Positions 1 to 64,000 of a DNA stretch of 64,000 nucleotides are shown in pieces (positions within the stretch are counted from its first letter, which is position 1; each line of letters starts with the position of its first letter). A program made the position numbers and the translations under genes. A model generated the notes under the pieces. That model was not told where the DNA came from and ran no database searches. It worked only from the letters and a program-made list of their open reading frames with translations. The DNA lies in the NCBI GenBank assembly GCA_018675685.1, contig JABGXP010000014.1, positions 81,288 through 145,287 of the forward strand, in the 5' to 3' direction. This DNA is from a bacterium. Its GTDB lineage: Bacteria; Patescibacteriota; Minisyncoccia; Moranbacterales; DUUL01.

Positions 1-375
1 CAAAATATCGAAAAGTTCGAGCGAATTAAGAAAATGATCCATGCTGCCATAAAAGAAGCGGGTGGTAAAATTGAAATTATTGATACAATCTGTCGAGCAA
101 CCTTTGTGCGCCAAAAAGAGGCTTTTGTGATTGCAAAAGAAATGGATGCAGTAATTGTAATTGGTGGTAGGAGCAGTTCTAATACAAAACAGCTTTGGAA
201 AATAGCGAAAGATCAAAACCCAAATACAATTTGGATTGAAGACCCTAGTGAAGTAAAAAGCGATGAGAATAAGGAGTTTCTTCGAAGGGCTAAATCGATC
301 GGAATCATTTCTGGAGCCTCAACCTCTCCAGATGACATCAACATGGTTAGAAAAATGATCGAAAGTTCTGATTAG
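1..375 (+). CDS. ispH: 4-hydroxy-3-methylbut-2-enyl diphosphate reductase (IspH/LytB), C-terminal fragment; 5' end outside window
   Basis: Frame 1 is open from base 1. The translation ...IIDTICRATFVRQKEAFVIAKEMDAVIVIGGRSSSNTKQL... matches the conserved IspH C-terminal third (third Fe-S Cys in TIC, and the GG-x-SSN motif). Stop TAG at 373-375. Confidence 0.8.
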   Translation, partial: QNIEKFERIKKMIHAAIKEAGGKIEIIDTICRATFVRQKEAFVIAKEMDAVIVIGGRSSSNTKQLWKIAKDQNPNTIWIEDPSEVKSDENKEFLRRAKSIGIISGASTSPDDINMVRKMIESSD

Positions 376-440
376 AAAGGATTTTGTAACTTTTTGAAAG
401 GTTGACTGAATAGAAAATTGTTGTTATATTGTGTAGTGTT

Positions 441-728
441 ATGAAACAAGAAGATGTTACATTGATTAGTTGCAGTGTTTGTGGTGAGAGATATCGCACA
501 GGCAGTGCAAAAATCGTAGGGAGTAGGAACAATTCTTTGATTGTTCATATTCATTGTGGAAGTTGTTATTCTTCTACGCTTACGATTATTTCCAAAAACT
601 CAACCGGTGAAAACACCATGACAATGGGAATGTTAACAGATTTAAGTTACAACGAAGCTGTGGAGTCAATGAATATGAGAGCAATCGATGCTGATGAAGT
701 GTTGGATATTATTGAGGAAACTCGATAG
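441..728 (+). CDS. hypothetical small zinc-ribbon protein
   Basis: ATG at 441; the track ORF starts at an upstream TTG at 429. Two CxxC pairs (CSVCGERY ... HCGSCY). No family recognised. Confidence 0.4.
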   Translation: MKQEDVTLISCSVCGERYRTGSAKIVGSRNNSLIVHIHCGSCYSSTLTIISKNSTGENTMTMGMLTDLSYNEAVESMNMRAIDADEVLDIIEETR

Positions 729-834
729 TAGTCGCAAAATCTCAATTCTTTTTTCACAATAAAGTTGTTCAATGTAGGCAAGTCTTTACTAAGTAATTAA
801 AGGGAAATTTCCCATAAGTGTTAAAAAAGTCAAG

Positions 835-1557
835 ATGGAAGAAATCACATTAAAAGCGAGAATTAGAAAAGAAGGTGAAAAATTAACAAAAGAAACTCGA
901 GAAATTCCTGCTGTTGTGTATGGAAAGAAGATCGGTAGTATTGCAATCTTCGTTAATTTATCTGAATTAAACAGAATATTTGATAAAGCAGGAGAGAGCA
1001 CGATTATAAACTTGCAAGTCGAGGATGAAAAAGGTAAAAACGAAATTTACAAAACGTTAATTTATGATTATCAAACAGAGGCCATTGGAAATGAATTTAT
1101 TCATGTTGATTTTTTTAACGTCAAGATGGACCAAAAAATTGAGACAAATGTCGAATTGGAATTTGTTGGAGAGTCAATCGCCGTGAAAGAGTTAGGTGGA
1201 ACTTTTGTTAGAGGTTTAGATTCAGTTGAAGTTCAGTGTTTGCCTGCTGATTTGCCCGGTAGTATTGAGATCGATATTTCAGTGTTGGATTCTTTCGATA
1301 AACATATTTATGTAAAAGATGTTATTGTTGGTGAAAAAATTAGTATTTTAACGGATGATACGATCGTTGTAGCGGCTGTCAGTGCTCCACGAACAAAGGA
1401 AGACGTTGAAAGTTTAGATGAAGCTGTTGATTCTGATATTTCACAAGTTGAGGGAATGGAAGAAATAGAGGCAGAAGGAGCGGCAGAAGGAGATGACGAA
1501 AAGAAAAAAGAAAAAGAGAGTAATGAGAATAAAGAGAAAAAGGAGAAAAAGGAATAA
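835..1557 (+). CDS. rplY: 50S ribosomal protein L25 / general stress protein Ctc, with K/E-rich C-terminal tail
   Basis: The N-terminal pattern R..GK....R....IPAVVYG and the later IHVDFFNV are typical of the L25/Ctc family. The tail is DDEKKKEKESNENKEKKEKKE. Confidence 0.85.
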   Translation: MEEITLKARIRKEGEKLTKETREIPAVVYGKKIGSIAIFVNLSELNRIFDKAGESTIINLQVEDEKGKNEIYKTLIYDYQTEAIGNEFIHVDFFNVKMDQKIETNVELEFVGESIAVKELGGTFVRGLDSVEVQCLPADLPGSIEIDISVLDSFDKHIYVKDVIVGEKISILTDDTIVVAAVSAPRTKEDVESLDEAVDSDISQVEGMEEIEAEGAAEGDDEKKKEKESNENKEKKEKKE

Positions 1558-1597
1558 TTAGTCCTTGGAATAAAAATTTTTAAGAGATAGCCTTGAA

Positions 1598-2884
1598 ATG
1601 TCTCAAAAAAAAAGAAAAATAAAATCTAGGATCTTTTTGATAACTATGACCTCACTGATTGTGATGTGGGGTCTAGTTTTTTCTTTTCCAAGTGATTATC
1701 TAAATTTTGCCATTGCTGCTAGTGATGATGAAGACGATAAAGAAAAGGAAGAGGAAGCTGAGGAGATTGAAGATGATGTTGAAAACCTAGAAGATGACCT
1801 AGAGAAAGCTCTAAAAGAGAAAGCTGTTAAGGAACAGGAAAAATTATTGATTTCAAATGAACTTTGGGCAATCCGAAAGAACATAACTGTTGTTGAGGCT
1901 GATATCGAAGAGACTGGCAATGAAATCAAGAAACTTGAAAGAGAAATTGTCGAGGCTATCGATGAAATTGCTTTAAAGAAAAAATTAATGGGGGCAATTT
2001 TGCGACAAATAAATCGAACAAACCGAGAGTTGCAGTTGATTGCTTACGGGAAAGAGAGTGGTTTGAGTGAGTATTTCTCGATTGTTGATGGTTTAGAGAA
2101 CATGGAGGGTAAGTTGTCGACATTGATTGTCGAGGTAAGACAGAAAAAAGAAGATCTAGAAAAGCAGAGAATCAAGCAAAAAGAGGGCTTGGCTTTACAT
2201 GATGACCAAAAAGAATTATTGGAGTATCAAAAAAATAAAAAAGGTTGGGTTCTTAGTCAAAAACAACAAGCTATCAACGAAGATGCTTCTGAGATCGGTC
2301 AAATTCAGGCCAAGATTTCTAAAATGAAATCAGAGATTTCTAAATTACTTGGAAAGGGGTATGATGCAAGTGATATTAAAAGTGCTGTTAAATATGCTAG
2401 TAAAAAGACGGGTGTTAGAAGAGATTTTTTGATGGGAATGTTAGTTGTCGAATCTAATTTAGGACGTTTCACTGGTGGGTGTAATTACAAAGAAAGTCGT
2501 ATGAGCGATTACCGAAAAACAATATTCAAGCAAATTTGTAAAGAAGTCGACAGAAATTATAAAAAAATGAAAGTCTCCTGCCCACCTTCTAATTACAAAG
2601 GAACTGGTGGTGCGATGGGAGTTCAGCAATTTATGTCAGACACTTGGTTAGGATATAAGGATAGAATTTCAGAAAAAACAGGTAATTATCCTCCTGACCC
2701 TTGGAATTTAACAGACGGAGTGATGGCGATGGCAATTAAACTTGGTAATGATGGAGCAACAAAAAAAAGCGGTGAATGGAGGGCTGCATCACGTTACCTT
2801 GGTACATGCCATACAAAAACCACCGAATTTTATTGTAGAGATGTTTTGTATTGGGCGGATAATTATGAAAAAGTTTTGAATTAA
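1598..2884 (+). CDS. secreted coiled-coil protein with C-terminal MltB-like lytic transglycosylase domain
   Basis: N-terminal TM/signal segment (IFLITMTSLIVMWGLVF) and a long E/K coiled-coil. The C-terminus carries VVESNLGRF (catalytic Glu-Ser context) and GTGGAMGVQQFMSDTW, resembling the MltB/SLT_2 motif AGAMG..QFMPSTW. Confidence 0.65.
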   Translation: MSQKKRKIKSRIFLITMTSLIVMWGLVFSFPSDYLNFAIAASDDEDDKEKEEEAEEIEDDVENLEDDLEKALKEKAVKEQEKLLISNELWAIRKNITVVEADIEETGNEIKKLEREIVEAIDEIALKKKLMGAILRQINRTNRELQLIAYGKESGLSEYFSIVDGLENMEGKLSTLIVEVRQKKEDLEKQRIKQKEGLALHDDQKELLEYQKNKKGWVLSQKQQAINEDASEIGQIQAKISKMKSEISKLLGKGYDASDIKSAVKYASKKTGVRRDFLMGMLVVESNLGRFTGGCNYKESRMSDYRKTIFKQICKEVDRNYKKMKVSCPPSNYKGTGGAMGVQQFMSDTWLGYKDRISEKTGNYPPDPWNLTDGVMAMAIKLGNDGATKKSGEWRAASRYLGTCHTKTTEFYCRDVLYWADNYEKVLN

Positions 2885-2941
2885 TTTTGAAGCAATAGCA
2901 CAAAGCAAGTAATATTTTTTCTAGTTACTTGTTGGTGTAAA

Positions 2942-2981
2942 AAGACCGGAGTTTAACAACACAGGTCTTTTTTTGTTTTTT
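2942..2981 (+). terminator. putative rho-independent terminator after the transglycosylase gene
   Basis: Stem aagacc (2942-2947) / ggtctt (2964-2969) with a 16-nt loop, followed by tttttttgtttttt. Confidence 0.45.
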
Positions 2982-3007
2982 AAATTCTTGCTAAATGTAT
3001 AAATGTG

Positions 3008-3036
3008 TTGACGCGGAAATGAAAGTGGTGTAGAAT
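3008..3036 (+). promoter_or_regulatory. putative sigma70-type promoter of the mraZ operon
   Basis: TTGACG (3008-3013), a 17-nt spacer, then TAGAAT (3031-3036), about 115 nt upstream of the mraZ ATG. Confidence 0.5.
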
Positions 3037-3059
3037 GTAAGTGAAGTGGAGTGAAGTGG
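3023..3059 (+). promoter_or_regulatory. putative MraZ operator: three direct AAGTGG repeats
   Basis: AAGTGG occurs at 3023-3028, 3044-3049 and 3054-3059, with spacings of 21 and 10 nt. The first copy lies inside the promoter spacer and the other two just downstream of the -10. Confidence 0.45.
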
Positions 3060-3151
3060 GGAAAACACGAAACAAGTCTCTTAAGGGGAGGGATGGGAGT
3101 TGGACTCTTTGTCCTGCTCCCAGAGGCAATAAGAATTCATCCATTTATCTC

Positions 3152-3586
3152 ATGTTTATAGGTGAATACCAACACACAATTGACCCAAAGAAGCGGATTG
3201 CAATTCCGTCTAAGTTTAGGTTGCATTTTGAAGGTGGTGTGGTGGTGACAAGGGGCTTAGATAAATGCCTTTTTATCTATTCAAGAGAAGAGTGGTCAAA
3301 AATAGCTACAAAATTAGGAGAAATGCCAGTTGGTGAAAAATCAACCAGAAGTTTTGTTAGATTAATGCTCGCTGGTGCAGTTGATTCGAATCTCGACTCT
3401 CAAGGAAGAGTTTTAATTCCAGAGTATCTGAAAGAATACGCAAACTTAAAAAAACAAGTTATTGTTGCGGGCTTGTTTAATCGTTTAGAACTTTGGGATG
3501 AAAATGAGTGGAATAAATACAAAAAATCTGCTGAGGAGAATCAAGATGAAATAGCAGAGCAATTGGGGAAATTAGGAATGTACTAA
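3152..3586 (+). CDS. mraZ: transcriptional regulator MraZ
   Basis: MFIGEYQHTIDPKKRIAIPSKFR and a second half-domain LDSQGRVLIPEYL (duplicated DxxxR motif). I start the gene at ATG 3152 rather than the track's GTG 3041, because the 37-aa extension covers the promoter/operator and has no MraZ similarity. Confidence 0.9.
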   Translation: MFIGEYQHTIDPKKRIAIPSKFRLHFEGGVVVTRGLDKCLFIYSREEWSKIATKLGEMPVGEKSTRSFVRLMLAGAVDSNLDSQGRVLIPEYLKEYANLKKQVIVAGLFNRLELWDENEWNKYKKSAEENQDEIAEQLGKLGMY

Positions 3587-3590
3587 AAAT

Positions 3591-4556
3591 ATGCACAAGA
3601 CAGTTTTATTAGCAGAATCAGCTTTTCAATTGAATCTAAAAAAAGGAGATGTAGTAGTCGATGCAACACTTGGAATGGGTGGACACACGATTGAACTTGC
3701 TAAAATAGTAGGTGAAAAAGGGAGAGTTATTGCAATTGATATGGATGCCGTTGCAATTCGTGAAGCAAAAAATCGAATTAAAAAAGAGCACAAAGAGTTT
3801 CTAGATAGAATAATTTTCGTAAAAGACAATTTCAAAAACATTGACAAAATAGTTGCTGGACAGGGGACTTCAGCAATTAAAGTAAAAGGTGTTTTAGCTG
3901 ATTTGGGCTGGAGAATCGAGCAAATCAATGATCCGGCATACGGTCTCAGCTTCAACGTTGATGCTAGACTCAATATGCGTCTAGATGAAGCTGGTGATAG
4001 TCCAGAAGACTCTGAGGATGCATTTGATATCATTAACTCTTGGTCAGCTGATGACCTAGAGAGATTATTCCGAGAGCTTGGAGAGGAGAGGTTTTCGAAG
4101 AGAATTGTTATTGCGATTAAAGAGGCAAGAAAAGAAAAGGAAATAAAAACAACGATGGAATTGGCCAATATTATAGAGGAATCAGTTGGTCACAGAGGAA
4201 GGAAAGGTGGGAGAAAAATACATCCAGCAACAAAAGTTTTTCAAGCACTTAGAATCCAAGTGAACAGTGAATTGAATAACTTAAATGTATTCTTGGAGAA
4301 CGCGCTTAAAGTATTGGAAAAGGATGGGCGTTTGGCAATTATCTCCTTTCATTCAATTGAGGATCGAATCGTGAAGAACTTTTGCAAGAGTGGTACAAAA
4401 GGATGTGTGTGTCCTAAGGAATTCCCAATCTGCAAATGTGGGAAAGAACCTAAATTGAAACTGATCACGAAAAAACCAATCATTCCTAGTGACTTGGAAC
4501 TTAAAGAAAATAGACGGGCAAGGAGTGCCAAGTTAAGGGTTATTCAAAAAAAATAG
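3591..4556 (+). CDS. rsmH: 16S rRNA (cytosine1402-N4)-methyltransferase RsmH
   Basis: HKTVLL.E and VVDATLGMGGHT (SAM-binding), FHSIEDRIVK, and a RARSAKLRV C-terminus. Positioned after mraZ. Confidence 0.92.
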   Translation: MHKTVLLAESAFQLNLKKGDVVVDATLGMGGHTIELAKIVGEKGRVIAIDMDAVAIREAKNRIKKEHKEFLDRIIFVKDNFKNIDKIVAGQGTSAIKVKGVLADLGWRIEQINDPAYGLSFNVDARLNMRLDEAGDSPEDSEDAFDIINSWSADDLERLFRELGEERFSKRIVIAIKEARKEKEIKTTMELANIIEESVGHRGRKGGRKIHPATKVFQALRIQVNSELNNLNVFLENALKVLEKDGRLAIISFHSIEDRIVKNFCKSGTKGCVCPKEFPICKCGKEPKLKLITKKPIIPSDLELKENRRARSAKLRVIQKK

Positions 4557-4604
4557 ACATAGAGGTATAAATAAAAAGTAAAAGTGTGAGGGGGCAACGT
4601 TGAT

Positions 4605-4970
4605 GTGGTAGCATATTCAGTTGCAACAAAAAAAGGAAAGATTGAAAGATGCAAAAAGATTCAAAAAAAGCATGAGTCTTCTTTTGGGTCTTCCTTATCT
4701 TCAATGGTTAACGCACTGACATTTGCGGTTGTTGTTGTTGGTGTGCTCTATGTAGCACAAACTAATAGACTAGCCACCATGGGGTATGAAATAAAAGAAA
4801 AAGAAAATGAAATCAACACACTATTTAAAGACAATGAAGCTCTTAAGATTAATGCCGCAGAGCTAAAATCGATGCATCATCTTGAGCTTAAGAAAGAAGA
4901 GATGAAACTAAGAAAGCCTCAAGAGATTGGTTATTTAGAGATTGATGATTCGGTAGCAATGGGGAGATAG
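4605..4970 (+). CDS. FtsL-like cell division protein (single-pass membrane, coiled coil)
   Basis: Sits between rsmH and ftsI. One TM (ALTFAVVVVGVLYVAQ) followed by a short coiled coil. GAGGGGG lies 10 nt upstream of GTG 4605. The start is uncertain. Confidence 0.5.
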   Translation: MVAYSVATKKGKIERCKKIQKKHESSFGSSLSSMVNALTFAVVVVGVLYVAQTNRLATMGYEIKEKENEINTLFKDNEALKINAAELKSMHHLELKKEEMKLRKPQEIGYLEIDDSVAMGR

Positions 4971-4977
4971 GAACAAT

Positions 4978-6849
4978 ATGCTTAAAAAAGTTAAAAAAAG
5001 GAGAAAATCTGTGTCATCTGACTTGAAACAGAAAGTTCTACCAAGGTCCAGAGTGTATCTGGTTGTTTTTGCTATATTAATTTTTACGGGAATTATTGTT
5101 TTTCAATTGTATCGTCTACAAATCAAAGGCAATATTAAGTATACAAACCTAGCAAAAAAACAACACCAGGCAAGTAATAGAATTTTACCTTCAAGAGGCG
5201 AAATTTTTTTGTGTCAAAAAGAGGCAAAATTTTCATTAGCAGTTAACAAAGAACTTAAGACGGTTTTTGCTATGCCAAATGAGATTAAAGATCCAGTATT
5301 AACCGCGAGTATAATTGCCCCGATCTTAGACTTAGAAGAGACAGATGTTTTGAGAAAACTTTCAAAAAAAGGTGATTTATACGAAGTTTTAAGGCGTAAA
5401 ATTTCCAAAGAACTTTTCTTGAAGGTTGAAAAACTGAAATTGGAAGGGATTTATGGGGAAAGCGAATATTGGAGGTATTATCCAGGTAATTCGCTGGCAG
5501 CTCAAGTAGTTGGATTCGTTGGCTATAAAGAGGACAAACTATTTGGACAATATGGGATAGAGAGTAAATTAGAAGAAAGACTTAGTGGAAGAGAGGGTAT
5601 GATGGAACAAGAAAGGGATGTCTTTGGGAGGTGGATTTCAATTGGCTCCAAGTTAGTAACACCTGAGCGTGACGGACAAGATGTTGTTTTGACCTTGGAT
5701 CATGTTTTGCAGTTTAAGACAGAATCTGCACTTAAAAGTGCTATTAAAAGACACGATGCTGATAGTGGAAGAGTTATTATTACGAATCCAAGTACAGGCG
5801 AAATTTTAGCCATGGCTGCATACCCAACCTTTGATCCAAACGAATATTCAAAAGTTGAGGATATTAGTGTTTTTAAAAACTCTTTGATTTCAAATGAGTA
5901 TGAGTGTGGGTCTGTTTTTAAACCAATAACGATGGCTATTGGGCTAGACACAGAAAAAATTACACCAGAGACAACCTATATCGACAGAGGTTTTGTTGCA
6001 GAGGCTGGGTTTACTATTAATAATTCGGATAAAAAAGCATACCAAAAGCAAACAATGACACAGGTGATTGAGAAATCGCTAAATACAGGAGTTATCTTTG
6101 TTGAAAAAGAAATTGGAAATCAAGAATTTTATCGATATATAAAAGATTTTGGTTTCGGAGAAGTCACGGGTGTCTCCTTACCAGGAGAGGCTGACGGAAA
6201 CATCTCAAATTTAAAAAAGAATAGAGATATTGAATACTTCACTGCTTCTTTCGGGCAAGGAATTACTGTTACACCATTACAATTGGCAATGGCATACGGA
6301 GTGATGGCAAATGGAGGAGAGTTATTGAAGCCACAAATTATAAATAGTATTATTGATTTAAACGGAGCGGAAGAGAAATTTGAAACCAAGAAGGTTAAGT
6401 CTGTTATTTCTAAGAAAACATCTGAAGAGGTTTCTTTGATGCTAGAGAGTAATATTCTTAATGGACACGGGAAGTTAGCAGGAGTTCCAGGATACCGCAT
6501 CGCTGGTAAGACTGGAACAGCACAAATTCCTGATAAAGAGAACGGTGGATATTTAGAAGATGCAACCACTGGAACTTTCGCGGGATATGGACCTGTGGAA
6601 GATCCAATCTTTGCAATGGTTGTGATAATAGATTATCCTAAAGATGTGGAATGGGCAGAGAGTACAGCAGCCCCAGTTTTCGGAGAATTAGCGAAAGTAG
6701 TTCTTGATTATTATGGGGTAGAACCGACCGAGGAATATGATTTAAAGGATTTAGAAAAATTTGCAAAAACCCACAACTATCTTTTTAATAAAGAAGAAGA
6801 AATAAAAAATGAGTCATTAGAGACTGAAACAAGTAAGGATCAAGATTAA
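4978..6849 (+). CDS. ftsI: penicillin-binding protein, class B transpeptidase (FtsI/PBP2-like)
   Basis: N-terminal TM, then the SxxK (GSVFKP), SxN (KSLNTG) and KTG (AGKTGTAQ) motifs in the canonical order. Confidence 0.88.
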   Translation: MLKKVKKRRKSVSSDLKQKVLPRSRVYLVVFAILIFTGIIVFQLYRLQIKGNIKYTNLAKKQHQASNRILPSRGEIFLCQKEAKFSLAVNKELKTVFAMPNEIKDPVLTASIIAPILDLEETDVLRKLSKKGDLYEVLRRKISKELFLKVEKLKLEGIYGESEYWRYYPGNSLAAQVVGFVGYKEDKLFGQYGIESKLEERLSGREGMMEQERDVFGRWISIGSKLVTPERDGQDVVLTLDHVLQFKTESALKSAIKRHDADSGRVIITNPSTGEILAMAAYPTFDPNEYSKVEDISVFKNSLISNEYECGSVFKPITMAIGLDTEKITPETTYIDRGFVAEAGFTINNSDKKAYQKQTMTQVIEKSLNTGVIFVEKEIGNQEFYRYIKDFGFGEVTGVSLPGEADGNISNLKKNRDIEYFTASFGQGITVTPLQLAMAYGVMANGGELLKPQIINSIIDLNGAEEKFETKKVKSVISKKTSEEVSLMLESNILNGHGKLAGVPGYRIAGKTGTAQIPDKENGGYLEDATTGTFAGYGPVEDPIFAMVVIIDYPKDVEWAESTAAPVFGELAKVVLDYYGVEPTEEYDLKDLEKFAKTHNYLFNKEEEIKNESLETETSKDQD

Positions 6850-6873
6850 AGGCTAATTGATAAATTTCACCAT

Positions 6874-8199
6874 ATGAACAAGTCAAAGAAAGCAAGATTT
6901 TTAGAGAAAGTATTGCGTTTAATGGCAATTTGTGTTTTATGGCGACATAAACCAAAAGTTGTTGCAATTACGGGAAGTGTTGGGAAAACTACAACAAAAG
7001 ACATGACCTGGAAATTGTTGGAGAAGTATTTCAATGTCAGGAGGAATATTAAGAACTATAATAATGAAATTGGCGTTCCATTGACTATCATCGGCGTGGA
7101 GTCTGGGGAGAGCTCAATGATCAAATGGTTTTTTGTTTTCCTGAGTTGGGTGGGTGTTATGTTTTCTAGGAAATATCCAGAGATTTTGGTCTTGGAAATG
7201 GGTGCTGACAAGCCAGGTGATATCAAATACCTTACTAGTTTTGTGCCTATTGAGGTTGGAGTTATAACAAACATTGGGATTTCTCATCTTGAAAATTTTA
7301 AAACAAAAAAAGCGGTAGCTGTGGAAAAGGGGCATCTCCTAAGAAGTGTCCCTGTGAATGGACTGGCGATTTTAAATAGCGATGATGCTGAATGTCAAAA
7401 ACTAGCCCCACAGCTTAAAACCAACGTAATTAAGTGCGGTTTTGAGGAGGGGGCGTCAATGCTTGGAAGCGATATTATTTATGGTTATCGCTCATTGGAA
7501 ACCAGAAGTGGGAAAAAGATTAAGTTAGTTAAGGGGATTTTATTTAAATTAAACTATCAAGGTAAGATTATCCCAATTAAACTGAAGCACGCACTAGGTT
7601 ACCCTCAAGTTTATGCAGCACTCAATGCATTTGCTGTGGCAGAATACTTTAAACTGAATAAGCTTGAAGCCGCGGAAGCATTGCAGGATTTTCTTCCTCC
7701 ACCAGGAAGAATGGTTTTAATGCCAGGTATTAAAAATTCGGCAGTGATTGACGATACTTACAATAGTGCTCCGGAAAGTCTGAATGCTTGCCTTGTTACG
7801 CTTGATAAAATAAAAGCCGAAAGGAAAATTGTCGTCTTAGGTGATATGTTGGAGCTTGGAGAAGAAGAGGAGAGCGCTCATCGAGAGGCAGGAAAAAAAG
7901 TTGCCGAGTTACAACCAGAATTCTTCGTTGCTGTTGGAAAAAGAATGAAATATGCAGCGATAGAGTACAGGAAAAACACCCAAGATAAGGATTCAATAGG
8001 ATGCTTTAGCTCCCCCAACGAAGCAATGATTTTCATTCAGCATACGCTGAAAGAAGGAGATGTGGTTTTAGTGAAAGGATCACAGGGAATGAGAATGGAA
8101 AAAATTGTTGAAGAAATTATGAGGCAACCAGAAAAGAAAAAAGAATTGCTAGTTAGACAGGATGACACTTGGCAAACAAAGGATTTTATAGCGCCATAG
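6874..8199 (+). CDS. murF: UDP-N-acetylmuramoyl-tripeptide--D-alanyl-D-alanine ligase
   Basis: Mur ligase P-loop ITGSVGKTTTKDM and the DDTYNSAPES motif typical of MurF. Lies in the dcw context. Confidence 0.85.
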   Translation: MNKSKKARFLEKVLRLMAICVLWRHKPKVVAITGSVGKTTTKDMTWKLLEKYFNVRRNIKNYNNEIGVPLTIIGVESGESSMIKWFFVFLSWVGVMFSRKYPEILVLEMGADKPGDIKYLTSFVPIEVGVITNIGISHLENFKTKKAVAVEKGHLLRSVPVNGLAILNSDDAECQKLAPQLKTNVIKCGFEEGASMLGSDIIYGYRSLETRSGKKIKLVKGILFKLNYQGKIIPIKLKHALGYPQVYAALNAFAVAEYFKLNKLEAAEALQDFLPPPGRMVLMPGIKNSAVIDDTYNSAPESLNACLVTLDKIKAERKIVVLGDMLELGEEEESAHREAGKKVAELQPEFFVAVGKRMKYAAIEYRKNTQDKDSIGCFSSPNEAMIFIQHTLKEGDVVLVKGSQGMRMEKIVEEIMRQPEKKKELLVRQDDTWQTKDFIAP

Positions 8200-8228
8200 A
8201 GAATACAACAGAGTGAATTCAAATAATA

Positions 8229-8263
8229 AAAAAGTCGCTATCTTTGTTTGGGTGACTTTTTTT
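8229..8263. terminator. weak candidate bidirectional terminator between murF and the convergent rhodanese gene
   Basis: aaaaagtc ... gactttttt arms around a roughly 17-nt loop. The stem is A/T-rich. Confidence 0.3.
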
Positions 8264-8287
8264 AAAACCAAACATGTTATTTATTTC

Positions 8288-9163
8288 CTATTTGTCAGCA
8301 GGCTCTTCTTTCCCAATATTAGCGATAGTATCCTTCATATCGTTGTAAGTGTCCTTACAGTTATATACACCAAGAACATTCATGTCATAGAGCCTTACTG
8401 CGGCTTGAAAGCTTCGAATAGGGTCTTTATCTAGAACAATAAAGCTTCTAACCGGTAATTTGTCTTTCTTTTTTTCTAATTCTTCTAAGGGGATATTAAT
8501 TGATCCATCGATATGATCAAGCGCAAAATCCACAGCTGAACGAGTGTCAATAAATTTCAGTCTAGACCCATCCAAGAGTTGTTCAATAATTTCCTTGGCT
8601 GTATAAGAAGTTACTTTCAGCAGATCTGATTGTATTAAGGGATTCCCAAGCGTAACCAAACCAAATTCGTTGTGAGCATAGTTTATGATCCCACCATCAA
8701 GATATTTTACAGTCAAACCCTCCTTCTGAAGATGTTCAGTGAGAATCCTACCATTAGGAGAATCTGTTCTATCTATAATTATTATAGTTTTTGTTTTGCT
8801 TAGTAAGTTTAGTTTATCCTCTAGTTTTGTCAGGGGTATATTAATCGAAGCTTCAATATGTTTTAAAATAAACTCATTCTCCTCTCGAATGTCCACCAAT
8901 TGAAAATCTTCGTTTCGAATTGCCCTTGAAGTTTCCTTTGGTGAAATTGTGGGAACTTGTAAATTAGCGTCTGCTTCTACCTGTTTGTTTTCAGAAAGTT
9001 TTTTTTCTAATGCACCCTTTTGTTTATTTATTTTTTTTACATAAAAAACACCAGAAATAGTTACTATTAGAATAAAAGCAACAAGGGCTGGCCAGATCAG
9101 AAAAGGTTGCGTCTTTTTTGACTCTTGGGAAATAATTTGTTTCCTTGGTGGTTGGTGTTGCAT
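8288..9163 (-). CDS. membrane-anchored tandem rhodanese-homology-domain protein (both active-site Cys absent)
   Basis: N-terminal TM (FLIWPALVAFILIVTISGVFYV). Two repeats of the pattern LVDIREENEF..HI.ASINIPL and FIDTRSAVDF..HIDGSINIPL. The active-site loop positions read IIIIDRTDSPNGR and FIVLDKDPIRS, with Asp where the catalytic Cys would be. Confidence 0.7.
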   Translation of the reverse strand: MQHQPPRKQIISQESKKTQPFLIWPALVAFILIVTISGVFYVKKINKQKGALEKKLSENKQVEADANLQVPTISPKETSRAIRNEDFQLVDIREENEFILKHIEASINIPLTKLEDKLNLLSKTKTIIIIDRTDSPNGRILTEHLQKEGLTVKYLDGGIINYAHNEFGLVTLGNPLIQSDLLKVTSYTAKEIIEQLLDGSRLKFIDTRSAVDFALDHIDGSINIPLEELEKKKDKLPVRSFIVLDKDPIRSFQAAVRLYDMNVLGVYNCKDTYNDMKDTIANIGKEEPADK

Positions 9164-9168
9164 ATATT

Positions 9169-10122
9169 TTATTTTAAAATTGTTTTTATGAAAGTTGGTC
9201 TTCCGTTTACAAAATCCTTGGCAGAAATTTCATTTTTCCCCTCTAATTGAACTGTTTTTAATAATAAAGCACCTTGGATTGTTTGAATTAACACCTCCTT
9301 GTCACGTTCGAACACTTGTCCTACCTCCATTGAATAGTTTTTTGAATCATAATCTTTGAAGGTCAATGTAACTCTTTTGTCTAAGTCAGCTTGTTTCCAG
9401 AAAGCACAAACTTTTGGCCAAACATTGAAGGCACGATATAAATTGAAGATATCTTCAGCATTTTGGTTCTGCCAAAGTATTTTCCCATCTTCTTTTCTTA
9501 TCATTCTTGTTGATGAAGACTGCTCATTGTTTTGCGGTGTAGAAGTAAGCTCTTTTTTTACAATCTTTTCAAGAGTCGGGATGAGTAATTGATTCGAAAT
9601 TTTAATTAGCTCATCTTCTAATCCTAAATAAGTAATATCTCTAGGTATAACAATGCTTTTTTGTGAAAAAATCTTACCAGTATCAACCCCTTCATCCATC
9701 AACATAATGGAAACACCAGTCTTCCCCCTACCATTTTTTAGTGCATTATGAATCGGAGAAGAACCGCGAAACTCTGGTAAAACTGAAGCATGAACATTGA
9801 TACAACCAAACAAGGGAATATCCAGAATTTCTTTTGGTAAGATGATTCCGTAGGCAGCAACAATTATTAGATCTGGCTGTTTGCTTCTTAAAAGGTTTAT
9901 TGCAGTAGCATTTAATTTTTCATATTGAATAACTTCAATGCCTTGTTTCTTAGCAATCTCCTTGACTGGACTTGCAAGCAGTTTACTTTTTCTTCCAATT
10001 GCTTTGTCTGGTTGAGTGAAAACACAATCTATTTTTATGCCTTCTTCAAGTAAATTCAATAAAATTTCACTTGCAAAGCGAGGGGTTCCCATGAAGACTA
10101 TTTTCTTGGAATCTAATAACAT
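9169..10122 (-). CDS. fmt: methionyl-tRNA formyltransferase
   Basis: IVFMGTPRFA at the N-terminus and HASVLPEFRGSSPIHNALKNG (the HxSLLPxxRG motif). Adjacent to def. Confidence 0.92.
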   Translation of the reverse strand: MLLDSKKIVFMGTPRFASEILLNLLEEGIKIDCVFTQPDKAIGRKSKLLASPVKEIAKKQGIEVIQYEKLNATAINLLRSKQPDLIIVAAYGIILPKEILDIPLFGCINVHASVLPEFRGSSPIHNALKNGRGKTGVSIMLMDEGVDTGKIFSQKSIVIPRDITYLGLEDELIKISNQLLIPTLEKIVKKELTSTPQNNEQSSSTRMIRKEDGKILWQNQNAEDIFNLYRAFNVWPKVCAFWKQADLDKRVTLTFKDYDSKNYSMEVGQVFERDKEVLIQTIQGALLLKTVQLEGKNEISAKDFVNGRPTFIKTILK

Positions 10123-10129
10123 CTTTTAT

Positions 10130-10588
10130 TTATTTTGTAGTAGTATTGCTAGCTATTTTGTGGTCAATTAAAAGCGTTCCTTCAAGATGGTCAATTTCGT
10201 GTTGTAGCGCTCGGGCAAAGAACCCACGAGCCCTAATTATTTGTTTTTTGCCGTTTGCATCGATTGCCTTAACTTTTATTTTTTCGTATCGCTCAATTTG
10301 TAGGAATTTTCCAGGGAAAGAAAGGCAACCTTCCTCAGAAAGGATTTTTTCCCCTGAAAGTTTTTTAATTTCAGGATTAATCAATACAAAAAGTTCATCT
10401 TCGATTTCTATAATGCAAAGTTGAATATTTTCACCAACCTGCGGTGCTGCAAGTCCAACACCTTTATGTGCTCTTAAGGTATCTGTCATTTCGGTGATAA
10501 GGTTCTTAATCCTATCATTAGTTGGATCCATCACAGGAAGAGATTTTTTTCGTAAAATATCATTTGGGAAGGTCAGTAGTTCTAGCAT
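10130..10588 (-). CDS. def: peptide deformylase
   Basis: The three Def motifs GVGLAAPQVG, EGCLSFPG and HEIDHLEG. Start moved to ATG 10588 (MLELLTFPNDILRKK...), because the track's longer N-terminus overlaps the priA 3' end and is not Def-like. Confidence 0.92.
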   Translation of the reverse strand: MLELLTFPNDILRKKSLPVMDPTNDRIKNLITEMTDTLRAHKGVGLAAPQVGENIQLCIIEIEDELFVLINPEIKKLSGEKILSEEGCLSFPGKFLQIERYEKIKVKAIDANGKKQIIRARGFFARALQHEIDHLEGTLLIDHKIASNTTTK

Positions 10589-10646
10589 CAGACTGTAGTT
10601 AGATTTAATAAGTTGTTGAGAAAATTTACTTGATATTCTTATTGTA

Positions 10647-12653
10647 TTAGAAAATTGATTCAGAATCAACATCAATAATCCATTCATCAGGAACGATATT
10701 TGAAATACTCTTCCAAGTTTCAGATGTAAATGATGTTGTTTTCAAGAGAATGTGTTTTTCCCATCTCCCCCTGACCTTTTTGATAGTAGCAAAATAAGGT
10801 GGTTGAACCAAGGTTTTTGAGTTTCTAAAGTTTGTCGAAAGTTTATTGTAGGTTACTCTCGTTTTTTTAGCAAGAGTTGCTTCGTTAGGTTGCTTGAGAG
10901 TAAGACGAATTATATAAGAAAAAGGAGGGTAACTAAAAGCTTTTCTTGTCTCCAGTTCTTCCTTTGCAAATTCTAACCAATTTTGTTTCTGCACAGTTTC
11001 CAAGAGTTCACTTGCAGGGTCGTATGTTTGAATAATGCATTTTCCGTTTCGCTTGCTATTCACTCGATTTAGCCTTCCAGCCAATTGGAATAGATTTCCG
11101 ACCCATCTTTCGTCAAAACGAAAATCTGTTTGTCCAGCCCAATTATCAACGTTTATGGTAGCAGTGAGTTCAACGTTCGGTAAATCAAATCCTTTTGCAA
11201 TTGCATAGGTACCAACAAGAATATCAAGTTTATTATTCTGTAGTTTTTGAAAGAGTATCTTTCTGTCACTAATTTTTTCAAAAATTGTGCCATCAATAAG
11301 CTCGATTCTTGCGGAAGGGTAATGTTTCTTAAGGAAGCTGGCAACACCCTCTGTTCCAAACCCAATGTCCTTTAAGCGAAAACTTTTGCAAGAAGGACAT
11401 TGAGTCAGATTTGATGTTTTGAATGAGCAATGAAGACATTTATAGTTATTTTTTTCATGAACAAGAGGTAAGTTGCAAGAAGGGCATTGAAGTTTCTTCT
11501 TGCAATCAGTGCAATAGATAAGCTTACTTTTACCTCTTCTTGGAATGAGCACAAAAGAAAGCCCTTTCCTTTTAAGTGTTTTTGCAAGTTCAGTTTCCAG
11601 CTCTTCTGAAAAAGGAATCTCTCCTCTTTTAGTGTATATTTTTCTTAAATCAGGCAAAATAAACTCAGGTTCTATAACTTGGAAACCTTTTATTTTTAAT
11701 CTAGGGAGCTCCAAGAAGTAATATTTTCCATCTAGAGATTTTTTGACGGATTCCATCGACGGTGTACTTGAAATGAAAATAGTTTTAGTTTTGTAGATTT
11801 TCGTCATCATCTCCACTACAGTTCTTGCGTGATATCGAGGTGAACTATCCCATTGTTTATGCGAGATATCTTGCTCTTCATCAACAATGATTAATCCTAA
11901 ATTTTTAAACGGTAAGAAGAGCCCAATTCTGGTTGAAATTATAATATCAGCTGAACCTTCTTTTATTTGATTAAGCGCAAAAGTTACTTCCGTGGATTTC
12001 AATTTGGAATGGAAGAACAAGATGTTTTTTCCAGAAAATCTCTTTTTATATCTGATAATTTCTTGATTGGAGAGAAAAATTTCAGGAATAATTAAAAGAG
12101 ATTGTTTCTTTTCCTTGAGCATTTCTTGCATAGTAGTCATAGCCACCTCTGTTTTTCCGGCACAAGCAGGACCAAAGAGAAGAAATGGCTTTGTTGCGTT
12201 TCCATGTTTTATTTCTCCAATGACACTTTTTTGCTCTTTGGTGTGTTTTATTTTTTTTTGATCTTTCTCAGACTTAGACTGCTTAACAAAACAGGGAGTT
12301 TCTTTTTTGGCAAACTTTGGCACAAATTGTTTTGTGACAACACCAAGTGAGGTTAGATAATATACAGAAATTTGCCTTGCTAGTTTAATTTGCCTTGGAG
12401 TTAAAAATCCATAGCTAATAACTTTTGAAATAGGCCTTGTTTTGAATGTTGGGCGAGTTGTTTTTTTTGCTACAATCCCCGTAATCTTTTTTCTTCCGAA
12501 ATTAATCTCAACCAATGTTCCTATTGCTATTTCAATGTTATTTGAATAGGTGAAAAACTGAGGCTTATTCCGAGCCACCTTTGTTAGTGGGATGACATCA
12601 AAATAGTTCATTTTGTTTAAATATTTTTTGCTATTCTCTAATTTATTTTCCAA
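10647..12653 (-). CDS. priA: primosomal protein N' (replication restart helicase PriA)
   Basis: Walker A LLFGPACAGKTEV, DEEQD box (IIVDEEQD), and a Cys-rich zinc-binding insert (CTDCKKKLQCPSCNLPL...CLHCSF...CPSCKS). Confidence 0.9.
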   Translation of the reverse strand: MENKLENSKKYLNKMNYFDVIPLTKVARNKPQFFTYSNNIEIAIGTLVEINFGRKKITGIVAKKTTRPTFKTRPISKVISYGFLTPRQIKLARQISVYYLTSLGVVTKQFVPKFAKKETPCFVKQSKSEKDQKKIKHTKEQKSVIGEIKHGNATKPFLLFGPACAGKTEVAMTTMQEMLKEKKQSLLIIPEIFLSNQEIIRYKKRFSGKNILFFHSKLKSTEVTFALNQIKEGSADIIISTRIGLFLPFKNLGLIIVDEEQDISHKQWDSSPRYHARTVVEMMTKIYKTKTIFISSTPSMESVKKSLDGKYYFLELPRLKIKGFQVIEPEFILPDLRKIYTKRGEIPFSEELETELAKTLKRKGLSFVLIPRRGKSKLIYCTDCKKKLQCPSCNLPLVHEKNNYKCLHCSFKTSNLTQCPSCKSFRLKDIGFGTEGVASFLKKHYPSARIELIDGTIFEKISDRKILFQKLQNNKLDILVGTYAIAKGFDLPNVELTATINVDNWAGQTDFRFDERWVGNLFQLAGRLNRVNSKRNGKCIIQTYDPASELLETVQKQNWLEFAKEELETRKAFSYPPFSYIIRLTLKQPNEATLAKKTRVTYNKLSTNFRNSKTLVQPPYFATIKKVRGRWEKHILLKTTSFTSETWKSISNIVPDEWIIDVDSESIF

Positions 12654-13432
12654 TGACCAACGAGATAACCAACTCCAATAGGCGCTTCATAGGAAAGTTG
12701 CTTAAAAGTGTGCCTATGATTCTCTAGTGCCCCAAGCGCAATAATAATCGAGCGTAGACCACATTCTCCAGCTTCTTCACAAAAATCAGGATTTAAATTC
12801 ATGATTTTAGAGGTCTCGTTTTTCTTGAGAAGCTCTATGAGCGTTTGATCAAATTTGACTCCATATGGAGAGAACCCAGCAGGGGCATCTTCAGTAAGAC
12901 GATGAGACATGTCTCCGCTGGCAATAATCGCAACATTTTCATTAACTTCGTCGATGACCTCACTTATGAATTTTCCGAAATTAAAATGTGTTTGCCAATC
13001 TAACGCTGTGTATGTCAAGGGAATAATCTTTGGCCTCCAACTCAAGTCTTTTAAGAGATGAAAAAGAGGAATAAGCACACCATGATCAATTTTTGACTCT
13101 CGAAGAACCTCTATCGGAAAATGTTTCTTCCTTAATTCAGAAAAAACTAGTTTTGCTAATTCTGGGTTGTTAGAAAAAGAAAAGTCGCTATTAGATGCTC
13201 CAAAATCAGAAAAACTACCCTTGAAATTATCTTCAAAGTTAATTGTGAATTTATCATATCTCATCGGTCCATGAGGTGAAACAATTATGATTGTCTCTGG
13301 TGCGGCTTTCTTGAATTCTTTCGCCAGTTTTTCCAGTGCATCAATTGTTTTTTTCGCAAGAGTAATTTGAGATCCTCCAATCTCTGGAATGATAAGTGGT
13401 GGATGAGGGCAAATTGCAGCAAAATTCAACAT
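12638..13432 (-). CDS. LigB-superfamily (class III extradiol dioxygenase subunit B-like) protein
   Basis: N-terminus AAICPHPPLIIPEIGG, then VSPHGP and ASGDMSHRL, typical of LigB/DODA-type proteins. Overlaps priA by 16 nt. Confidence 0.6.
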   Translation of the reverse strand: MLNFAAICPHPPLIIPEIGGSQITLAKKTIDALEKLAKEFKKAAPETIIIVSPHGPMRYDKFTINFEDNFKGSFSDFGASNSDFSFSNNPELAKLVFSELRKKHFPIEVLRESKIDHGVLIPLFHLLKDLSWRPKIIPLTYTALDWQTHFNFGKFISEVIDEVNENVAIIASGDMSHRLTEDAPAGFSPYGVKFDQTLIELLKKNETSKIMNLNPDFCEEAGECGLRSIIIALGALENHRHTFKQLSYEAPIGVGYLVGHWKIN

Positions 13433-13579
13433 CTTTTTTTGTTATTTTCCATAAAAAACAAGATAAAAGTATTTTTTGTAAAATACTTCAATGATTCTTT
13501 CGTCTATAACGATAGCAAAAGAGTTTGAAAAAGTCCAACTTCAGGGGCCCCAGAGACAATACGAATATATGCAAATGTA

Positions 13580-13608
13580 TTGACATTTTCATATAAATGT
13601 GTTAAAAT
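13580..13608 (+). promoter_or_regulatory. putative promoter for the small membrane protein gene
   Basis: TTGACA (13580-13585), 17-nt spacer, TAAAAT (13603-13608). Confidence 0.4.
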
Positions 13609-13690
13609 TTTAAAAATGGTACTTTAAATCTATAAAATATACACAATAGAAAAAACGGTTTAAATTTTTTCAAAGAGAGGAGAGAATAAA

Positions 13691-13909
13691 ATGAATGCAT
13701 TGGTTCATGAGGTAGCAAAAGCTCTTTTTCTTACGGGAGCATTAGGTTTTTTAGTGCTTATAGTTGTGTCAATATATGGAGCACACAGAAAAAAACGGAG
13801 CAACGAAGATGGAATGCTGGACTATAAAAGGGATCTCAGACCTGTTTATTGGTTGCTTGCAACAATGGCGTTGATGATATCTGGAATTGGTTTGGGAATT
13901 TTTTTCTGA
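13691..13909 (+). CDS. hypothetical small membrane protein (2 TM)
   Basis: AGGAGA lies upstream of the ATG. Two hydrophobic helices (LFLTGALGFLVLIVVSIYG; VYWLLATMALMISGIGLGIFF). A strong hairpin follows the gene. Confidence 0.45.
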   Translation: MNALVHEVAKALFLTGALGFLVLIVVSIYGAHRKKRSNEDGMLDYKRDLRPVYWLLATMALMISGIGLGIFF

Positions 13910-13935
13910 CAACAGAAATTTTGTGAATATTTTTA

Positions 13936-13980
13936 AAAAGGCATGAACTAGAACTTCTAGTGCATGCCTTTTTACTTTTT
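13936..13980 (+). terminator. rho-independent terminator
   Basis: Long near-perfect hairpin aaaaggcatgaactagaa / ttctagtgcatgcctttt, followed by a T-run. Confidence 0.6.
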
Positions 13981-14091
13981 GATTAACAGAAATCATTTTT
14001 TATAAGGATTTATTTGAACTATTTTTGAAATTATAACCAAAGTTTTTAATAAATACAACATTGCGGAATGAAGATTCTTTCATGTCAAGAG

Positions 14092-14120
14092 TTGACACCA
14101 TCCCAATGCAAGATTATAAT
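14092..14120 (+). promoter_or_regulatory. putative promoter of nrdR(-nrdD)
   Basis: TTGACA (14092-14097), 17-nt spacer, TATAAT (14115-14120). Confidence 0.55.
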
Positions 14121-14147
14121 GTAGTAGTGTCATGGAGTACTTGATTG

Positions 14148-14163
14148 ACACAACATATTGTGC
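14148..14163 (+). promoter_or_regulatory. NrdR box
   Basis: ACACAACATATTGTGC is a 16-nt near-palindrome. By my count it matches about 14/16 positions of the published NrdR-box consensus acaCwAtATaTwGtgt. It lies between the promoter and the nrdR start. Confidence 0.5.
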
Positions 14164-14197
14164 TATTATGTAGAAAAGAGTTAAATAAAACAAAATT

Positions 14198-14656
14198 ATG
14201 AAGTGTCCTTACTGTGGTCACAAGGAAACGAAGGTTGTTGATTCGCGAGAAATTGAAGACGGAAAGACGATCAGGAGGAGAAGGGAATGTGAGAAAGTGG
14301 AATGCAAGTTGAGATTTTCAACATATGAGCAAATTGAAACACTAAATTCGACTGTGTTGAAGCGCGACGGACAAAAAGAAGAATATAAAAGAGAGAAACT
14401 AGAAGAATCAATTAGAAGGGCAACAAACAAGAGATTGGAAGAATCTCAAATTGCACAAATTATTTCATCCGTTGAGTCCGAACTACGAACAAAGGGAAAA
14501 TGTGAGATGACTGCAAAGGAGATTGGAGAAGTAGTACTAACACATTTAAAAACACGCGATGAAGTTTCATATTTGCGATTTGCTTCAGTTTTTAAATCAT
14601 TTGGAACAGGAAAAAGATTTGTGAAAGAACTCGATAAGTTGGAGGAAAAAGAATAA
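14198..14656 (+). CDS. nrdR: transcriptional repressor NrdR
   Basis: MKCPYCGHKETKVVDSRE zinc ribbon plus an ATP-cone. Confidence 0.92.
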   Translation: MKCPYCGHKETKVVDSREIEDGKTIRRRRECEKVECKLRFSTYEQIETLNSTVLKRDGQKEEYKREKLEESIRRATNKRLEESQIAQIISSVESELRTKGKCEMTAKEIGEVVLTHLKTRDEVSYLRFASVFKSFGTGKRFVKELDKLEEKE

Positions 14657-14764
14657 CAAAAAGATAAACACAAGAAAGGTAATTACATTTGGAAAGTTTT
14701 TGGCCAAAAATATTCCAATATTCCAATATCCATAATATATTAATTTTTGCGGGGGCAAACAAAA

Positions 14765-16894
14765 ATGAAAAAAGGGAAAAAACAGGTAGCTGCAAAGAAA
14801 GTGAACATTGCAAGAGCTACAAAAGGGGCGAAAACAAAGAAAAAAAGATTTGTACCGAAATTTAGCGAAGTTGTGAAAAGAGATGGCTCGGTGGTTAAAT
14901 TCTCTCAGAAAAAGATTTCAGAGGCTGTCTACAAGGCCTTCAAAGAGGTTGATGAGGGAAGTCTAGTGAAAGCAAGAGCTGTGTCAGAGAAAGCAGCTAG
15001 AATGCTGAGTAAGAACTGTGCACGTGGATATGTTCCGAGTATTGAAGAGGTTCAGGATACGGTTGAGAGAGTTTTAATGGTACTAGATTTTGAGGAAACA
15101 GCCAAAGCATATATCTTATATCGAGATAAGCGAAGAAAAATCAGAGACACAGAAGCTTCTTTGGAAGAAGCGGTTGAATTAGTGGATCAATACCTAAGAG
15201 AACTTGATTGGCAAGTGAAGGAAAATTCAAACATGGCATATTCCTTGCAAGGTTTGAATAATTACATTTCTTCAATTGTGAGTAGTAAGTACTGGATGGA
15301 AAGAATCTATGCAAAGAAAATTAAACGTTCGCATGAAGAAGGAGATCTACATATACATGACTTGGATAAATTAGCAGCTTATTGCTGTGGCTGGGATCTT
15401 CAAGATTTATTAAATAGAGGGTTCACAGGAGTTCCTGGAAAGATTTCCTGTAAACCACCACGACATTTTAGAACGGCGCTTGGACAATTAGTCAACTTCT
15501 TCTACACAACGCAGGGTGAAACAGCTGGAGCTCAAGCATTTTCAAACATTGATACATTGCTTGCACCATTTATTAAGTATGACAAGTTAGACTACAAAGC
15601 CGTGAAACAGGCTATTCAGGAATTTGTTTTCAATTTAAATGTTCCAACAAGGGTCGGATTTCAAACTCCATTTACCAATATCACATTAGACCTAGAGGTA
15701 CCAAAGATGTTCAAGGATCAGAATGTGATTAGGGGTGGTCAATTACAGGAAGACAAGTATGGTGATTTTCAAGAAGAGATGGACATGTTTAATCGGGCAT
15801 TTGCTGAAGTGATGAGCGAGGGTGATGCAAACGGAAGAGTGTTCACATTTCCAATTCCTACATATAACATTTCGAAGAAATTTAATTGGGATAACAAGAA
15901 TTTGGACAAAGTCTGGGAGATGACAGCTAAATATGGAATTCCATACTTTGCAAACTTCATTAATTCTGATATGGACCCAGAAGACGCTCGTTCAATGTGT
16001 TGCAGGCTAAGACTTGACAACAGAGAACTTCGGAAGAGAATGGGTGGCTTGTTTGGAGCTGCACCGCTAACAGGTTCAATTGGCGTTGTGACAATCAATC
16101 TTCCAAGAATTGGATACCTAGCAAAAGATAAAAAAGATTTCTATAAGAGATTAGATGTCCTAATGGATATCGCCAGAGACAGTTTGGAGGTCAAACGGAA
16201 GGTTATCGATAATTTTACAAAGAAAGGTTTGTATCCATATGCTGCATTCTATCTAGATGGGACGTTGCAAAGAAAGGGAAGTTGTTGGTCAAATCATTTC
16301 TCAACAATCGGCCTTGTGGGAATGAACGAGGCTGTTGTAAACTTGATTGGAAAATCAATTACCACAAAAACCGGAGTAAAATTCGCAGAAGAGGTTTTGG
16401 TTCATATGAGAGAGCGCATGATAAAATTCCAGACAGAAACTGATAATTTATATAACCTAGAAGCAACACCAGCAGAAGGAACAAGTTACCGACTAGCCCT
16501 CAAGGACCAAAAGCGTTTTCCAAAGATGATTTTTGCAAATAACGGAGCGGTAGAAGAAGGAGCTCAACCATATTACACAAACTCCTCGCAATTGCCTGTT
16601 GGACATACTGACGATCTATTTGAAGCACTGGACTTGCAAGATAAGTTGCAAACGAAGTATACTGGCGGGACTGTGCTACATGGATTTCTCGGAGAGCGAA
16701 TTAATGATATTAATACAACGAAAAGTCTTGTGAAAAAAATTGCCTCAAATTATGAGATGCCATATTTCACACTTTCTCCGACTTTCAGTGTTTGTCCAGT
16801 TCACGGGTATTTAACAGGAGAGCACAAGGCATGTCCAAAATGTGTTGCTCATTTGCCAGAGAAATATTCCAAGAAGTCTGCAGAGGTTAAATAA
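14765..16894 (+). CDS. nrdD: anaerobic ribonucleoside-triphosphate reductase (class III), large polypeptide lacking the glycyl-radical loop
   Basis: N-terminal ATP-cone (VVKRDGSVVKFSQKKISEAV), the conserved SMCCRLRLD...GGLFGAAPLTGSIGVVTINLPR core, and a C-terminal CPVHG...CPKC metal site. It then stops at TAA 16892-16894 without an RxxGY glycine-radical motif. The ATG at 14765 is preferred to the track's TTG at 14747. Confidence 0.88.
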   Translation: MKKGKKQVAAKKVNIARATKGAKTKKKRFVPKFSEVVKRDGSVVKFSQKKISEAVYKAFKEVDEGSLVKARAVSEKAARMLSKNCARGYVPSIEEVQDTVERVLMVLDFEETAKAYILYRDKRRKIRDTEASLEEAVELVDQYLRELDWQVKENSNMAYSLQGLNNYISSIVSSKYWMERIYAKKIKRSHEEGDLHIHDLDKLAAYCCGWDLQDLLNRGFTGVPGKISCKPPRHFRTALGQLVNFFYTTQGETAGAQAFSNIDTLLAPFIKYDKLDYKAVKQAIQEFVFNLNVPTRVGFQTPFTNITLDLEVPKMFKDQNVIRGGQLQEDKYGDFQEEMDMFNRAFAEVMSEGDANGRVFTFPIPTYNISKKFNWDNKNLDKVWEMTAKYGIPYFANFINSDMDPEDARSMCCRLRLDNRELRKRMGGLFGAAPLTGSIGVVTINLPRIGYLAKDKKDFYKRLDVLMDIARDSLEVKRKVIDNFTKKGLYPYAAFYLDGTLQRKGSCWSNHFSTIGLVGMNEAVVNLIGKSITTKTGVKFAEEVLVHMRERMIKFQTETDNLYNLEATPAEGTSYRLALKDQKRFPKMIFANNGAVEEGAQPYYTNSSQLPVGHTDDLFEALDLQDKLQTKYTGGTVLHGFLGERINDINTTKSLVKKIASNYEMPYFTLSPTFSVCPVHGYLTGEHKACPKCVAHLPEKYSKKSAEVK

Positions 16895-16945
16895 TTAGCA
16901 AATAAATAGTTTACATATTTAATAAAACCATAAAAAACAAAAAAA

Positions 16946-17224
16946 ATGGTAAAAGTTACAAAACAAAAAATAGGGGAAAGTGAAATAGTTTGTCATGACT
17001 GCGGCAAGACAATGGCGGAAGGTGACATGTGCGTGCCTTATGATGTGGCAAAAAAAACTTTCTACAAGTGCGATAAATGCTTTGTAAAAGATGATTCATT
17101 AAGAAATTATCAAGAGACAGAGGTTTATTCTAGGATCGTTGGTTATATTAGACCAGTGAAGCAATGGAATGTTGGGAAGACAGCAGAATACGCTGATAGA
17201 AAAGAGTATTGTGTAGAAGCTTAA
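16946..17224 (+). CDS. stand-alone NrdD C-terminal module: zinc ribbon plus glycyl-radical loop
   Basis: CHDCGK...CDKC followed by EVYSRIVGYIRPVKQWNVGKTAEYADRKEY, the canonical NrdD glycyl-radical segment. It is in the same frame as nrdD but separated from it by three in-frame stops. Confidence 0.75.
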   Translation: MVKVTKQKIGESEIVCHDCGKTMAEGDMCVPYDVAKKTFYKCDKCFVKDDSLRNYQETEVYSRIVGYIRPVKQWNVGKTAEYADRKEYCVEA

Positions 17225-17231
17225 GTTTGCT

Positions 17232-17265
17232 GAAGGTGTAACGAAAGTTGCACCTTCTTCTTTTT
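17232..17265 (+). terminator. rho-independent terminator after the nrdD module
   Basis: gaaggtg (17232-17238) / caccttc (17251-17257), followed by ttctttttt-like T-rich sequence. Confidence 0.6.
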
Positions 17266-17300
17266 ACCTAGAAAAAAGAAATTAAAAATTAAGAAGTAAA

Positions 17301-18368
17301 ATGAGAAAAAGAATCGAGAAGTTTAAGGAAACATTTCATGCCCAGTCCTTCATTGCTGGAATCGTCGCGATTGTTTTTTTAGCGGGACTGTTTGTTTTTG
17401 TTTCTAATTTTAGTTTGGGTTTTAACGCAGTTGGGATCTCTACAATGATCGGTGAAGATAAGGTTGCTAGTATAATGAAGGATTTAGTGGAAAATAATTT
17501 AACTAAGAAGGGAACAGATGTAGCTGTCGAGAATGTTGAGTTTATTAAGGAACTGGGATTGTATGAAGTTAAGATGAAGCTTGCTGGGAAGGCAGAAACT
17601 AGTGCTTTTTTAAGTAGGGACGGGAAATATTTTGTTAAAGAGGCTGCAAGTTTGGAAGAAATTAAGTCAAAACGTGAGGCTCAAGAAGAGGCTGCAGCTG
17701 GGGAAGCGGAAAGAAAAAGAGATATCAAGATTCCCAAAACCAAAAAACCTAATGTTGAAGTTTTTGTGATGAGTCACTGTCCATTTGGAACACAGGTGCA
17801 AAAAGGTTTTCTACCTGTTATCAAAAAACTCGGAAGTAAGGCGGATATAAATTTCAAGTTTGTGGATTATTTAATGCATGGAAAAAAAGAATTGACTGAA
17901 AATTTGAATCAATATTGCATTGAGCAAGAGGAAAATAAAAAATACTTGAAATACCTGGAATGTTTTTTGGGTAGCACAGGAGAGGCGAGTGATTCAACGA
18001 GTTGTATGAAGGAGTTCGGAATTTCTGAAAAGAAAATTGCAAGCTGCAGTACCAAAGTTGATGAGAAATTTCTCATAAGTAAGCAGTTCGCAGACAAAAC
18101 TACTTGGCAAGGAGGAAAATACCCGCTTTTTAATTTGCAAAAAGAAGAAAATGACAAATATAAAGTTGGGGGATCACCAACTATCGTGATTAACGGTGTT
18201 ACCGTTGAACCAAACCGAGATCCGAAGAGTCTTTTAAAAACGGTATGCTCAGCCTTTGAGGAGGCTCCAAAGGAGTGTGAAGAGGTCGTTCCCTCTCAAA
18301 CACCGTCTCCGGGATTTGGCATTGGGAAGGCCCCAACAGTTTCAAGTGATGGAGGTTGCGAAGAATAG
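17301..18368 (+). CDS. membrane-anchored secreted thioredoxin-fold protein (DsbA/GILT-like)
   Basis: N-terminal TM (FIAGIVAIVFLAGLFVFV). The segment VEVFVMSHCPFGTQ...INFKFVDYLMHG resembles the GILT/DsbA-type fold. It contains several conserved-looking Cys. The family assignment is tentative. Confidence 0.4.
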   Translation: MRKRIEKFKETFHAQSFIAGIVAIVFLAGLFVFVSNFSLGFNAVGISTMIGEDKVASIMKDLVENNLTKKGTDVAVENVEFIKELGLYEVKMKLAGKAETSAFLSRDGKYFVKEAASLEEIKSKREAQEEAAAGEAERKRDIKIPKTKKPNVEVFVMSHCPFGTQVQKGFLPVIKKLGSKADINFKFVDYLMHGKKELTENLNQYCIEQEENKKYLKYLECFLGSTGEASDSTSCMKEFGISEKKIASCSTKVDEKFLISKQFADKTTWQGGKYPLFNLQKEENDKYKVGGSPTIVINGVTVEPNRDPKSLLKTVCSAFEEAPKECEEVVPSQTPSPGFGIGKAPTVSSDGGCEE

Positions 18369-18389
18369 AAGCTCTAAATTAGTATAAAA

Positions 18390-18424
18390 TAAAACCACCA
18401 GTTTTTGCCGGTGGTTTTATTTAT
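18390..18424. terminator. bidirectional terminator between convergent genes
   Basis: aaaaccaccag / ccggtggtttt hairpin, flanked by an A-run on one side and a T-run on the other. Confidence 0.55.
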
Positions 18425-18495
18425 CAAAATTTCGTCTAACAACTCGTTATTTATTGATCGAGTTTAATCTAATTGAGCAATGTTAAAAAACTAGA

Positions 18496-20169
18496 CTATA
18501 ACCCTAGGAATCCGCCTCTATCAATTAGCTTTGAGCTATGAAGCCTTAGTTGACCATCAACGGATTTCTTGGAGTACAAAAGTTGAGTGTTTTTATCATA
18601 AATAACATCCCTGTTCTCTATTTCGACATCATTCTTTTGAACATTAACAAGCTCGATATGATCACGAGTATCAATCCCCGAAGACTTCACGGTGTCTCCA
18701 ATTGTAAAGAAGATGTTCTCATAATCTTCTATCCATTGAACGTTATAGATTGGAGCAGATGATCTGGTGATCATAAATTTCTCACCCTTTTCCCTGATTG
18801 GTTGGACCTCCCAGTCTCGTAACATAACGTACCAAATTTCATTATCACTCCAATATAAAAGCTTCTTCCCATCATCAGAAAATTGAATATCTTGAATTTC
18901 TCCTGAAAGTTCCTTGATGGAAACTTCACCTTCCTCTTTTTCATAATTAAAAAGAAAGAGTTTTTGATTAGGCGTCATGATTGCAATCCTGTATTGATCA
19001 TAAGTAACCATTTTTACAAAAGAGTCCTTATCTGTAATCGTTAAGATGCTGGCAATTTGTTTCTTAGTTTCAATATCGTTATTTTTGATTTCCCAAATTG
19101 AGTTGTCGACCAAATGGAAATAATAGATTCTGTTACCAGCAAAATCAAAGCCACCAACCTGATTGTCTAGTAAGAGTGCCTGATCTGGTTTTTGAATATC
19201 AACATAAAGAAGCTCGTGGTTTTTTGTTAAAATGACCAACTCATCGTTTTTATTGAACATCCAGCGAACTTGCTTGAACTCTATTTTATCAGAAGCATTT
19301 TCCGTAACATCATCTTTTATTTGTGTGGTTTCTGGGATGATTGTTGCTTGGTTTGTAGAAACTTCTTCGTTTAAACTTGGCACTGTAGAGATTTTTTGAT
19401 CAGCTTTTTTGCTAATTCCTTTTTCCTTTGATGTTTCTGTTTCCAAGCCTTTCTTGATTGTTACCCCATTTTCTTCTTTAAAAAGATCGTTTAGCACAAT
19501 AATGTCTTCTAGATTTTCTTTGTCTACCTTGGCAATTATGAAAATTTTCTCACCGTCAGATGATGAGAAGGGCATAAGAATCCTTTTATTGTCGCTGCTC
19601 CATTCAACATTCTCTTTTTCAGATTGTGGGAGGAAATTGAATTCAGAAGTTTCGTATATTGTTTTCACAGAGTTATCTTCAGTATTCAACAGAGCGACAA
19701 TTCTTAAGTCATCTTTTTCTGAAAAAAGGACAACTTCAGTATTGTTTCTTGGAGAAAGAAAGAATTGTTTTACATTTTCAACGATAAATGTGTTTTCCTC
19801 AAGCCCTGTATTGGGAAGCAGAAGAATATTCCAAAACTCTGTTGAGATTCCGGAGTGGACATTAATTGTTTTACTCCAAGAAGTATAGCCCTCCTTTTTG
19901 CAGGCAATAGTGTGTTTTCCTGGTCTAATACCATTCAATGTATAGGACCCATTAATAACGCTTAATTTACTCTTCTTTTGTTTTTTATTATCAACATAGA
20001 TGTCTATATCTCGAGGAGCACTTTTAATGGTAATAGACCCGCTATATACAAAAATGTTATTTACTGTGTCAAAGCGATATCCTTTTGCAAAGAGTACGAT
20101 TACAGGAGCTGTTAGAAAGAACAGAATGATAAAGAACAATAAATATAATCGTCTTTGGGTAATTGTCAT
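18496..20169 (-). CDS. membrane-anchored PEGA-domain protein with C-terminal beta-propeller-like region
   Basis: N-terminal TM (LYLLFFIILFFLTAPVIVLFA) and a PEGA-like segment (ITIKSAPRDIDIYVDNKK...LNGIRPGKHTIACKKEGY). The C-terminal roughly 400 aa has repeated beta-rich W/D-containing units like TolB/WD40-type propellers. Confidence 0.55.
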   Translation of the reverse strand: MTITQRRLYLLFFIILFFLTAPVIVLFAKGYRFDTVNNIFVYSGSITIKSAPRDIDIYVDNKKQKKSKLSVINGSYTLNGIRPGKHTIACKKEGYTSWSKTINVHSGISTEFWNILLLPNTGLEENTFIVENVKQFFLSPRNNTEVVLFSEKDDLRIVALLNTEDNSVKTIYETSEFNFLPQSEKENVEWSSDNKRILMPFSSSDGEKIFIIAKVDKENLEDIIVLNDLFKEENGVTIKKGLETETSKEKGISKKADQKISTVPSLNEEVSTNQATIIPETTQIKDDVTENASDKIEFKQVRWMFNKNDELVILTKNHELLYVDIQKPDQALLLDNQVGGFDFAGNRIYYFHLVDNSIWEIKNNDIETKKQIASILTITDKDSFVKMVTYDQYRIAIMTPNQKLFLFNYEKEEGEVSIKELSGEIQDIQFSDDGKKLLYWSDNEIWYVMLRDWEVQPIREKGEKFMITRSSAPIYNVQWIEDYENIFFTIGDTVKSSGIDTRDHIELVNVQKNDVEIENRDVIYDKNTQLLYSKKSVDGQLRLHSSKLIDRGGFLGL

Positions 20170-20468
20170 AGATTTAAAAACAAATGATAAGCCAACAGCC
20201 TAGCCGTTCTTGAAGAAGGAAGAAAGGTTGTTGGTTTGTAATAATTAATATAGCACTGCCTTTATAGTATACTTGAAAAAAGATAGATTCTCAAACAGGA
20301 AAAGTATTAAGTTAAATCCTAAACTACCACCTATAATAATCAGCAATAAACTCCAGTAAGTAAAGCTCAATGCATGCAACTTGTCAAGGTTGTAAAGGTT
20401 TTTTATATATGTTAGATTTAAGTGAACAAGAGGGATTCTGGGGGAAGATAATTCTAGAGAAAAAATAT

Positions 20469-20840
20469 ATGGAAAACAAAGAAGTGAAAAGTGGTAGCAA
20501 AGAAGCGATTGTGAAGGAGGATAAAAAAACAGAATTGTTGCCAGTTAACGATTCTAAAGAGAGTAAGAATGGCGGTGTCTCTAAATACATTGACATTCGA
20601 ATTGTCATTCTGTTTGTAATAGGAGTTTTGTTTGGTTTTGCTATGAAAACGCAGACAACCAAAACAAACGTAATCGGAGCCAATGACCCACAACTCGAGA
20701 AAACGAGAGGTGATTATTTGTTCACCCAGTTTGAGCGAGAACAGGAACTTTCTGTGGAGGAAGCAGAGTTAATCGAAGCAGAAGCTGATGATTCAGTGAT
20801 AGAAGAAAGCGAAGATGTCTTGATAGATACAGAAGAGTAA
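20469..20840 (+). CDS. hypothetical single-pass membrane protein with acidic C-terminus
   Basis: ATG 20469 (MENKEVKSG...). One TM (IRIVILFVIGVLFGFAM). The track's longer start at 20370 has no obvious support. Confidence 0.4.
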   Translation: MENKEVKSGSKEAIVKEDKKTELLPVNDSKESKNGGVSKYIDIRIVILFVIGVLFGFAMKTQTTKTNVIGANDPQLEKTRGDYLFTQFEREQELSVEEAELIEAEADDSVIEESEDVLIDTEE

Positions 20841-20901
20841 AGGTAGTTTTAGGAGAAAAAATAAGGAGGATGATAGAATATTCAATAAATAAACAAAGGA
20901 T

Positions 20902-22230
20902 ATGTCAAAGAAAAAAAAGAAAAACGGGGGGCATGCAAAGAAAGAGATAATAGAATCAAACGTAAAAAAAGAAGCAATGAAAAAAGAAGACTCATTAAAG
21001 ACCGAGATGAAAAAAAGGGAAGAAGAAATCAAGGTGAACGCTGTCTCAAAAGAGGAAGTTAAATCAGAAGAAGAAATTGTTGGTCAAACAACACTTTCAG
21101 AATTGGATGAAAAGACAGAAAATCAAAAAACAATAAAAAATCTTGTTTCAGCTGTAATTTTGCTTTCAGGGATTGCAGTCGGTAGTTTTTTCGTTGATAT
21201 CGTCCAGTTTATGAGTGGTGATGGTTTCTCAAAGCGAGCTTTAGACAATTCCGAAGTATTGGTCGCAGGAGATCGAACCTGGGTAGCTTTTAATGAACCA
21301 GCCATTGATGTAAAAGTTTTGACTGTGAGTGAGGAAGAAATGAAGAATTGCAAGAATTGTGACACAAAGGAAGTGCTACTCTGGTTAAGGGATTACATTC
21401 CAACAATGGTAGTAAATAACGTGGATGCAGAATCAGAAGAAGGGAAGGCAATGATTGAAGCATATGAAATTAAATCATTACCAGCATTTTTCTTTTCTGA
21501 GGAAATCGAACAAACAAAGTTTTTCCAAGGTGAAGGTAGAGTTGTTTTCGCAGAAAAGAATGATTCTTTTATGCTAAATGCTGCTGGACTTGGAATCCCA
21601 GTCGGAAAGTATCTACAAACTCCTGAAGTAGGCGAAACAGATGCAATTCTTGGCAACAAAGAAGCGAAGGTGAAAGTGGTTGTTTTCTCTGATTTCCAGT
21701 GTCCATATTGTGGAGAACATTTTAAAAATGCAAAAGAAGCCGTTAAAGGTTTTAGCGAAGAAGAAGTTGCTCTTGTGTATAAAGACCTACCATTAAACTT
21801 TCATTTGCAAGGGAAAAATGCAGCAATGGCCGCAAGATGCAGTCAGGATCAAGAGAAATTTTGGGAAATGGGAGAACTGCTATATAGCTCACAAAAGGAT
21901 TGGCAGGACACTGAAGGAATTGCACAATTCAAAAAATATGCTAGAGAGCTAAAACTTGATACATTTAAATTTAACAAGTGTATGGATGATCGATCTGCAG
22001 AAGCTCTTGTTGATGAGGATTTGGCTCAGGCAAAGGAAATTGGAGTAACTGGAACACCAGCAACATTTGTTGGAACTCAGTTTGCAAGCGGAGTTGTTAC
22101 TGCACTAGAAATTAAAGCAATGATTCAAAATGAGTTGGATGGCGACATTGATGAGATGGACGCTGATATATTAGAAGATGTTTCAAGCGAAATGGAAGAA
22201 GAAACAGAAGAAGAAGTTAAAGTTCAATAA
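20902..22230 (+). CDS. membrane-anchored DsbA-family thiol:disulfide oxidoreductase
   Basis: TM (LVSAVILLSGIAVGSFFV). The C-terminal domain has VVVFSDFQCPYCGEHF (CPYC active site) and GVTGTPATFVG (cis-Pro loop region), typical of the DsbA family. Confidence 0.75.
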   Translation: MSKKKKKNGGHAKKEIIESNVKKEAMKKEDSLKTEMKKREEEIKVNAVSKEEVKSEEEIVGQTTLSELDEKTENQKTIKNLVSAVILLSGIAVGSFFVDIVQFMSGDGFSKRALDNSEVLVAGDRTWVAFNEPAIDVKVLTVSEEEMKNCKNCDTKEVLLWLRDYIPTMVVNNVDAESEEGKAMIEAYEIKSLPAFFFSEEIEQTKFFQGEGRVVFAEKNDSFMLNAAGLGIPVGKYLQTPEVGETDAILGNKEAKVKVVVFSDFQCPYCGEHFKNAKEAVKGFSEEEVALVYKDLPLNFHLQGKNAAMAARCSQDQEKFWEMGELLYSSQKDWQDTEGIAQFKKYARELKLDTFKFNKCMDDRSAEALVDEDLAQAKEIGVTGTPATFVGTQFASGVVTALEIKAMIQNELDGDIDEMDADILEDVSSEMEEETEEEVKVQ

Positions 22231-22251
22231 CTATTTATTCCTACGGGAATT

Positions 22252-22818
22252 ATGAAAAATAAAAACAAATACGAGATAATTATCCATGGCCGTGGGGGTC
22301 AGGGTGCTAAGACTACGGCTGAAATTTTGGTGCAAGCTGCTATTTTGAAGGGAAAATTTGTACAGGCTTTTCCAAATTTTGGCCCGGAACGAACAGGTGC
22401 TCCGATGTGTGCATTTGTGAGAATTTCCAATGAGCCAATCAGGACTCGCGAACCAGTCGTTGATCCTGATTGTGTTTTGGTCTTAGATGAAACGATTACC
22501 GATGTGATTGATGTAACAAAAAACGTAACAGATACGGAGGCTTTAATCATAAATTCGACAAAAGAAAAACAAGAATTGGCGAAGAAACTGAAGTTTGAGG
22601 GAAATCTTATCCCCATCGATGCTAGTGGGATGTCCCAAGAGATTATTGGTGAGAATAGACCTAATACAGTAATTATAGGTAGATTTGCTTTTGCTTCTCA
22701 TATTGTTGAACTGGAGGATGTAATAAAAGTTTTCCGCAATAAATATGAAAATAAAATTGGAAAAGAAAAGACTGATAAAAATATAAAAGCAATCGAAAAA
22801 GCTTTTAGGCATCACTAG
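22252..22818 (+). CDS. porG: pyruvate:ferredoxin (2-oxoacid) oxidoreductase, gamma subunit
   Basis: IIHGRGGQGAKTTAEILVQAA, the signature N-terminus of Por gamma subunits. Confidence 0.85.
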   Translation: MKNKNKYEIIIHGRGGQGAKTTAEILVQAAILKGKFVQAFPNFGPERTGAPMCAFVRISNEPIRTREPVVDPDCVLVLDETITDVIDVTKNVTDTEALIINSTKEKQELAKKLKFEGNLIPIDASGMSQEIIGENRPNTVIIGRFAFASHIVELEDVIKVFRNKYENKIGKEKTDKNIKAIEKAFRHH

Positions 22819-22843
22819 AGTTAAGTTTTTTAGGTTTACAAAA

Positions 22844-23179
22844 ATGACACAAATAAAACAAACAAAAAGCACCCATTTTAGAAAAATAGCAGCAAAAACA
22901 AAACAGGAGAAGACCCAAATGGGGAAAGAATTAGGTGCTGCAATTGAAAATAAGGCTGAAAAATACCCTTCAATTGGAGAGTGGAAGAGTTCGATCTTCA
23001 CTGTCAAGGAGAAATGTATTGGCTGTGAAATGTGCGTAAAGCATTGTCCGGAGGCTGCTATAACAACAAAGGAAATCGGGGATAAAAAAAGAGCAGAAAT
23101 TGACCAATCTTTCTGTAAGGGTTGCGGGATATGCGAGAATGTTTGTCCAGTTGAAGCGATTGAGGTGAAGAAAATGTAA
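22844..23179 (+). CDS. porD: pyruvate:ferredoxin oxidoreductase, delta subunit (2x[4Fe-4S])
   Basis: Two ferredoxin motifs, CIGCEMCVKHCP and CKGCGICENVCP. The true start could be the internal MGKEL... Confidence 0.85.
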   Translation: MTQIKQTKSTHFRKIAAKTKQEKTQMGKELGAAIENKAEKYPSIGEWKSSIFTVKEKCIGCEMCVKHCPEAAITTKEIGDKKRAEIDQSFCKGCGICENVCPVEAIEVKKM

Positions 23180-23199
23180 GAGTTAAAAAGAAGGAATAA

Positions 23200-23871
23200 A
23201 TGGAAAAAAAATGTGGCAAGTTCAACTTGGTGATTGACTTTGACAGTACATTCATCAAATTGGAAGCCCTTGATGAACTGGCAAAGATTGCCCTGGAGAA
23301 TGATTCAAGAAAGGAAGAAAAAACTGCAGAGATACAGAAAATCACAAATCGTGGGATGGTAGGAGAAATCTCTTTTCCAGAATCACTACAATCAAGACTT
23401 GATTTGTTCAGTATAAAGAGAGAACATATAGAGAAGTTAATTAAGAAACTAAAAGGGAGTATTTCAGAATCCTTTTTGCGGAATAGAGATTTTTTTCTAA
23501 AAAATAAGGAGCATATATATATAATTTCAGGAGGTTTTCTCGACTATATTTTACCAGTTGCTCAAAATTTTGGAATTTCGAAAGAGCATATTTTAGCAAA
23601 TAGATTTGTTTTCGAAGGGGAGGATGTTATTGGTTTCGATAAGACAAGTTTTTTAGCGCAGGAAAGCGGTAAAGTGAAAGCTGTAAAAAATCTTGGAATT
23701 GGAAAAGTTGTGGTTGTCGGTGATGGATGGACTGATTATGAAATTAAAGAAACAGGTAATGCTGAAAACTTCTTTGCTTTTTCAGAGAATGTGAAGAGAG
23801 TAAAAGTAATAGAAGTTGCAGACGTAGAATGTTTTGACCTCGAACAAGTTATTGAAAAAATAAAGTCGTGA
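23200..23871 (+). CDS. HAD-IB hydrolase, phosphoserine phosphatase (SerB)-like
   Basis: Motif I VIDFDSTF (DxDST), motif II IISGGF, motif IV GDGWTDYE. Confidence 0.7.
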   Translation: MEKKCGKFNLVIDFDSTFIKLEALDELAKIALENDSRKEEKTAEIQKITNRGMVGEISFPESLQSRLDLFSIKREHIEKLIKKLKGSISESFLRNRDFFLKNKEHIYIISGGFLDYILPVAQNFGISKEHILANRFVFEGEDVIGFDKTSFLAQESGKVKAVKNLGIGKVVVVGDGWTDYEIKETGNAENFFAFSENVKRVKVIEVADVECFDLEQVIEKIKS

Positions 23872-23903
23872 AAATAGGCTAACACATTTATTGTTATATA
23901 AAG

Positions 23904-25031
23904 ATGAATACAAAAAATAAAAAAATTGCGCTTACTGGCGGTTATGCTGTTGGTGAGGCGATGCGACAAATTAATCCAGACGTTGTTGCAATGTACCCGA
24001 TTACTCCACAAACTCCAATTATTGAATATTTTGCTAAACAAAAAGCAAACGGAAAAGTGAAAACGGAGGTTGTCACTGTTGAGTCAGAGCACAGTGCTAT
24101 GAGTGCTTGTATTGGCTCTTCAGCATCAGGTGCACGAACTTTAACAGCTTCAAGCTCTCAGGGGATCATGTATATGTTTGAAGTTTTGCCAGTCGCTTCT
24201 TCAATGAGATTGCCAATTTTAATGGCAGTTTCAAATCGTGCAATTTCAGGGCCAATCAATATCCATGGTGATCATTCTGATGCCATGGCGATGAGAGATA
24301 CAGGCTGGATTCAAATTTTTGCCGAAAACACTCAGGAGGCATACGACAACACGATTATCGGAATGAAATTGGCAGAAAAAGCTCTTTTGCCTCTTGCGAC
24401 TAACATGGATGGATTTTTTGTTTCACATAGCGTTGAAAACCTAGAACTACTCGAAGACGAAGAAGTAAAAGGATTTATTGGTGAATATTCCCCTAAACAA
24501 AGTTTGTTTGACTTTGACAATCCGAAAACCTTTGGACCTGTTGCTTTGCAGAATTCTTATTTTGAGTTTAGAAAACAAATTCAGGATGCAATGCTGAAAA
24601 CTTCAAAAATGTTTGAAGAGGTGGCAGAAGAGTTTGAAAAAATATCCAAAAGAAAATATGGTTTTGTCGAGGAATATCGAACTGAAGACGCAGGTAAGGT
24701 AATAGTTGCGATGGGGAGTGTTTGCGGAACCATCAAAGAAACAGTTGATCGCCTAAGAGACGAAGGGAAGAACGTTGGGTTGTTGAAAATAAGACTTTTC
24801 AGACCATTTCCTTATAAGCAGGTTGCCAAAGCGCTAAAAGGTGTGCAAGATATTATTGTAATGGATCGAAACTTAGCATTTGGAACGAAGCAGGTTTTAG
24901 CATCTGAGATTGAACATGCAACAGGAAAGAAAGTACAAAGCGTTGTTTATGGGTTGGGAGGAAGAGATGTCTTCGAGAAACAGATTGAAGAGTTGTTCTT
25001 GGAAGAGAAATCCCCAGAATATTTAATGTAA
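23904..25031 (+). CDS. porA: pyruvate:ferredoxin oxidoreductase, alpha subunit
   Basis: ALTGGYAVGEAMRQINPDVVAMYPITPQT and the ESEHSAMSACIG motif. Confidence 0.9.
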   Translation: MNTKNKKIALTGGYAVGEAMRQINPDVVAMYPITPQTPIIEYFAKQKANGKVKTEVVTVESEHSAMSACIGSSASGARTLTASSSQGIMYMFEVLPVASSMRLPILMAVSNRAISGPINIHGDHSDAMAMRDTGWIQIFAENTQEAYDNTIIGMKLAEKALLPLATNMDGFFVSHSVENLELLEDEEVKGFIGEYSPKQSLFDFDNPKTFGPVALQNSYFEFRKQIQDAMLKTSKMFEEVAEEFEKISKRKYGFVEEYRTEDAGKVIVAMGSVCGTIKETVDRLRDEGKNVGLLKIRLFRPFPYKQVAKALKGVQDIIVMDRNLAFGTKQVLASEIEHATGKKVQSVVYGLGGRDVFEKQIEELFLEEKSPEYLM

Positions 25032-25069
25032 AAAGGCAATAATTTAAAAATAAGTCTTAGATTTGAAAT

Positions 25070-25990
25070 ATGAACAAAACATATAAAAAACAAAAATTTA
25101 CTGCAGCTACGACTTGTGCTGGTTGCCCAATTGGAGTTGTGGCTCGCACCGTTTTAAATGCAACCGATGATCCCATCGTGGTTACTAATGCAACCGGATG
25201 TATGGAGGTAACTTCTACTATATATCCCAATACCTCCTGGAAAGTTCCATATATACATAGCGTTTTTGGTAATGCTGGTGCAACTGCTTCGGGGATTGAA
25301 GCTGCTGTAAAATCTCTCAGTAAACAAGGAAAAGTTGATGAAAAAGTTAAAGTTATTGCTTTTGCTGGCGATGGTGGAACCTATGATATTGGCTTTCAGG
25401 CACTTTCTGGTGCGCTAGAAAGAGGCCATGACTTCTTGTATGTTTGTTATGATAATGGAGCTTATATGAACACAGGGAATCAGAGAAGTGGAGCAACTCC
25501 TTTAGGGGCTAGCACACAAACAACTCCTTTTGGAAAAGAAGCTTTCGGAAAGCAAACCAGAAGAAAAGATATTATGACAATTGTGGCTGGTCACCATGTT
25601 CCGTATGCAGCAACAGCAAATATTGGTTTTCTGGAAGATTTTAAAGCTAAGGTCAAAAAAGCTCTAGCAATTAAAGGCCCAAAATTTATTCTAGTTTTTT
25701 CACCCTGTGTTGCACTTTGGAAGTTTCCACCTGCAAAGACCTTTGAGGTTGCAAAGCTCGGCACAGAGACTAATTTTTGGCCTTTGTATGAGATTGAAAA
25801 TGGGCACTATAAGTTCTCCTATGAACCAAAAAAGCGAAAACCAATTGAAGAATTTTATGGCACCCAGGGAAGGTTCAAACATATCTTCAAAAGAGACGAC
25901 AAAGAAGCTTTATTGCAAAAAATTCAAAAAGAAATTGACGATGATTTTGCAAGAATTAAAGCAACAGTTGAATCACATCAAAAAGTATAA
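25070..25990 (+). CDS. porB: pyruvate:ferredoxin oxidoreductase, beta subunit (TPP-binding)
   Basis: CAGCP near the N-terminus and the TPP motif GDGGTYDIGFQALSGALERGHDFLYVCYDNGAYMNTGNQ. Confidence 0.9.
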   Translation: MNKTYKKQKFTAATTCAGCPIGVVARTVLNATDDPIVVTNATGCMEVTSTIYPNTSWKVPYIHSVFGNAGATASGIEAAVKSLSKQGKVDEKVKVIAFAGDGGTYDIGFQALSGALERGHDFLYVCYDNGAYMNTGNQRSGATPLGASTQTTPFGKEAFGKQTRRKDIMTIVAGHHVPYAATANIGFLEDFKAKVKKALAIKGPKFILVFSPCVALWKFPPAKTFEVAKLGTETNFWPLYEIENGHYKFSYEPKKRKPIEEFYGTQGRFKHIFKRDDKEALLQKIQKEIDDDFARIKATVESHQKV

Positions 25991-26060
25991 AATACATTAA
26001 AAAGCAATTAAGCTTTTAATTAATTGTAGAAGCTAAATAACTTTGAACAGGAAATAGTAT

Positions 26061-27200
26061 ATGGGAATTGAAATCATCATCATTGGAGTTTTTATAATCG
26101 CTGGCTTTATTGGCTTAGGTTTTTTTCTTAATGGAAAATTCTCAAACGTTCAAACCCAAGACAAAGGAAAAGAGCTCTTGCTTTTACAGCAACAAATGGG
26201 ACAAGTGATCCAGGTATTGGACCAAAGATTAGCTGAAAATAAACAAGAACTAGATCGAAAACTTTCAGAATCTAATATGATATCCAAAAATCAATCAACT
26301 GAAAATATTCGTGTGATTCAAGATATTTCACGTGATAGTCAAGACCAAGTTGCTAGAATCAACAAGCAATTATTAGGCGTGACACAGCAGATGACAAAAT
26401 TAGATGAAACAAACCGTCAAGTGATGGACTTTTCTTCCCAATTAAAGAATTTACAGGATATTTTAAAAAACCCGAAACAAAGGGGAGTGCTAGGGGAATA
26501 TTTTTTAGAAGAAACTTTGAAAAATGTACTACCTCCGAATAGTTACAAGATGCAATATGGATTTAAGGATGGAGTGATTGTGGATGCCGTTGTTTTTGTT
26601 AAGGAGAAGATTATCCCGATTGATTCGAAGTTTTCCTTAGAAACCTATGAAAAACTCTTAAGTTGCACTGATGCGAAACAAAGAACAATCCTGGAAAAAC
26701 AGTTTAAACAAGATTTGAAGAATCGAATTGACGAAACTTCAAAATATGTTAAACCAAACGAGCAAACGGTGGATTTTGCATTTATGTTCATTCCGTCAGA
26801 AGCGATTTATTACGACCTTCTTGTAAATAAAGTTGGTTCCGCGCAAGTTTCTTCACGAGATTTAATTGAGTATGCATTTAAAGACAAGCATGTGATTATT
26901 GTTTCACCTACATCATTTTTAGCCTATCTACAAACAGTTTTACAGGGATTGAGAGCCTTGGAAATTGAAGAATCAGCAAAAGAAATCCAAAAAAATGTTG
27001 AAAAACTCGGAAAACATCTCAGCCAATATTCTATATATCATGATAAACTTGGAAATACCTTAAAGACAACAGTTAATCATTTCAATAACTCCAGTAAAGA
27101 ATTCAATAAGGTTGATAAGGATATCATGAAAGTTACAAACACGAAAAAAAAGTTGGATTTAGAGGGGGAGGAAGTTGAATCTCCGAAGCTAGAGGCCTGA
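26061..27200 (+). CDS. rmuC: DNA recombination protein RmuC
   Basis: N-terminal TM, a coiled coil, and the RmuC nuclease-like core (DAVVFVKEKIIPIDSKFSLETY ... FAFMFIPSEAIY). Confidence 0.88.
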   Translation: MGIEIIIIGVFIIAGFIGLGFFLNGKFSNVQTQDKGKELLLLQQQMGQVIQVLDQRLAENKQELDRKLSESNMISKNQSTENIRVIQDISRDSQDQVARINKQLLGVTQQMTKLDETNRQVMDFSSQLKNLQDILKNPKQRGVLGEYFLEETLKNVLPPNSYKMQYGFKDGVIVDAVVFVKEKIIPIDSKFSLETYEKLLSCTDAKQRTILEKQFKQDLKNRIDETSKYVKPNEQTVDFAFMFIPSEAIYYDLLVNKVGSAQVSSRDLIEYAFKDKHVIIVSPTSFLAYLQTVLQGLRALEIEESAKEIQKNVEKLGKHLSQYSIYHDKLGNTLKTTVNHFNNSSKEFNKVDKDIMKVTNTKKKLDLEGEEVESPKLEA

Positions 27201-27221
27201 AAATCGAAATAATTTGCAATG

Positions 27222-27264
27222 AAAAGACGAGTCGGAGGAATTTCTCCTGACTCGTCTTTTGGTT
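27222..27264. terminator. strong bidirectional terminator between rmuC and a convergent gene
   Basis: Perfect 12-bp stem aaaagacgagtc (27222-27233) / gactcgtctttt (27249-27260). Confidence 0.75.
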
Positions 27265-27281
27265 ATACCAAGATTCACAAT

Positions 27282-27734
27282 CTACCATCTCCATTGATTA
27301 CTTTGATGAAAGAGCGCTTTTAAATTCTGAGCACTTAACTTAAAGGCTTCTTCTATCTCATCAACACTCTTGTTGTATTGAAGAAGTTTCTTGGAGAACG
27401 CCGGATCCCCATTGATTGGTTTTGATAGAAAGGTTTTAGGCTCATAAACATGGCCCCGAATTTCAAGGGATAAACAACTACAGTAGAGTGCCTTTATTAG
27501 ATTACTACTCTCTTTTGTACTCTCGCTTTCTTCCCCTCCTCCTTTTTTGCATGGCTCAATTTTTGCTATGCAAACAGGAAAGAGAATCAATATCTCATGA
27601 AATATATCCTTGCCAACTGCAGCTTCTAGGGCATCCTTTCCGAGAAGATTTGTTTTGGGATGATAAAGATACATCTTACTACATTCTATTTCGATAGAAT
27701 TAACTTGGATTGTTCCTGTGGAAAGTTCTGTCAT
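27282..27734 (-). CDS. hypothetical protein (150 aa)
   Basis: Intact ORF with AGGAGA upstream of the ATG. No recognisable motif. A central GGGEESESTKESS linker separates two halves. Confidence 0.45.
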   Translation of the reverse strand: MTELSTGTIQVNSIEIECSKMYLYHPKTNLLGKDALEAAVGKDIFHEILILFPVCIAKIEPCKKGGGEESESTKESSNLIKALYCSCLSLEIRGHVYEPKTFLSKPINGDPAFSKKLLQYNKSVDEIEEAFKLSAQNLKALFHQSNQWRW

Positions 27735-27950
27735 GACGTATCTCCTAAAGGGTTTTTTGCTGTAATTAAGAAAGTTTCAAAGAACTAGTTAACAAAAAAT
27801 GGTATATTGAAAAACACATTTGTAACGATTAATATAGCACGCTTTATTTTTTTGTAAATGGCAACTTGCTGTATTTTATCTAAAAACATACCTATAAAAC
27901 AAAAAACAACCCAATAATAAAAAGAGTTGTACTTGGTTTTAGCTGTTTTT

Positions 27951-30650
27951 CTAAAGTGAGATCCTTAGAATATCACCATTTTTAGTGCTAATAAATGCTC
28001 GATCCTGTTTTTCATTGACCCAGAAGTGTTCAGCATCTATGAATTTTTCACTGAATTTTTTCACTGTCTCCGATTGATTGCTCTTTAAAATCTTCATAAG
28101 AACCCCGTTTTTTGAGTCCAAAGAATATATATTACTTGGTTGAGACCTAGTTTCGATATCGACAATTCTTGTCTCTTCATAATCATCATTTTTTGCAGAG
28201 AAAGAAGTTTTTAATTTTCCTTCAAAGTATTGTTGAATTTCTCCGTTTTCAGATGCCACCAAAAGTGAATCATCAACCGCTAAGTCAATTGCTGCTGAAA
28301 AGAATTGTTGGTTCGGTATCCTGATTTTATAATTATGAAAACCTCCTGGTTTGCGAGGAAATTGATAGATATTCTTTGAATTATTATCAAGAATATAAAG
28401 ATATTGGAGATAAACCCCAGCTCCTCCAATGGCAAGATTGTTAGGGAGTTTAATATCAACATCTGTAAAGCGATTTGTTACGGGGCTATAAGAAAAAACA
28501 CGCTTTTCTGAAATAAGGAAGACCAGTCTAAGGGTCGGCATAGATACAAGTGTTTTGGTTTCTTTCATATCATTCTTAAGAGGGACTTCTTTCAAATTAT
28601 TATTGGTGATGTCTAATCGGAAGAATTTTCCTGAAGCTGTGAGGATGAATAATTCGTCCTTATCTCCAGTTAAAGCTTTAATCTCCTCATTAACAGCTGC
28701 TATTGTTGTTGTTTCTGTCTCACTTTCGGAACCTCCTCTTTTTTGATCATTTATTATCTCGGTAGTTGAGGTTTCATTGAAAGCTTTATTTCCAATTAAT
28801 TTAGACAAAAATGAGAATAAGAAAATCAACGCCAAGAGAGAAATCGTGCCTATAAGAATTATTTTTTTGTATTTTCTTGTAAGCAAAACAAACTTTCTCT
28901 TGAGTCTCCCCAAATCTTTTTGTTTTGAGATTGCTATAACAGAGGTAATTGAACTCGTCATGGCATCTCGAAAAGAAGTTTTTATTTGTGTATCAGTTGG
29001 TTTTGTACTTTCGCTGGCAATGTTATTTCCCTTCCCGATTCTCTTCTCTCCAGAGACAAGAGAATTAATCTTAGCATGCATAGCTGTGTAGAGCTCCTTG
29101 ATTTTTTCTGTCAATTTAAGGAATATAGACTTTAGCTCATTCAGAATCCTTTGAAAATCAATTAAATCAAGTTTCTCTTTCACTTTTTTTAAATAGACGC
29201 CAATGGTTCTTCGAACACTCTTGGCTTGTTTTTCTTTAAATGTAGACTCTTCTTTTTTTCGTATCTCTCCATTTTTTACACGCATAAACTCTCTTTCTTT
29301 ACGAATCGTTTCTTTTTCTGCCTCCATTTTTTCTTGCTCCTCTAGTTCTTTCGATGGTTCAATGGGGTAGGATATGCTGTTATTGAAAGAGAGGTCTTTT
29401 ATGTTGTCATCTGATTTCCCAAGCTTAATTTTCGAAATTAAAGGGATTGAACTTGCTGAAATATTGTTATTTTTTTTCAAATCCTCAAGAGTTTTTTTGG
29501 CTTTATTTAAAATAGAATTAAAGCTCTTCTCATTGGTGTCGTCAATTTCCTTCATTTCAAGAACTTCTTTATTCCCATCAGCTTCTTTAATAAAAAGTTC
29601 CGGTTGCTCTTCAAACGGAGAAATAGGAGATGATCCCACAGTTTTGTTTTTTTGTTCCGTAGGCGCAGTTGGTTTGTTCGGAATATTCACTGCCCCTTTC
29701 TTTGCCTTTTTAGACAATTCTATTTCTCCGTCTCTTGTCTTTTTTGGTATTAATGAGGAGATTGGGGCCTCTGTCGTGATACTAACTTCTTTGTCTTTGG
29801 TATTTTTAGTCTCCTGTTCTATGTTTTTTAGTGAGCGGCATCTTTTGCCTAGAGAGGTCTTTGGAGTGAACGCTTCACTTTCTCCAAAAAAATTAAGCTT
29901 TGCGAGATCTTTTTCTTTTGGAGCCGAAGTCACGCTTTTCTCTTTGATGTTAGTGATAACAACCCCCACATCCTCTCCCTCTAAGTCCAAAGTTGATTTG
30001 AGAATATTATCAAATTCACTGGAAGTAAAGGTTTTTGTGTGGCGAGTGATTTCCTCCCAAGAAAGGGAGTCAAAAAGTTTCTTTGTTGAAAAAATAAGTT
30101 TATCTCCAATTGAGAGTTCACCATAAGAAATATCAGAAAATGTTTTCACAGGGTGCACGTTTTTTTCCTCATTTAACCCCTTTGATATTTCAGCAATTTT
30201 TTTATTCTTGGAGAGAAAAATTTGTCCATTCCCAAGCTTAGTAAAATGGAGTTCATTTCCGCTGATAACTCCAATAACAGCATCTAAATTATTGATCCAG
30301 TTTGTTATTTCATGTTGAGCAAGATCCTCTAATGCCAGGTTGATCTTATTAAGGGCACTTCCAAAACTTTCCTCTGTTCCCCTGTTTGGTTTTAAGAAGA
30401 ATTCTCGCTTAATCACCTGGGAAAGAAGATTCGGAAGATAGGCGGATCCTTCTGAGTTGTCATTACTTCTGATTATACCAAAAAGGTCTCCCAATTTACG
30501 TTGGGCTGGATTCTCTCCCTCAAAATGAAAAGTGTTTGAAAATGGTTGCAAAGCTTTATCTTTACAGACCGCCACCAAGAAGGAATCTAATTCAATTTCA
30601 ATTTTAGATTTTTTTTCTTTAATATTGTTGTGCATAGCAAAATATTTCAA
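27951..30650 (-). CDS. large membrane protein: N-terminal PP2C/SpoIIE-like domain, K/E-rich linker, one TM, C-terminal beta-propeller-like ectodomain
   Basis: The N-terminal roughly 240 aa follows a PP2C-like layout (GDLFGIIRS...; DAVIGVISGNELHFTKLGNGQIFL; LSIGDKLIFSTKKLFD; GEDVGVVITNI). The TM is IILIGTISLLALIFLFSFL. The C-terminal roughly 290 aa consists of repeated beta units. The start is either TTG 30650 or ATG 30635. Confidence 0.55.
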   Translation of the reverse strand: MKYFAMHNNIKEKKSKIEIELDSFLVAVCKDKALQPFSNTFHFEGENPAQRKLGDLFGIIRSNDNSEGSAYLPNLLSQVIKREFFLKPNRGTEESFGSALNKINLALEDLAQHEITNWINNLDAVIGVISGNELHFTKLGNGQIFLSKNKKIAEISKGLNEEKNVHPVKTFSDISYGELSIGDKLIFSTKKLFDSLSWEEITRHTKTFTSSEFDNILKSTLDLEGEDVGVVITNIKEKSVTSAPKEKDLAKLNFFGESEAFTPKTSLGKRCRSLKNIEQETKNTKDKEVSITTEAPISSLIPKKTRDGEIELSKKAKKGAVNIPNKPTAPTEQKNKTVGSSPISPFEEQPELFIKEADGNKEVLEMKEIDDTNEKSFNSILNKAKKTLEDLKKNNNISASSIPLISKIKLGKSDDNIKDLSFNNSISYPIEPSKELEEQEKMEAEKETIRKEREFMRVKNGEIRKKEESTFKEKQAKSVRRTIGVYLKKVKEKLDLIDFQRILNELKSIFLKLTEKIKELYTAMHAKINSLVSGEKRIGKGNNIASESTKPTDTQIKTSFRDAMTSSITSVIAISKQKDLGRLKRKFVLLTRKYKKIILIGTISLLALIFLFSFLSKLIGNKAFNETSTTEIINDQKRGGSESETETTTIAAVNEEIKALTGDKDELFILTASGKFFRLDITNNNLKEVPLKNDMKETKTLVSMPTLRLVFLISEKRVFSYSPVTNRFTDVDIKLPNNLAIGGAGVYLQYLYILDNNSKNIYQFPRKPGGFHNYKIRIPNQQFFSAAIDLAVDDSLLVASENGEIQQYFEGKLKTSFSAKNDDYEETRIVDIETRSQPSNIYSLDSKNGVLMKILKSNQSETVKKFSEKFIDAEHFWVNEKQDRAFISTKNGDILRISL

Positions 30651-30688
30651 GGAGACAACCAGTCTCCACGATATCGCTTTTCTTCTTT

Positions 30689-30717
30689 ATTATAAAGCAA
30701 CTCTATTTTTTGTGCAA
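30689..30717 (-). promoter_or_regulatory. putative promoter for the 899-aa gene
   Basis: On the minus strand: TTGCAC (30717-30712), 17-nt spacer, TATAAT (30694-30689). Confidence 0.45.
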
Positions 30718-30750
30718 AGAAAAGAGGATAAAGTTATGTTAAAGAATTTC

Positions 30751-30785
30751 AAAAAAGACGGTTTGCTAAATTTTAGCAAACCGTC
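30751..30785 (-). terminator. rho-independent terminator (minus strand) after the 66-aa gene
   Basis: Perfect inverted repeat gacggtttgctaaa / tttagcaaaccgtc (30757-30785). The plus-strand AAAAAA at 30751-30756 gives the T-run on the minus strand. Confidence 0.6.
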
Positions 30786-30831
30786 TGTTCCAATTGAGAG
30801 TAAAATGTACAAGGTGGAACCTCCGATTGAA

Positions 30832-31032
30832 TTAGAGTATTGCTCTGGGTGCACGTTTTTTCCAGTTCCATGGAAAAACGTTGAATTGGTCGCCAAACAT
30901 AATCATTAATCCAGCAATAAATGTGGTGAAAAAACTGCAAATACAGCAAGAGGCAAGAAAAAGAGCCTCTCCAGTTCCGTGGCTACGGTTTGCTTGGCAA
31001 ATTTTTTCCAACGAAGGTTGATACTGTTCCAT
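30832..31032 (-). CDS. hypothetical small Cys-rich membrane protein (66 aa)
   Basis: GGAG lies 8 nt upstream of the ATG. Hydrophobic core ALFLASCCICSFFTTFIAGLMIMF. It has a dedicated downstream terminator and is divergent from hrcA. Confidence 0.4.
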   Translation of the reverse strand: MEQYQPSLEKICQANRSHGTGEALFLASCCICSFFTTFIAGLMIMFGDQFNVFPWNWKKRAPRAIL

Positions 31033-31104
31033 AAGATATCTCCTCTTCTTTTGATTGAAAGAATCAAGCTATTAACAGTTTTAATTATATGCTAAGTAAA
31101 AAGA

Positions 31105-31133
31105 TTTGACAAATATTTGGAGCTGTCATACAA
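31105..31133 (+). promoter_or_regulatory. promoter of the hrcA-grpE-dnaK operon
   Basis: TTGACA (31105-31110), 17-nt spacer, TACAAT (31128-31133). Confidence 0.6.
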
Positions 31134-31138
31134 TGATA

Positions 31139-31165
31139 TTAGCAGTCGATGGGGTAGAGTGCTAA
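31139..31165 (+). promoter_or_regulatory. CIRCE operator (HrcA binding site)
   Basis: TAAGCAGTC-N9-GAGTGCTAA compared with the consensus TTAGCACTC-N9-GAGTGCTAA. The right arm is perfect and the left arm has 2 mismatches. It lies immediately downstream of the -10. Confidence 0.7.
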
Positions 31166-31187
31166 ATAACGAATTAACAAAAAATAG

Positions 31188-31958
31188 ATGCTTTCAGACA
31201 GACAAGGAAAAATTCTAGCGTTAATCGTTCAAGAGTACACAAGATCGGCAGTCCCAGTCAGCAGCTCTTCTATTATGAAGGCTTTTAGAGAAAATATTTC
31301 TTCAGCAACAATTCGAAATGAAATGTTCGAACTTGAGAGAATAGGGTTTCTATTGAAACCACATGTTTCAGCAGGTAGAACACCATCAGACGCTGGATAT
31401 CGATACTTTATTGACAATCTTTTGAAAAATCGCAAACTCACACAAGATGATCAAAAGACGTTGCAAGTCGAGATGCTAAAGTTGAAAGCGCAAAATACGA
31501 GACTTTCAAGAACTCTTGCAAAAACACTCTCAACAACATCAAGATGCATGGCTTTGTCAGGAATGATTGAAAAAAAGGACTATTATGATTTTGGAATGCA
31601 CACATTGATGGATGATCCAGAATTCAACGAACTCGATGAAGTTTCGCGAATTGCTGCCTCACTTGACGTGATTGATGAGAAAATGGAGAAACTTCTAGAC
31701 CACCTAGAAGACGGAGAAATAAGAATATTCATCGGAGAAGAGAATCCAATTGAAGAGATTCGTAAATGTTCCATGATTATTTCACCATATCGACTGGAAA
31801 ACGGTGAACGAGGAGTCTTGGCGATTATTGGCCCTAAAAGGATGGAATATGGAAAGAACAAGAATTTAATTGATTTTGTAAGTGGATTCTTCAGTAATAA
31901 AAGCACAAAAGCTTTCTTCATAACAGCGACAACAGCGAATTTAGTTAACTTAATTTAG
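31188..31958 (+). CDS. hrcA: heat-inducible transcription repressor HrcA (short form, 256 aa)
   Basis: LSDRQGKILALIVQEYTRSAVPVSSSSI...SSATIRNEMFELERIGFLLKPHVSAGRTPSDAGYRYFID, the canonical HrcA winged-helix N-terminus. Confidence 0.88.
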   Translation: MLSDRQGKILALIVQEYTRSAVPVSSSSIMKAFRENISSATIRNEMFELERIGFLLKPHVSAGRTPSDAGYRYFIDNLLKNRKLTQDDQKTLQVEMLKLKAQNTRLSRTLAKTLSTTSRCMALSGMIEKKDYYDFGMHTLMDDPEFNELDEVSRIAASLDVIDEKMEKLLDHLEDGEIRIFIGEENPIEEIRKCSMIISPYRLENGERGVLAIIGPKRMEYGKNKNLIDFVSGFFSNKSTKAFFITATTANLVNLI

Positions 31959-32023
31959 CAAAGCTTAGAGCCCAAGCGCATATCAATAGAATAAGCAGGA
32001 TTAATAAAAAAAATAAAATAGCG

Positions 32024-32956
32024 ATGATGAACTTAGGGAGAAAAATTAAAAATAAGCAACAAACCGAAGATAAGATGAAAAAAGATAATTTTGATTTTGA
32101 AAACAGTAGTATACGACCGATGGCAATTACAGTGAAGATTGTAGTTTTAAACTCCGATCAGAAAGTTCTTCTCTTAAAAAGGAGCAAAAAGTCTTTGAAT
32201 CCGAAGAAATGGGACTTGCCGGGTGGGCATATCGACGAAGGAGAGTCTATAGAAGAAACAATCAAGAGAGAGGTCTTGGAAGAAACAGGGCTTTCTGTAG
32301 AGATTGGGCCAATCATCAACGTAGTTGAGTTTGCCAAGGATCACAAGGCATTTAAAGAGGAAAAAAGAGGTTTGCGATATATTGCACTAACAACTGATAC
32401 GGAAGTTGTACTAAACGAGGACGAGCATTCAGAATTCAAATGGCTTTCCTTTGATGAAGCAATTGCTAGCTTGGAAGACAAGGGGTTTGAAGGGGAGAAA
32501 AAACAAACCATCAAAGAAGCGAAAAATCGAATGGAACTCGAAAAATCATTAAATGGTTGGCACAGAACACTAGCCGAGTTTGATAATTTTAAAAAGAGAA
32601 CTGAAAAATCAAATGATGAATTCCGAAAATTTTGCCTCGAAAACTTTATCATGGAACTTTTACCAGTAATTGACAACTTTGAAATGGCAACGCAGCATAT
32701 TCCGACAGAACAACAGGAAGAGGGATGGGTTGTGGGCGTGATGCATATTAAAAATCAACTACTTGGAGTTTTGGAGGCTAATGGAGTGACAGAAGTTCCC
32801 ACCGCAAAAGGAGATGATGTAAATGAATCGATCCATGAGATACTGAAAGCTTCAGAAAAAAAAGATGGTGAAGGCGGAAAGGTTAAGAAGGTTTTGAAGA
32901 AGGGGTATCAAATCGAAAAGCGGATAATTCGACCAGCGACCATTGAAGTAGAATGA
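32024..32956 (+). CDS. grpE: Nudix hydrolase domain fused to nucleotide exchange factor GrpE
   Basis: Residues about 35-160 carry a full Nudix box, GGHIDEGESIEETIKREVLEETGL (GX5EX7REUXEEXGU). Residues about 175-310 are GrpE (HRTLAEFDNFKKRTEKS, LLPVIDNFEMA, GVMHIKNQL, KKGYQIEKRIIRPATIEV). Confidence 0.85.
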   Translation: MMNLGRKIKNKQQTEDKMKKDNFDFENSSIRPMAITVKIVVLNSDQKVLLLKRSKKSLNPKKWDLPGGHIDEGESIEETIKREVLEETGLSVEIGPIINVVEFAKDHKAFKEEKRGLRYIALTTDTEVVLNEDEHSEFKWLSFDEAIASLEDKGFEGEKKQTIKEAKNRMELEKSLNGWHRTLAEFDNFKKRTEKSNDEFRKFCLENFIMELLPVIDNFEMATQHIPTEQQEEGWVVGVMHIKNQLLGVLEANGVTEVPTAKGDDVNESIHEILKASEKKDGEGGKVKKVLKKGYQIEKRIIRPATIEVE

Positions 32957-33105
32957 TAAGTTGCATTGAAATGAAAGACGAATAAATAGTTTGAGTGCAT
33001 ATCTTGGTGATATTTCTTGTCGCCAAGGATATGGATTTAAAATAAGGGAGGGACAACCCCTGTAAAAATAGATCCAATTTTAATAAGTTAAGTGAAAATA
33101 AAGTT

Positions 33106-35049
33106 ATGGGAAAAATCCTAGGAATCGATTTAGGAACAACCAACTCTGCGATGGCTATCGTGGAAGGCGGAACTCCTGAGATCGTAGAAAACAAAGAAGG
33201 GAACAGAACAACTCCTTCAGTAGTCGCGATTAATAAAGGTGGTGAAAGATTAGTAGGTCTTTTAGCAAAAAGGCAAGCTGTGACAAATCATGAGAATACA
33301 ATCTATTCAGCAAAACGTTTGATTGGGCGAAAGTTTTCAGATGCAGAGGTAAAGGAAACTGCTACAAAACTTCCTTTTAAAATTACTTCAGGTAAAAATG
33401 AAGCCGTTAATATCACAATGAACGGAAAAGCATACCGACCAGCTGAAATTTCAGCAATGGTTTTGCAGAAATTAAAAGCTGATGCAGAGGAAAAACTCGG
33501 AGAAAAAATCGAAGAAGCTGTGATTACAGTTCCTGCATATTTTGACGATGCTCAAAGAAAAGCGACAAAAGATGCTGGAGAAATTGCTGGGCTCAAGGTG
33601 ATGCGAATCATCAATGAACCAACAGCTGCAGCACTTGCGTATGGTTTTAACAAGAAAAAAGACGAAAAAATTGCTGTCTATGATCTTGGAGGAGGAACTT
33701 TCGATATTTCAATTTTGGAAGTTGCTGAAGACACTGTGGAAGTTAAAGCTACAAATGGTGATACTTATCTTGGTGGAGATGATTTTGATGAAAAAATCAT
33801 AACTTGGATTCTAGATGAATTCAAGAAAGCAGAAGGAATTGATCTTTCAAAAGATCCACTTGCTCTTCAGAGAATCAAAGAATCTGCTGAGAAAGCGAAA
33901 ATTGAACTTTCAACAGCACAAGAAAGTGAAATCAACCAACCATTTATCACTTCAGGTGATGATGGACCAAAACATCTTGTGATGAAAATTTCAAGAGCTA
34001 AATTGGAAGAACTAGTAGGAGATTTAGTAGACAAAACACTTGAACCAGTGAAAAAGGCATTGGCTGACGCAAAATTCAAAGCAGCTGATATCAATGAAAT
34101 TGTGATGGTTGGAGGAATGACAAGAATGCCATTGGTTTTGAAGAGAGTAGAAGAATTCTTTGGAAAGAAACCATCGACCAGTGTTAATCCAGATGAAGTT
34201 GTGGCAATGGGTGCTGCAATTCAGGGTGGAGTTCTTCAAGGCGATGTCAAAGATGTATTGTTACTTGATGTGACACCACTTACTCTTGGAATTGAAACAA
34301 TGGGTGGAGTTTTAACACCACTTATTGAACGAAATACTACAATTCCAACAACAAAGTCACAAATATTTTCAACTGCAGCTGATAATCAACCTGGTGTTGA
34401 AATTCATGTTTTGCAGGGTGAACGAAAAATGGCTGCAGACAGCAAACCACTTGGAAGATTTATGTTGGATGGAATTCCACCAGCACCAAGAGGAGTGCCA
34501 CAAGTTGAAGTTTCTTTCGACATCGATGCAAATGGAATCTTGAATGTAAAAGCAATTGACAAAGCAACAAATAAAGAGCAATCAATTCGTATTGAAGCTT
34601 CAAGCGGAATGTCTGAGGAAGAGATTGAGAAAATGAAAAAGGATGCTGAACTGCATGCTGAAGAAGACAAAAAGAAAGCTGAGGAAATTGAAATAAAGAA
34701 CACAGCTGATGCAATCGTTCATTCGACCGAAAAAACTTTTAAAGAGGTTGGAGACAAGATTTCTGATGACAAGAAAAAACCAGTTGAAGAAAAGCTTGAA
34801 GCCTTGAAAAAAATAAAAGATGGTGATGACTTTGAGGCAATCAAAAAAGCTTCTGAAGAGCTTTCAACTGAGGCTCAGAAAATTGGCGAAGAGATGTATA
34901 AAGCAGCTCAAGAAGCAGAAGCAGCTAAAGCAGCACCTGAAGGAGAAGAGAAAAAAGAAGAGGGTGATGTAAAAGAGGCTGAAGTTGAAGAAAAAGAAGA
35001 AGAAAAGAAGGAAGAGAAGAAAGACGAAAAAGAAGAAGAAAAGAAATAG
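33106..35049 (+). CDS. dnaK: molecular chaperone DnaK (Hsp70), with K/E-rich tail
   Basis: [27 protein letters not shown] and the other Hsp70 signatures. The tail is [20 protein letters not shown]. Confidence 0.97.
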
Positions 35050-35064
35050 TTCGGTTCTAGATAG

Positions 35065-35095
35065 ACGGGGGGCATCAGAGTGCCCCCCGTTTGTT
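35065..35095 (+). terminator. rho-independent terminator after dnaK
   Basis: GC-rich perfect stem acggggggca (35065-35074) / tgccccccgt (35081-35090), followed by ttgtt. Confidence 0.8.
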
Positions 35096-35137
35096 CTAAA
35101 GAGGAACTTTATTGAATTAAGGACTGAGGAGAACATA

Positions 35138-35169
35138 GTCATTACATATGTAAGTACACATGTAATGAC
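35138..35169. repeat. 32-nt near-perfect palindrome in the dnaK / DUF3467 intergenic region
   Basis: In gtcattacatatgtaagtacacatgtaatgac, 13 of 14 positions pair. It contains TACATATGTA and ACACATGTA, and a third ACACATGTA occurs at 35219-35227. Confidence 0.45.
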
Positions 35170-35285
35170 ATCACAACCTAGATAAAATTTAAGTACAAAA
35201 TCTTTCAAGTCAAAGATGAACACATGTAGTGTTAATTTACAAAAAGGGAATAAAACTAAATTAAAAATAATTAAACCCCAATAAA

Positions 35286-35591
35286 ATGAACCAAAACCAA
35301 CAACCCCAAGCGGGTCAACAACAAATCCAGATCAAAGCCAATGATGAGGATTTGAAGGGGAAGTATTCAAACACAGTCCAGATGATGCACACTAAAGAGG
35401 AATTTGTTTTAGATTTTTTGAATATCTTCCCTCCAACAGGCACACTCAATTCACGTGTGATTGTTTCTCCTTCACATTTCAAAAGAATGACTGCTGCAAT
35501 GAGCGACAATTTGAAGAAATATGAAGAGAAGTTCGGAAAGATCAAGGACGTGAAAGGGGAGGAAAGTGGAAAAATGGGATTTGTGGGATAG
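35286..35591 (+). CDS. DUF3467-family protein
   Basis: GKYSNTVQMMHTKEEFVLDFLNIFPP ... RVIVSPSHFKRMTAAMSDNLKKYEEKFG matches my recollection of the DUF3467 pattern. Confidence 0.7.
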   Translation: MNQNQQPQAGQQQIQIKANDEDLKGKYSNTVQMMHTKEEFVLDFLNIFPPTGTLNSRVIVSPSHFKRMTAAMSDNLKKYEEKFGKIKDVKGEESGKMGFVG

Positions 35592-35618
35592 GAAAAAACT
35601 AAAAACGCCGAGTTAGTC

Positions 35619-35651
35619 AACTGCGCAATTTTTTAATTGGGCAGTTTTTTT
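35619..35651 (+). terminator. putative terminator after the DUF3467 gene
   Basis: aactgcgcaatt / aattgggcagtt hairpin followed by ttttttt. Confidence 0.5.
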
Positions 35652-35747
35652 ATTTGCTAAAAAGATGAAAACGTTGTATCATCTGAAGTTGGAATTTTAG
35701 ATTTTAACGAGTACTTATTTTAAATATTTTTTTTACGGGGGTGTATC

Positions 35748-36050
35748 ATGATGGGGGGCAATCAAGAACGTGTTTGGAAACCAGTTTTTGAAATCGACAC
35801 AAGTAAAGAACCTTTTTTAACTCAAAGGATGCCAAAACCAGGAGTCTTGCATGAACTTTTTCGTTTGATGTTAAACCTAAGAGTAGTTCATTACGTTACT
35901 GATGATTTTTTGGAAGAATACAGTCCATCATTGGCAATGTTGGCAAAGGTTGAAGTTAGCAGGGGTTTCAATGTCTTTGTTAAAAAAAATTACCAGCAAG
36001 AAAAGAGTTGCAGAAACACTCAGACTTTTGCGGAAAGGAGTTATTGCTAA
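35748..36050 (+). CDS. hypothetical protein, 5' reading frame of a possibly frameshifted gene
   Basis: ORF of 100 aa. Its last roughly 25 codons overlap the next ORF, and an A8 run at 35982-35989 sits at the frame junction. Confidence 0.4.
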   Translation: MMGGNQERVWKPVFEIDTSKEPFLTQRMPKPGVLHELFRLMLNLRVVHYVTDDFLEEYSPSLAMLAKVEVSRGFNVFVKKNYQQEKSCRNTQTFAERSYC

Positions 36051-36450
36051 AGCAGTCTTTGAAGCCGATGGGTACTTCCAGGATGTCTCGTTCTGCTTTG
36101 GGTCATTTTGTTTTCACGCTGGACCTGATGATATGGATGGACGGGAAAAGGTGCTTGCAAACGACATCAAAATCTTTGACGGAGTGGAGATTGTCTTTGA
36201 TTACGAGCGTTGGAAGAACGGATCCCATTTGTCATGGGGCGTTGAACTTTCCTTTGGGTGGGCAAACACTCTTGAACTTGGGTGTAAAGGCTCAATACGA
36301 GCAGATTCAAGGGAAGATACCATCAATGCATTGTTGGCGTATCTGAAAGAGGGGAAGAAGCACATTAAACCTCGCTTTCAAAAGGATCGCAAAAAACTGA
36401 TTGAGGCATTGAATCGGTTCGGGGATTCATATTGGTATTTCAAAATTTGA
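35971..36450 (+). CDS. hypothetical protein, 3' reading frame (independent start at ATG 35971, or continuation of 35748 ORF after a 1-nt shift)
   Basis: AGGGG lies 5 nt upstream of ATG 35971 (MSLLKKITSKK...). The ORF runs to TGA 36450. No family recognised. Confidence 0.45.
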   Translation: MSLLKKITSKKRVAETLRLLRKGVIAKAVFEADGYFQDVSFCFGSFCFHAGPDDMDGREKVLANDIKIFDGVEIVFDYERWKNGSHLSWGVELSFGWANTLELGCKGSIRADSREDTINALLAYLKEGKKHIKPRFQKDRKKLIEALNRFGDSYWYFKI

Positions 36451-36470
36451 GCAGTAAGCGCAAATGCGCG

Positions 36471-36510
36471 AGAAGACTTGGTCTAATTTAGATCAAGTCT
36501 TCTTAATTTA
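36471..36510 (+). terminator. rho-independent terminator (plus strand)
   Basis: agaagacttg (36471-36480) / caagtcttct (36494-36503), followed by T-rich sequence. Confidence 0.7.
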
Positions 36511-36516
36511 CAGATA

Positions 36517-36557
36517 ACAAAAAACAGGACCCTTTGAAATTTCAAAGTGTCCTGTTT
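36517..36557 (-). terminator. rho-independent terminator (minus strand) for the 88-aa gene
   Basis: aacaggaccctttgaaa / tttcaaagtgtcctgtt hairpin with one mismatch. A preceding plus-strand A-run gives the minus-strand T-run. Confidence 0.65.
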
Positions 36558-36618
36558 AGAAGAGATGAGAGAATTATTTTTTACACAAGTCCATTTTAGG
36601 TTCTTTCCCCACTAAATT

Positions 36619-36885
36619 TTAGCCTTGCATTGCATCTTTGATGATCTCCACAGTACCTTCATTCGAGATTTTTTCCAAGAGATTACGTAGTTGCTTTTCC
36701 AAATAGCTGGTTTCGGAAAAGATCATATCGACTAGGTGTTGTGGATCAACATCCCTGCCAAGTCCTATCTCCTGAATATAATCCTTAGTAGCTCCACTTA
36801 ATTTTTGCGTAGAAATAGCAGTTATTACAACCAACTTTGTAAGATCCGAAATGACCGTTGCTTGTTTTTTGAGCTTGCTATCCAT
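36619..36885 (-). CDS. hypothetical small helical protein (88 aa)
   Basis: GGGAGGG lies about 9 nt upstream of ATG 36885 (MDSKLKKQATVISDL...). The track's longer start at 36936 lacks an RBS. Confidence 0.5.
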   Translation of the reverse strand: MDSKLKKQATVISDLTKLVVITAISTQKLSGATKDYIQEIGLGRDVDPQHLVDMIFSETSYLEKQLRNLLEKISNEGTVEIIKDAMQG

Positions 36886-37040
36886 GACCCCATCCCTCCC
36901 TTTTTGGTGTACGCAATAATGTGCACGAAAATTCAAACTAAAAAGTGCTATTGAATGATTTATTTATATACCATATAACAAGATTTGTCAATAGAATAAA
37001 ATGAAGAAGCTATTACCTAGTAAAGAGGTTTTTCTCTATC

Positions 37041-37823
37041 ATGAAAGAACATGCTATACTGAAATCAACTAGAATCAACTTAAAACGAAAATATAAAACT
37101 AAAATCATGCAACTCGAAGAACTTAAAAAAAGGGAACTGGGAATTAGAGCGGCCAGAATAAAAAAATTGAAACAGGAGAGAAGTAAAATGCAAAAGATTG
37201 ATTTCAAGGTTTCTGAGGCGAAGTTCAGTATTGGAGGACAAATTATTACAACTTGGGTCACTTTCTTCATAGTAGCTTCCATAACAGCATTTTTGATTTG
37301 TTTTATCGCTTTTGGTGACACAAGAGTATCTGTTTGTGATAGCCAAATTTCCTCAACCATTACAAATTTTTGTATTGGTTGGCAATCTTTGTTTATGCTC
37401 ACATTTTCAATTATTATTCTCCCAATAACTTTTTTGATTGGGACTGTGGAGTTTTTTCAAAGCATCAAGCAAGGGACGACCTTGAAGGAATTAAGTGAAC
37501 AATTGCAGTTTCAAAAGGATTTGAACACTGTTAGTAAGGTCTTGGTTTATTCATTGTTTATCCTGTCTATTCAAATTTTGATTTATTTTGGAACTTTTGA
37601 GATACTTCCAGATGTCTTGAAATTACCATTTATTGTTTTTGATACGGATGCAATGTTACCAATTGCGCTAGCCCTTTTATATTATTCTGTACATCAGAGA
37701 ATTGTATTTTTCTCAACAAGTACTAGGCTTTTATATACTGTGATTATTGTCAATCTTGCATCGATAGTTTTCTCCAGAGGAGTGCAATTAGTTTGGGAGG
37801 TTAGCTTCGGAAGATTATTCTAA
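37041..37823 (+). CDS. hypothetical polytopic membrane protein with basic coiled-coil N-terminus
   Basis: The N-terminal 50 aa are K/R-rich, followed by about 5 hydrophobic helices. No family recognised. Confidence 0.5.
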   Translation: MKEHAILKSTRINLKRKYKTKIMQLEELKKRELGIRAARIKKLKQERSKMQKIDFKVSEAKFSIGGQIITTWVTFFIVASITAFLICFIAFGDTRVSVCDSQISSTITNFCIGWQSLFMLTFSIIILPITFLIGTVEFFQSIKQGTTLKELSEQLQFQKDLNTVSKVLVYSLFILSIQILIYFGTFEILPDVLKLPFIVFDTDAMLPIALALLYYSVHQRIVFFSTSTRLLYTVIIVNLASIVFSRGVQLVWEVSFGRLF

Positions 37824-38066
37824 GATAAGCATTGAATTTTTTTAAAACTCAGGACTTTTAACAAGGAGACAAACGTTCATTTTCAGCTATTATCTGTTTG
37901 GTCCATTTTTTCTTTTTAAAAAAATAAAAACCCTTGAAATTACTTTATCTCTAGTGTAATATTGATGAGGGTAAAATAATAAGATTATTTCTCCAAAGAA
38001 CAGAAAGTGTTTGACTTGTTTGTTTACATGAGAAATAGGCGCCTTTAATTAATAGTTTTAATTTTT

Positions 38067-39329
38067 ATGAATACAGAAGTAATACTAGGGGGATTGCGAA
38101 GCAAAAAGAAAGGACACTGGTTTTTGATCAGTGCTGCCCTGGTTTTAATAATTGTTTTGGTTTTCAATTTTGGATCCAATGCAAAAGGTGAGGACAAAGA
38201 AGGAGACACAATAGATATATCGCAGAAAGTTGTCGCATATGTTGAGACGGTGACACTAGGTGAAGGATCTTCAGATGCAGCCAAGCTTGAAAGAACGGCT
38301 ATTTTTCGTTCCGCACAAGCTGGAAATGTTGTCGCTGAAAACACAGGAAGGATTAAACAAGTCAATTTTGAAATTGGTGATTTTGTAAGGCAGGGCCAGG
38401 TCCTAGCCGTATTTGATCAATCTAGCTTGAAAACAACAGCTGTAACGGCTCTATCTTCAGCAAGCGCTGGATTGGAAATTGCCTTGGATACTCAAAAAAA
38501 GACAGAAAAAGTTGCAAAAGAGAGCTTGGAGCTAACTAAAAACGCAAGAAAAATTGCTAAAATGCAATATGAAAATGCAAAAAATGATCCCACGGAAGAT
38601 GAGGACATTGCAAAGAGAGCGTATGAAAACGCAAAAGATCTAGAGGATCAAGCTGAGCAAAATGTTAAGATCCAAAAGAATCAAGCACAGTTACAAGTTA
38701 ACGGTGCTAAGCAGACAATGGATGGTGCAAGAGTTGTTTTTGAAAAAACTATTCTTAGAGCTCCAATTTCTGGGACAGTTGTTTCTAAGAATGTTGCAAT
38801 TAGTGATTATATTACAAGTGGTTCTCGAATCGCTGGAGTTGTTGGAGAAGGAAAACTGCAAACAGTCGTTTCCTTGAATGCTGATCAAATCTCCAGAATA
38901 AAAATTGGCGACGAAGTTGCTATTGCGATTGGAAAAAGCCAGCACAAGGGGAAAATTGTCTCCCTTTCAACGATTGCAAAAACAACAAATCAAAGGTTTG
39001 ATGTTAAGATTGAAACTTTAAAGGAAGTTATGACAAACGCGAACAAGACAGGCAAAGTTCTTTTTTCGTTAGCGCTAGAAGAGGAAGTAGTAGAGCCCTC
39101 TGAGCAGAAGATTTTCTTCGCTCCGATAAGTTCTGTGAATTTAGGACAAAGGAGATCTGTCGTGTTTATCTTAGAAGAAGGGAAAGCCATTGCCAGAGAA
39201 ATTGAAGTTGGCGAAATTGTTGGTGATAAAATTGAAATAACAAAAGGAGTTTCTTTTGGAGAGAAGTTGATTATTGTTAATTCAAGAAATCTTACAGATG
39301 GTCAAGCAGTCACCACCAAAAAGGATTAG
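38067..39329 (+). CDS. efflux RND transporter periplasmic adaptor (HlyD/MFP family)
   Basis: N-terminal TM, a lipoyl-like hairpin (G.V..V.F.IGDFVRQGQVLAVFD), a coiled-coil hairpin, ILRAPISGTVV, and C-terminal beta domains. Adjacent to an RND pump gene. Confidence 0.8.
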   Translation: MNTEVILGGLRSKKKGHWFLISAALVLIIVLVFNFGSNAKGEDKEGDTIDISQKVVAYVETVTLGEGSSDAAKLERTAIFRSAQAGNVVAENTGRIKQVNFEIGDFVRQGQVLAVFDQSSLKTTAVTALSSASAGLEIALDTQKKTEKVAKESLELTKNARKIAKMQYENAKNDPTEDEDIAKRAYENAKDLEDQAEQNVKIQKNQAQLQVNGAKQTMDGARVVFEKTILRAPISGTVVSKNVAISDYITSGSRIAGVVGEGKLQTVVSLNADQISRIKIGDEVAIAIGKSQHKGKIVSLSTIAKTTNQRFDVKIETLKEVMTNANKTGKVLFSLALEEEVVEPSEQKIFFAPISSVNLGQRRSVVFILEEGKAIAREIEVGEIVGDKIEITKGVSFGEKLIIVNSRNLTDGQAVTTKKD

Positions 39330-39380
39330 AAGATAAGGCTTGCAAAGAGCACAAATAAGAAATCGAAAAGAACTATTACA

Positions 39381-42300
39381 ATGAATAGCACAGAAAATTC
39401 TAGTGAAAACAAAGATTCTCGGGTGAAAAAATTGAAACTCAGAGAAAAAATCGTTCGAGAGTTGGAAGAATTTGAAAATTCTCCCTGGGTTTTTTTGATT
39501 AGGAAAAGCAAGCTTACAATCTTGATTATTATTGCATTATTAATCTTTGGGATAGCAACAATTAAAAACATGCCACGGGAACTGAACCCTGAGATAGAAA
39601 TTCCTTTTGCTATTGTTGTGACAGTTTTTCCGGGAGCGTCACCCTTGGATATTGAACAGCAAGTTACAAAAAAGATTGAGAGCGAAATAAGCGATCTAAA
39701 CGGAATCAAAAGAATTGACTCCTCGAGTTCTCTTGGATTTTCTTCTATTTTTGTTGAATTTGAGGCCGGCGAGGATATTGATAAATCAATCAAAGAACTT
39801 AAAGATAAGGTTGACAATGCCAAAACTGAGCTGCCAGAAGATGCTAGTGAACCAAAAACAGTTGAGGCTAAAATCGATGATCGGCCCGTAATGGAAGTGA
39901 CTCTTGTCTCAGAGGAATATGACGTCGCTGAGCTAAAACAGTTTGCCGAAAACTTAAAAGATGAGATAAAAGGAGTCCCTTTTGTGTCAGAGGTTAATAT
40001 TTCAGGAGGAAGAGATCGAGTGATCAAAGTTGATTTTGATCAAGATATTCTTGCAAAAAAAGGATTAACGGTGCAAGGAGTGCTAGGTGTCTTGAGTGCT
40101 AATAATGTTAATTTTCCTGCAGGTTCTATTGTGATTGAAAAATCAAGATATAATGTAAGAATCCAAGGAGAATTCAAGGATTCTTCCGAAGTAGGAATAT
40201 TTCCAATTGGTGCGAATAATGATGGAAGTTTGATTTATCTTGAAGATGTTGCGAAAGTAAAAGACGATTTTTCAAAAGAATTTTCCCGATCGAGATTTTC
40301 AATTGCTGGTGATGAGCCACTTGATGCAGTGTCAATTCAAATTTACAAAAAAACTGGGGGTGACGTGACAGCGCTAGCTAGTGAAGTTAGAGATCGAATC
40401 GAAAATGAGAAAGGTTCTGCATATCCAGAAAATGTAACAGTTGAGGTGACAAATGATTTTTCAAAGTTTGTGACTGATAGTATCAATACCTTGGTTGGTA
40501 ATGGTTTGGCAACTGTATTTTTAATCCTCTTGCTCTTATTGATTTTTCTAGGTTGGCAAGAAGCTTTTTTGGCTGGACCTGCTGTACCTTTTTCATTTTT
40601 CATTGCTTTTATCGTGATGGCAAGTGTTGGAGAGAGTTTGAACACTATTTCACTTTTTGCGCTTGTCTTATCCCTCGGTCTCTTGGTTGATAGTGCTATT
40701 GTAATTGTTGAGGGGATGCATAATAAGGTTGAAAAGTACAAATTAACAGGTTATCAAGCGGCTATTTCAACAGTAAGAGAATATGCAGCACCATTACTTG
40801 CAGGAATGCTAACAACAGTAGCAGCCTTTTTCCCGCTATTGTTTGTGAAAGGAATCTTCGGGTCCTTCATTAGAACAATTCCAATTGTTGTGATTTCGAC
40901 ACTTATCGCTGGGTTGTTTGTTTCCGTATCAATTATTCCAGCACTCGGCACATATCTTATTAAACCCGTTAGAAAGAAGAAAGAAGAACCTTGTGGCAGA
41001 AATTTTTTCACAAAAGTTTGCTTGAAAATGAAACAAATTTTTAAGGGAAAGCCACGAAAAGAGCGATTTTCTTCAAAAATGTTTGACTGGATCGCTAAGG
41101 TATACAGAAGGAATATTCCAAAAATTTTAACCAGTCGTAAAAGACGCATTCAAGTAATCGCTGGGATTTGGATATTTTTCTTTATTTCGATGGCATTGCC
41201 GGTGTTTGGTTTGATTAAAATGCAAGCTTTTGGTCAGGATGATTCTGATTTTTTCTACATCAACCTCGAAATGCCAAACGGAACTGTTTTGGAAAGAACG
41301 GATGAAATAACCAAGAAAATTGAGAATGAACTTCGGAAAGAATCTGAAATTGAGAATTTCGTTACTAACATAGGGAGCGCTATAGGTGGAGATGGCGCAA
41401 CTTCAGCTTCTGAAGGGGATAGCAACAAGGCTTTTATTCAAATTAATCTTATAGATAAAAAAGAACGTGAGACTTATAGTTTTGAGTTTGTTTCGGAGCT
41501 AAGAAAGAAACTCGAACCAATTGTCACCCAAGGGGACATTCGCTTTGTAGAGCTTGATTCAGGCCCCCCAGCAGGTAAGCCAATCGAACTTAGAGTAAGC
41601 GGTCCAGACCTTTTGATATTGGAGGAATTTGCTGAAAAAATTGCCGATGAATTGAAAAGCATTCCAACAACAATTGATGTGGAAACCTCTGTTAAACTTG
41701 CTGCAGGAGAGTTGGTTTTTACCCCAAACAAAGAAATCTTAGCTAAAAATGGAATTTCAGTGATTCAAATTGCTGGTGAGTTGAGGAGCAAGGTTGCTAG
41801 GAACGACGACATTGAGATTACCAGGGATGGTGATGAAGTGAAGATTGACACAGGAATTAATGACAAACAGTTATCAAGCACAGAAGACATCAAAGGGCTT
41901 TCTGTTTTAAATTCTAAGGGAGAGAAATTCTCAATCACTGAATTGGGCATGCTGACCTTTGAGCCTTCCCTTGCTACAATCAATAGGAGGGACAATGAAA
42001 GAATTGTCTTGATAACAGGGGATTCTGATGGAGGAAACACAACTGAAATCACTCAACAGCTTTTGGGTGAGATTGAAAAAATGTCATTGCCAAGTGGATA
42101 TACTGTTTCTTCTGGAGGTGAAGCGCAGGAGATGATGGAAGTTTATATCGATATGTTCTTGAAGATGATTTTGGGAATTGTGCTTATTCTGTTTATTCTT
42201 GTTTTGCAGTTCAATTCATATCGACAAACCATGATTATCATATTCACTATTCCGCTCGCAATGATCGGTGTGCTTTGGGGGATGACGATCTTTAGAATGA

Positions 42301-42638
42301 CATTGGATATCCCAGCTTTTATTGGAATTATTTCCTTGGCCGGGATTGTTGTTAATAACGCAATTATTCTTATTGATCAAATCAACCGTGAATTGAAGGA
42401 GGGAAGTGGATTGATTGATGCAGCTAAAAATGCAGGTTACATTCGTTTAAGGCCAATCTTCCTTACAACAATCACTACAATCATTGGTTTGTTACCACTT
42501 TCAATCACACAGCCAATTTGGAGAAATCTCGGTTTTGCGATTATTTTCGGACTGGCATTTTCAACGCTATTAACATTGATCATTGTACCAACAATGTTCG
42601 TGAGTCTTTATCGAAAAGAATATCCTCTTGAGAAGTAA
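39381..42638 (+). CDS. RND-family efflux permease (AcrB/HAE-like, 12 TM)
   Basis: 1085 aa with the duplicated architecture of 1 TM, large loop and 5 TM. Conserved segments include SLFALVLSLGLLVDSAIVIVE and ISLAGIVVNNAIILID. Confidence 0.9.
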   Translation: MNSTENSSENKDSRVKKLKLREKIVRELEEFENSPWVFLIRKSKLTILIIIALLIFGIATIKNMPRELNPEIEIPFAIVVTVFPGASPLDIEQQVTKKIESEISDLNGIKRIDSSSSLGFSSIFVEFEAGEDIDKSIKELKDKVDNAKTELPEDASEPKTVEAKIDDRPVMEVTLVSEEYDVAELKQFAENLKDEIKGVPFVSEVNISGGRDRVIKVDFDQDILAKKGLTVQGVLGVLSANNVNFPAGSIVIEKSRYNVRIQGEFKDSSEVGIFPIGANNDGSLIYLEDVAKVKDDFSKEFSRSRFSIAGDEPLDAVSIQIYKKTGGDVTALASEVRDRIENEKGSAYPENVTVEVTNDFSKFVTDSINTLVGNGLATVFLILLLLLIFLGWQEAFLAGPAVPFSFFIAFIVMASVGESLNTISLFALVLSLGLLVDSAIVIVEGMHNKVEKYKLTGYQAAISTVREYAAPLLAGMLTTVAAFFPLLFVKGIFGSFIRTIPIVVISTLIAGLFVSVSIIPALGTYLIKPVRKKKEEPCGRNFFTKVCLKMKQIFKGKPRKERFSSKMFDWIAKVYRRNIPKILTSRKRRIQVIAGIWIFFFISMALPVFGLIKMQAFGQDDSDFFYINLEMPNGTVLERTDEITKKIENELRKESEIENFVTNIGSAIGGDGATSASEGDSNKAFIQINLIDKKERETYSFEFVSELRKKLEPIVTQGDIRFVELDSGPPAGKPIELRVSGPDLLILEEFAEKIADELKSIPTTIDVETSVKLAAGELVFTPNKEILAKNGISVIQIAGELRSKVARNDDIEITRDGDEVKIDTGINDKQLSSTEDIKGLSVLNSKGEKFSITELGMLTFEPSLATINRRDNERIVLITGDSDGGNTTEITQQLLGEIEKMSLPSGYTVSSGGEAQEMMEVYIDMFLKMILGIVLILFILVLQFNSYRQTMIIIFTIPLAMIGVLWGMTIFRMTLDIPAFIGIISLAGIVVNNAIILIDQINRELKEGSGLIDAAKNAGYIRLRPIFLTTITTIIGLLPLSITQPIWRNLGFAIIFGLAFSTLLTLIIVPTMFVSLYRKEYPLEK

Positions 42639-42712
42639 TGCTTATTCTATGAAGAGTTTAAAGTGAAAATCTTCTCATCGAAGTTATAACAGAGGTGAAT
42701 TTTAGAAAAACT

Positions 42713-42760
42713 GAAGAGGTTGACATGTTTAAATCAAATATGTCGACCTCTTTTTTATTT
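42713..42760 (+). terminator. rho-independent terminator after the RND genes
   Basis: gaagaggttgacat (42713-42726) / atgtcgacctcttt (42739-42752), followed by a T-run. Confidence 0.75.
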
Positions 42761-42847
42761 CTTGCTAATTTGCTATAATTAGATTAAATAAGAGAACTAG
42801 AACAATTCTGGAGGTCTAGCAAGTCTAAACAAATAAAATATTAAAAT

Positions 42848-43990
42848 ATGTCATTAAAAGTAGTATTAGCCGGTGGTGGAACAGGCGGTCACCTCTTCCC
42901 GTTAGTGACCGTGGCAAAATATATAGAGAAGGATTTAATGACTAAAGGCGGGGCCCAGTTTTTGTATATTGGACCAAGGGGAGCGATGGAGAAGGAGGTA
43001 ATGACTAAAAACAATATTCCTCAAAAAACAATTCTCACAGGTAAACTTCATCGATACTTCACTCCAAGATATTTTCTTGACATCTTTAAGGCTCCTTTAG
43101 GCACTCTACAGTCTTTGTGGATTTTGCTTTGGTTCACTCCCGATGTTGTTTTTGCAAAAGGCGGCTTTGCTTCCGTACCAGTTGTGATTGCAGCAAAAAT
43201 GTATAATATTCCTGTTTTGATACATGAGTCAGATGCAATACCTGGTTTGGCAAATAAGTTCCTAGGATCGATTGCTAATAAAGTAATAATTTCTTTTGAG
43301 AGAGCAAGAATGTATTTCCCTAAATCCAAAACAGTACTAGCAGGAGTCCCGATTAAAGAGGATGCCATAGATGGAGATGCTAAAATAGGAAGGGAACTTT
43401 TGAATCTGCACAAAGAAGCAAAACCCGTAATATTCTTTATTGGGGGCTCTCAGGGGGCGCAAATTATAAATGAACGCGTCATGCTTATTTTGCCAGAATT
43501 AATTAAGAAATATCAAGTTATTCACCAAACAGGGAAATCCCATTATGACTTTATAGTCTCACAAGCTCAAAAACAGGGGTATAAAATTGGACACAGTGAT
43601 TATTACCCAATTGCATTTATTGGAGAGGAATTGAAACATATTTTTGCACTTGCCGATGTGGTTGTCTCGCGTGCTGGAGCAACTGCAATATTTGAAATTG
43701 CAGCAAATGAAAAACCAAGTATTTTGGTTCCAATCACAAACAGCGCGAATAATCATCAGCGAATCAACGCCTATGAAGTTTCAAAAGTGGGTGGAGCTGT
43801 AGCAATTGAAGAAGCTAATTTTCAAGAGCACCTTCTCTTGCACACTATTGATCAAATCGTGGGTGATCAAGAAATAAGGAGCAAAATGCAAGAGGGAATC
43901 AAATCTCTCTATTTTCCTCACTCCACAGAACAAATTGCAGAGGAATTAGTAACTCTAGCTAAGAAGTCAACAGCGGAAATAAATGATTAA
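42848..43990 (+). CDS. murG: UDP-N-acetylglucosamine--N-acetylmuramyl-(pentapeptide) pyrophosphoryl-undecaprenol GlcNAc transferase
   Basis: LAGGGTGGHLFPLVTVAKYI at the N-terminus. The C-terminal half has SRAGATAIFEIAA and NHQRINA, typical of MurG. Confidence 0.9.
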   Translation: MSLKVVLAGGGTGGHLFPLVTVAKYIEKDLMTKGGAQFLYIGPRGAMEKEVMTKNNIPQKTILTGKLHRYFTPRYFLDIFKAPLGTLQSLWILLWFTPDVVFAKGGFASVPVVIAAKMYNIPVLIHESDAIPGLANKFLGSIANKVIISFERARMYFPKSKTVLAGVPIKEDAIDGDAKIGRELLNLHKEAKPVIFFIGGSQGAQIINERVMLILPELIKKYQVIHQTGKSHYDFIVSQAQKQGYKIGHSDYYPIAFIGEELKHIFALADVVVSRAGATAIFEIAANEKPSILVPITNSANNHQRINAYEVSKVGGAVAIEEANFQEHLLLHTIDQIVGDQEIRSKMQEGIKSLYFPHSTEQIAEELVTLAKKSTAEIND

Positions 43991-44030
43991 GTTTATTATC
44001 AAAACCGACCCAAATTTCTGTTTGTAACTA

Positions 44031-44058
44031 TTGACATCTGTGAGAATTGATATATAAT
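44031..44058 (+). promoter_or_regulatory. putative promoter of the atp operon
   Basis: TTGACA (44031-44036), 16-nt spacer, TATAAT (44053-44058). Confidence 0.55.
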
Positions 44059-44096
44059 GTCGGTGTAAAGCTAGCAAAGTGTAGAAAAGTAAAGAT

Positions 44097-44405
44097 ATGG
44101 AACGTTCTTCAAAGGAAGAGGGGGGAGAAGAGGCAGCTTGGTGGCAACCTAGTTTAATTCTTTTTTCAAAATTGAGCGGTTGGATTGGCGTGCCAATCAT
44201 AATCGCACTCTTTATCGGCAAATGGCTTGATGAAAGATATGAAACAGAGCCATGGCTGTTTTTGTTTTCAATTGGAATTGCCTTCGTCGGTTCATCAATT
44301 GGAATTGTAAAAGAGGCCAAAAGAGCAATGGATGAGATTGTAAGAGAAGACGAAGCGAAAAAGGCGAAGGAGAAGAAGGAGACGAAAAAAAAGAATTTTA
44401 GTTAA
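44097..44405 (+). CDS. AtpZ/AtpI-like small membrane protein of the ATP synthase operon
   Basis: Two TM helices (GWIGVPIIIALFIGKWLD; WLFLFSIGIAFVGSSIGIV) in the position occupied by atpI/atpZ. Confidence 0.6.
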   Translation: MERSSKEEGGEEAAWWQPSLILFSKLSGWIGVPIIIALFIGKWLDERYETEPWLFLFSIGIAFVGSSIGIVKEAKRAMDEIVREDEAKKAKEKKETKKKNFS

Positions 44406-44459
44406 GTTTGATCGACAGGCGATGACGAGAGTATTATTTATTTATATTCGGAGATTACA

Positions 44460-45296
44460 ATGAAACAAGGAAATACCCAGGGCGCTAGTGAACAAGTGCA
44501 ACATGAGATTACGTTGTTCGCAGAGCCAGTGCTAAAATTTGAAAATTTCACAATTACCAACTCTTTGTTGAATAGTTTTGCGACAGTGCTTATCTTGGTG
44601 CTGTTTTTTATTGCCGCAGGAAGAAAAATCAAACAGATTCCAAAAGGAATTCAAAACTTTTTTGAAATGATTCTTGAGGAGTCTTTAACTTTTGCAGACA
44701 CAGTTACTGGTAGTCGTAAGAACTCAAAAAGATTTTTACCGATTGTGCTTTCGCTCTTCCTCTTTATATTAGTGAATAATTGGTTAGGGATTTTTCCAGG
44801 AATTGGAACCATCGGGTTCGTCGATTCACATGAAGGACACAAAGTATTTGTGCCCTTTTTTCGTGGTGGAACTGCGGATTTGAACACAACACTTGCGTTG
44901 GCACTTATTTCTATTGTCGGTTCACATGTTTTCGGAGTCATTACAGTTGGTGCTTGGAACTATCTAAATAGGTTTATCAATATCAAAGCATTGCTGGAGA
45001 TTCCAAGCAAGTTTAGAAAAGACCCTTCGGTCATACTAGTGAACCCAATTAAAGTAATGGTGGGAATGATTGAGATTGTTTCTGAAATTGCAAAAGTTGC
45101 TTCATTGTCATTTAGGCTTTTCGGAAATATTTTTGCAGGAGAGGTTCTGTTAGTTTCCATGATGGCGCTATTTGCATTTCTTTTGCCACTGCCATTTATG
45201 TTTATGGAAATTTTAGTTGGTTTTATTCAGGCATTAGTTTTCGCAATTTTGGTTTTAGTATTTTTCACAATGGCCACCGCTAGTGCTGAGCATTAA
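44460..45296 (+). CDS. atpB: F0F1 ATP synthase subunit a
   Basis: The conserved C-terminal helices contain LSFRLFGNIFAGE (essential Arg). Confidence 0.9.
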   Translation: MKQGNTQGASEQVQHEITLFAEPVLKFENFTITNSLLNSFATVLILVLFFIAAGRKIKQIPKGIQNFFEMILEESLTFADTVTGSRKNSKRFLPIVLSLFLFILVNNWLGIFPGIGTIGFVDSHEGHKVFVPFFRGGTADLNTTLALALISIVGSHVFGVITVGAWNYLNRFINIKALLEIPSKFRKDPSVILVNPIKVMVGMIEIVSEIAKVASLSFRLFGNIFAGEVLLVSMMALFAFLLPLPFMFMEILVGFIQALVFAILVLVFFTMATASAEH

Positions 45297-45447
45297 TATA
45301 TTGTTTTTGCGTTTGAGGTTTGAGACGAAAAGGATGAGCATGCTTTTTGTCTGAAGTCTTAAAAGAGGCTTATTTAATTATTTTCTTATTTTCTTTTGGT
45401 GTGTTTGTAAAACCGACGTTAAATAAATATCCCCGTCGATCAAGTAA

Positions 45448-45720
<273 letters not shown>

Positions 45721-45831
45721 ATATTGTTTACTTTAGACTTCTTTCTGCTGAGCAGACAGCTAGCAGAAGAGGTCCTCTAGTGAATATTATTTAGAAGTTA
45801 TTAATTTAAACAGACTAAAAGATCGAAAATT

Positions 45832-46332
45832 ATGGAAGAGTTAATTAAAACATTTCACATTGACTATAAGATGCTAGCAGCGCAGATGGTTAATTTTGCT
45901 ATTGTTATTGCTGTTCTTTATAAATTCGCGTACAAACCACTTTTAGTAAAAATGGATGAAAGAAGTGATACGATTGAAAAAGGCTTGAATGACGCAAGAG
46001 AAGCTGGAGAAAAACTAGAAGCTGCAGCAGAAGAAAGGGAAAAGCAGATTCAAGAAGCAAAAAAAGAAGCAAGACAAATTATCGACCAGGCGCAAAGACA
46101 ATCTGACAGAAACAAAGAAGAAGCAGTTGGTCAAGCAAGAATTGATGCTCAAAAGGTTGTTGACCAAGCTAAGAAGCAAATTCAAGCCCAGAAAGAAAAA
46201 ATGGTAGTTGAAATCAAGAGAGAAGTTGGAATGCTCGTTACCCTTGCAGTAAAGAAGGTTATTAATGAGAAATTAGACAGCAAGAAAGACGAAGAGTTGA
46301 TTGAGAAAGCGATTGCGGATGTGAAAAACTAA
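45832..46332 (+). CDS. atpF: F0F1 ATP synthase subunit b
   Basis: One N-terminal TM followed by a long charged helix. Operon position between c and delta. Confidence 0.85.
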   Translation: MEELIKTFHIDYKMLAAQMVNFAIVIAVLYKFAYKPLLVKMDERSDTIEKGLNDAREAGEKLEAAAEEREKQIQEAKKEARQIIDQAQRQSDRNKEEAVGQARIDAQKVVDQAKKQIQAQKEKMVVEIKREVGMLVTLAVKKVINEKLDSKKDEELIEKAIADVKN

Positions 46333-46344
46333 TCAAAAGAACAC

Positions 46345-46752
46345 ATGAATATTTCAAACAATCAATATGCCGAACTTGCCAAATTCATTCTTGATGAATC
46401 GAAAGACAAGAAAGCAGCCAAGGAAGGTGTTGTTAAATTAGCAAAACTAATCGTTGAAAATCGTGATCAAGGTGGATTTGAGAGGATTGTAAAACAGTTT
46501 AACAATTTAATAGAGAAAGAGGCCGGAGTTGTAAATGTGAACATTGTCAGCGCAAAAGAACTATCCAGCAAACAAGAGAAGCTTTTACAGGAGTCTATTG
46601 CAAAGAAATTGGACATCAAAAAAGATTTAATTGAAATTTTCAAGGAAGTTGATGAATCATTAATAGGCGGGATTAGTATTCAGATTGGAGCGAAAGTTAT
46701 AGATGGAAGTTTGAGGGCTAAAATAGAGAAATTGGAAAATTCACTACTATAA
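46345..46752 (+). CDS. atpH: F0F1 ATP synthase subunit delta (short, 135 aa)
   Basis: C-terminal LIGGISIQIGAKVIDGSLRAKIEKL, typical of delta/OSCP. Operon position supports the call. Confidence 0.75.
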   Translation: MNISNNQYAELAKFILDESKDKKAAKEGVVKLAKLIVENRDQGGFERIVKQFNNLIEKEAGVVNVNIVSAKELSSKQEKLLQESIAKKLDIKKDLIEIFKEVDESLIGGISIQIGAKVIDGSLRAKIEKLENSLL

Positions 46753-46785
46753 ACTATAAACTAACTTATAAATATCCTAAAAGAT

Positions 46786-48369
46786 ATGAACAAAGATTAT
46801 ATAATTGACGAACTTAAGAAACAAATTGCGAATGTTGATACCTCTTCAGAACTGAAAAGTGTCGGGAAAGTATTAGAAGTTGGAGACGGAGTGGCAAAAG
46901 TCGCTGGTCTTGATGATCTGATGATGTCTGAGATGGTTAAATTCGACACAGAAGATGGAGAAAACCTATTCGGTGTTGCATTGAACCTTGAAGATGGAAG
47001 AATTGGTGTAATCATCATTGGAGAAGTTTCGAGGGTAAGAGAGGGAATGAAGGTTTCTGCGACTGGTAAAATTCTTTCAATCCCGGTTTCTGATGAAATG
47101 ATTGGACGAGTTGTTGATCCAATCGGAACGATTATTGATGATGGTGATCAAATCAAAAAAGGGGAGTATTATCCAATCGAAAAAATTGCACCTGGTGTGA
47201 TGACTCGAGCTGGCGTTAGCCAACCTTTGCAAACCGGAATCAAATCAATTGATTCAATGATTCCAATTGGACGAGGACAAAGAGAATTGATTATTGGGGA
47301 TCGACAAACTGGAAAAACCGCAATTGCAATTGATACAATTATCAATCAAAAAGGTGAAGATGTGATTTGTATCTATGTTGCGATTGGACAAAAGAAATCA
47401 AAAATTGCTCAAATTGTTGAAAAGTTGAAAGAAAATGACGCAATGGAGCATACAATTATTGTTGTTGCTGGTTCTTCTGATCCTGCTGCATTTTCATTCA
47501 TTTCTCCATATTCTGGATGCGCAATTGGTGAATATTTCATGGAACAAGGAAAAGATGTACTAATTGTGTTTGATGATCTTTCTAAGCATGCTTGGGCATA
47601 TCGACAACTTTCATTACTTCTAAAGAGACCGCCAGGGCGAGAAGCATATCCTGGAGATGTTTTCTATTTACATTCAAGGCTTCTAGAGAGAAGTGCTAAA
47701 TTGAACAAAGAGAATGGCGGTGCTTCAATGACTGCTTTGCCAATCATTGAAACTCAAGCTGGAGATATTTCGGCATTTATTCCTACAAATGTGATTTCAA
47801 TTACAGATGGTCAAATTTTCTTGGAGTCAGATTTGTTTTATCAAGGAATTCGGCCAGCTATTAATGTCGGTCTTTCAGTTTCACGTGTAGGCTCTGCTGC
47901 TCAAACAAAAGCGATGAAAAAAGTTGCTGGTAAGATCAAGCTGGAATTAGCACAATTTCGAGAATTGGAAGCTTTCACAAAATTTGGTTCAGAATTGGAT
48001 GATCGAACAAAGCAAAAGATTGATCGAGGATACCGAACAATTGAAATTCTAAAACAAGCTCAATATGCTTCAATGCTAATGGAGGATCAAGTTGCAATCA
48101 TGTGGGCTTTGACAAAGGGATATATCGATGAAGTGGAAGTGGAAAAAGTAAAGGAGTGGGAAGCAAAGTTCAGTGAATATATGCAAAAAACTGGCAAAGA
48201 CGCTTTGAGGGCAATTAAAGAGGAAAAGAATATTTCTGAAGAACTCGAAGAGAAGCTAGTTAGCTTAACTGAGGATTTCAATAGTACCTGGAAGGAAGAG
48301 AATGAAGAGGAACAAGAAAAAGAAGAAAAGGAGGAGAAGAAAGAGGTACAGATGAAAAAGGCCGAGTAA
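46786..48369 (+). CDS. atpA: F0F1 ATP synthase subunit alpha, with about 25-aa K/E-rich C-terminal extension
   Basis: GDRQTGKTAIAIDTI P-loop, with the remainder highly conserved. The tail is NEEEQEKEEKEEKKEVQMKKAE. Confidence 0.97.
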   Translation: MNKDYIIDELKKQIANVDTSSELKSVGKVLEVGDGVAKVAGLDDLMMSEMVKFDTEDGENLFGVALNLEDGRIGVIIIGEVSRVREGMKVSATGKILSIPVSDEMIGRVVDPIGTIIDDGDQIKKGEYYPIEKIAPGVMTRAGVSQPLQTGIKSIDSMIPIGRGQRELIIGDRQTGKTAIAIDTIINQKGEDVICIYVAIGQKKSKIAQIVEKLKENDAMEHTIIVVAGSSDPAAFSFISPYSGCAIGEYFMEQGKDVLIVFDDLSKHAWAYRQLSLLLKRPPGREAYPGDVFYLHSRLLERSAKLNKENGGASMTALPIIETQAGDISAFIPTNVISITDGQIFLESDLFYQGIRPAINVGLSVSRVGSAAQTKAMKKVAGKIKLELAQFRELEAFTKFGSELDDRTKQKIDRGYRTIEILKQAQYASMLMEDQVAIMWALTKGYIDEVEVEKVKEWEAKFSEYMQKTGKDALRAIKEEKNISEELEEKLVSLTEDFNSTWKEENEEEQEKEEKEEKKEVQMKKAE

Positions 48370-48402
48370 TAATAAAAGAATAATTTAATTTCCAGCAATA
48401 AT

Positions 48403-49368
48403 ATGGCAGGTAATTCAAAGGAAATACAACGAAGAATAAAGTCTATTGGAAATACTCGAAAAATTACTCGGGCTATGGAGATGGTTTCAGCATCCAAGAT
48501 GAAAAAAGAGATTAATCGGGTGTTGCAAGTCAGGGAATATGCACGAGCTTCTTGGGGTGTTTTGACAAACCTTTCGAAGGCTTTTGATCGACTGGAGCAC
48601 GGTCTCTTGGAGGTGCGTGAAGTTAAACGAGTTTTGATAGTGCTAATCACTTCAAACAGAGGTTTATGCGGAGCATATAATGCTCAAATAATTAAAAAAC
48701 TTTCCCAGCAAGTGAAAAATCCGAAATTGTTGAAAATTAACAGAATCGGGAATGAGAAAATTGGTTCAACGATAAAAGATGAAGATTTGGAGTTTGATTA
48801 TATTGCTGTTGGAAAAAAAGGTTTTAATTATCTTGCAAGGCGAGACAAGGATGTAGTTGCAAGTTTTGAAGATTTCAATTATTCGCCTTCAGTTGAGGCA
48901 GTCAGGTCACTGGCTAGAATTGTGATTGATGACTATGTAAGTGGAAAATATGATAAAGTTGTGGTTGCGTATACTGATTTTAAGAATACAGCCGTTCAAG
49001 TGCCAAAACTGAGACAGCTTTTGCCAATTTCAAAGATTGATATCGAAAAGCAAATCGAAGAAATGAACAGAGAAGATGATGTTAAAGATCTAAAAGAGAA
49101 AGAAGAGATTATTGATTACAAGATTGAACCAAAGCCGATCAAAGTTCTTCAGCAACTTTTGCCAAGGTTAGTGGAGGTGCAACTGTACCATGCAGTGCTT
49201 GAATCAAACGCTTCAAAAGAATCAGCAAGAATGTTGGCAATGAAGAATGCCTCTGATGCGGCAGCTGATATGATAACAGAATTGCAATATTCATATAATC
49301 AGATTCGTCAGACAGGAATTACGCAAGAGATTGCGGAAATTACTTCTGGTCGAGCTGCATTGGAATAA
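48403..49368 (+). CDS. atpG: F0F1 ATP synthase subunit gamma
   Basis: IQRRIKSIGNTRKITRAMEMVSASKM at the N-terminus and ITQEIAEITSGRAALE at the C-terminus. Confidence 0.93.
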   Translation: MAGNSKEIQRRIKSIGNTRKITRAMEMVSASKMKKEINRVLQVREYARASWGVLTNLSKAFDRLEHGLLEVREVKRVLIVLITSNRGLCGAYNAQIIKKLSQQVKNPKLLKINRIGNEKIGSTIKDEDLEFDYIAVGKKGFNYLARRDKDVVASFEDFNYSPSVEAVRSLARIVIDDYVSGKYDKVVVAYTDFKNTAVQVPKLRQLLPISKIDIEKQIEEMNREDDVKDLKEKEEIIDYKIEPKPIKVLQQLLPRLVEVQLYHAVLESNASKESARMLAMKNASDAAADMITELQYSYNQIRQTGITQEIAEITSGRAALE

Positions 49369-49390
49369 AAAAGGACATAATTAATTTTAG

Positions 49391-50809
<1,419 letters not shown>

Positions 50810-50832
50810 CAAAGGAATTATTAATAGTGTAA

Positions 50833-51285
50833 ATGATGAAAACCATTAAACTTAAAGTTACTACACCAGAGCGAGTTGTTTTGGAGACCCAGGTGGAACA
50901 AATAACACTTTCAACGCAGGTTGGTAAGGTTACAATCTTGCCAAATCATGTGCCGCTCCTCAGCATTATCGTTCCTGGAATAATTGAAACCAAACAAGAG
51001 GGTCAAATAGAGCATATGGCCACCTCAGGAGGTTTTTTGGAGTTTCATGATAATGAGCTCACAATCTTGGCCGACACCGCTGAGAGGGCTGATGAGATTG
51101 ATCTGGAGCGTGCCCAAGAGGCAAGAGAGAAGGCAGCAGAAATGAAAAAAGATCAACAAATGCACATAGATGAAAATCAATATGCAATTGTTGTTTCTGG
51201 AATTGAAAAACAATTAGCAAGAATTAGGGTTGCAAAGAAATACCGACCGAAAGGACTCGGCAATAAAGGAGTGCCAAGAAATTAG
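50833..51285 (+). CDS. atpC: F0F1 ATP synthase subunit epsilon
   Basis: LKVTTPERVVL... beta-sandwich N-terminus and a C-terminal helical hairpin. It is the last gene of the operon. Confidence 0.9.
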   Translation: MMKTIKLKVTTPERVVLETQVEQITLSTQVGKVTILPNHVPLLSIIVPGIIETKQEGQIEHMATSGGFLEFHDNELTILADTAERADEIDLERAQEAREKAAEMKKDQQMHIDENQYAIVVSGIEKQLARIRVAKKYRPKGLGNKGVPRN

Positions 51286-51302
51286 CAATATTATGAAATA
51301 GG

Positions 51303-51341
51303 AAAGAGGGTAACCAGGAACTTTGGTCACCCTCTTTTTTG
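51303..51341 (+). terminator. rho-independent terminator of the atp operon
   Basis: aaagagggtaacc (51303-51315) / ggtcaccctcttt (51325-51337) with one mismatch, followed by tttttt. Confidence 0.75.
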
Positions 51342-51372
51342 AAAATCCTCTTTGCAAGACTTTTTAAAAAGA

Positions 51373-51401
51373 TTAACAAGGGTGGCCTTTCGTGGTATAA
51401 T
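51373..51401 (+). promoter_or_regulatory. putative orphan promoter in the atpC / fibre-operon spacer
   Basis: TTAACA (51373-51378), 17-nt spacer, TATAAT (51396-51401). No plus-strand CDS follows it. Confidence 0.4.
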
Positions 51402-51407
51402 GTTTGC

Positions 51408-51566
51408 GTATGTAATTGAAAATAAATACATACAAAAAAAGAGACGTGTTTGACTCCCGATTTAACGGAGGAAAACACAGAACCATAGATCCCGTTCATT
51501 GGAAGCGGGTTTTATGGTATATGGATATTAAATAGCAAAGAGAGTGTACAGTGCATTCTCTTTTTG
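51408..51566 (+). ncRNA. candidate structured small RNA (about 160 nt), family unknown
   Basis: Three hairpins lie between the orphan promoter and a terminator: gtatgta/tacatac (about 51407-51434), gtgttt-ctcc/ggag-aaacac (about 51446-51478), and accata-cccg/cggg-tatggt (about 51482-51519). The terminator is agagagtgta-cag-tgcattctct plus ttttt (51539-51565). Confidence 0.3.
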
Positions 51567-51571
51567 CAATA

Positions 51572-51601
51572 AATAATCATCGACTTTCATCGATGATTAT
51601 T
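51572..51601 (-). terminator. hairpin downstream of the minus-strand fibre operon (candidate terminator)
   Basis: Perfect 12-bp stem aataatcatcga / tcgatgattatt with loop ctttca. The minus-strand downstream sequence is T-rich (tatttatt). Confidence 0.45.
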
Positions 51602-51646
51602 AAAAATAGCTTTTTAGATTTGAGTTCTTTAATCTTAAATATCGAA

Positions 51647-52606
51647 TCAAGTTGTGCTTTTTCTTCCTAGCATTTCAAGGAGAGAGGGGAGTGCAAAGTG
51701 AACGACAATTCCAATTCCAATAGCTGAAAGTGGCACCCAGTAGAGCGCGTGACAATTTTCAAGGAGATACCAAGTTGCAACGAGAGCCGTTACTCCTGCA
51801 GTATCAAACTTCCAACCATAATCGCTGAGTTCTACATGTTTCCAGGTATTAGCAATAAGAGCTATTGCCAAAACGATAAGCGCTAGTACCCACGGCAACT
51901 TTTTTGTATTTTCGCAAGTAGTTGATGTCCCCTTAACATCTCCAGCATTTTCTGATCCTGCTCCTTCCTCGGAAATTATTGGTGTGTTTTCGCCGAGAAC
52001 TTCAGCCTCTTCTTCTGGTAAGTTCTCTGTTAGACCAAGCACGCGTCCTTGGTCAGTAAGAATATCTTCCTCGGTTTCATCTTCTGTTGCTACGCGTGAT
52101 TCTATTTCAAATTCAATATCAAATTTTGCTTCTAAGTTTTGATATTCATTACCAGCATCTTCATCGAATTTTATTTTAATGCGATATTCTTTGCCTTTTG
52201 TAGCGCTCAGACGGTCCATGTATAACTCTTCTTCATCTGCCTTTTTCAAGTCATAGCGGTCCCCTGGTCCGCCAATCCGATAACTCCCATTCTCAACCCT
52301 GATAACATATAGTTTCAATTCTTCTGCTAATTTCTTGTCACCCTTAAGGTCAATAGTAAAAAATAAATTAATATCATCTGTTTCGCTGTCATTTTCCACT
52401 CTAATAGTTTTCTTTTCTTGCCAACCAGGCAGGATGTTAGTGAAATCGAAAATAGCACTTTCATTTAAATTTGTTCCCACTGGATATTCAACATCGATTT
52501 TGTCATCTGCCCAAGCAATGTTTGTGAAAAAAACTCCACTAAAAAGCAAGCTTATTGTAAGTAAGAAGAATTTTTTCAGTCCAAATTTTATACCATCTTT
52601 TTTCAT
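51647..52606 (-). CDS. TasA/camelysin-like secreted domain with C-terminal multi-TM membrane anchor
   Basis: Conventional signal peptide ending AWA/DD. The core has FDFTNILPGWQEKKTIRVEN and GNEYQNLEAKFDIEFEIE, paralleling GNEYQGDQMTFNIELYAEQ in the 350-aa protein. An acidic linker follows, then hydrophobic helices (LPWVLALIVLAIALIANTW; VTALVATWYLL; YWVPLSAIGIGIVVHFALPSLL). The start overlaps the upstream stop (ATGA). Confidence 0.55.
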   Translation of the reverse strand: MKKDGIKFGLKKFFLLTISLLFSGVFFTNIAWADDKIDVEYPVGTNLNESAIFDFTNILPGWQEKKTIRVENDSETDDINLFFTIDLKGDKKLAEELKLYVIRVENGSYRIGGPGDRYDLKKADEEELYMDRLSATKGKEYRIKIKFDEDAGNEYQNLEAKFDIEFEIESRVATEDETEEDILTDQGRVLGLTENLPEEEAEVLGENTPIISEEGAGSENAGDVKGTSTTCENTKKLPWVLALIVLAIALIANTWKHVELSDYGWKFDTAGVTALVATWYLLENCHALYWVPLSAIGIGIVVHFALPSLLEMLGRKSTT

Positions 52607-54948
52607 GCCAATATGTTATTGATAATTAACATTACTATTTCTCCCAGATCATTCTCTTCCTCTTTTTTTTCTTCTTCCTTTAACTCTTCTTTTTCTTCTG
52701 ACTCTTCTTCTTTAATCGCTTCTAGTTCTACTTGTTCCTCTTTGGGTTCCTCAGATGTTTCGTTTTCTGCTTCCTCTGCTTTCTCGTCTTTTAATTCAGG
52801 GGTTTCATTGTTAGCTGATTCTTCTTCTACACTTTCCAATTTCTCTTCTTCTGGGGCTACCTCCTCTGCAATTTCTGGTATCGAGTCTTCTTCTTTGGAG
52901 TTTTCATTATTTAAATCAGAATCCTTGTCGTCAGTTTGGTTTTCTTCACTCTCAATAGAAGACTCTTCGCCCGAATCTTCTTCAGGTAGTTCAACTTGCT
53001 CAGTATCGGTTTGCTTTATGTTTTCTTCTTGGGCCTGATCAGTTTCTCCTTTAGAAGTATCCTCCCCTTTAATGGCATCGAGGAAAACTTCATCGCCATC
53101 TTCCTTTTTTTCATCTTCGTCTTCTTCTTGCGATTCCAAAGCAATTTCTGCTAGGATTTCGCGATAAACATCTTTGGGCATTTCATCATCATTTTCATCA
53201 TCTAAAAGACCCAAGTATTCCAAGAAAACTCCCTTGCAAAATGGATGTTCTTCCTCTCTGTCGAAATCTCTTTTGTCGAAACATTCTTCCAGAACTATTG
53301 CTTGATAATAATCTTTTTCATCGCTAGAGAGTTTGTTTTCTTTGCCTAAGCGAGGATTTGGGTCAACAAAAGGACCAACACCATCTGGGATTCGTTGAAA
53401 CGCTTTATTTTCAAAGAAATCGCTTGGCTTTTGATAATCATAGTGATCATTTTCAATTTCAACACTGCCATAACGAGCAATCAGATATAATTCACCGTTG
53501 TTGTTATTATCAAAGAATTCAGCTGGATTAAATTGTCCGTCTGCATACACAACTAGATCATCGCCAGCTGGAACAATGGTCTCACCACTATCTGAAGGGT
53601 TGTCATCATTGTCGCCGTTGGAAGTCGAAATAATAATTTCATCTCCGTCTTTATTGGCAATGATCCAACCAGCCACATCCCAGTCCTTGTCATCATTATT
53701 CCAAAGTTCAATCACTTCACCATTTGGCATTGGCGCTACGTCACTTCCAGATGGATTTGCCACAAACTCATTTAAAACTATTGGCAAGAGGTTTTGTCCA
53801 CCAGGCGTGCCATAGTTATTGATTTCATCTTCCCAAAAGTCAGTATCATTAGCAGCTGGGTGATTTGTCGTGAACCAATTTTTAGCATCCGTGCCATCTC
53901 CTGGGAGAGGCATTCTTTGCATTGAACGATAATCCGAACCATTTTCTCCTGCTGGCCAAGCTGAATCTTTCCAGGCGACGTCAACTGTTGTACCAGCTTT
54001 GTTTGCAAGTAAAAGTCCCTCGCCGTCATTGTGGAGACTCACATTTGATTTATGGGTGATTCCTTTATCAGAGTCTAGATTGCTGGAGAGGCCAATAGCT
54101 GTTTCATTCCATTTTTTTCTCAAGATCAAGAAATATCCATTAGCTTTGATGCTATATCCATGTGGAATTTCTAGGTGTGCCATTGCCCCTGCGCCATGGC
54201 CAAGACCATGAACATTCCAATTTGAAAGGTCAATCTCTTTGTCTGTCATGTTGCGAAGTTCAATCCATTCGTCAGAACTTCCTTCTTCTGATCCCATCCA
54301 CATAATCTCGTTGATAACAACAGCTTGGCTAGCTGACCACTGGTCGGAAGTAACACGGTTACTCGTAGTTTCAATATCAGAAAAGCCATCAGCTCCATGG
54401 GTCGAACCTGTTTGCCAAGCTTCAAATTTAAAATCAAAATCACAAACTTTATCAGCCAGGGAAGGATTGCCATCAGTTAATTTAACGGTAAAGTTCCAAG
54501 TTTCTTTTGAAATATTTTGTGTACTCGAAAAAAGATAGTCAGCTAATTTTTGATAGGTATTTGTTTGATCGTCTTTGATTTCCAATTTTTCACAAAGATC
54601 TAAGTCGCCAGAAAGATTTGTAGTTGAAACTTTGTAATTAAAATCCAGTATCCCGAGTTTTGAAAGCGAAACAGATTTAGAAGTTTCTGTGGAGGGTGAA
54701 ACTTTGGGAGAGAAACTGTCGTCGGAAGGAATGGAAAAGTCTAGAGTGGAAGCGCCCAGAGTGTTATTTGCGCCCTCTTCTTTGTCTGAAAAACTAGCAT
54801 TAGTGCCCCCAGGAAAATTCAGTGAAAAAGAAAAAACTGATATCAAAAGACAAATTCCCACTTTTTTGAGCGAGCTTAGGATTCTTCTTGTGATAACTGA
54901 TTTATATCTCCTTTTCTTCTTTGACATCGTCTTTTTTAGTATTATCAT
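52603..54948 (-). CDS. SipW-type-signal TasA-like domain fused to two lamin-tail domains and a roughly 230-aa acidic tail
   Basis: N-terminus ...LLISVFSFSLNFPGGTNASFSDKEEGANNTLGASTLDFS, a SipW-cognate-type signal. The TasA-like core ends CDFDFKFEAWQ. Two LTD-like units are present (VVINEIMWMGSEEGSSDEWIELRNMTDKEIDLSNW...; IVLNEFVANPSG...GEVIELWNNDDKDWDVAGW...). The C-terminus is extremely D/E-rich. The start is 54948 or 54927. Confidence 0.65.
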   Translation of the reverse strand: MIILKKTMSKKKRRYKSVITRRILSSLKKVGICLLISVFSFSLNFPGGTNASFSDKEEGANNTLGASTLDFSIPSDDSFSPKVSPSTETSKSVSLSKLGILDFNYKVSTTNLSGDLDLCEKLEIKDDQTNTYQKLADYLFSSTQNISKETWNFTVKLTDGNPSLADKVCDFDFKFEAWQTGSTHGADGFSDIETTSNRVTSDQWSASQAVVINEIMWMGSEEGSSDEWIELRNMTDKEIDLSNWNVHGLGHGAGAMAHLEIPHGYSIKANGYFLILRKKWNETAIGLSSNLDSDKGITHKSNVSLHNDGEGLLLANKAGTTVDVAWKDSAWPAGENGSDYRSMQRMPLPGDGTDAKNWFTTNHPAANDTDFWEDEINNYGTPGGQNLLPIVLNEFVANPSGSDVAPMPNGEVIELWNNDDKDWDVAGWIIANKDGDEIIISTSNGDNDDNPSDSGETIVPAGDDLVVYADGQFNPAEFFDNNNNGELYLIARYGSVEIENDHYDYQKPSDFFENKAFQRIPDGVGPFVDPNPRLGKENKLSSDEKDYYQAIVLEECFDKRDFDREEEHPFCKGVFLEYLGLLDDENDDEMPKDVYREILAEIALESQEEDEDEKKEDGDEVFLDAIKGEDTSKGETDQAQEENIKQTDTEQVELPEEDSGEESSIESEENQTDDKDSDLNNENSKEEDSIPEIAEEVAPEEEKLESVEEESANNETPELKDEKAEEAENETSEEPKEEQVELEAIKEEESEEKEELKEEEKKEEENDLGEIVMLIINNILA

Positions 54949-55495
54949 TCTCTAATTCATCTGCTTTGCGTTTTTTTGTTCTTCTTCGATAATCAAGTTT
55001 TTTCAATATTTCTTTCTTGATGGTCAAAATTTCATCATAGATAATAATAACTGCGGGAACAATGATGATTAGAACAAAACCAATCGGTTTTTGCGCAGCA
55101 TTCACGGCATATCCTAAAAATGGAACAGAGAAGAGCACTTTTCCAATAACTTCATTTTTTGAGACTTGTTTGTGGTCTTTCGCATTATTAGCATCTCCTT
55201 TAGTGATGTATTTTTCGATATCGTCATTTTTTTCTATGGCTGTGATTCTATGTGTGGTCGGTGTTTTCATTTTGGAGGACTCTCCAAAAGTGATCACATC
55301 ACCAACTTGATAATTTTCAGCTGGTTTTGTGGCTACTATGCTTCCTGTGCGAATTTTTGGTTCCATTGAGCCAGAAAGCACGATAAATGATTTATAACCA
55401 CCTTTTATGGGAATAGCAGACAGAACTAAAAAAACGGCAATAATTGCAATTGCAAGGATAAATAGGTAATAGAAAGTTTTGAAGATTTTTTTCAT
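54902..55495 (-). CDS. sipW: signal peptidase I, SipW (archaeal/ER) type
   Basis: N-terminal TM, VLSGSMEPKIRTGSIV (Ser box), VGDVITF, PTTHRITAI (His box), ITKGDANNAKD, a second TM, and a basic/acidic C-terminal tail. Confidence 0.85.
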   Translation of the reverse strand: MKKIFKTFYYLFILAIAIIAVFLVLSAIPIKGGYKSFIVLSGSMEPKIRTGSIVATKPAENYQVGDVITFGESSKMKTPTTHRITAIEKNDDIEKYITKGDANNAKDHKQVSKNEVIGKVLFSVPFLGYAVNAAQKPIGFVLIIIVPAVIIIYDEILTIKKEILKKLDYRRRTKKRKADELENDNTKKDDVKEEKEI

Positions 55496-55590
55496 TAGAG
55501 GTGTGTTTCTTGGTAGTTGCTTGTTTAAAAACAGGAATAGTTAACTTATTGACTGCCCGAGAGTTCAGGCAGTCTAAAGTCAACTAACTA

Positions 55591-56643
55591 TTAGTAAGAA
55601 CTAACTATTAGTAAGTCAGTATCTTCATACCAAATCAAACCAGTCTCCCAGAGCCATTTGTCCATTTGAGTCCATTGAATAGCTCCATCATTCCATGCAG
55701 TCTTTGGGAGCAACCAAACCTTAACATCTTTCATGTCTTTTCCAAGCTCCATATCTCCGGTGAAATTGATATCACCACTTCCGTTTGATATGCTTTCTCC
55801 TAGGTATGTATCAACATTAGTACCACCATCATATCCAGCAGCTAATACATACGTTGTGTTAGGCAAAGCAACTTTTCCGTCAAATTCAAAATCAAAAGTT
55901 GGATTTTTAACTTCATAGGTTAGTGTGCCTTTGAAATCATCATCTTGAAGCACGTTCCAAGGTCCAGAAGTGTCTTTATTTTCTAGCCAAGCCTCCCCAT
56001 GAAGTTGTTCAGCATAGAGCTCAATGTTGAAAGTCATTTGATCACCTTGATATTCGTTGCCAGCGTTTTCATTCATGTGATAGCTTTGTCTAACTTGCAT
56101 GTAGCCATTAGCAGGAATCATTCCTAAGAACACTTTTTTAGCACCAGCATAGACATCATCAAGAGTTTTACCTTCTGAATCAAGGTAGAGGGTTTGTTCC
56201 CAGATAGGAGTATTACTTGAATCGTATACTTCAACGTATAGATCATAAATAATAACACTAGAGAGATCATTATTGTCAGTTGCACCACCCCAAGAACAAG
56301 CATCATTACTCCAATTACCACCTTGGCCATCACATTCAGGCTCTGATACTACACCTGTTATTTCTACAATTTCGGTGATATCCTTCCAAACATTAACAGG
56401 GTTTGCACTCTCTCCCTCATTTTCAATTTCAAAGTTGATATAATCGATATAATCTGGTTTCATGTCATCCATGGCGAAGCTTTCACTCCAAGGATTCATG
56501 TTATTTACTGAAATATCAATTGTTCCAGCAGTGAAAGTGTTGCCGACTGATTTTTCTTCATCTGAAAAATAGGCTACCGTACCACCGATTGCTACTGCTG
56601 CAACGGCTGTGATAACCATTAAACTTTTTAAAATCTTTTTCAT
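55591..56643 (-). CDS. TasA/camelysin-family (peptidase M73-like) secreted protein, candidate major fibre subunit, with extra C-terminal domain
   Basis: N-terminus MKKILKSLMVITAVAAVAIGGTVAYFSDEEKSVGNTFTAGTIDISV is the hallmark SipW-cognate signal plus the mature N-terminus of the TasA/CalY family. The core ends NEYQGDQMTFNIELYAEQ, and about 130 further residues follow. Confidence 0.75.
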   Translation of the reverse strand: MKKILKSLMVITAVAAVAIGGTVAYFSDEEKSVGNTFTAGTIDISVNNMNPWSESFAMDDMKPDYIDYINFEIENEGESANPVNVWKDITEIVEITGVVSEPECDGQGGNWSNDACSWGGATDNNDLSSVIIYDLYVEVYDSSNTPIWEQTLYLDSEGKTLDDVYAGAKKVFLGMIPANGYMQVRQSYHMNENAGNEYQGDQMTFNIELYAEQLHGEAWLENKDTSGPWNVLQDDDFKGTLTYEVKNPTFDFEFDGKVALPNTTYVLAAGYDGGTNVDTYLGESISNGSGDINFTGDMELGKDMKDVKVWLLPKTAWNDGAIQWTQMDKWLWETGLIWYEDTDLLIVSSY

Positions 56644-57225
56644 TTTTTCTTGTTAAATTTTTATACTAAATTTCTCCCTCTAGCAATTTAGTTAGTTTGG
56701 TTTAAGCTCTAATAGTTTAAACCAGAGAACCGTGCACAAATGTTTTTGGGTAGCTTATTCCTTCCTAGTGTTAATATTTAGTGTTTTATCTTAAACTTTG
56801 TTCATTTAACTAGATTTAAGGTAACAAAAAAATCAGAAACTTTTTGCTCCGTTGTTTTTTAGGGTTTTTTGATTTTGTTTTTCTTTCTTTTCAGGAATGC
56901 TCTTTCCATATCTGTTATTTAATCATTTAACAAAAATAATAAACAGACTCTTTCACAAACTAGCAACCAGGACCCCTCTTTTAATAACGAGTATAGCAAG
57001 TCATTTTCAAACGTCAAATGGGATTAAACTTATAACCCTGTTTTTAGGGCAAAAAACAGGGGGATTCCTTTTTCCGAAAAAATGTTAAATCTAATTGACA
57101 TTTCCTGGTATTTATGTTCAAATTAATGAGCAGAAAATTATCTGGTAACAGTTTTTTTACAAAAAGCACGAAAAAGCAGTTAAACAAAAAACCTAGACTA
57201 GGCTATTTCCAAAGGAGAAAGGTTC

Positions 57226-57741
57226 ATGAAAAATAGAAGAGAAGAAAGAAGATTGTTGAGAGAAGAAGGTCTCCCAATTGAAAGAATGAGAATCATCGAC
57301 ACAGCAGAGACGTTGGATTTGCAAATCAAAGAATTTCTGGGTTGTCATGTATCCGTGAGTGGTTGTGGTTCTTCGAAAGAGCAGACACTGGATCTCTCAT
57401 TGGTGAGAGAGTTTGTCGGAGCAATTCCGGTTGCCAACGTTTTGTTCGAAGCACCTCGCTTTGCATGGACCAATGAGGAAGATGATATTCCTGTCAGGGC
57501 GATTGTTCTGGAAGTTTTGGCTGGTAGCAAAGGAGATGACCTTCTGAATGGCATTTTCGATGATGTTGGCATGATCTTTGAGGATATTCGTTTTTTGAAC
57601 TTTCTCTCAGTTATCCAAGCGACGTTGTCGCCAGTGTTTCCAGTTTGTGAGCTGGAGGTTTTGCTGAAAATGATTAATGATTTCAAAAAAAGTCCGGTGA
57701 TCCAAAAATCAGACATGGGGGATGAAAATATCAATGAATAG
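57226..57741 (+). CDS. hypothetical protein (171 aa), orphan locus gene 1
   Basis: AAGGAGA lies 7 nt upstream of the ATG and the gene has its own terminator. No recognisable motif. Confidence 0.5.
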   Translation: MKNRREERRLLREEGLPIERMRIIDTAETLDLQIKEFLGCHVSVSGCGSSKEQTLDLSLVREFVGAIPVANVLFEAPRFAWTNEEDDIPVRAIVLEVLAGSKGDDLLNGIFDDVGMIFEDIRFLNFLSVIQATLSPVFPVCELEVLLKMINDFKKSPVIQKSDMGDENINE

Positions 57742-57781
57742 CTCCTTTTGTCGAATAGTTCGTTCTATTGAATGTTTGCGA

Positions 57782-57818
57782 GGTGTCTAGTGGAAAATTC
57801 CGCTGGACACCTTTTTTT
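57782..57818 (+). terminator. rho-independent terminator after orphan gene 1
   Basis: ggtgtctag (57782-57790) / ctggacacc (57803-57811) with one mismatch, followed by ttttttt (57812-57818). Confidence 0.65.
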
Positions 57819-57840
57819 GAATAATTTTTGTCGATTTTCA

Positions 57841-57869
57841 TTGACAAAAGTAACAAAATCATGTATGGT
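57841..57869 (+). promoter_or_regulatory. putative promoter of orphan genes 2-4
   Basis: TTGACA (57841-57846), 17-nt spacer, TATGGT (57864-57869). Confidence 0.45.
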
Positions 57870-57971
57870 TATTGGAATGATCCAAATCTCTTTTGAGTCA
57901 AGGTCATTTGCTAGTTCTTCGTCAATTTGGAATTTTAGAAAAAAACTTTTTAATTTTTTTGGAGGTAAGTC

Positions 57972-58367
57972 TTGAAAGAAGAGCATGGAAGGATAAATGT
58001 TTTAATCGTGGATAGCGAGGAAGATGATGCTATAATTCTCGATATCAGAAAGTTGATCATCAATTTACATCAAAAACAAGGGAGCAAAAAAGAGCTAGCT
58101 ATTAGCTTAATTGATAGCCAAGTGAATCTTTTTGCACATCATTTAGAGTTTGATTTTCAAATTGTTATTCTGTTAAACAACAATGAAAAAAGCGATTTGA
58201 TTTTTCAATATCTAAATGGGTTTTTTTCTGGCAAGGCAAAGTTTATTGTCATTGGCCCTGAAATTGAAACTGCGGCTAAGCACGCGAAGTTTGAAGGTGC
58301 TTGGGTTGTTTCAAACACCTTTAATGAAGTGATCCCACAGTTCGAAACATTGATGGGAGAGAAGTAG
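57972..58367 (+). CDS. degenerate response-regulator-receiver-like protein (131 aa), orphan locus gene 2
   Basis: TTG start with GGAGG 6 nt upstream. The layout INVLIVDSEEDD ... FQIVILLNNNE ... KFIVIGPE ... GAWVVSNTF parallels the REC strands b1, b3, b4 and b5. The acidic pair is altered and the phospho-acceptor Asp position reads N. Confidence 0.45.
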   Translation: MKEEHGRINVLIVDSEEDDAIILDIRKLIINLHQKQGSKKELAISLIDSQVNLFAHHLEFDFQIVILLNNNEKSDLIFQYLNGFFSGKAKFIVIGPEIETAAKHAKFEGAWVVSNTFNEVIPQFETLMGEK

Positions 58368-58376
58368 TTTAAACGG

Positions 58377-58389
58377 TCAATCAGCAAAG
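58377..58389 (+). repeat. leader motif copy 1: TCAATCAGCAAAG (preceded by TTTAAAC)
   Basis: Identical 13-mer to 58630-58642. It lies 37 nt upstream of the ATG at 58427 and is followed by the hairpin agtaaac-tgcaaag-gtttact. Confidence 0.6.
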
Positions 58390-58426
58390 TAAACTGCAAA
58401 GGTTTACTGAAGATGGGGAGGATGCT

Positions 58427-58603
58427 ATGGACAGATATCTTGACCCAGAAATACGACAAAGGCGCAGAAACAAACTAGTAAGTGGCAAGTGCACTGTTTG
58501 TTCAAATGACGCTGCAATTCCTTGGAAGCAACATCAATATTGTTACGACTGCTGGGTAATTGCAGAGGTTTATTTCATGAAAGAACTGCGGAATGAAAAA
58601 TAA
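58427..58603 (+). CDS. small zinc-ribbon protein (58 aa, below the ORF-track cutoff), orphan locus gene 3
   Basis: My own translation: MDRYLDPEIRQRRRNKLVSGKCTVCSNDAAIPWKQHQYCYDCWVIAEVYFMKELRNEK. GGAGG lies 6 nt upstream of the ATG. It has two CxxC pairs and a TAA stop at 58601-58603. Confidence 0.45.
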   Translation: MDRYLDPEIRQRRRNKLVSGKCTVCSNDAAIPWKQHQYCYDCWVIAEVYFMKELRNEK

Positions 58604-58629
58604 GGAGAGCGAAAGATTAATTTAACCTA

Positions 58630-58642
58630 TCAATCAGCAAAG
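58630..58642 (+). repeat. leader motif copy 2: TCAATCAGCAAAG (preceded by TTTAAC)
   Basis: Identical 13-mer, 11 nt upstream of the ATG at 58654. It runs into the GGTGG Shine-Dalgarno-like sequence. Confidence 0.6.
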
Positions 58643-58653
58643 GTGGTAAGAAG

Positions 58654-59619
58654 ATGGAGAAAAGAAAAAAAGGAGATAAAAAACCAGAGAATGTAAGAAT
58701 CATTTTTGTTTCTGCTGTCTGCGGAAAAGAACCAGAGCTCATGACCAGTTTTCTTGAAGAGTTTGATTCTTTCGCGAAGAAGCAGGACAAAAAAACTTTT
58801 GTCTTGATTTTCTGCGGAAAAGCAAGCGACCCAAGCAAGCTTTTGCGAAAGGCTGACATTCTGGTAACTGATCCCGTGATCACTTGGGGTGGAAGAAAGA
58901 CATTCCTTCCTCAGCTAGGTTCTGCCAACGATGAGCGCGAGAATGGAAAACGCAGAATCATTATCGTTCTTCCAAGAAAGAAGGATGAAAGAAATAAATT
59001 CTTTGCTGACCCCCGGTGTTTTGCAAAGACATTGATGCCAAATGTGGAGCATCCTCGGAAAGTTGAAAAAATCTCGCATATTCCTTTGAATGGCAAGACT
59101 CTGGAAAAAATCGAAGATGAAGTCATTTTCGAACTACCAGAACATTGTTCAGCCCCGAGAGTGATGATCGCACTTTCTAATTCTTTTGAAATGATTGAAG
59201 CGAAAAAACTGAAGGAGACAATTGAGGCACAATTTGCCCTTGAGGTGATGGTGGTTCCTTGGAAAAGCTTCCGAGCTTCAATGGCCGCCGAAGCGGATGT
59301 TTTGATTACTAGCACTGTTCAACAGCTCGATAGACTCCCAACACCTGCAAGAGTTCCCACTAATAGGCACAATGGTAGAAACAACAAGTTTGTCGAATCA
59401 AAAGTTCACACCTATCAAAACTTGGCGCATGTTGACATGTCCAAGAAGGCTAATCCAGCCCTGCAGGTTGTTCTTTTGGGAAGGGAAGTGACAGCGTTCA
59501 TTGTTCGTTATGCGGACATCCTATCCGGCTTCTTAGAGTTTCCGCCAACAAAGGCTTCTTTGTCAGCAGCTTTACAAAGAGCAGCTTTGAAAAGCGAAAA
59601 ATCAGTTCTTATCAATTAG
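58654..59619 (+). CDS. hypothetical protein (321 aa), two alpha/beta-looking halves, orphan locus gene 4
   Basis: Intact ORF. It has repeated hydrophobic-strand patterns (RIIFVSA, FVLIFCG, ADILVTD; then RVMIALS, EVMVVPW, ADVLITS). No family recognised. Confidence 0.5.
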   Translation: MEKRKKGDKKPENVRIIFVSAVCGKEPELMTSFLEEFDSFAKKQDKKTFVLIFCGKASDPSKLLRKADILVTDPVITWGGRKTFLPQLGSANDERENGKRRIIIVLPRKKDERNKFFADPRCFAKTLMPNVEHPRKVEKISHIPLNGKTLEKIEDEVIFELPEHCSAPRVMIALSNSFEMIEAKKLKETIEAQFALEVMVVPWKSFRASMAAEADVLITSTVQQLDRLPTPARVPTNRHNGRNNKFVESKVHTYQNLAHVDMSKKANPALQVVLLGREVTAFIVRYADILSGFLEFPPTKASLSAALQRAALKSEKSVLIN

Positions 59620-59686
59620 GAAAATATCAAGTACATCAGGCTTAATTCTAAAGCAAGTTCTAAAACTAAAGTTTCAAAAAATGATT

Positions 59687-59726
59687 GAGGCATGCAGGAA
59701 ATTTTTCCTTCGCATGCCTCTTTTTG
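59687..59726 (+). terminator. rho-independent terminator after the orphan operon
   Basis: gaggcatgc (59687-59695) / gcatgcctc (59712-59720), followed by tttttg. Confidence 0.75.
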
Positions 59727-59898
59727 TCAATTAAAGTTGACGTTTTAGCTAGAATATGCTAAAAAGAAATATTATACTTTTCAAAAAGAGATTACTTTTA
59801 TTTTCAATGAATATTTCGATTTGCTAGTCGCCGGGAAGCAAATTGATTTTGTAAGAAGATTTGTTAGAATGGTTTTGCATTACAAGTAATATGACTTT

Positions 59899-60507
59899 AT
59901 GGAGCTTAAAGAGTATTTAAAAGTTTTGAAGAAATACAAAACAACCTTTGTTGTCATCTGGGTTGGAGCGATTGCTTTTGGATTGATTGCAGCGTCTCTT
60001 GTTCCACAGAGATACAAAACGACTTTTTCAATTGATATCACAAGAGATACGCAGGAAGAAGGAACTCAGGAATATGACTTTGATCAATTCTATCGTTTAG
60101 AAGCAGACGATCGATTCGGCAGGACAATTGTAGAATGGTTTAGTGATGGTGCAATTGTAAACAACATTCACGCTGTCGCAAGAAGCGTGGAAGAGAATTT
60201 TGAAAATGAAGAACTCGAAACGAAATTTAAAGCAAAAAAGCTCGCAAATAGCTATTTGAGGGTTAGCTTCTTGGTTTCAGAGAAAAAAGAAGTAAAACCA
60301 CTTTTTCTGGGAGTGAAAAAAGTTCTAAATGAGAAAACCAAGGAGTTTAATGGCGGTTTCAATAAACAAAGCAGCTTTAAGCTCATTTTTAATGGACCAA
60401 CTATTGCAAATGCTACAATTCCACTTACCCCACTACTTATCAGTTTGATTGGCAGTGGTTTTTTCTTGGCAGCATTCGGGATTATGTTTAGAAAGTATCT
60501 AGAATAA
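59899..60507 (+). CDS. Wzz-like polysaccharide chain-length determinant / co-polymerase family protein (short)
   Basis: N-terminus LKEYLKVLKKYKTTFVVIWVGAIAFGLIAASLVPQRY is typical of the Wzz N-terminal domain. A second TM sits at the C-terminus. Glycosyltransferase genes follow. Confidence 0.5.
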   Translation: MELKEYLKVLKKYKTTFVVIWVGAIAFGLIAASLVPQRYKTTFSIDITRDTQEEGTQEYDFDQFYRLEADDRFGRTIVEWFSDGAIVNNIHAVARSVEENFENEELETKFKAKKLANSYLRVSFLVSEKKEVKPLFLGVKKVLNEKTKEFNGGFNKQSSFKLIFNGPTIANATIPLTPLLISLIGSGFFLAAFGIMFRKYLE

Positions 60508-60515
60508 GAATCATT

Positions 60516-61664
60516 ATGAAAATAGGGATTGATATTAGATGTTTAGCAGAAGGGAATCGAACTGGTGTTGAGGAATACACGATTAGCTTTTTGAAGCGTC
60601 TTTTTGAGCAGGATTCGAAGAACGAATACCTGCTTTTTATTAACTCTTTTAAGAAAGTTAAAGAAGACCTTTCCTGGTTAGAGGAGTATCCAAACGTTGA
60701 AATGAGAAACTTTGGTTTTCCTAATAAACTTTTAAACTTTGCAATGTGGTTTTTGCGTTGGCCAAAAATTGACCTTTTGCTTGGAGGAGTTGACCTTTTT
60801 TTTGCACCAAACATTTCTTTCATAGCTCTTTCTGATAAATGTAAGTTCACTCTCACTGTTCACGATCTTTCATTTGAAAGATTCCCCGAACACTTTTCCG
60901 CTAAAAGAAGATTATGGCACTATGTTGTGAATCCAAGATTGCTTTGCAAGAGAGCTGACAAGATCTTAGCTGTATCAAATTCAACAAAAGATGACCTGAC
61001 GATGCTTTATCGAATCAGTGAAAGTAAAATAGAAGTAGCTTATCCTCGTTTGGAGACTAAAAATTTCACAGAACCCAATATTTCTGGAGACAAAACAATG
61101 AGAATGATCAGAGATTATAGCTTGCCTGATGAATTTGTCTTGTATTTAGGAACAATTGAGCCAAGGAAAAACATTATCTCACTTGTAAAAGCATTTGAGC
61201 ATTTGAAAAAAAGCGGCAAAGTATATAAAAACTTAAAACTGGTGATTGCGGGAAGAGTTGGGTGGTCGTATGAAAGAATAATTAAGGCCGTGGAATCAAG
61301 CCCTAATAAAAAAGATATTCTGTTTACTGGCTTTGTGCATGACTCTGATAAAGCTATTTTATATAAATTAGCAAAGGTTTTTGTCTATCCATCTTTCTTT
61401 GAAGGCTTTGGTTTTCCTCCGGTAGAGGCAATGGCAAGTGGTGTTCCTGTGATTACTTCAAATTGTTCTTCTATCCCAGAGGTCGTGCAAGATGCCGCAG
61501 TATTAATTGATCCATATCGGCCAGCTGAAATTTCACTAGCGATCAAACTTCTTTTGGAGGACAAAATATTGTATAATGATTTTATCAAGAAAGGAAGAAT
61601 GCACGTTGAAAAAATTGAAAAGCGATATTTGGAAGAGAATATTCTTTCTTATCTCAAGATATAG
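60516..61664 (+). CDS. glycosyltransferase family 4 (GT-B, GT1-type)
   Basis: The EX7E region reads FVYPSFFEGFGFPPVEAMASGVPVITSN. Confidence 0.85.
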   Translation: MKIGIDIRCLAEGNRTGVEEYTISFLKRLFEQDSKNEYLLFINSFKKVKEDLSWLEEYPNVEMRNFGFPNKLLNFAMWFLRWPKIDLLLGGVDLFFAPNISFIALSDKCKFTLTVHDLSFERFPEHFSAKRRLWHYVVNPRLLCKRADKILAVSNSTKDDLTMLYRISESKIEVAYPRLETKNFTEPNISGDKTMRMIRDYSLPDEFVLYLGTIEPRKNIISLVKAFEHLKKSGKVYKNLKLVIAGRVGWSYERIIKAVESSPNKKDILFTGFVHDSDKAILYKLAKVFVYPSFFEGFGFPPVEAMASGVPVITSNCSSIPEVVQDAAVLIDPYRPAEISLAIKLLLEDKILYNDFIKKGRMHVEKIEKRYLEENILSYLKI

Positions 61665-61739
61665 CAATTGTTTATGGTGATGGCGAGAAAAAACTCAAGC
61701 TTGAAACAAAAGATATAAAAAAGTTAGGAAAAACAAAAG

Positions 61740-62876
61740 ATGAAAAAAATTGGAATCGATGCTCGTTTTTATGGACCAACAGGGAAGGGTCTTGGAAGGT
61801 ATGCGCAGAAACTAGTTGAATACTTGGAAATGGTTGATGGAGGGAATAAGGAACGACAATATGTTGTTTTTTTGAGGAAAGATAATTTTGATCTGTATCA
61901 ACCAAAACATGAGAACTTTACTAAGGTACTGGCTGATTTTAGCTGGTATTCTTTTGCGGAACAATTAGGGTTTCCGCTTTTTTTATATGCTCAGAAGCTT
62001 GATTTGGTGCATTTTTGTCATTTCAATGTGCCACTTTTATATTGTAAGCAATTTGTTGTTACGATTCATGATTTAATCTTATTCCACCACCCGACTGTTA
62101 GGAATACGACTTTGAATAAATATTTCTATTTTTTGAAACTATTTGCATACAGGCTGGCGATCAGAAGGGCAGCAAAAAAGGCAAGGAAGATTATTGCAGT
62201 TTCGGAGTTCACAAGAAGCGATATTGTAGCCAATCTTGGTGTTACTAAAGAGCAAGTTGAAATGACCTATGAAGGCTGTGAATACCAATGTTTTTTGAAC
62301 AGTAAATGCGATGATGATGTTTTAACAAAGTATGGTATAATGAAACCATATCTGCTTTATGTCGGCAATGCTTATCCACACAAGAATCTAGAGAGACTAG
62401 TGGCGGTGTTTAGCAGACTTAGAAATAAAAATGATAAACTCCAATTAGTACTTGTTGGAGGAAAGGATTTTTTCTATGAAAATTTGGAAAAATTTGTTTT
62501 TGATGGGGGGTATGAGGGAATAATTTTCCCTGGCTATGTTCCAGATCGAGAACTTGATGTTTTGTATAAAAGAGCAGAACTCTATGTCTTTCCTTCTCTT
62601 TATGAAGGGTTCGGCTTACCACCACTAGAAGCTCTAGCTAAGAGCACAATGGTAGTCTCATCTTGCAGGACTTCTATGCCAGAAATTTTGCAAGACGCTG
62701 TTAGTTATTTTGACCCAGAAGATCTCGATTCAATGGAAAAATCAATTTTATTTGCCTTAGAAAACAAGCCCCCAAAAAAGGAGCTTCCCAAAAAAGCAAT
62801 TAAGGTTTTGGCAAAATTTTCTTGGAGAAAGATGGCGGAAGAGACATTAGATATATATAAAAAAGTTTTAAGGTAG
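61740..62876 (+). CDS. glycosyltransferase family 4 (GT-B)
   Basis: YVFPSLYEGFGLPPLEALAKSTMVVSS. Overall paralogous to the preceding gene. Confidence 0.85.
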   Translation: MKKIGIDARFYGPTGKGLGRYAQKLVEYLEMVDGGNKERQYVVFLRKDNFDLYQPKHENFTKVLADFSWYSFAEQLGFPLFLYAQKLDLVHFCHFNVPLLYCKQFVVTIHDLILFHHPTVRNTTLNKYFYFLKLFAYRLAIRRAAKKARKIIAVSEFTRSDIVANLGVTKEQVEMTYEGCEYQCFLNSKCDDDVLTKYGIMKPYLLYVGNAYPHKNLERLVAVFSRLRNKNDKLQLVLVGGKDFFYENLEKFVFDGGYEGIIFPGYVPDRELDVLYKRAELYVFPSLYEGFGLPPLEALAKSTMVVSSCRTSMPEILQDAVSYFDPEDLDSMEKSILFALENKPPKKELPKKAIKVLAKFSWRKMAEETLDIYKKVLR

Positions 62877-62895
62877 CACAGTTTTTAAAATAAAA

Positions 62896-64000
62896 ATGAG
62901 CAAAATTCTAGATCATAGAACTAGCAAAACATACGATATTAAACCCGTTGACAAAAGGGGTAATCTTGACGAAGAAAAATTAAGAGAAGGGGAAGACTTG
63001 GTGCAACTCAGGGATCTAGAAAGAGAAGGGAAGAGTGCTCAAATGCTCAAAAAATTTGAAGAAGAAAAAGAGAGGGTCTCGCAAGACAGACTCATTTTTG
63101 ATATTGGAATTAAAGCTGAAGCTTTGGAAGTGGAAACACAAGGACAAGAAGAGAGACTGATAGAAAACCAAATAGCAGAAGATCAAATAGACCAAAAAGA
63201 AAAGGAAAAGGAAGATATTTCTGTTTTTGAATCGCCGCAACCACAAATAGAAAGAGAAGAAGACGGTATTGAAAATGTTGATGGCTTTGAAGTTGCTGAA
63301 GATGAATCTCCTGAAGATGTTCTAAAAAAATTCAAAGAAACCTTCGAGGAAAAAGATCAATCTGAAGAGGTTCTTTCTGATATCCAAATACAAGAAGAAG
63401 TGTCGATTCCAAAGAGAACTATTGAAGAGGTTCGCTTTGAAGAATCTGAAGAGAGAGAAGTAGAAGAAACGGAAACAGGTCTTGTGAGTGAAGAAGTTTT
63501 GCAGAATGAAGTTGAACATGAGAATTATGTTATTTTTGAGGGTAACCGTGCATTTACGCCAGAAGAAAGACCTGAAATTAAGGTTTTAAAGATTCAAATT
63601 TCGGGATTGCAGAAATTTGAAAAGAAACAAGAACAAGAACAAGAACAAGAACTCAATGGACAGCTTAAAGAGGAGAGAAGTCTAGATTGTAAACTAGAAA
63701 AGACAAGAAAGAGACAAGAAAACGCAGAACTCTTGGATCAATGGATGTCGGAGGATAAGAAAGAACAAGAGGGAATTGTAGAAGAGCAAAGATTAATAAG
63801 CGAAGAGTCGCAAGCAAGAGCTATTTTAATAGAGCAAAACAGGAAGGATGCCGAGGAAAGAAAGGAGGCAAAAAGAGAGCGAGAAGAAAAATTGGAGCTA
63901 GAAAAACAAGAAAAGGCCCAAGAGAGAGCTATTTTAATAGAGCGAAATAGGAAGGATGCCGAAGAAAGAAAAGAGGCAAAAAGAGAACAAGAGGAGAGAT
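62896..64000 (+). CDS. E/K/Q-rich repeat protein, 3' end outside window
   Basis: ATG at 62896. I translated the frame by hand and it is open to base 64000, so the gene is missing from the ORF track because it has no stop. Composition is low-complexity acidic/basic, with a (QE)n stretch and 36-aa tandem repeats at the end. Confidence 0.55.
   Translation, partial: MSKILDHRTSKTYDIKPVDKRGNLDEEKLREGEDLVQLRDLEREGKSAQMLKKFEEEKERVSQDRLIFDIGIKAEALEVETQGQEERLIENQIAEDQIDQKEKEKEDISVFESPQPQIEREEDGIENVDGFEVAEDESPEDVLKKFKETFEEKDQSEEVLSDIQIQEEVSIPKRTIEEVRFEESEEREVEETETGLVSEEVLQNEVEHENYVIFEGNRAFTPEERPEIKVLKIQISGLQKFEKKQEQEQEQELNGQLKEERSLDCKLEKTRKRQENAELLDQWMSEDKKEQEGIVEEQRLISEESQARAILIEQNRKDAEERKEAKREREEKLELEKQEKAQERAILIERNRKDAEERKEAKREQEER
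63628..63651 (+). repeat. hexanucleotide microsatellite (CAAGAA)x4 inside the repeat-protein gene
   Basis: caagaacaagaacaagaacaagaa encodes QEQEQEQE. Confidence 0.8.
63817..64000 (+). repeat. 108-nt (36-aa) coding tandem repeat, at least 1.7 copies, truncated by window end
   Basis: agagctattttaatagagc[a/g]aa[a/t]aggaaggatgccga[g/a]gaaagaaa[g/a]gaggcaaaaagaga... occurs at 63817 and again at 63925. The peptide is RAILIE(Q/R)NRKDAEERKEAKRE. Confidence 0.8.

What the first reader, a model, noticed from the sequence alone, without database searches (positions are those of the whole stretch)
52603..54948. TasA-like domain fused to two lamin-tail domains and a very long poly-acidic tail
Seen: after the TasA-like N-terminal roughly 190 aa, two segments have the LTD-like pattern, namely VVINEIMWMGSEEGSSDEWIELRNMTDKEIDLSNWNV...GYFLIL...SLHNDGEGLLLANKAGTTVD and IVLNEFVANPSG...GEVIELWNNDDKDWDVAGWIIANKDGDEIII...GELYLIARYG. 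The last roughly 230 residues are almost entirely D/E/K with short motifs ([41 protein letters not shown]).
Established: bacterial LTDs are extracellular Ig-like modules often found in surface or nuclease-associated proteins.
Inference: a TasA-type polymerisation handle would display LTDs and a polyanionic brush at the cell surface, which could bind cations or minerals, mimic nucleic acid, or act as a spacer. I do not recall this domain combination being described.
Basis: partly seen in the sequence, partly recalled or inferred. Interest (0 to 1): 0.55.

Follow-up and report, generated by a model that had tools for sequence, protein, structure and literature searches.

The report
LTD-tipped TasA-type fibre subunit, Patescibacteria
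This gene encodes a secreted accessory subunit of a TasA-like surface fibre in an ultrasmall (Patescibacteria) bacterium: a strand-donating handle carrying two lamin-tail domains and a long acidic tail. It sits in a four-gene cassette that is widespread in that group but that no paper I could find describes.

Summary
The ORF is real: 52603-54948, minus strand, 781 aa, probably starting at Met8. The exact protein was assembled independently on at least 22 contigs.

Confirmed:
- Two lamin-tail domains (Pfam LTD, 83 bits).
- A net-negative disordered tail, about 180 aa, net charge -61. It is 43% D/E, not "almost entirely D/E/K".
- A TasA-like N-terminus. This protein falls below the curated cut-offs, but a family profile matches the operon's TasA-like family over the whole domain (98.8%, E 7e-17) and matches TasA (5of1) over the donor strand.

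The gene is the third of four co-directional genes: a TasA-like major subunit, a SipW-type signal peptidase, this protein, and a TasA-like protein that lacks the donor strand and ends in transmembrane helices. This order recurs in most of 79 related loci across Patescibacteria. In some lineages the LTD follows the donor strand directly, or sipW and the LTD gene form one ORF.

Best reading: a SipW-processed, donor-strand-exchange fibre. The LTD protein is the initiator or tip subunit, comparable to TapA and to haloarchaeal TafC, and the last gene is the membrane anchor and terminator.

The ligand of the LTDs and the role of the tail are unknown. This is a new variant of a known kind, of moderate interest.

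The parts
56990..57017 (-). Promoter-like site upstream of the cassette (TTGACG-16-TATACT with an upstream TG)
   Evidence: Consensus scan only, 10 of 12 matches. Not evidence of function.
55591..56643 (-). TasA-like major subunit candidate (350 aa): short signal peptide, donor-strand motif AYFSDEEKSVGNTFTAGTIDISV, jelly-roll core and an extra C-terminal region
   Evidence: Pfam Peptidase_M73 E 9e-15, 55.4 bits (cut-off 22.5). NCBIfam cognate_SipW 34.3 bits (cut-off 19). TasA-like gene(s) lie upstream of sipW in most of the 79 related loci.
54902..55495 (-). SipW-type (archaeal/ER-type) signal peptidase I, 197 aa, with an N-terminal and a C-terminal hydrophobic segment; overlaps the start of the LTD gene by 26-47 nt
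   Evidence: NCBIfam TIGR02228 sigpep_I_arch 124.8 bits (cut-off 51.85). The SipW equivalog model scores 126.7 bits, below its own cut-off of 190. Immediately upstream of the LTD gene in most of the 79 related loci.
52603..54948 (-). The finding: 781-aa ORF (probable start Met8 at 54927, giving 774 aa) for the TasA-like/LTD/LTD/acidic-tail protein
54796..54927 (-). Signal peptide (aa 8-51): unusually long, conserved basic n-region (KKYKSVITxRI), hydrophobic core, and predicted SipW-type cleavage after GGTNA
   Evidence: Alignment A1. Helix 18-42 in the AF2 model. n-region 52% mean pairwise identity. Aligns with the signal peptide of the neighbouring TasA-like protein. The cleavage site is inferred by analogy with TasA.
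54736..54795 (-). Donor-strand and linker motif (aa 52-71, SFSDKEEGANNTLGASTLDF)
   Evidence: The family profile aligns this stretch to TasA 5of1 residues 4-52 (E 0.0037). hhalign against the neighbouring TasA-like protein gives 97%, E 6e-11. pLDDT is low (33-51) in the monomer model, as expected for a strand that is donated.
54334..54735 (-). Reduced TasA-like beta-sandwich core (aa 72-205) with invariant Cys119/Cys169 and a terminal F-x-F-x-A-W-Q strand
53791..54333 (-). Lamin-tail domain 1 (aa 206-386, VVINEIMWMGS...GTPGGQN)
   Evidence: Pfam LTD best stretch aa 205-324. Foldseek matches to the lamin A/C Ig fold. 51% mean pairwise identity within the family.
53329..53790 (-). Lamin-tail domain 2 (aa 387-540, IVLNEFVANPSG...)
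   Evidence: Second Pfam LTD stretch. AF2 strands 390-519. Present only in the Moranbacteria-type long form.
53149..53328 (-). Conserved helix-loop-helix segment with two conserved Cys (C556, C571), no family assignment
   Evidence: Alignment A1. Helices 542-556, 573-578 and 592-599 with pLDDT about 90.
52606..53148 (-). Acidic low-complexity tail (aa 601-781), net charge -61, ending in a short hydrophobic stretch GEIVMLIINNILA
   Evidence: Composition. Tails of all 40 homologues are net negative, with unconserved sequence. Only weak codon-level repeats at the DNA level.
51647..52606 (-). Anchor/terminator candidate (319 aa): ordinary signal peptide (AWA|DD), TasA-like core without donor strand, acidic linker, conserved Cys, and 2 C-terminal hydrophobic (predicted transmembrane) segments; its start overlaps the LTD gene's stop (ATGA)
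   Evidence: hhalign of the anchor family against the TasA-like family gives 98.4%, E 7e-15, starting after the donor strand. 0 of 32 anchor-like ORFs have the donor motif. Hydrophobic segments and conserved C-terminus. Conserved position downstream of the LTD gene.
51303..51337 (-). Terminator-like hairpin downstream of the cassette (14-bp stem)
   Evidence: Consensus scan only.

Best explanation
The ORF encodes an accessory subunit of a SipW-dependent, TasA-superfamily surface fibre of a Patescibacteria (CPR) bacterium.

Shown:
- It is the third gene of a conserved four-gene cassette: TasA-like major subunit, SipW-type signal peptidase I, this protein, then a TasA-like protein with C-terminal membrane helices.
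- Its N-terminus carries the SipW-type cleavage and donor-strand motif, followed by a reduced TasA-like beta-sandwich.
- It carries two lamin-tail (Ig-like) domains, a small Cys-containing helical segment and a long disordered polyanionic tail.

Inferred mechanism:
1. After Sec export, SipW cuts after GGTNA.
2. The freed N-terminal strand inserts into the groove of a major subunit (donor-strand exchange).
3. That releases the major subunit's own strand for the next one, as proposed for TapA with TasA and for TafC in haloarchaeal tat-fimbriae.
4. The LTD protein therefore ends up at the distal tip.
5. The last gene product, which has a groove but no donor strand and sits in the membrane, accepts the last strand. 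This terminates and anchors the fibre.

The LTDs would be the functional head, binding a conserved but unknown ligand. The acidic tail would act as a charged, disordered brush or cation-binding appendage.
For: Cassette:
- Pfam and NCBIfam assignments of the neighbours.
- The same gene order in all full-length homologue loci inspected and in most of 79 GTDB loci spanning Moranbacteria, Microgenomates, Saccharibacteria, Parcubacteria, CPR3 and WWE3.

Donor strand and TasA homology:
- PDB profile hit to TasA 5of1 over the donor strand.
- hhalign 97% to the neighbour and 98.8%, E 7e-17 family against family over the whole domain.
- PF12389 hit in 28 of 41 homologues, with relatives above the curated cut-off.
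- Low model confidence exactly on the donor strand.

Tip or initiator role:
- In other CPR lineages the cassette's LTD protein is signal peptide + donor motif + short linker + LTD, with no pilin core. Such a protein can only donate a strand. Two of these pass the cognate_SipW cut-off.
- sipW and the LTD gene are fused into one ORF in several Microgenomates loci, which argues for a tight functional link.

Anchor or terminator role: TasA-like core aligned from after the donor strand, 0 of 32 with the donor motif, C-terminal predicted transmembrane helices.

Published analogues with the same logic: TapA/TasA (PMC9674648), tafi TafC/TafA/TafD/TafF (PMC11821415), and tip and anchor genes in TasA-superfamily loci (bioRxiv 10.64898/2026.01.04.697558).
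Against: - Polymerisation, cleavage site, stoichiometry and position in the fibre are all inferred.
- This protein keeps a complete TasA-like core, so it could also accept a strand and sit inside the shaft.
- It scores below the curated cut-offs of PF12389 and TIGR04088.
- The predicted N-domain does not retrieve TasA among the top structural matches.
- The LTDs are more conserved than the pilin-like core, which is unusual for a host-specific tip adhesin.
- The conserved cytoplasmic n-region of the signal peptide is not explained by a simple cleaved-signal model.
Confidence: 0.55

Rival explanations
1. Shaft-decorating subunit. The protein both donates and accepts strands through its complete TasA-like core. 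It is therefore incorporated repeatedly along the fibre, or forms its own homopolymer, giving a filament coated with LTDs and acidic tails.
For: - The whole TasA-like core, including the last strand, is retained and well predicted.
- All secreted products of the operon are acidic, consistent with a uniformly polyanionic filament.
- One representative has two N-domains in tandem.
Against: - Relatives in the same cassette position lack the core and can only donate a strand, which suggests the conserved role does not need a groove.
- A separate, better-scoring TasA-like gene (1-3 copies) is always present as the candidate major subunit.
- In the analogous tafi system, the two-domain subunit is about 1 per 100 major subunits (PMC11821415).
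Confidence: 0.2
2. Membrane-tethered assembly factor or surface brush. The signal peptide acts as an uncleaved (or slowly cleaved) signal anchor. The LTDs then work next to SipW at the membrane, for example by holding or chaperoning subunits, or by binding the envelope. The acidic tail forms a cell-surface brush.
For: - The cytoplasmic n-region is as conserved as the donor strand.
- SipW-LTD single-ORF fusions keep the LTD physically tied to the peptidase.
- Mans et al. 2004, as cited in PMC6085458 and PMC5118699, proposed that prokaryotic LTDs direct proteins to membranes.
Against: - The GGTNA|xFxDxE motif that marks SipW substrates and TasA donor strands is conserved, and it is retained even in the fusions, between the third hydrophobic segment and the LTD.
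- The strand-donating segment would be pointless in a permanently anchored protein.
Confidence: 0.15
3. Extracellular-DNA or nutrient capture protein. The LTDs bind eDNA or another polymer, as suspected for LTDs of extracellular nucleases and ComEC-like proteins, to feed a bacterium that cannot make nucleotides. The TasA-like part is only a secretion and attachment device.
For: - LTDs occur in ExeM and in archaeal eDNA-metabolism proteins, and removing the LTD slows ExeM in vitro (PMC6085458, PMC5118699).
- There is a faint ExeM-model match on LTD1.
- From general knowledge: CPR bacteria depend on scavenged nucleotides.
Against: - No nuclease or other catalytic domain is present in the protein or the cassette.
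- LTD1 and LTD2 are net -13 and -22, and the tail is -61. Direct DNA binding would need cation bridging.
- The LTD was dispensable for extracellular DNA degradation by ExeM in vivo (PMC6085458).
- This reading is compatible with the tip model rather than exclusive of it.
Confidence: 0.08
4. Artefact. The ORF is chimeric or misassembled, or the acidic tail is read-through of non-coding low-complexity DNA.
For: Low-complexity GAA/GAG-rich DNA can be misassembled, and weak 3- and 18-nt periodicity is present.
Against: - The identical 774-aa product with the same neighbours was found in at least 22 contigs from independent assemblies and sources.
- Every one of 40 full-length homologues has a comparable acidic tail.
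- The stop codon overlaps the next gene's start (ATGA), as in homologous loci.
Confidence: 0.02

Closest known systems
TapA of the Bacillus subtilis tapA-sipW-tasA operon (TasA fibre nucleator and anchor; PMC9674648)
   Same: - Encoded next to sipW and the major fibre subunit.
- SipW-type signal peptide.
- N-terminal residues resemble the major subunit's donor strand.
- A non-TasA beta-sandwich domain follows.
- The proposed role is to give the first donor strand.
   Different: - TapA has no TasA-like core, no LTD and no long polyacidic tail.
- TapA is thought to tie fibres to the cell wall, whereas here a separate membrane-anchored TasA-like protein is present.
- No sequence comparison with TapA was run here.
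TafC (tip/initiator) within the haloarchaeal tat-fimbriae system TafA/TafC/TafD/TafE/TafF (PMC11821415)
   Same: - Same cast of parts: major pilin-like subunit, dedicated signal peptidase I, anchor, and a two-part subunit.
- The two-part subunit has an N-terminal pilin-like domain plus a C-terminal head domain, and is proposed to start donor-strand exchange and sit at the tip.
- The anchor has an N-terminal pilin-like domain and C-terminal transmembrane helices that terminate assembly.
   Different: - Tafi subunits use the Tat pathway. Here there is no conserved twin-arginine motif (0 of 41).
- The head is a laminin-G-like domain in TafC and two LTDs plus an acidic tail here.
- No adapter (TafE) or DUF5305 (TafG) gene was seen here.
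- The host is bacterial (Patescibacteria) rather than archaeal.
- Homology to Taf proteins was not tested.
TasA/camelysin family (Pfam PF12389 Peptidase_M73) and the wider TasA superfamily (TasA, AbpA, AbpX, CanA, threads; PMC9245690, bioRxiv 10.64898/2026.01.04.697558)
   Same: - Signal, donor-strand and first-strand sequence signature.
- Terminal F-x-F-x-A-x-Q strand.
- Co-location with a dedicated signal peptidase I.
- Loci with predicted tip and anchor proteins.
- PF12389 was already noted to occur in Patescibacteria.
   Different: - The core here is about 135 aa, much reduced compared with TasA.
- It is fused to LTDs.
- It scores below the Pfam cut-off and does not retrieve TasA as a top structural match.
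Bacterial and archaeal LTD proteins such as the nuclease ExeM and Hvo_1477/ComA-like proteins (PMC6085458, PMC5118699)
   Same: Extracellular lamin-tail Ig-like domain with the usual V-I-N-E...E-W-I-E-L...G-T-P-G signature, and a function that is still undefined.
   Different: Those LTDs accompany hydrolase or nuclease domains. Here they accompany a donor strand and a fibre cassette, with no catalytic domain.
Chaperone-usher pilus tip adhesins and terminators (FimH/PapG, PapH); comparison from general knowledge
   Same: - Tip-first, base-growing donor-strand-exchange logic.
- A two-domain tip subunit and a terminating, anchoring subunit.
- The predicted N-domain's best fold matches are CfaB/CfaE/FimA-type pilins.
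   Different: - No chaperone or usher, and a cell with a single membrane.
- The strand is donated from the N-terminus after signal-peptidase cleavage.
- No evolutionary relationship is claimed.

Membership tests
Lamin tail domain (Pfam PF00932) | Score above Pfam's curated cut-off | tested here: met
   83.3 bits against 34.3, E 2e-23, two stretches. 41 of 41 homologues hit.
Lamin tail domain (Pfam PF00932) | Ig-like beta-sandwich fold like the lamin A/C tail | tested here: met
   AF2 model pLDDT 82. Foldseek matches to 3gef, 1ifr, 6ghd and 7yvd with probability 1.0 and TM (target) 0.56-0.63.
TasA/camelysin family (Pfam PF12389, Peptidase_M73) | Score above Pfam's curated cut-off (22.5 bits) | tested here: not met
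   No hit at E<=1 with the full protein. 19.7 bits with aa 1-600, covering only profile positions 4-79. Relatives with the same N-domain do pass (23.0-30.5 bits), and 28 of 41 homologues hit at E<=0.01.
TasA/camelysin family (Pfam PF12389, Peptidase_M73) | Homology of the whole domain, not only the signal peptide, to bona fide family members | tested here: met
   hhalign of the N-domain family against the operon's PF12389-positive family: 98.8%, E 6.7e-17, 154 columns from the signal peptide to the last strand. The family profile hits TasA 5of1 at E 0.0037 over the first ~50 residues only.
TasA/camelysin family (Pfam PF12389, Peptidase_M73) | Jelly-roll fold superposable on TasA (5of1/8aur) | tested here: inconclusive
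SipW-dependent secreted proteins (NCBIfam TIGR04088 cognate_SipW) | SipW-type signal peptide model above cut-off (19 bits) | tested here: not met
   14.3 bits, E 0.035 at aa 47-69. 8 of 41 homologues hit at E<=0.01. Donor-only LTD relatives reach 21.1 and 22.5 bits. The motif GGTNA|SFSDKEE...ASTLD is visible in the sequence.
SipW-dependent secreted proteins (NCBIfam TIGR04088 cognate_SipW) | Dedicated SipW/archaeal-type signal peptidase I encoded alongside | tested here: met
   TIGR02228 124.8 bits against 51.85 for the gene immediately upstream. Adjacency is conserved in most of the 79 loci, with fusions in some.
SipW-dependent secreted proteins (NCBIfam TIGR04088 cognate_SipW) | Actual cleavage by SipW | not testable with these tools
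   Needs N-terminal sequencing or proteomics.
Donor-strand-exchange fibre tip/initiator (TapA-like, TafC-like) | N-terminal strand resembling the major subunit's donor strand | tested here: met
   hhalign 97%, E 6e-11 to the neighbour's N-terminus. Alignment to TasA residues 4-52.
Donor-strand-exchange fibre tip/initiator (TapA-like, TafC-like) | Non-pilin head domain C-terminal to the handle | tested here: met
   Two LTDs. 119 of the 140 best N-domain representatives carry at least one LTD.
Donor-strand-exchange fibre tip/initiator (TapA-like, TafC-like) | Strand insertion into the major subunit; one copy at the distal end | not testable with these tools
   Only single-chain prediction was available. 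Needs AF-Multimer/AF3, cryo-EM or immunolabelling.
Donor-strand-exchange fibre tip/initiator (TapA-like, TafC-like) | Sequence homology to TapA or TafC themselves | not tested
Tat-fimbriae (tafi) | Twin-arginine (Tat) signal on the subunits | tested here: not met
   A Tat-like [ST]RRx[FLIVM][LIVM] motif occurs in 0 of 41 family N-termini, and RR in only 8 of 41. The family consensus is KKYKSVIT.
Camelysin-type metalloprotease activity | Zinc-binding HExxH motif | tested here: not met
   No HExxH or HxxEH motif in the 781 aa.

The most novel reading that the evidence does not exclude
The cassette encodes a previously undescribed, phylum-wide appendage of Patescibacteria, distinct from their type IV pili. 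It would be a TasA-superfamily fimbria whose tip is a conserved lamin-tail module with a polyanionic tail. That LTD tip would be the organelle these ultrasmall episymbionts use to grip a conserved surface polymer of host cells or to capture extracellular polymers such as cation-bridged DNA. This would also give prokaryotic LTDs their first defined function.
Probability: 0.3. Interest if true: 0.7.

Novelty: new variant of a known kind. Interest (0 to 1): 0.45.

Why it matters
- How Patescibacteria attach to hosts and obtain building blocks is largely unknown. The CPR surface-structure papers retrieved in my searches dealt with type IV pili.
- This is a second, conserved fibre system with a defined gene set (major subunit, dedicated peptidase, LTD-bearing initiator or tip, membrane anchor). 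That makes it directly testable by structure prediction of complexes, cryo-ET of enrichment cultures and heterologous expression.
- It places the prokaryotic lamin-tail domain, whose function has never been established, in a concrete mechanical context.
- It extends the recently recognised TasA superfamily (TasA, AbpA, AbpX, cannulae, tafi) to a very large bacterial radiation.
- If the protein is merely one more secreted Ig-like surface protein, the finding is ordinary.

Tried and rejected
- A single-sequence search of PDB sequences with the full protein gave only a chance hit to a glycosyltransferase. The 350-aa neighbour alone gave nothing.
- The Foldseek search with the whole 600-aa model was dominated by multi-domain beta proteins and was useful only for the LTD match.
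- I checked whether a second minus-strand gene group at 8288-13432 was another such cassette. It is housekeeping (rhodanese, formyltransferase, deformylase, PriA, LigB).
- Tandem-repeat analysis of the tail found only weak codon-level periodicity, with no repeat array that would suggest expansion or misassembly.
- The Rfam scan of the window found nothing, so there was no RNA marker for taxonomy.
- Camelysin-like protease activity was rejected because there is no HExxH motif.
- Tat export was rejected.
- Direct electrostatic DNA binding by the LTDs was judged unlikely from their net charge.
- A Pfam scan of 140 representatives failed on size. It was replaced by local HMMs built from the family alignment.
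- Literature searches for TasA + LTD, LTD + Patescibacteria and SipW + Patescibacteria found no description of this architecture.

Full report
**1. What is in the sequence**

The ORF 52603..54948 on the minus strand encodes 781 aa. A database copy that is 100% identical starts at Met8 (774 aa, P0001). The N-termini of 40 full-length homologues align from there (consensus MKKxxKKKYKSVITxRI), so Met8 (nt 54927) is the probable start.

Pfam finds the lamin tail domain twice (PF00932, E 2e-23, 83.3 bits against a cut-off of 34.3).

An AlphaFold2 model of aa 1-600, built on a 41-sequence alignment, has mean pLDDT 82 and pTM 0.69. Its LTDs match the lamin A/C Ig fold (Foldseek probability 1.0, TM normalised by target 0.56-0.63).

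Between LTD2 and the tail lies a confidently predicted helix-loop-helix with two conserved cysteines (C556, C571).

The tail (aa 601-781) has 42.5% D+E, 8.8% K+R and a net charge of -61. The whole mature protein is about -121, and LTD1 and LTD2 are -13 and -22.

**2. Is the tail real?**

The identical 774-aa product, with the same neighbours, is encoded on at least 22 contigs. The index lists it in 49 blocks, from independent assemblies in ENA, NCBI (GCA_018669615.1), JGI and Logan.

All 40 full-length homologues carry a C-terminal low-complexity tail after the conserved helical segment. Median length is 124 aa, all are net negative (median -31, range -2 to -92), and aromatic residues and Cys are almost absent. 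The sequences are not conserved: some tails are D/E/K-rich and others E/P/T/V-rich.

Only weak codon-level periodicity is seen in the DNA. The tail is a selected compositional feature, not an artefact.

**3. Is the N-terminus TasA-like?**

By curated thresholds this protein fails:
- No Peptidase_M73 hit at E<=1 for the full protein.
- 19.7 bits against a cut-off of 22.5 for aa 1-600, covering only the first 79 profile positions.
- 14.3 bits against a cut-off of 19 for the SipW-dependent signal peptide model.

At family level the relationship is clear:
- 28 of 41 homologues hit PF12389, and some relatives with the same N-domain pass the cut-off.
- The family profile's only significant hit in the PDB is TasA (5of1, E 0.0037). 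It aligns the stretch after the predicted cleavage site with TasA's donor strand, linker and first strands.
- An hhalign comparison between an alignment of 33 N-domains and an alignment of 59 TasA-like proteins from the same cassettes gives 98.8% probability, E 6.7e-17, over 154 columns. These run from the signal peptide to the last F-x-F-x-A-x-Q strand.

I conclude that it is a much reduced, divergent member of the TasA superfamily. The sequence and profile evidence supports this; the fold evidence is neutral.

In the monomer model the predicted donor segment (aa 42-66) is the only internal region of very low confidence. That fits a strand that is meant to be given away.

**4. Context**

The gene is the third of four co-directional, overlapping or closely spaced genes:
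- 55591-56643: a 350-aa TasA-like protein (PF12389 E 9e-15; cognate_SipW 34.3 bits).
- 54902-55495: a SipW/archaeal-type signal peptidase I (TIGR02228, 124.8 bits).
- The LTD protein.
- 51647-52606: a 319-aa protein with no family hit.

The 319-aa protein has:
- an ordinary signal peptide;
- a domain that aligns with the TasA-like family at 98.4%, E 7e-15, but only from the position after the donor strand;
- an acidic linker, a conserved cysteine and two C-terminal hydrophobic (predicted transmembrane) segments.

A regular expression for the donor motif is found in 59 of 77 TasA-like ORFs and in 0 of 32 anchor-like ORFs.

A scan of one genome per GTDB species returned 79 loci. My ORF/phmmer survey of them shows the order TasA-like (1-3 copies), SipW, LTD protein, and often an anchor-like gene, in most of the loci. 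The lineages include Moranbacteria, Microgenomates lineages, Saccharibacteria, Parcubacteria lineages, CPR3 and WWE3. Some records labelled Bdellovibrionales or Gammaproteobacteria carry the same cassette. Those labels were not checked; from the cassette and its relatives they may be misassigned.

The long form with two LTDs and the helical segment occurs in about a dozen species representatives, mostly Moranbacteria. The one-LTD form is much wider.

An exhaustive search of 1.84 billion representatives with the N-domain alone finds 722 clusters at E<=1e-3. Of the best 140, 119 have at least one LTD directly after the N-domain.

**5. What the relatives say about function**

In several lineages the LTD protein of the cassette has no TasA-like core. 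It consists of signal peptide, SipW-type motif (for example TMAYFSDTAQSTNNVFAASSQF), a short P/T linker and the LTD. In others a different ~100-aa domain sits between the motif and the LTD. Two of these proteins pass the cognate_SipW cut-off. The invariant combination is therefore donor strand plus LTD, next to sipW.

Such a protein can give a strand but cannot receive one. This is what has been proposed for TapA, which resembles TasA's donor strand at its N-terminus and is thought to provide the first strand (PMC9674648).

In several Microgenomates-type loci sipW and the LTD gene form one ORF. Its layout is peptidase (TM-catalytic-TM), basic linker, a third hydrophobic segment, the A-x-F-x-D motif, then the LTD. 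This is a Rosetta-stone argument for a direct functional link.

**6. Proposed mechanism**

Shown: the parts, their homologies and the conserved cassette.

Inferred:
1. After export, SipW cleaves after GGTNA.
2. The new N-terminus of the LTD protein inserts into the groove of a 350-aa subunit.
3. That releases the subunit's own strand for the next subunit.
4. The membrane-embedded 319-aa protein, which has a groove but no strand, accepts the last strand, ending growth and anchoring the fibre.

The LTD protein would thus be the distal tip. This is the logic published for haloarchaeal tat-fimbriae: TafC as a two-domain tip and initiator, TafA as the major subunit, TafD as the signal peptidase I, and TafF with an N-terminal pilin-like domain and C-terminal transmembrane helices as the terminating anchor (PMC11821415). 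A 2026 preprint places tafi in the TasA superfamily and reports predicted tip and anchor genes as common in such loci (bioRxiv 10.64898/2026.01.04.697558).

Differences from tafi:
- Sec rather than Tat export (no conserved twin arginine).
- LTD heads instead of a laminin-G-like domain.
- The polyanionic tail.
- A bacterial CPR host.

**7. What the LTDs and the tail do: unknown**

The role of prokaryotic LTDs has not been elucidated. They accompany extracellular nucleases and DNA-metabolism proteins, and a membrane-directing role has been suggested (PMC6085458, PMC5118699).

Here there is no catalytic domain, and the LTDs are acidic. Direct DNA binding is therefore unlikely without cation bridging.

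Within the family the LTDs (51-55% mean pairwise identity) are more conserved than the pilin-like core (40%). That argues for a conserved ligand rather than a fast-evolving host-specific one.

The tail's only conserved properties are disorder and negative charge. An entropic or electrostatic brush, or cation binding, are the plausible readings. All secreted products of the cassette are acidic.

**8. Unexplained**

- The cytoplasmic n-region of the signal peptide is as conserved as the donor strand.
- This protein, unlike the donor-only relatives, keeps a full core with a potential groove, so incorporation along the shaft cannot be excluded.
- The helix-loop-helix with two cysteines has no assigned role.

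**9. Novelty**

TasA homologues had been noted in Patescibacteria only as a Pfam distribution statement (PMC9245690).

Searches for TasA with LTD, LTD with Patescibacteria, SipW with Patescibacteria or Saccharibacteria, and LTD with CPR terms found no description of this architecture or cassette. One CPR paper merely mentions a 'lamin tail domain protein' as a neighbour of a CRISPR locus.

Database annotations already name members 'lamin tail domain-containing protein' or 'TasA family protein'.

The kind of system (a TasA-superfamily donor-strand fibre with a dedicated peptidase, tip and anchor) is known. The LTD-bearing initiator or tip, its acidic tail and its phylum-wide presence in CPR bacteria are a new variant.

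**10. Verdict**

Interest is moderate.

Noticed in passing
L036:5476-6675, L076:5344-6723, L041:5284-7206, L062:5452-6711, L042:5191-6591, L066:1601-3226: In Microgenomates-type relatives, sipW and the LTD gene are a single ORF. Its layout is signal peptidase (TM-catalytic-TM), basic linker, a third hydrophobic segment, an A-x-F-x-D donor-like motif, then the LTD. This could be a self-processing polyprotein.
   Followed up: partly
window 54868-54927 (aa 8-27 of the LTD protein): The cytoplasmic n-region of the signal peptide (KKYKSVITxRIxxSxxK) has 52% mean pairwise identity in the family. That is as high as the donor strand and higher than the TasA-like core, whereas the neighbouring major subunit has only a short MKKILKS n-region. 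No explanation was found.
   Followed up: partly
window 53149-53328 (aa 541-600): A conserved helix-loop-helix with two conserved cysteines (C556, C571) lies between LTD2 and the acidic tail. Model confidence is high and no family matches. A second invariant cysteine pair (C119/C169) lies in the N-domain. Both pairs are likely disulfides.
   Followed up: no
L003:8145-10247, L005, L006, L010; L056:6510-7511, L062:6708-7739: The anchor-like gene downstream of the LTD gene comes in other forms. One is about 700 aa, with weak DUF11 and LPXTG-like matches below their curated cut-offs, a single C-terminal transmembrane helix and a sortase gene nearby. Another is about 340 aa and ends in GGxGxD RTX-like repeats with no transmembrane helix.
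   Followed up: partly
window 51647-52606 (C-terminal 100 aa) and L001, L008, L015, L035, L040, L074: The membrane part of the anchor protein is itself conserved: a Cys followed by WPxWVW, then WYFFDKCREYxWF between hydrophobic segments. This suggests more than a passive anchor.
   Followed up: no
window 27951-30650 (-): An 899-aa ORF with no Pfam match at E<=0.01.
   Followed up: no
window 57226-57741 (+) and 58654-59619 (+): Two ORFs (171 and 321 aa) without Pfam matches lie divergently next to the cassette. The 171-aa gene keeps this position in independent assemblies (L083-L085).
   Followed up: no
window 1-64000: No Rfam family reaches its gathering score anywhere in the 64 kb, so no tRNA, rRNA or riboswitch was detected. 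GC content is a uniform 34-39%.
   Followed up: no
P0057 (1017 aa), P0163, P0169, P0212, P0213, P0229, P0236: Some representatives carry the N-domain internally, at positions 300-775, behind other modules (beta-helix/NlpC-P60 in P0057; purple-acid-phosphatase-N and TIG domains in P0213). This hints at further fusions or merged gene calls.
   Followed up: partly
window 52603-52650 (last 15 aa, DLGEIVMLIINNILA): The acidic tail ends in a short hydrophobic stretch that the homologues do not share. Many of them end in motifs like KKEExxNxxTxxxNE or PVxII instead. Its significance is unknown.
   Followed up: no

Follow-up and report, generated by a model that had tools for sequence, protein, structure and literature searches.

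A fast-evolving, lineage-restricted gene pair with a predicted receiver fold, encoded beside envelope polysaccharide genes in Moraniibacteriota

Between positions 57226 and 59619 of the window (the whole 64-kb stretch of DNA that was analyzed), three genes and a small ORF lie on the forward strand, upstream of a Wzz-like gene. The ORFs, their ribosome-binding sites (RBSs), the promoter and the two terminators are all found where the initial annotation had placed them, and the proteins are named here P1 to P4 in gene order:

57226..57741, + strand: P1 gene, 171 aa, ATG start, RBS present; a transcription unit of its own
57780..57820, + strand: intrinsic terminator after P1, a 15-bp stem (57780-57813) followed by a T-run
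57830..57869, + strand: promoter of the P2(-P3)-P4 operon, TTGACA-17-TATGGT at 57841-57869 (promoter scan)
57972..58367, + strand: P2 gene, 131 aa, TTG start, GGAGG 5 nt upstream
58368..58653, + strand: spacer between P2 and P4, 286 nt, containing the P3 ORF
58427-58603, + strand: P3 ORF, 58 aa, C22xxC25...C39xxC42 (CxxC-x13-CxxC), GGAGG RBS
58654..59619, + strand: P4 gene, 321 aa, predicted two-domain receiver-fold protein
58687-59049, + strand: P4 N-domain, residues 12-132
P4 residues 133-158: disordered linker
59131-59613, + strand: P4 C-domain, residues 160-320, predicted (beta-alpha)5 fold
59320-59412, + strand: basic and disordered insert of about 30 residues in the P4 C-domain, residues 223-253
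59687..59725, + strand: intrinsic terminator closing the P2-P4 operon, stem 59687-59720 followed by a T-run
59726..59770, + strand: conserved region, the likely promoter of the downstream Wzz-like/GT4 operon
59899..60507, + strand: downstream neighbor, a Wzz-like chain-length-determinant gene (Pfam Wzz, E 4.9e-5, just short of the cut-off)

The codon usage of P1, P2 and P4 is gene-like (0.25-0.40 nat/codon). That of P3 (0.11/0.007) is lower than in all 192 true-gene windows of equal length and within the range of spurious ORFs; despite this, P3 is called by the gene annotation (HN784_03710). No tRNA was found, and Rfam gave zero matches on either the window or the locus. The description of the proteins as orphans holds: they belong to no family in Pfam, NCBIfam, PADLOC or PHROGs, and word-index homology searches with P4, with P1 and with a P2+P3 concatenate retrieved their own cluster alone among 5.8 billion clusters.

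The transcription signals are strong and conserved. The folding energy is -25.4 kcal/mol for the terminator after P1 (z -6.8; 0 of 200 shuffled sequences equally stable) and -21.4 kcal/mol for the one closing the operon (z -7.0). In an alignment of four lineages (the window and three others), the CATTGACAAA-N17-TATxxT promoter core is invariant upstream of the P2 homologue, and a hairpin with a T-run follows P4 at the equivalent position in L084, L004 and L005, although its stem sequences differ. The P2-P4 unit thus has a promoter and a terminator of its own, both retained in relatives, as expected from the independent transcription initially proposed. A palindrome, GTCGATTTTCATTGAC (57830-57845), overlaps the -35 element of this promoter. 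The only other copy in the 64 kb, GTCAATTAAAGTTGAC (59726-59741), overlaps a TTGAC -35-like hexamer in the likely promoter region of the Wzz operon, where alignment of the four lineages reveals a conserved block, TTGTCAATTTTTGTTGACGTT...TAGAATATGCTAGAAAG.

The locus had been described as a four-gene unit, but the true unit is a two-gene P2-P4 operon: when relatives are searched for co-occurrence of the four genes, the P2-P4 pair recurs, and P1 and P3 do not recur as members of it. Adjacent P2 and P4 homologues are found immediately upstream of a Wzz-like/GT4/GT4 cluster in three related Moraniibacteriota lineages, L004, L005 and L084. The P2 homologue of L084 is 35% identical (E 3e-17), and those of L005 and L004 also lie immediately 5' of the P4 homologue. 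The two genes are variously separated by a 4-nt overlap (an ATGA in L005, where the P2 stop meets the P4 start), 9 nt (L084) or 54 nt. A fifth P4 homologue, P0005, is encoded in a different arrangement, directly upstream of the gene for a ManC-type mannose-1-phosphate guanylyltransferase. The P4 homologue of L086/L087 has no P2 gene in the 359 nt upstream, and in P0004 it is only the N-module of P4 that is duplicated. Additional small ORFs occur in the L084 and L005 loci, with nothing meaningful in Pfam, NCBIfam, PADLOC or PHROGs scans of the extra ORFs in relatives.

This distribution is narrow. P4 has 4 relatives among 1.84 billion representative proteins, and HMM searches of 110 fetched loci gave no P2 or P4 homologue beyond L004, L005, L084/85 and L086/87. 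A metagenome scan with P4 and P0005 yielded zero relatives; the same scan with a Wzz alignment yielded one close relative, L088, whose contig ends just upstream of Wzz. Divergence is rapid, with P2 and P4 sharing 17–36% identity between lineages and the flanking genes 63–85%. In L004, L005 and L084 the gene next after the P4 homologue is always the Wzz-like one, which is 63-69% identical in the relatives, and the GT4 proteins are 75-85% identical among the four syntenic lineages. The genes upstream of the pair vary from locus to locus, so the kept feature is the P2-P4-Wzz adjacency. In other Moraniibacteriota, WbaP-like and GT4 genes occupy the site of the pair, which therefore sits at a rearrangement breakpoint.

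Both remaining ORFs are outside the conserved core. P1 is lineage-specific: it is absent from L004 and L005, and in L084 the syntenic position holds a 346-aa ORF whose N-terminus weakly matches residues 19-78 of P1 (39% identity over 60 residues, pairwise E 2e-5). P3, initially read as a mini zinc ribbon, has no family match in Pfam or NCBIfam and no homologue at any relative's locus, where the P2-P4 junctions are devoid of such an ORF. Its spacer is flanked by paralogous segments of about 25 nt (58365-58389 and 58618-58642), direct repeats with 84% identity. P3 lies within a lineage-specific insertion. A repeated mobile element was considered and set aside, there being no second copy of the insertion in the window or in the fetched loci.

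An AlphaFold model of P4 from the single sequence was unusable (pLDDT 33.6); one built on 6 sequences reached a pLDDT of 66.9, with domains at 70-87, and is of medium confidence. The improved model predicts the (beta-alpha)5 three-layer receiver fold, with only four clear strands in the N-domain. Its Foldseek neighbors, taken over the whole protein rather than assigned to the N- or C-domain, are overwhelmingly CheY-like receiver domains. In the PDB the top match (E 2e-5) is an atypical receiver resembling TadZ, with atypical receivers of the TadZ/CpaE type (4dad, 4dn6, 4lda) ranking among the best; the BFVD matches are histidine kinases and response regulators. The initial reading of the 321-aa protein as two alpha/beta modules is supported by the model. 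The agreement is confined to structure: profile and single-sequence searches against the PDB gave only noise (designed proteins and a methyltransferase, E 0.06-1.8).

Only six P4 residues are invariant across homologues. Among them are S20, D68, D73 and P107, in proteins that are otherwise 23-34% identical, and a G-G/A-R/K loop after strand 3 is also conserved. In the model of the N-domain, S20, D73 and P107 are placed at the C-terminal ends of strands 1, 3 and 4. D73 directly follows strand 3 and was matched by eye to the acceptor Asp, a correspondence that hhalign does not support. Ser20 comes after strand 1 and Pro107 after strand 4, and the conserved Lys is absent. In the C-domain, nothing is conserved at the acceptor position that follows strand 3. 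Its strand-5 "FLExP" motif is in register with the CheY "YVVKPF" in an alignment that is not significant on its own, and the Lys is replaced by F, Q, L, T or Y in homologues. The combination of an acidic pair after strand 1, a Thr/Ser after strand 4 and a Lys after strand 5 is found in neither P4 nor P2. With its modeled receiver fold and its loss of phosphorylation residues, P4 fits the description of a pseudo-receiver, which is a descriptive class and not a sequence family.

P2 would be a putative single-domain pseudo-receiver, a small alpha/beta protein with a receiver-like strand pattern. Its invariant residues are V10, L11, V13, D14, N69, F78, V93, G95, F107 and F117. In this pattern, which was aligned by eye, D14 comes after strand 1, an Asn (N69) occupies the would-be acceptor Asp site, Gly95 comes after strand 4, and the Lys is absent. 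Neither P2 nor P4 has a Pfam or NCBIfam match even at E <= 10, and the profiles of both families retrieve no receiver from the PDB. With a receiver HMM, their homologues score E > 10, true receivers in other loci score from 1e-23 to 1e-26, and nothing is found in the 64-kb window. Compared by hhalign with hand-entered canonical receivers, the P2, P4-N and P4-C families give probabilities of 1-3%. They also show no significant match to the receiver plus zinc-ribbon proteins of Moraniibacteriota or to each other, and detectable paralogy among the three is rejected at the sequence level. The initial label of "degenerate receiver" for the 131-aa protein is consistent with its strand pattern, invariant Asp after strand 1 and invariant Asn at the acceptor site. 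None of the sequence methods assigns P2 or P4 to the receivers, so the label is one of fold and pattern only. No kinase domain that could belong to a histidine kinase or phosphotransfer partner is encoded by the flanking genes in the window, L001-L003 or L084.

Other folds were considered for the P4 domains. PTS EIIB-like, SIS, flavodoxin FMN-loop, Toprim, HAD and TIR assignments were rejected, the neighbors being mainly receivers and the motif residues unconserved. A BY-kinase of the CpsD/Wze type, as a partner of Wzz, was also rejected: there is no Walker A and no match to a P-loop family. In the search for Walker A, A' and B motifs and a MinD/ParA-like fold, the P4 neighbors were receivers and not P-loop NTPases, and homologues do not retain the "SAVCGKE" sequence that follows strand 1 as a GxxxxGK[ST] motif.

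Several known systems resemble the pair. FrzS and the N-terminal atypical receiver of TadZ/CpaE have a CheY-like fold without a phosphorylatable Asp, as is proposed for P2 and P4. FrzS controls exopolysaccharide production in Myxococcus xanthus (PMC3158785). Both act by protein-protein contact, a mode that is proposed for P2-P4 from gene position only. In FrzS and TadZ, however, the receiver is detectable by sequence and shares its chain with a coiled coil or a ParA/MinD ATPase, whereas P2 and P4 have neither another domain nor similarity to receiver profiles, and are restricted to five lineages. Two receiver-fold domains in one chain, one degenerate and the other keeping an Asp, are seen in DrdR and in the Rec-Rec' stem of PleD, much as predicted for P4. 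DrdR, which binds the motor ATPases of a surface appendage in Xanthomonas campestris (PMC13507683), has no output domain, as in P4, while PleD carries a GGDEF output domain. Unlike P4, DrdR has a canonical functional receiver and is included in Pfam Response_reg. Even the N-domain, the better preserved of the two in P4, is without the acidic pair and the Lys, and the C-domain carries its 30-residue basic insert. Compared with the PF00072 receivers, the P4 C-domain has the predicted (beta-alpha)5 architecture and retains the Pro of the strand-5 motif ("xP[PF]T"), and P2 has the strand/helix periodicity and an Asp after strand 1. Both proteins nevertheless fail the sequence model, lack the Lys and, apart from D73 of P4, the acceptor Asp, and have no kinase nearby.

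From these data a model can be proposed, with a probability of about 0.4, in which P2 and P4 work as a pair of pseudo-receiver adaptors in the assembly of envelope polysaccharide. P2 would be a small single-domain protein, and P4 a tandem alpha/beta protein with CheY-like folds. Because the phosphorylation residues (the conserved Lys and the acidic pair) are missing from both, and because neither carries an output domain, a phosphorylation-independent adaptor role is the most likely one. P2 and P4 probably form a complex, since their genes are translationally coupled in relatives. Through protein contacts, this complex would modulate the neighboring envelope-polysaccharide machinery, namely the Wzz-like co-polymerase, the two GT4 glycosyltransferases and DUF4012. 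In the P4 N-domain, the invariant Ser/Asp/Pro set would line a pocket at the phosphoryl-binding site of receivers, and this pocket may be a sensor, either of a small phosphorylated ligand or of a non-canonical modification. The surface-polysaccharide association suggested at the outset is borne out by gene position, and the ManC adjacency of P0005 provides a second, independent link to sugar-polymer synthesis. The suggested link to the fibre operon is not: the two are adjacent in the window and L084 only, and not in L004 or L005.

Candidate-phyla-radiation bacteria have many genes without assignable function, and surface regulation in tiny episymbionts is largely unknown. P2 and P4 illustrate how such orphans may be receiver-fold proteins past the reach of sequence methods, as the model suggests for P4. 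They also form a concrete pair that gene order links to the synthesis of envelope polysaccharide: fast-evolving, lineage-restricted and probably regulating cell-surface sugar-polymer genes by protein contacts. If Wzz-type polymers are indeed controlled without a kinase or an output domain, a minimal regulatory design would be added to those of pseudo-receivers. Otherwise, the pair still serves as a useful case of proteins that have diverged very fast (about 25% identity, versus about 80% for the neighboring enzymes) although the promoter and terminator are retained.

The polysaccharide link is positional, within one narrow clade, and could be inherited gene order. A somewhat doubtful alternative accepts the receiver folds and takes the Wzz/GT4 adjacency as inherited order only, the pair then acting as accessory regulators or adaptors, specific to the lineage and under weak constraint, in another process such as the TasA/SipW fibre operon, host cell-cell contact or general physiology. 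The four syntenic lineages are closely related, as their GT4 identities indicate, the pair lies at a rearrangement breakpoint, and so few invariant P4 residues would fit weak constraint. The operon stands apart, with a promoter and a strong terminator to itself, and Wzz probably has a promoter of its own; both points count against the adaptor reading. Yet the adjacency to Wzz is kept while the upstream neighbors change, the fifth family member is again beside a sugar-nucleotide gene in another arrangement, and conservation extends to the promoter, the terminator and a few polar residues. It is unlikely that the P4 N-domain is instead an active site, either with a D73 phosphorylatable by a kinase or small-molecule donor, or with S20/D68/D73 forming a hydrolase or phosphotransferase for a sugar-phosphate or nucleotide intermediate. 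The invariance of S20, D68, D73 and P107 despite such low identity, the modeled position of S20, D73 and P107 on the face that is catalytic in receiver, HAD and flavodoxin-like folds, the conserved loop after strand 3, the duplication of the N-module in P0004 and the sugar-polymer enzymes nearby would all suit this reading. It is countered by the lack of a Mg2+-binding acidic pair and of the conserved Lys or Thr of the receiver quintet, by the absence of any sequence match to an enzyme family or solved structure, by flanks with no histidine kinase in a window where the receiver HMM finds nothing, and by the mapping of D73 by eye.

A conflict system (anti-phage defence, toxin-antitoxin or a symbiont-host arms race) would explain the rapid evolution and patchy distribution, and both the clade-restricted pairing of a small and a large gene and the variable content of the loci (the P3 insertion, the duplicated module, the extra small ORFs) are in keeping with it. 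This reading is very improbable, and nothing speaks for the initially suggested defence cassette: none of the four proteins matches a PADLOC family at E <= 10, PHROGs gives nothing below E 0.01 and IMG/VR viral contigs give no relative; the structural neighbors include no nuclease, NTPase, TIR, SIR2 or toxin-like fold; and the pair keeps a stable position beside housekeeping envelope genes, with an unremarkable GC content, rather than on a mobile island. As to the adaptor pair, its most ambitious version is quite unlikely as a whole, slightly more so than an active N-domain. Here a Moraniibacteriota clade from marine and sediment habitats would have swapped the priming-transferase end of its envelope-polysaccharide cluster for a receiver-derived pair that is translationally coupled and hyper-evolving, a kinase-less and output-less "receiver-only" device in which the P4 pocket (S20/D68/D73) would sense a metabolite or accept a non-canonical modification and directly gate Wzz-dependent assembly, its divergence tracking the surface adaptation of a symbiont to its host.

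Proteins of about 190 aa that join a receiver to a C-terminal zinc ribbon are encoded in other Moraniibacteriota (L026, L018, L032, L046 and L048). They differ from P2 and P3 in that their modules are fused and the receiver is a clear Pfam Response_reg (E 4e-19 to 2e-21), and they have no detectable similarity to either. Even so, they combine a receiver with a CxxC...CxxC module, much as P2 and P3 would, and their acceptor position also appears to be substituted (Gly). Their genes, flanked by those for an acyl-CoA synthetase and RecJ, precede the same Wzz/GT4 cluster by 2-5 kb.

An ORF check of the window confirms the four genes of the locus at the coordinates proposed in the initial annotation, and a promoter scan locates a promoter and a terminator between the first two of them:

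57226-57741, P1, 171 aa
57780-57813, terminator 1, 15-bp stem (same scan), folding at -25.4 kcal/mol (z -6.8)
57841-57869, promoter TTGACA-17-TATGGT (promoter scan)
57972-58367, P2, 131 aa, TTG start 5 nt after GGAGG
58427-58603, P3, 58 aa, with C22xxC25 and C39xxC42
58654-59619, P4, 321 aa

Terminator 2, with a folding energy of -21.4 kcal/mol (z -7.0), is missed by this simple scan because its stem is bulged. After training on 24 long window genes and scoring against both shifted frames, P1, P2 and P4 have gene-like codon usage (0.25-0.40 nat per codon). P3 scores 0.11 and 0.007: all 192 windows of the same length (58 codons) taken from true genes score higher, and 38% of spurious ORFs equal or beat it. 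P3 is present in the public annotation as HN784_03710.

At the sequence level, the genes of the locus are genuine orphans. Pfam, NCBIfam, PADLOC and PHROGs return nothing for any of P1-P4, and in a word-indexed search of 5.8 billion clusters P1, P2 and P4 each match their own cluster alone. When 1.84 billion representative sequences are scanned exhaustively with HMMER, four of them prove related to P4:

P0004, 477 aa, 32% identity to P4, E 4e-33
P0005, 315 aa, 34% identity, E 1e-13
P0006, 329 aa, 24% identity, E 2e-11
P0007, 347 aa, 25% identity, E 5e-4

P0006 and P0007 belong to L005 and L004, the loci of the two closest genome representatives, and P0004 to a third related lineage, L084. In all three loci a P2 homologue, the P4 homologue and a Wzz-like gene follow one another directly, and P2 of the window matches the L084 protein at 35% identity (E 3e-17). 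Between the P2 and P4 genes, L005 has an ATGA overlap, L084 a 9-nt spacer and L004 a 54-nt spacer. The 286-nt gap holding P3 (58368-58653) is found in the window alone. The P2-to-P3 and P3-to-P4 spacers, at its two ends, start with paralogous segments of about 25 nt (58365-58389 and 58618-58642, 84% identity); given the overlap or the 9-54 nt spacing in relatives, the P3 segment of about 250 nt thus has the look of an insertion whose junction was duplicated. Since P3 has a counterpart in no compared locus and the segment no further copy, P3 is taken as a lineage-specific insertion of doubtful coding status. In L084, an ORF of 346 aa occupies the site that corresponds to P1, and 60 residues of P1 align with its N-terminal end at 39% identity (pairwise E 2e-5); L004 and L005 have no match to P1. 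With its own terminator, P1 lies outside the conserved unit. The four-gene unit of the initial annotation therefore dissolves into P2 and P4, which alone recur across relatives, and the lineage-specific P1 and P3, while its underlying observation and its reading of the folds stand.

The pair diverges much faster than the polysaccharide genes that follow it.

Identity to the window proteins in related loci (the L088 contig is cut upstream of Wzz and gives no data for P2 and P4)
P2: L084 36%, L004 17%, L005 27%
P4: L084 29%, L004 23%, L005 23%
Wzz-like: L084 67%, L004 66%, L005 69%, L088 63%
GT4a: L084 85%, L004 78%, L005 79%, L088 81%
GT4b: L084 77%, L004 78%, L005 76%, L088 75%

Comparable divergence is seen only in surface proteins of the fibre operon (the lamin-tail-domain protein, LTD, 25% and SipW 42%, against L084). 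Ahead of P2, all four lineages have the same promoter core, CATTGACAAA-N17-TATxxT, and a hairpin with a T-run follows P4 in each, the stem sequences differing.

P2/P4 homologues are absent from 78 further Moraniibacteriota/Patescibacteria loci that share the GT4 gene, and from 23 metagenome loci carrying a homologue of Wzz. On the Wzz side, window positions 59899-62876 were compared with L012, L014, L019, L042, L049, L067, L069 and other loci. The Wzz-like gene of most Moraniibacteriota is preceded by a WbaP-like priming transferase (~471 aa) and another GT4 (368 aa). Both are missing from the P2-P4 loci and from the 64-kb window, so that P2-P4 marks a breakpoint where the cluster was rearranged. 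The remaining relative, P0005 (L086 222-1169), is followed by a ManC-type mannose-1-phosphate guanylyltransferase (1378-2541) and not by Wzz, and no P2-like gene is found within the 359 nt upstream of it on its short contigs (L086/L087; L087 1-359).

As for the receiver fold, the strand pattern that had been described for P2 is borne out by residues common to its homologues: D14 after strand 1, N69 at the end of strand 3, G95 after strand 4 and F117 after strand 5. No sequence method supports receiver membership of P2 or P4. The blank in Pfam and NCBIfam extends to PDB profile searches, hhalign of the two families against receivers gives probabilities of 1-3%, and a receiver HMM scores their homologues at E > 10, compared with 1e-23 to 1e-26 for genuine receivers elsewhere.

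A single-sequence model of P4 is unusable (pLDDT 33.6), and with the six-row family alignment A1 pLDDT reaches 66.9. The predicted parts are:

12-132, N-domain, four beta-alpha units, block means 66-81
133-158, disordered linker
160-320, C-domain, (beta-alpha)5 fold, block means mostly 71-87
223-253, disordered, basic insert of the C-domain

In this model the C-domain has the clearest receiver fold by topology, and the N-domain appears as a related three-layer alpha/beta domain. The latter module occurs twice in P0004 (L084 9119-10552; N-N-C architecture, 477 aa), and it thus behaves as an independent, duplicable domain. The acceptor site of the C-domain has no conserved residue. Its strand-5 motif S.FLE.P[PF]T is in register with CheY GYVVKPFT, the Pro being kept and the Lys replaced, a match that is not significant alone. 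Only S20, D68, D73, P107, F117 and L257 are invariant in the P4 family. In the model, S20, D73 and P107 come after strands 1, 3 and 4 of the N-domain, on the face that in receivers holds Mg2+ and the phosphoryl group. To the eye, the P4 stretch aDilvtDpvitWGG is like the receiver strand-3 motif pDlvllDxxMPxxxG, and D73 would then be the acceptor equivalent; hhalign does not recover this register.

These features fit a kinase-less, output-less pseudo-receiver pair. The two genes are translationally coupled in relatives, which suggests that P2 and P4 form a complex, and this putative complex would serve envelope polysaccharide assembly, a process proposed because adjacency to Wzz/GT4 is kept while the upstream neighbours change, and because an independent family member adjoins ManC. 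Two known proteins offer parallels: the pseudo-receiver FrzS, which controls exopolysaccharide production (PMC3158785), and DrdR, a tandem receiver without output domain whose binding partners are pilus motor ATPases (PMC13507683). Since the functional link is positional and comes from one narrow clade, we give the full mechanism, in which a pseudo-receiver pair would act on polysaccharide assembly, a probability of about 0.4. The main rival, receiver-fold adaptors with some other target, we hold to be possible but rather doubtful.

An active or ligand-binding N-domain of P4 seems improbable. A defence or conflict cassette, with no supporting match in PADLOC, PHROGs or viral contigs, is very improbable. 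The pseudo-receiver pair would represent a new, very divergent variant among such proteins, with a plausible role in surface-polysaccharide control.

Within the 64 kb, the palindrome GTCRA-N6-TTGAC is confined to two sites, 57830-57845 and 59726-59741. At each it overlaps the -35 of a promoter directly after a terminator, that of the P2-P4 operon at the first and that of the Wzz operon at the second. The count of 3 (a perfect palindrome being counted on both strands) compares with 0.23 expected and is reached in 4 of 300 shuffles. The Wzz-promoter copy is kept in L084 and present as a variant in L005; the P2-promoter copy is not kept in relatives. The motif could be a candidate operator shared by both promoters.

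The P2 leader of about 100 nt has a small hairpin directly after the -10 box in all four lineages, different in sequence in each and without a match in Rfam:

window 57872-57885
L084 ~8580-8605
L005 ~7680-7710
L004 ~7605-7630

Small orphan ORFs lie near the pair in L084 (6212-6700) and L005 (614-1168 and 1720-2217); they form their own family, absent from the window. In hhalign, 97 columns of this family align with canonical receivers (E 0.0018, probability 15%), an Asp being kept at the strand-3 end. The neighbourhood of the pair in L084 and L005 is enriched in degenerate receiver-like genes.

Distant Moraniibacteriota encode a protein of about 190 aa with a genuine Pfam Response_reg domain and a C-terminal CxxC...CxxC module:

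L026 5052-5624
L018 2620-3192
L032 297-866
L046 2890-3456
L048 2826-3392

Its acceptor position appears to be Gly (DVIFTGIIMP), and its gene has an ADP-forming acyl-CoA synthetase on one side and RecJ on the other; the same Wzz/GT4 cluster follows 2-5 kb downstream. The fusion is an architectural echo of P2+P3, with no sequence similarity to either detected.

Contigs from many samples, Saanich Inlet at 200 m among them, encode the exact P4 protein, and three such loci (L001-L003) are 99.97% identical to the window. For the neighbouring glycosyltransferase, the top matches come from Candidatus Moraniibacteriota MAGs (Patescibacteria/CPR). Downstream of the pair come the Wzz-like gene, two GT4 glycosyltransferases, DUF4012, a spermine-synthase-like gene and a tRNA synthetase. 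Upstream, on the opposite strand, ATP synthase genes precede a group encoding a camelysin/TasA-like protein (Peptidase_M73), a SipW-like peptidase, a lamin-tail-domain protein and an unknown gene. The lamin-tail-domain protein of this fibre operon (52603-54948, minus strand) ends in an extremely acidic, Glu/Asp/Lys-rich tail of about 250 residues.
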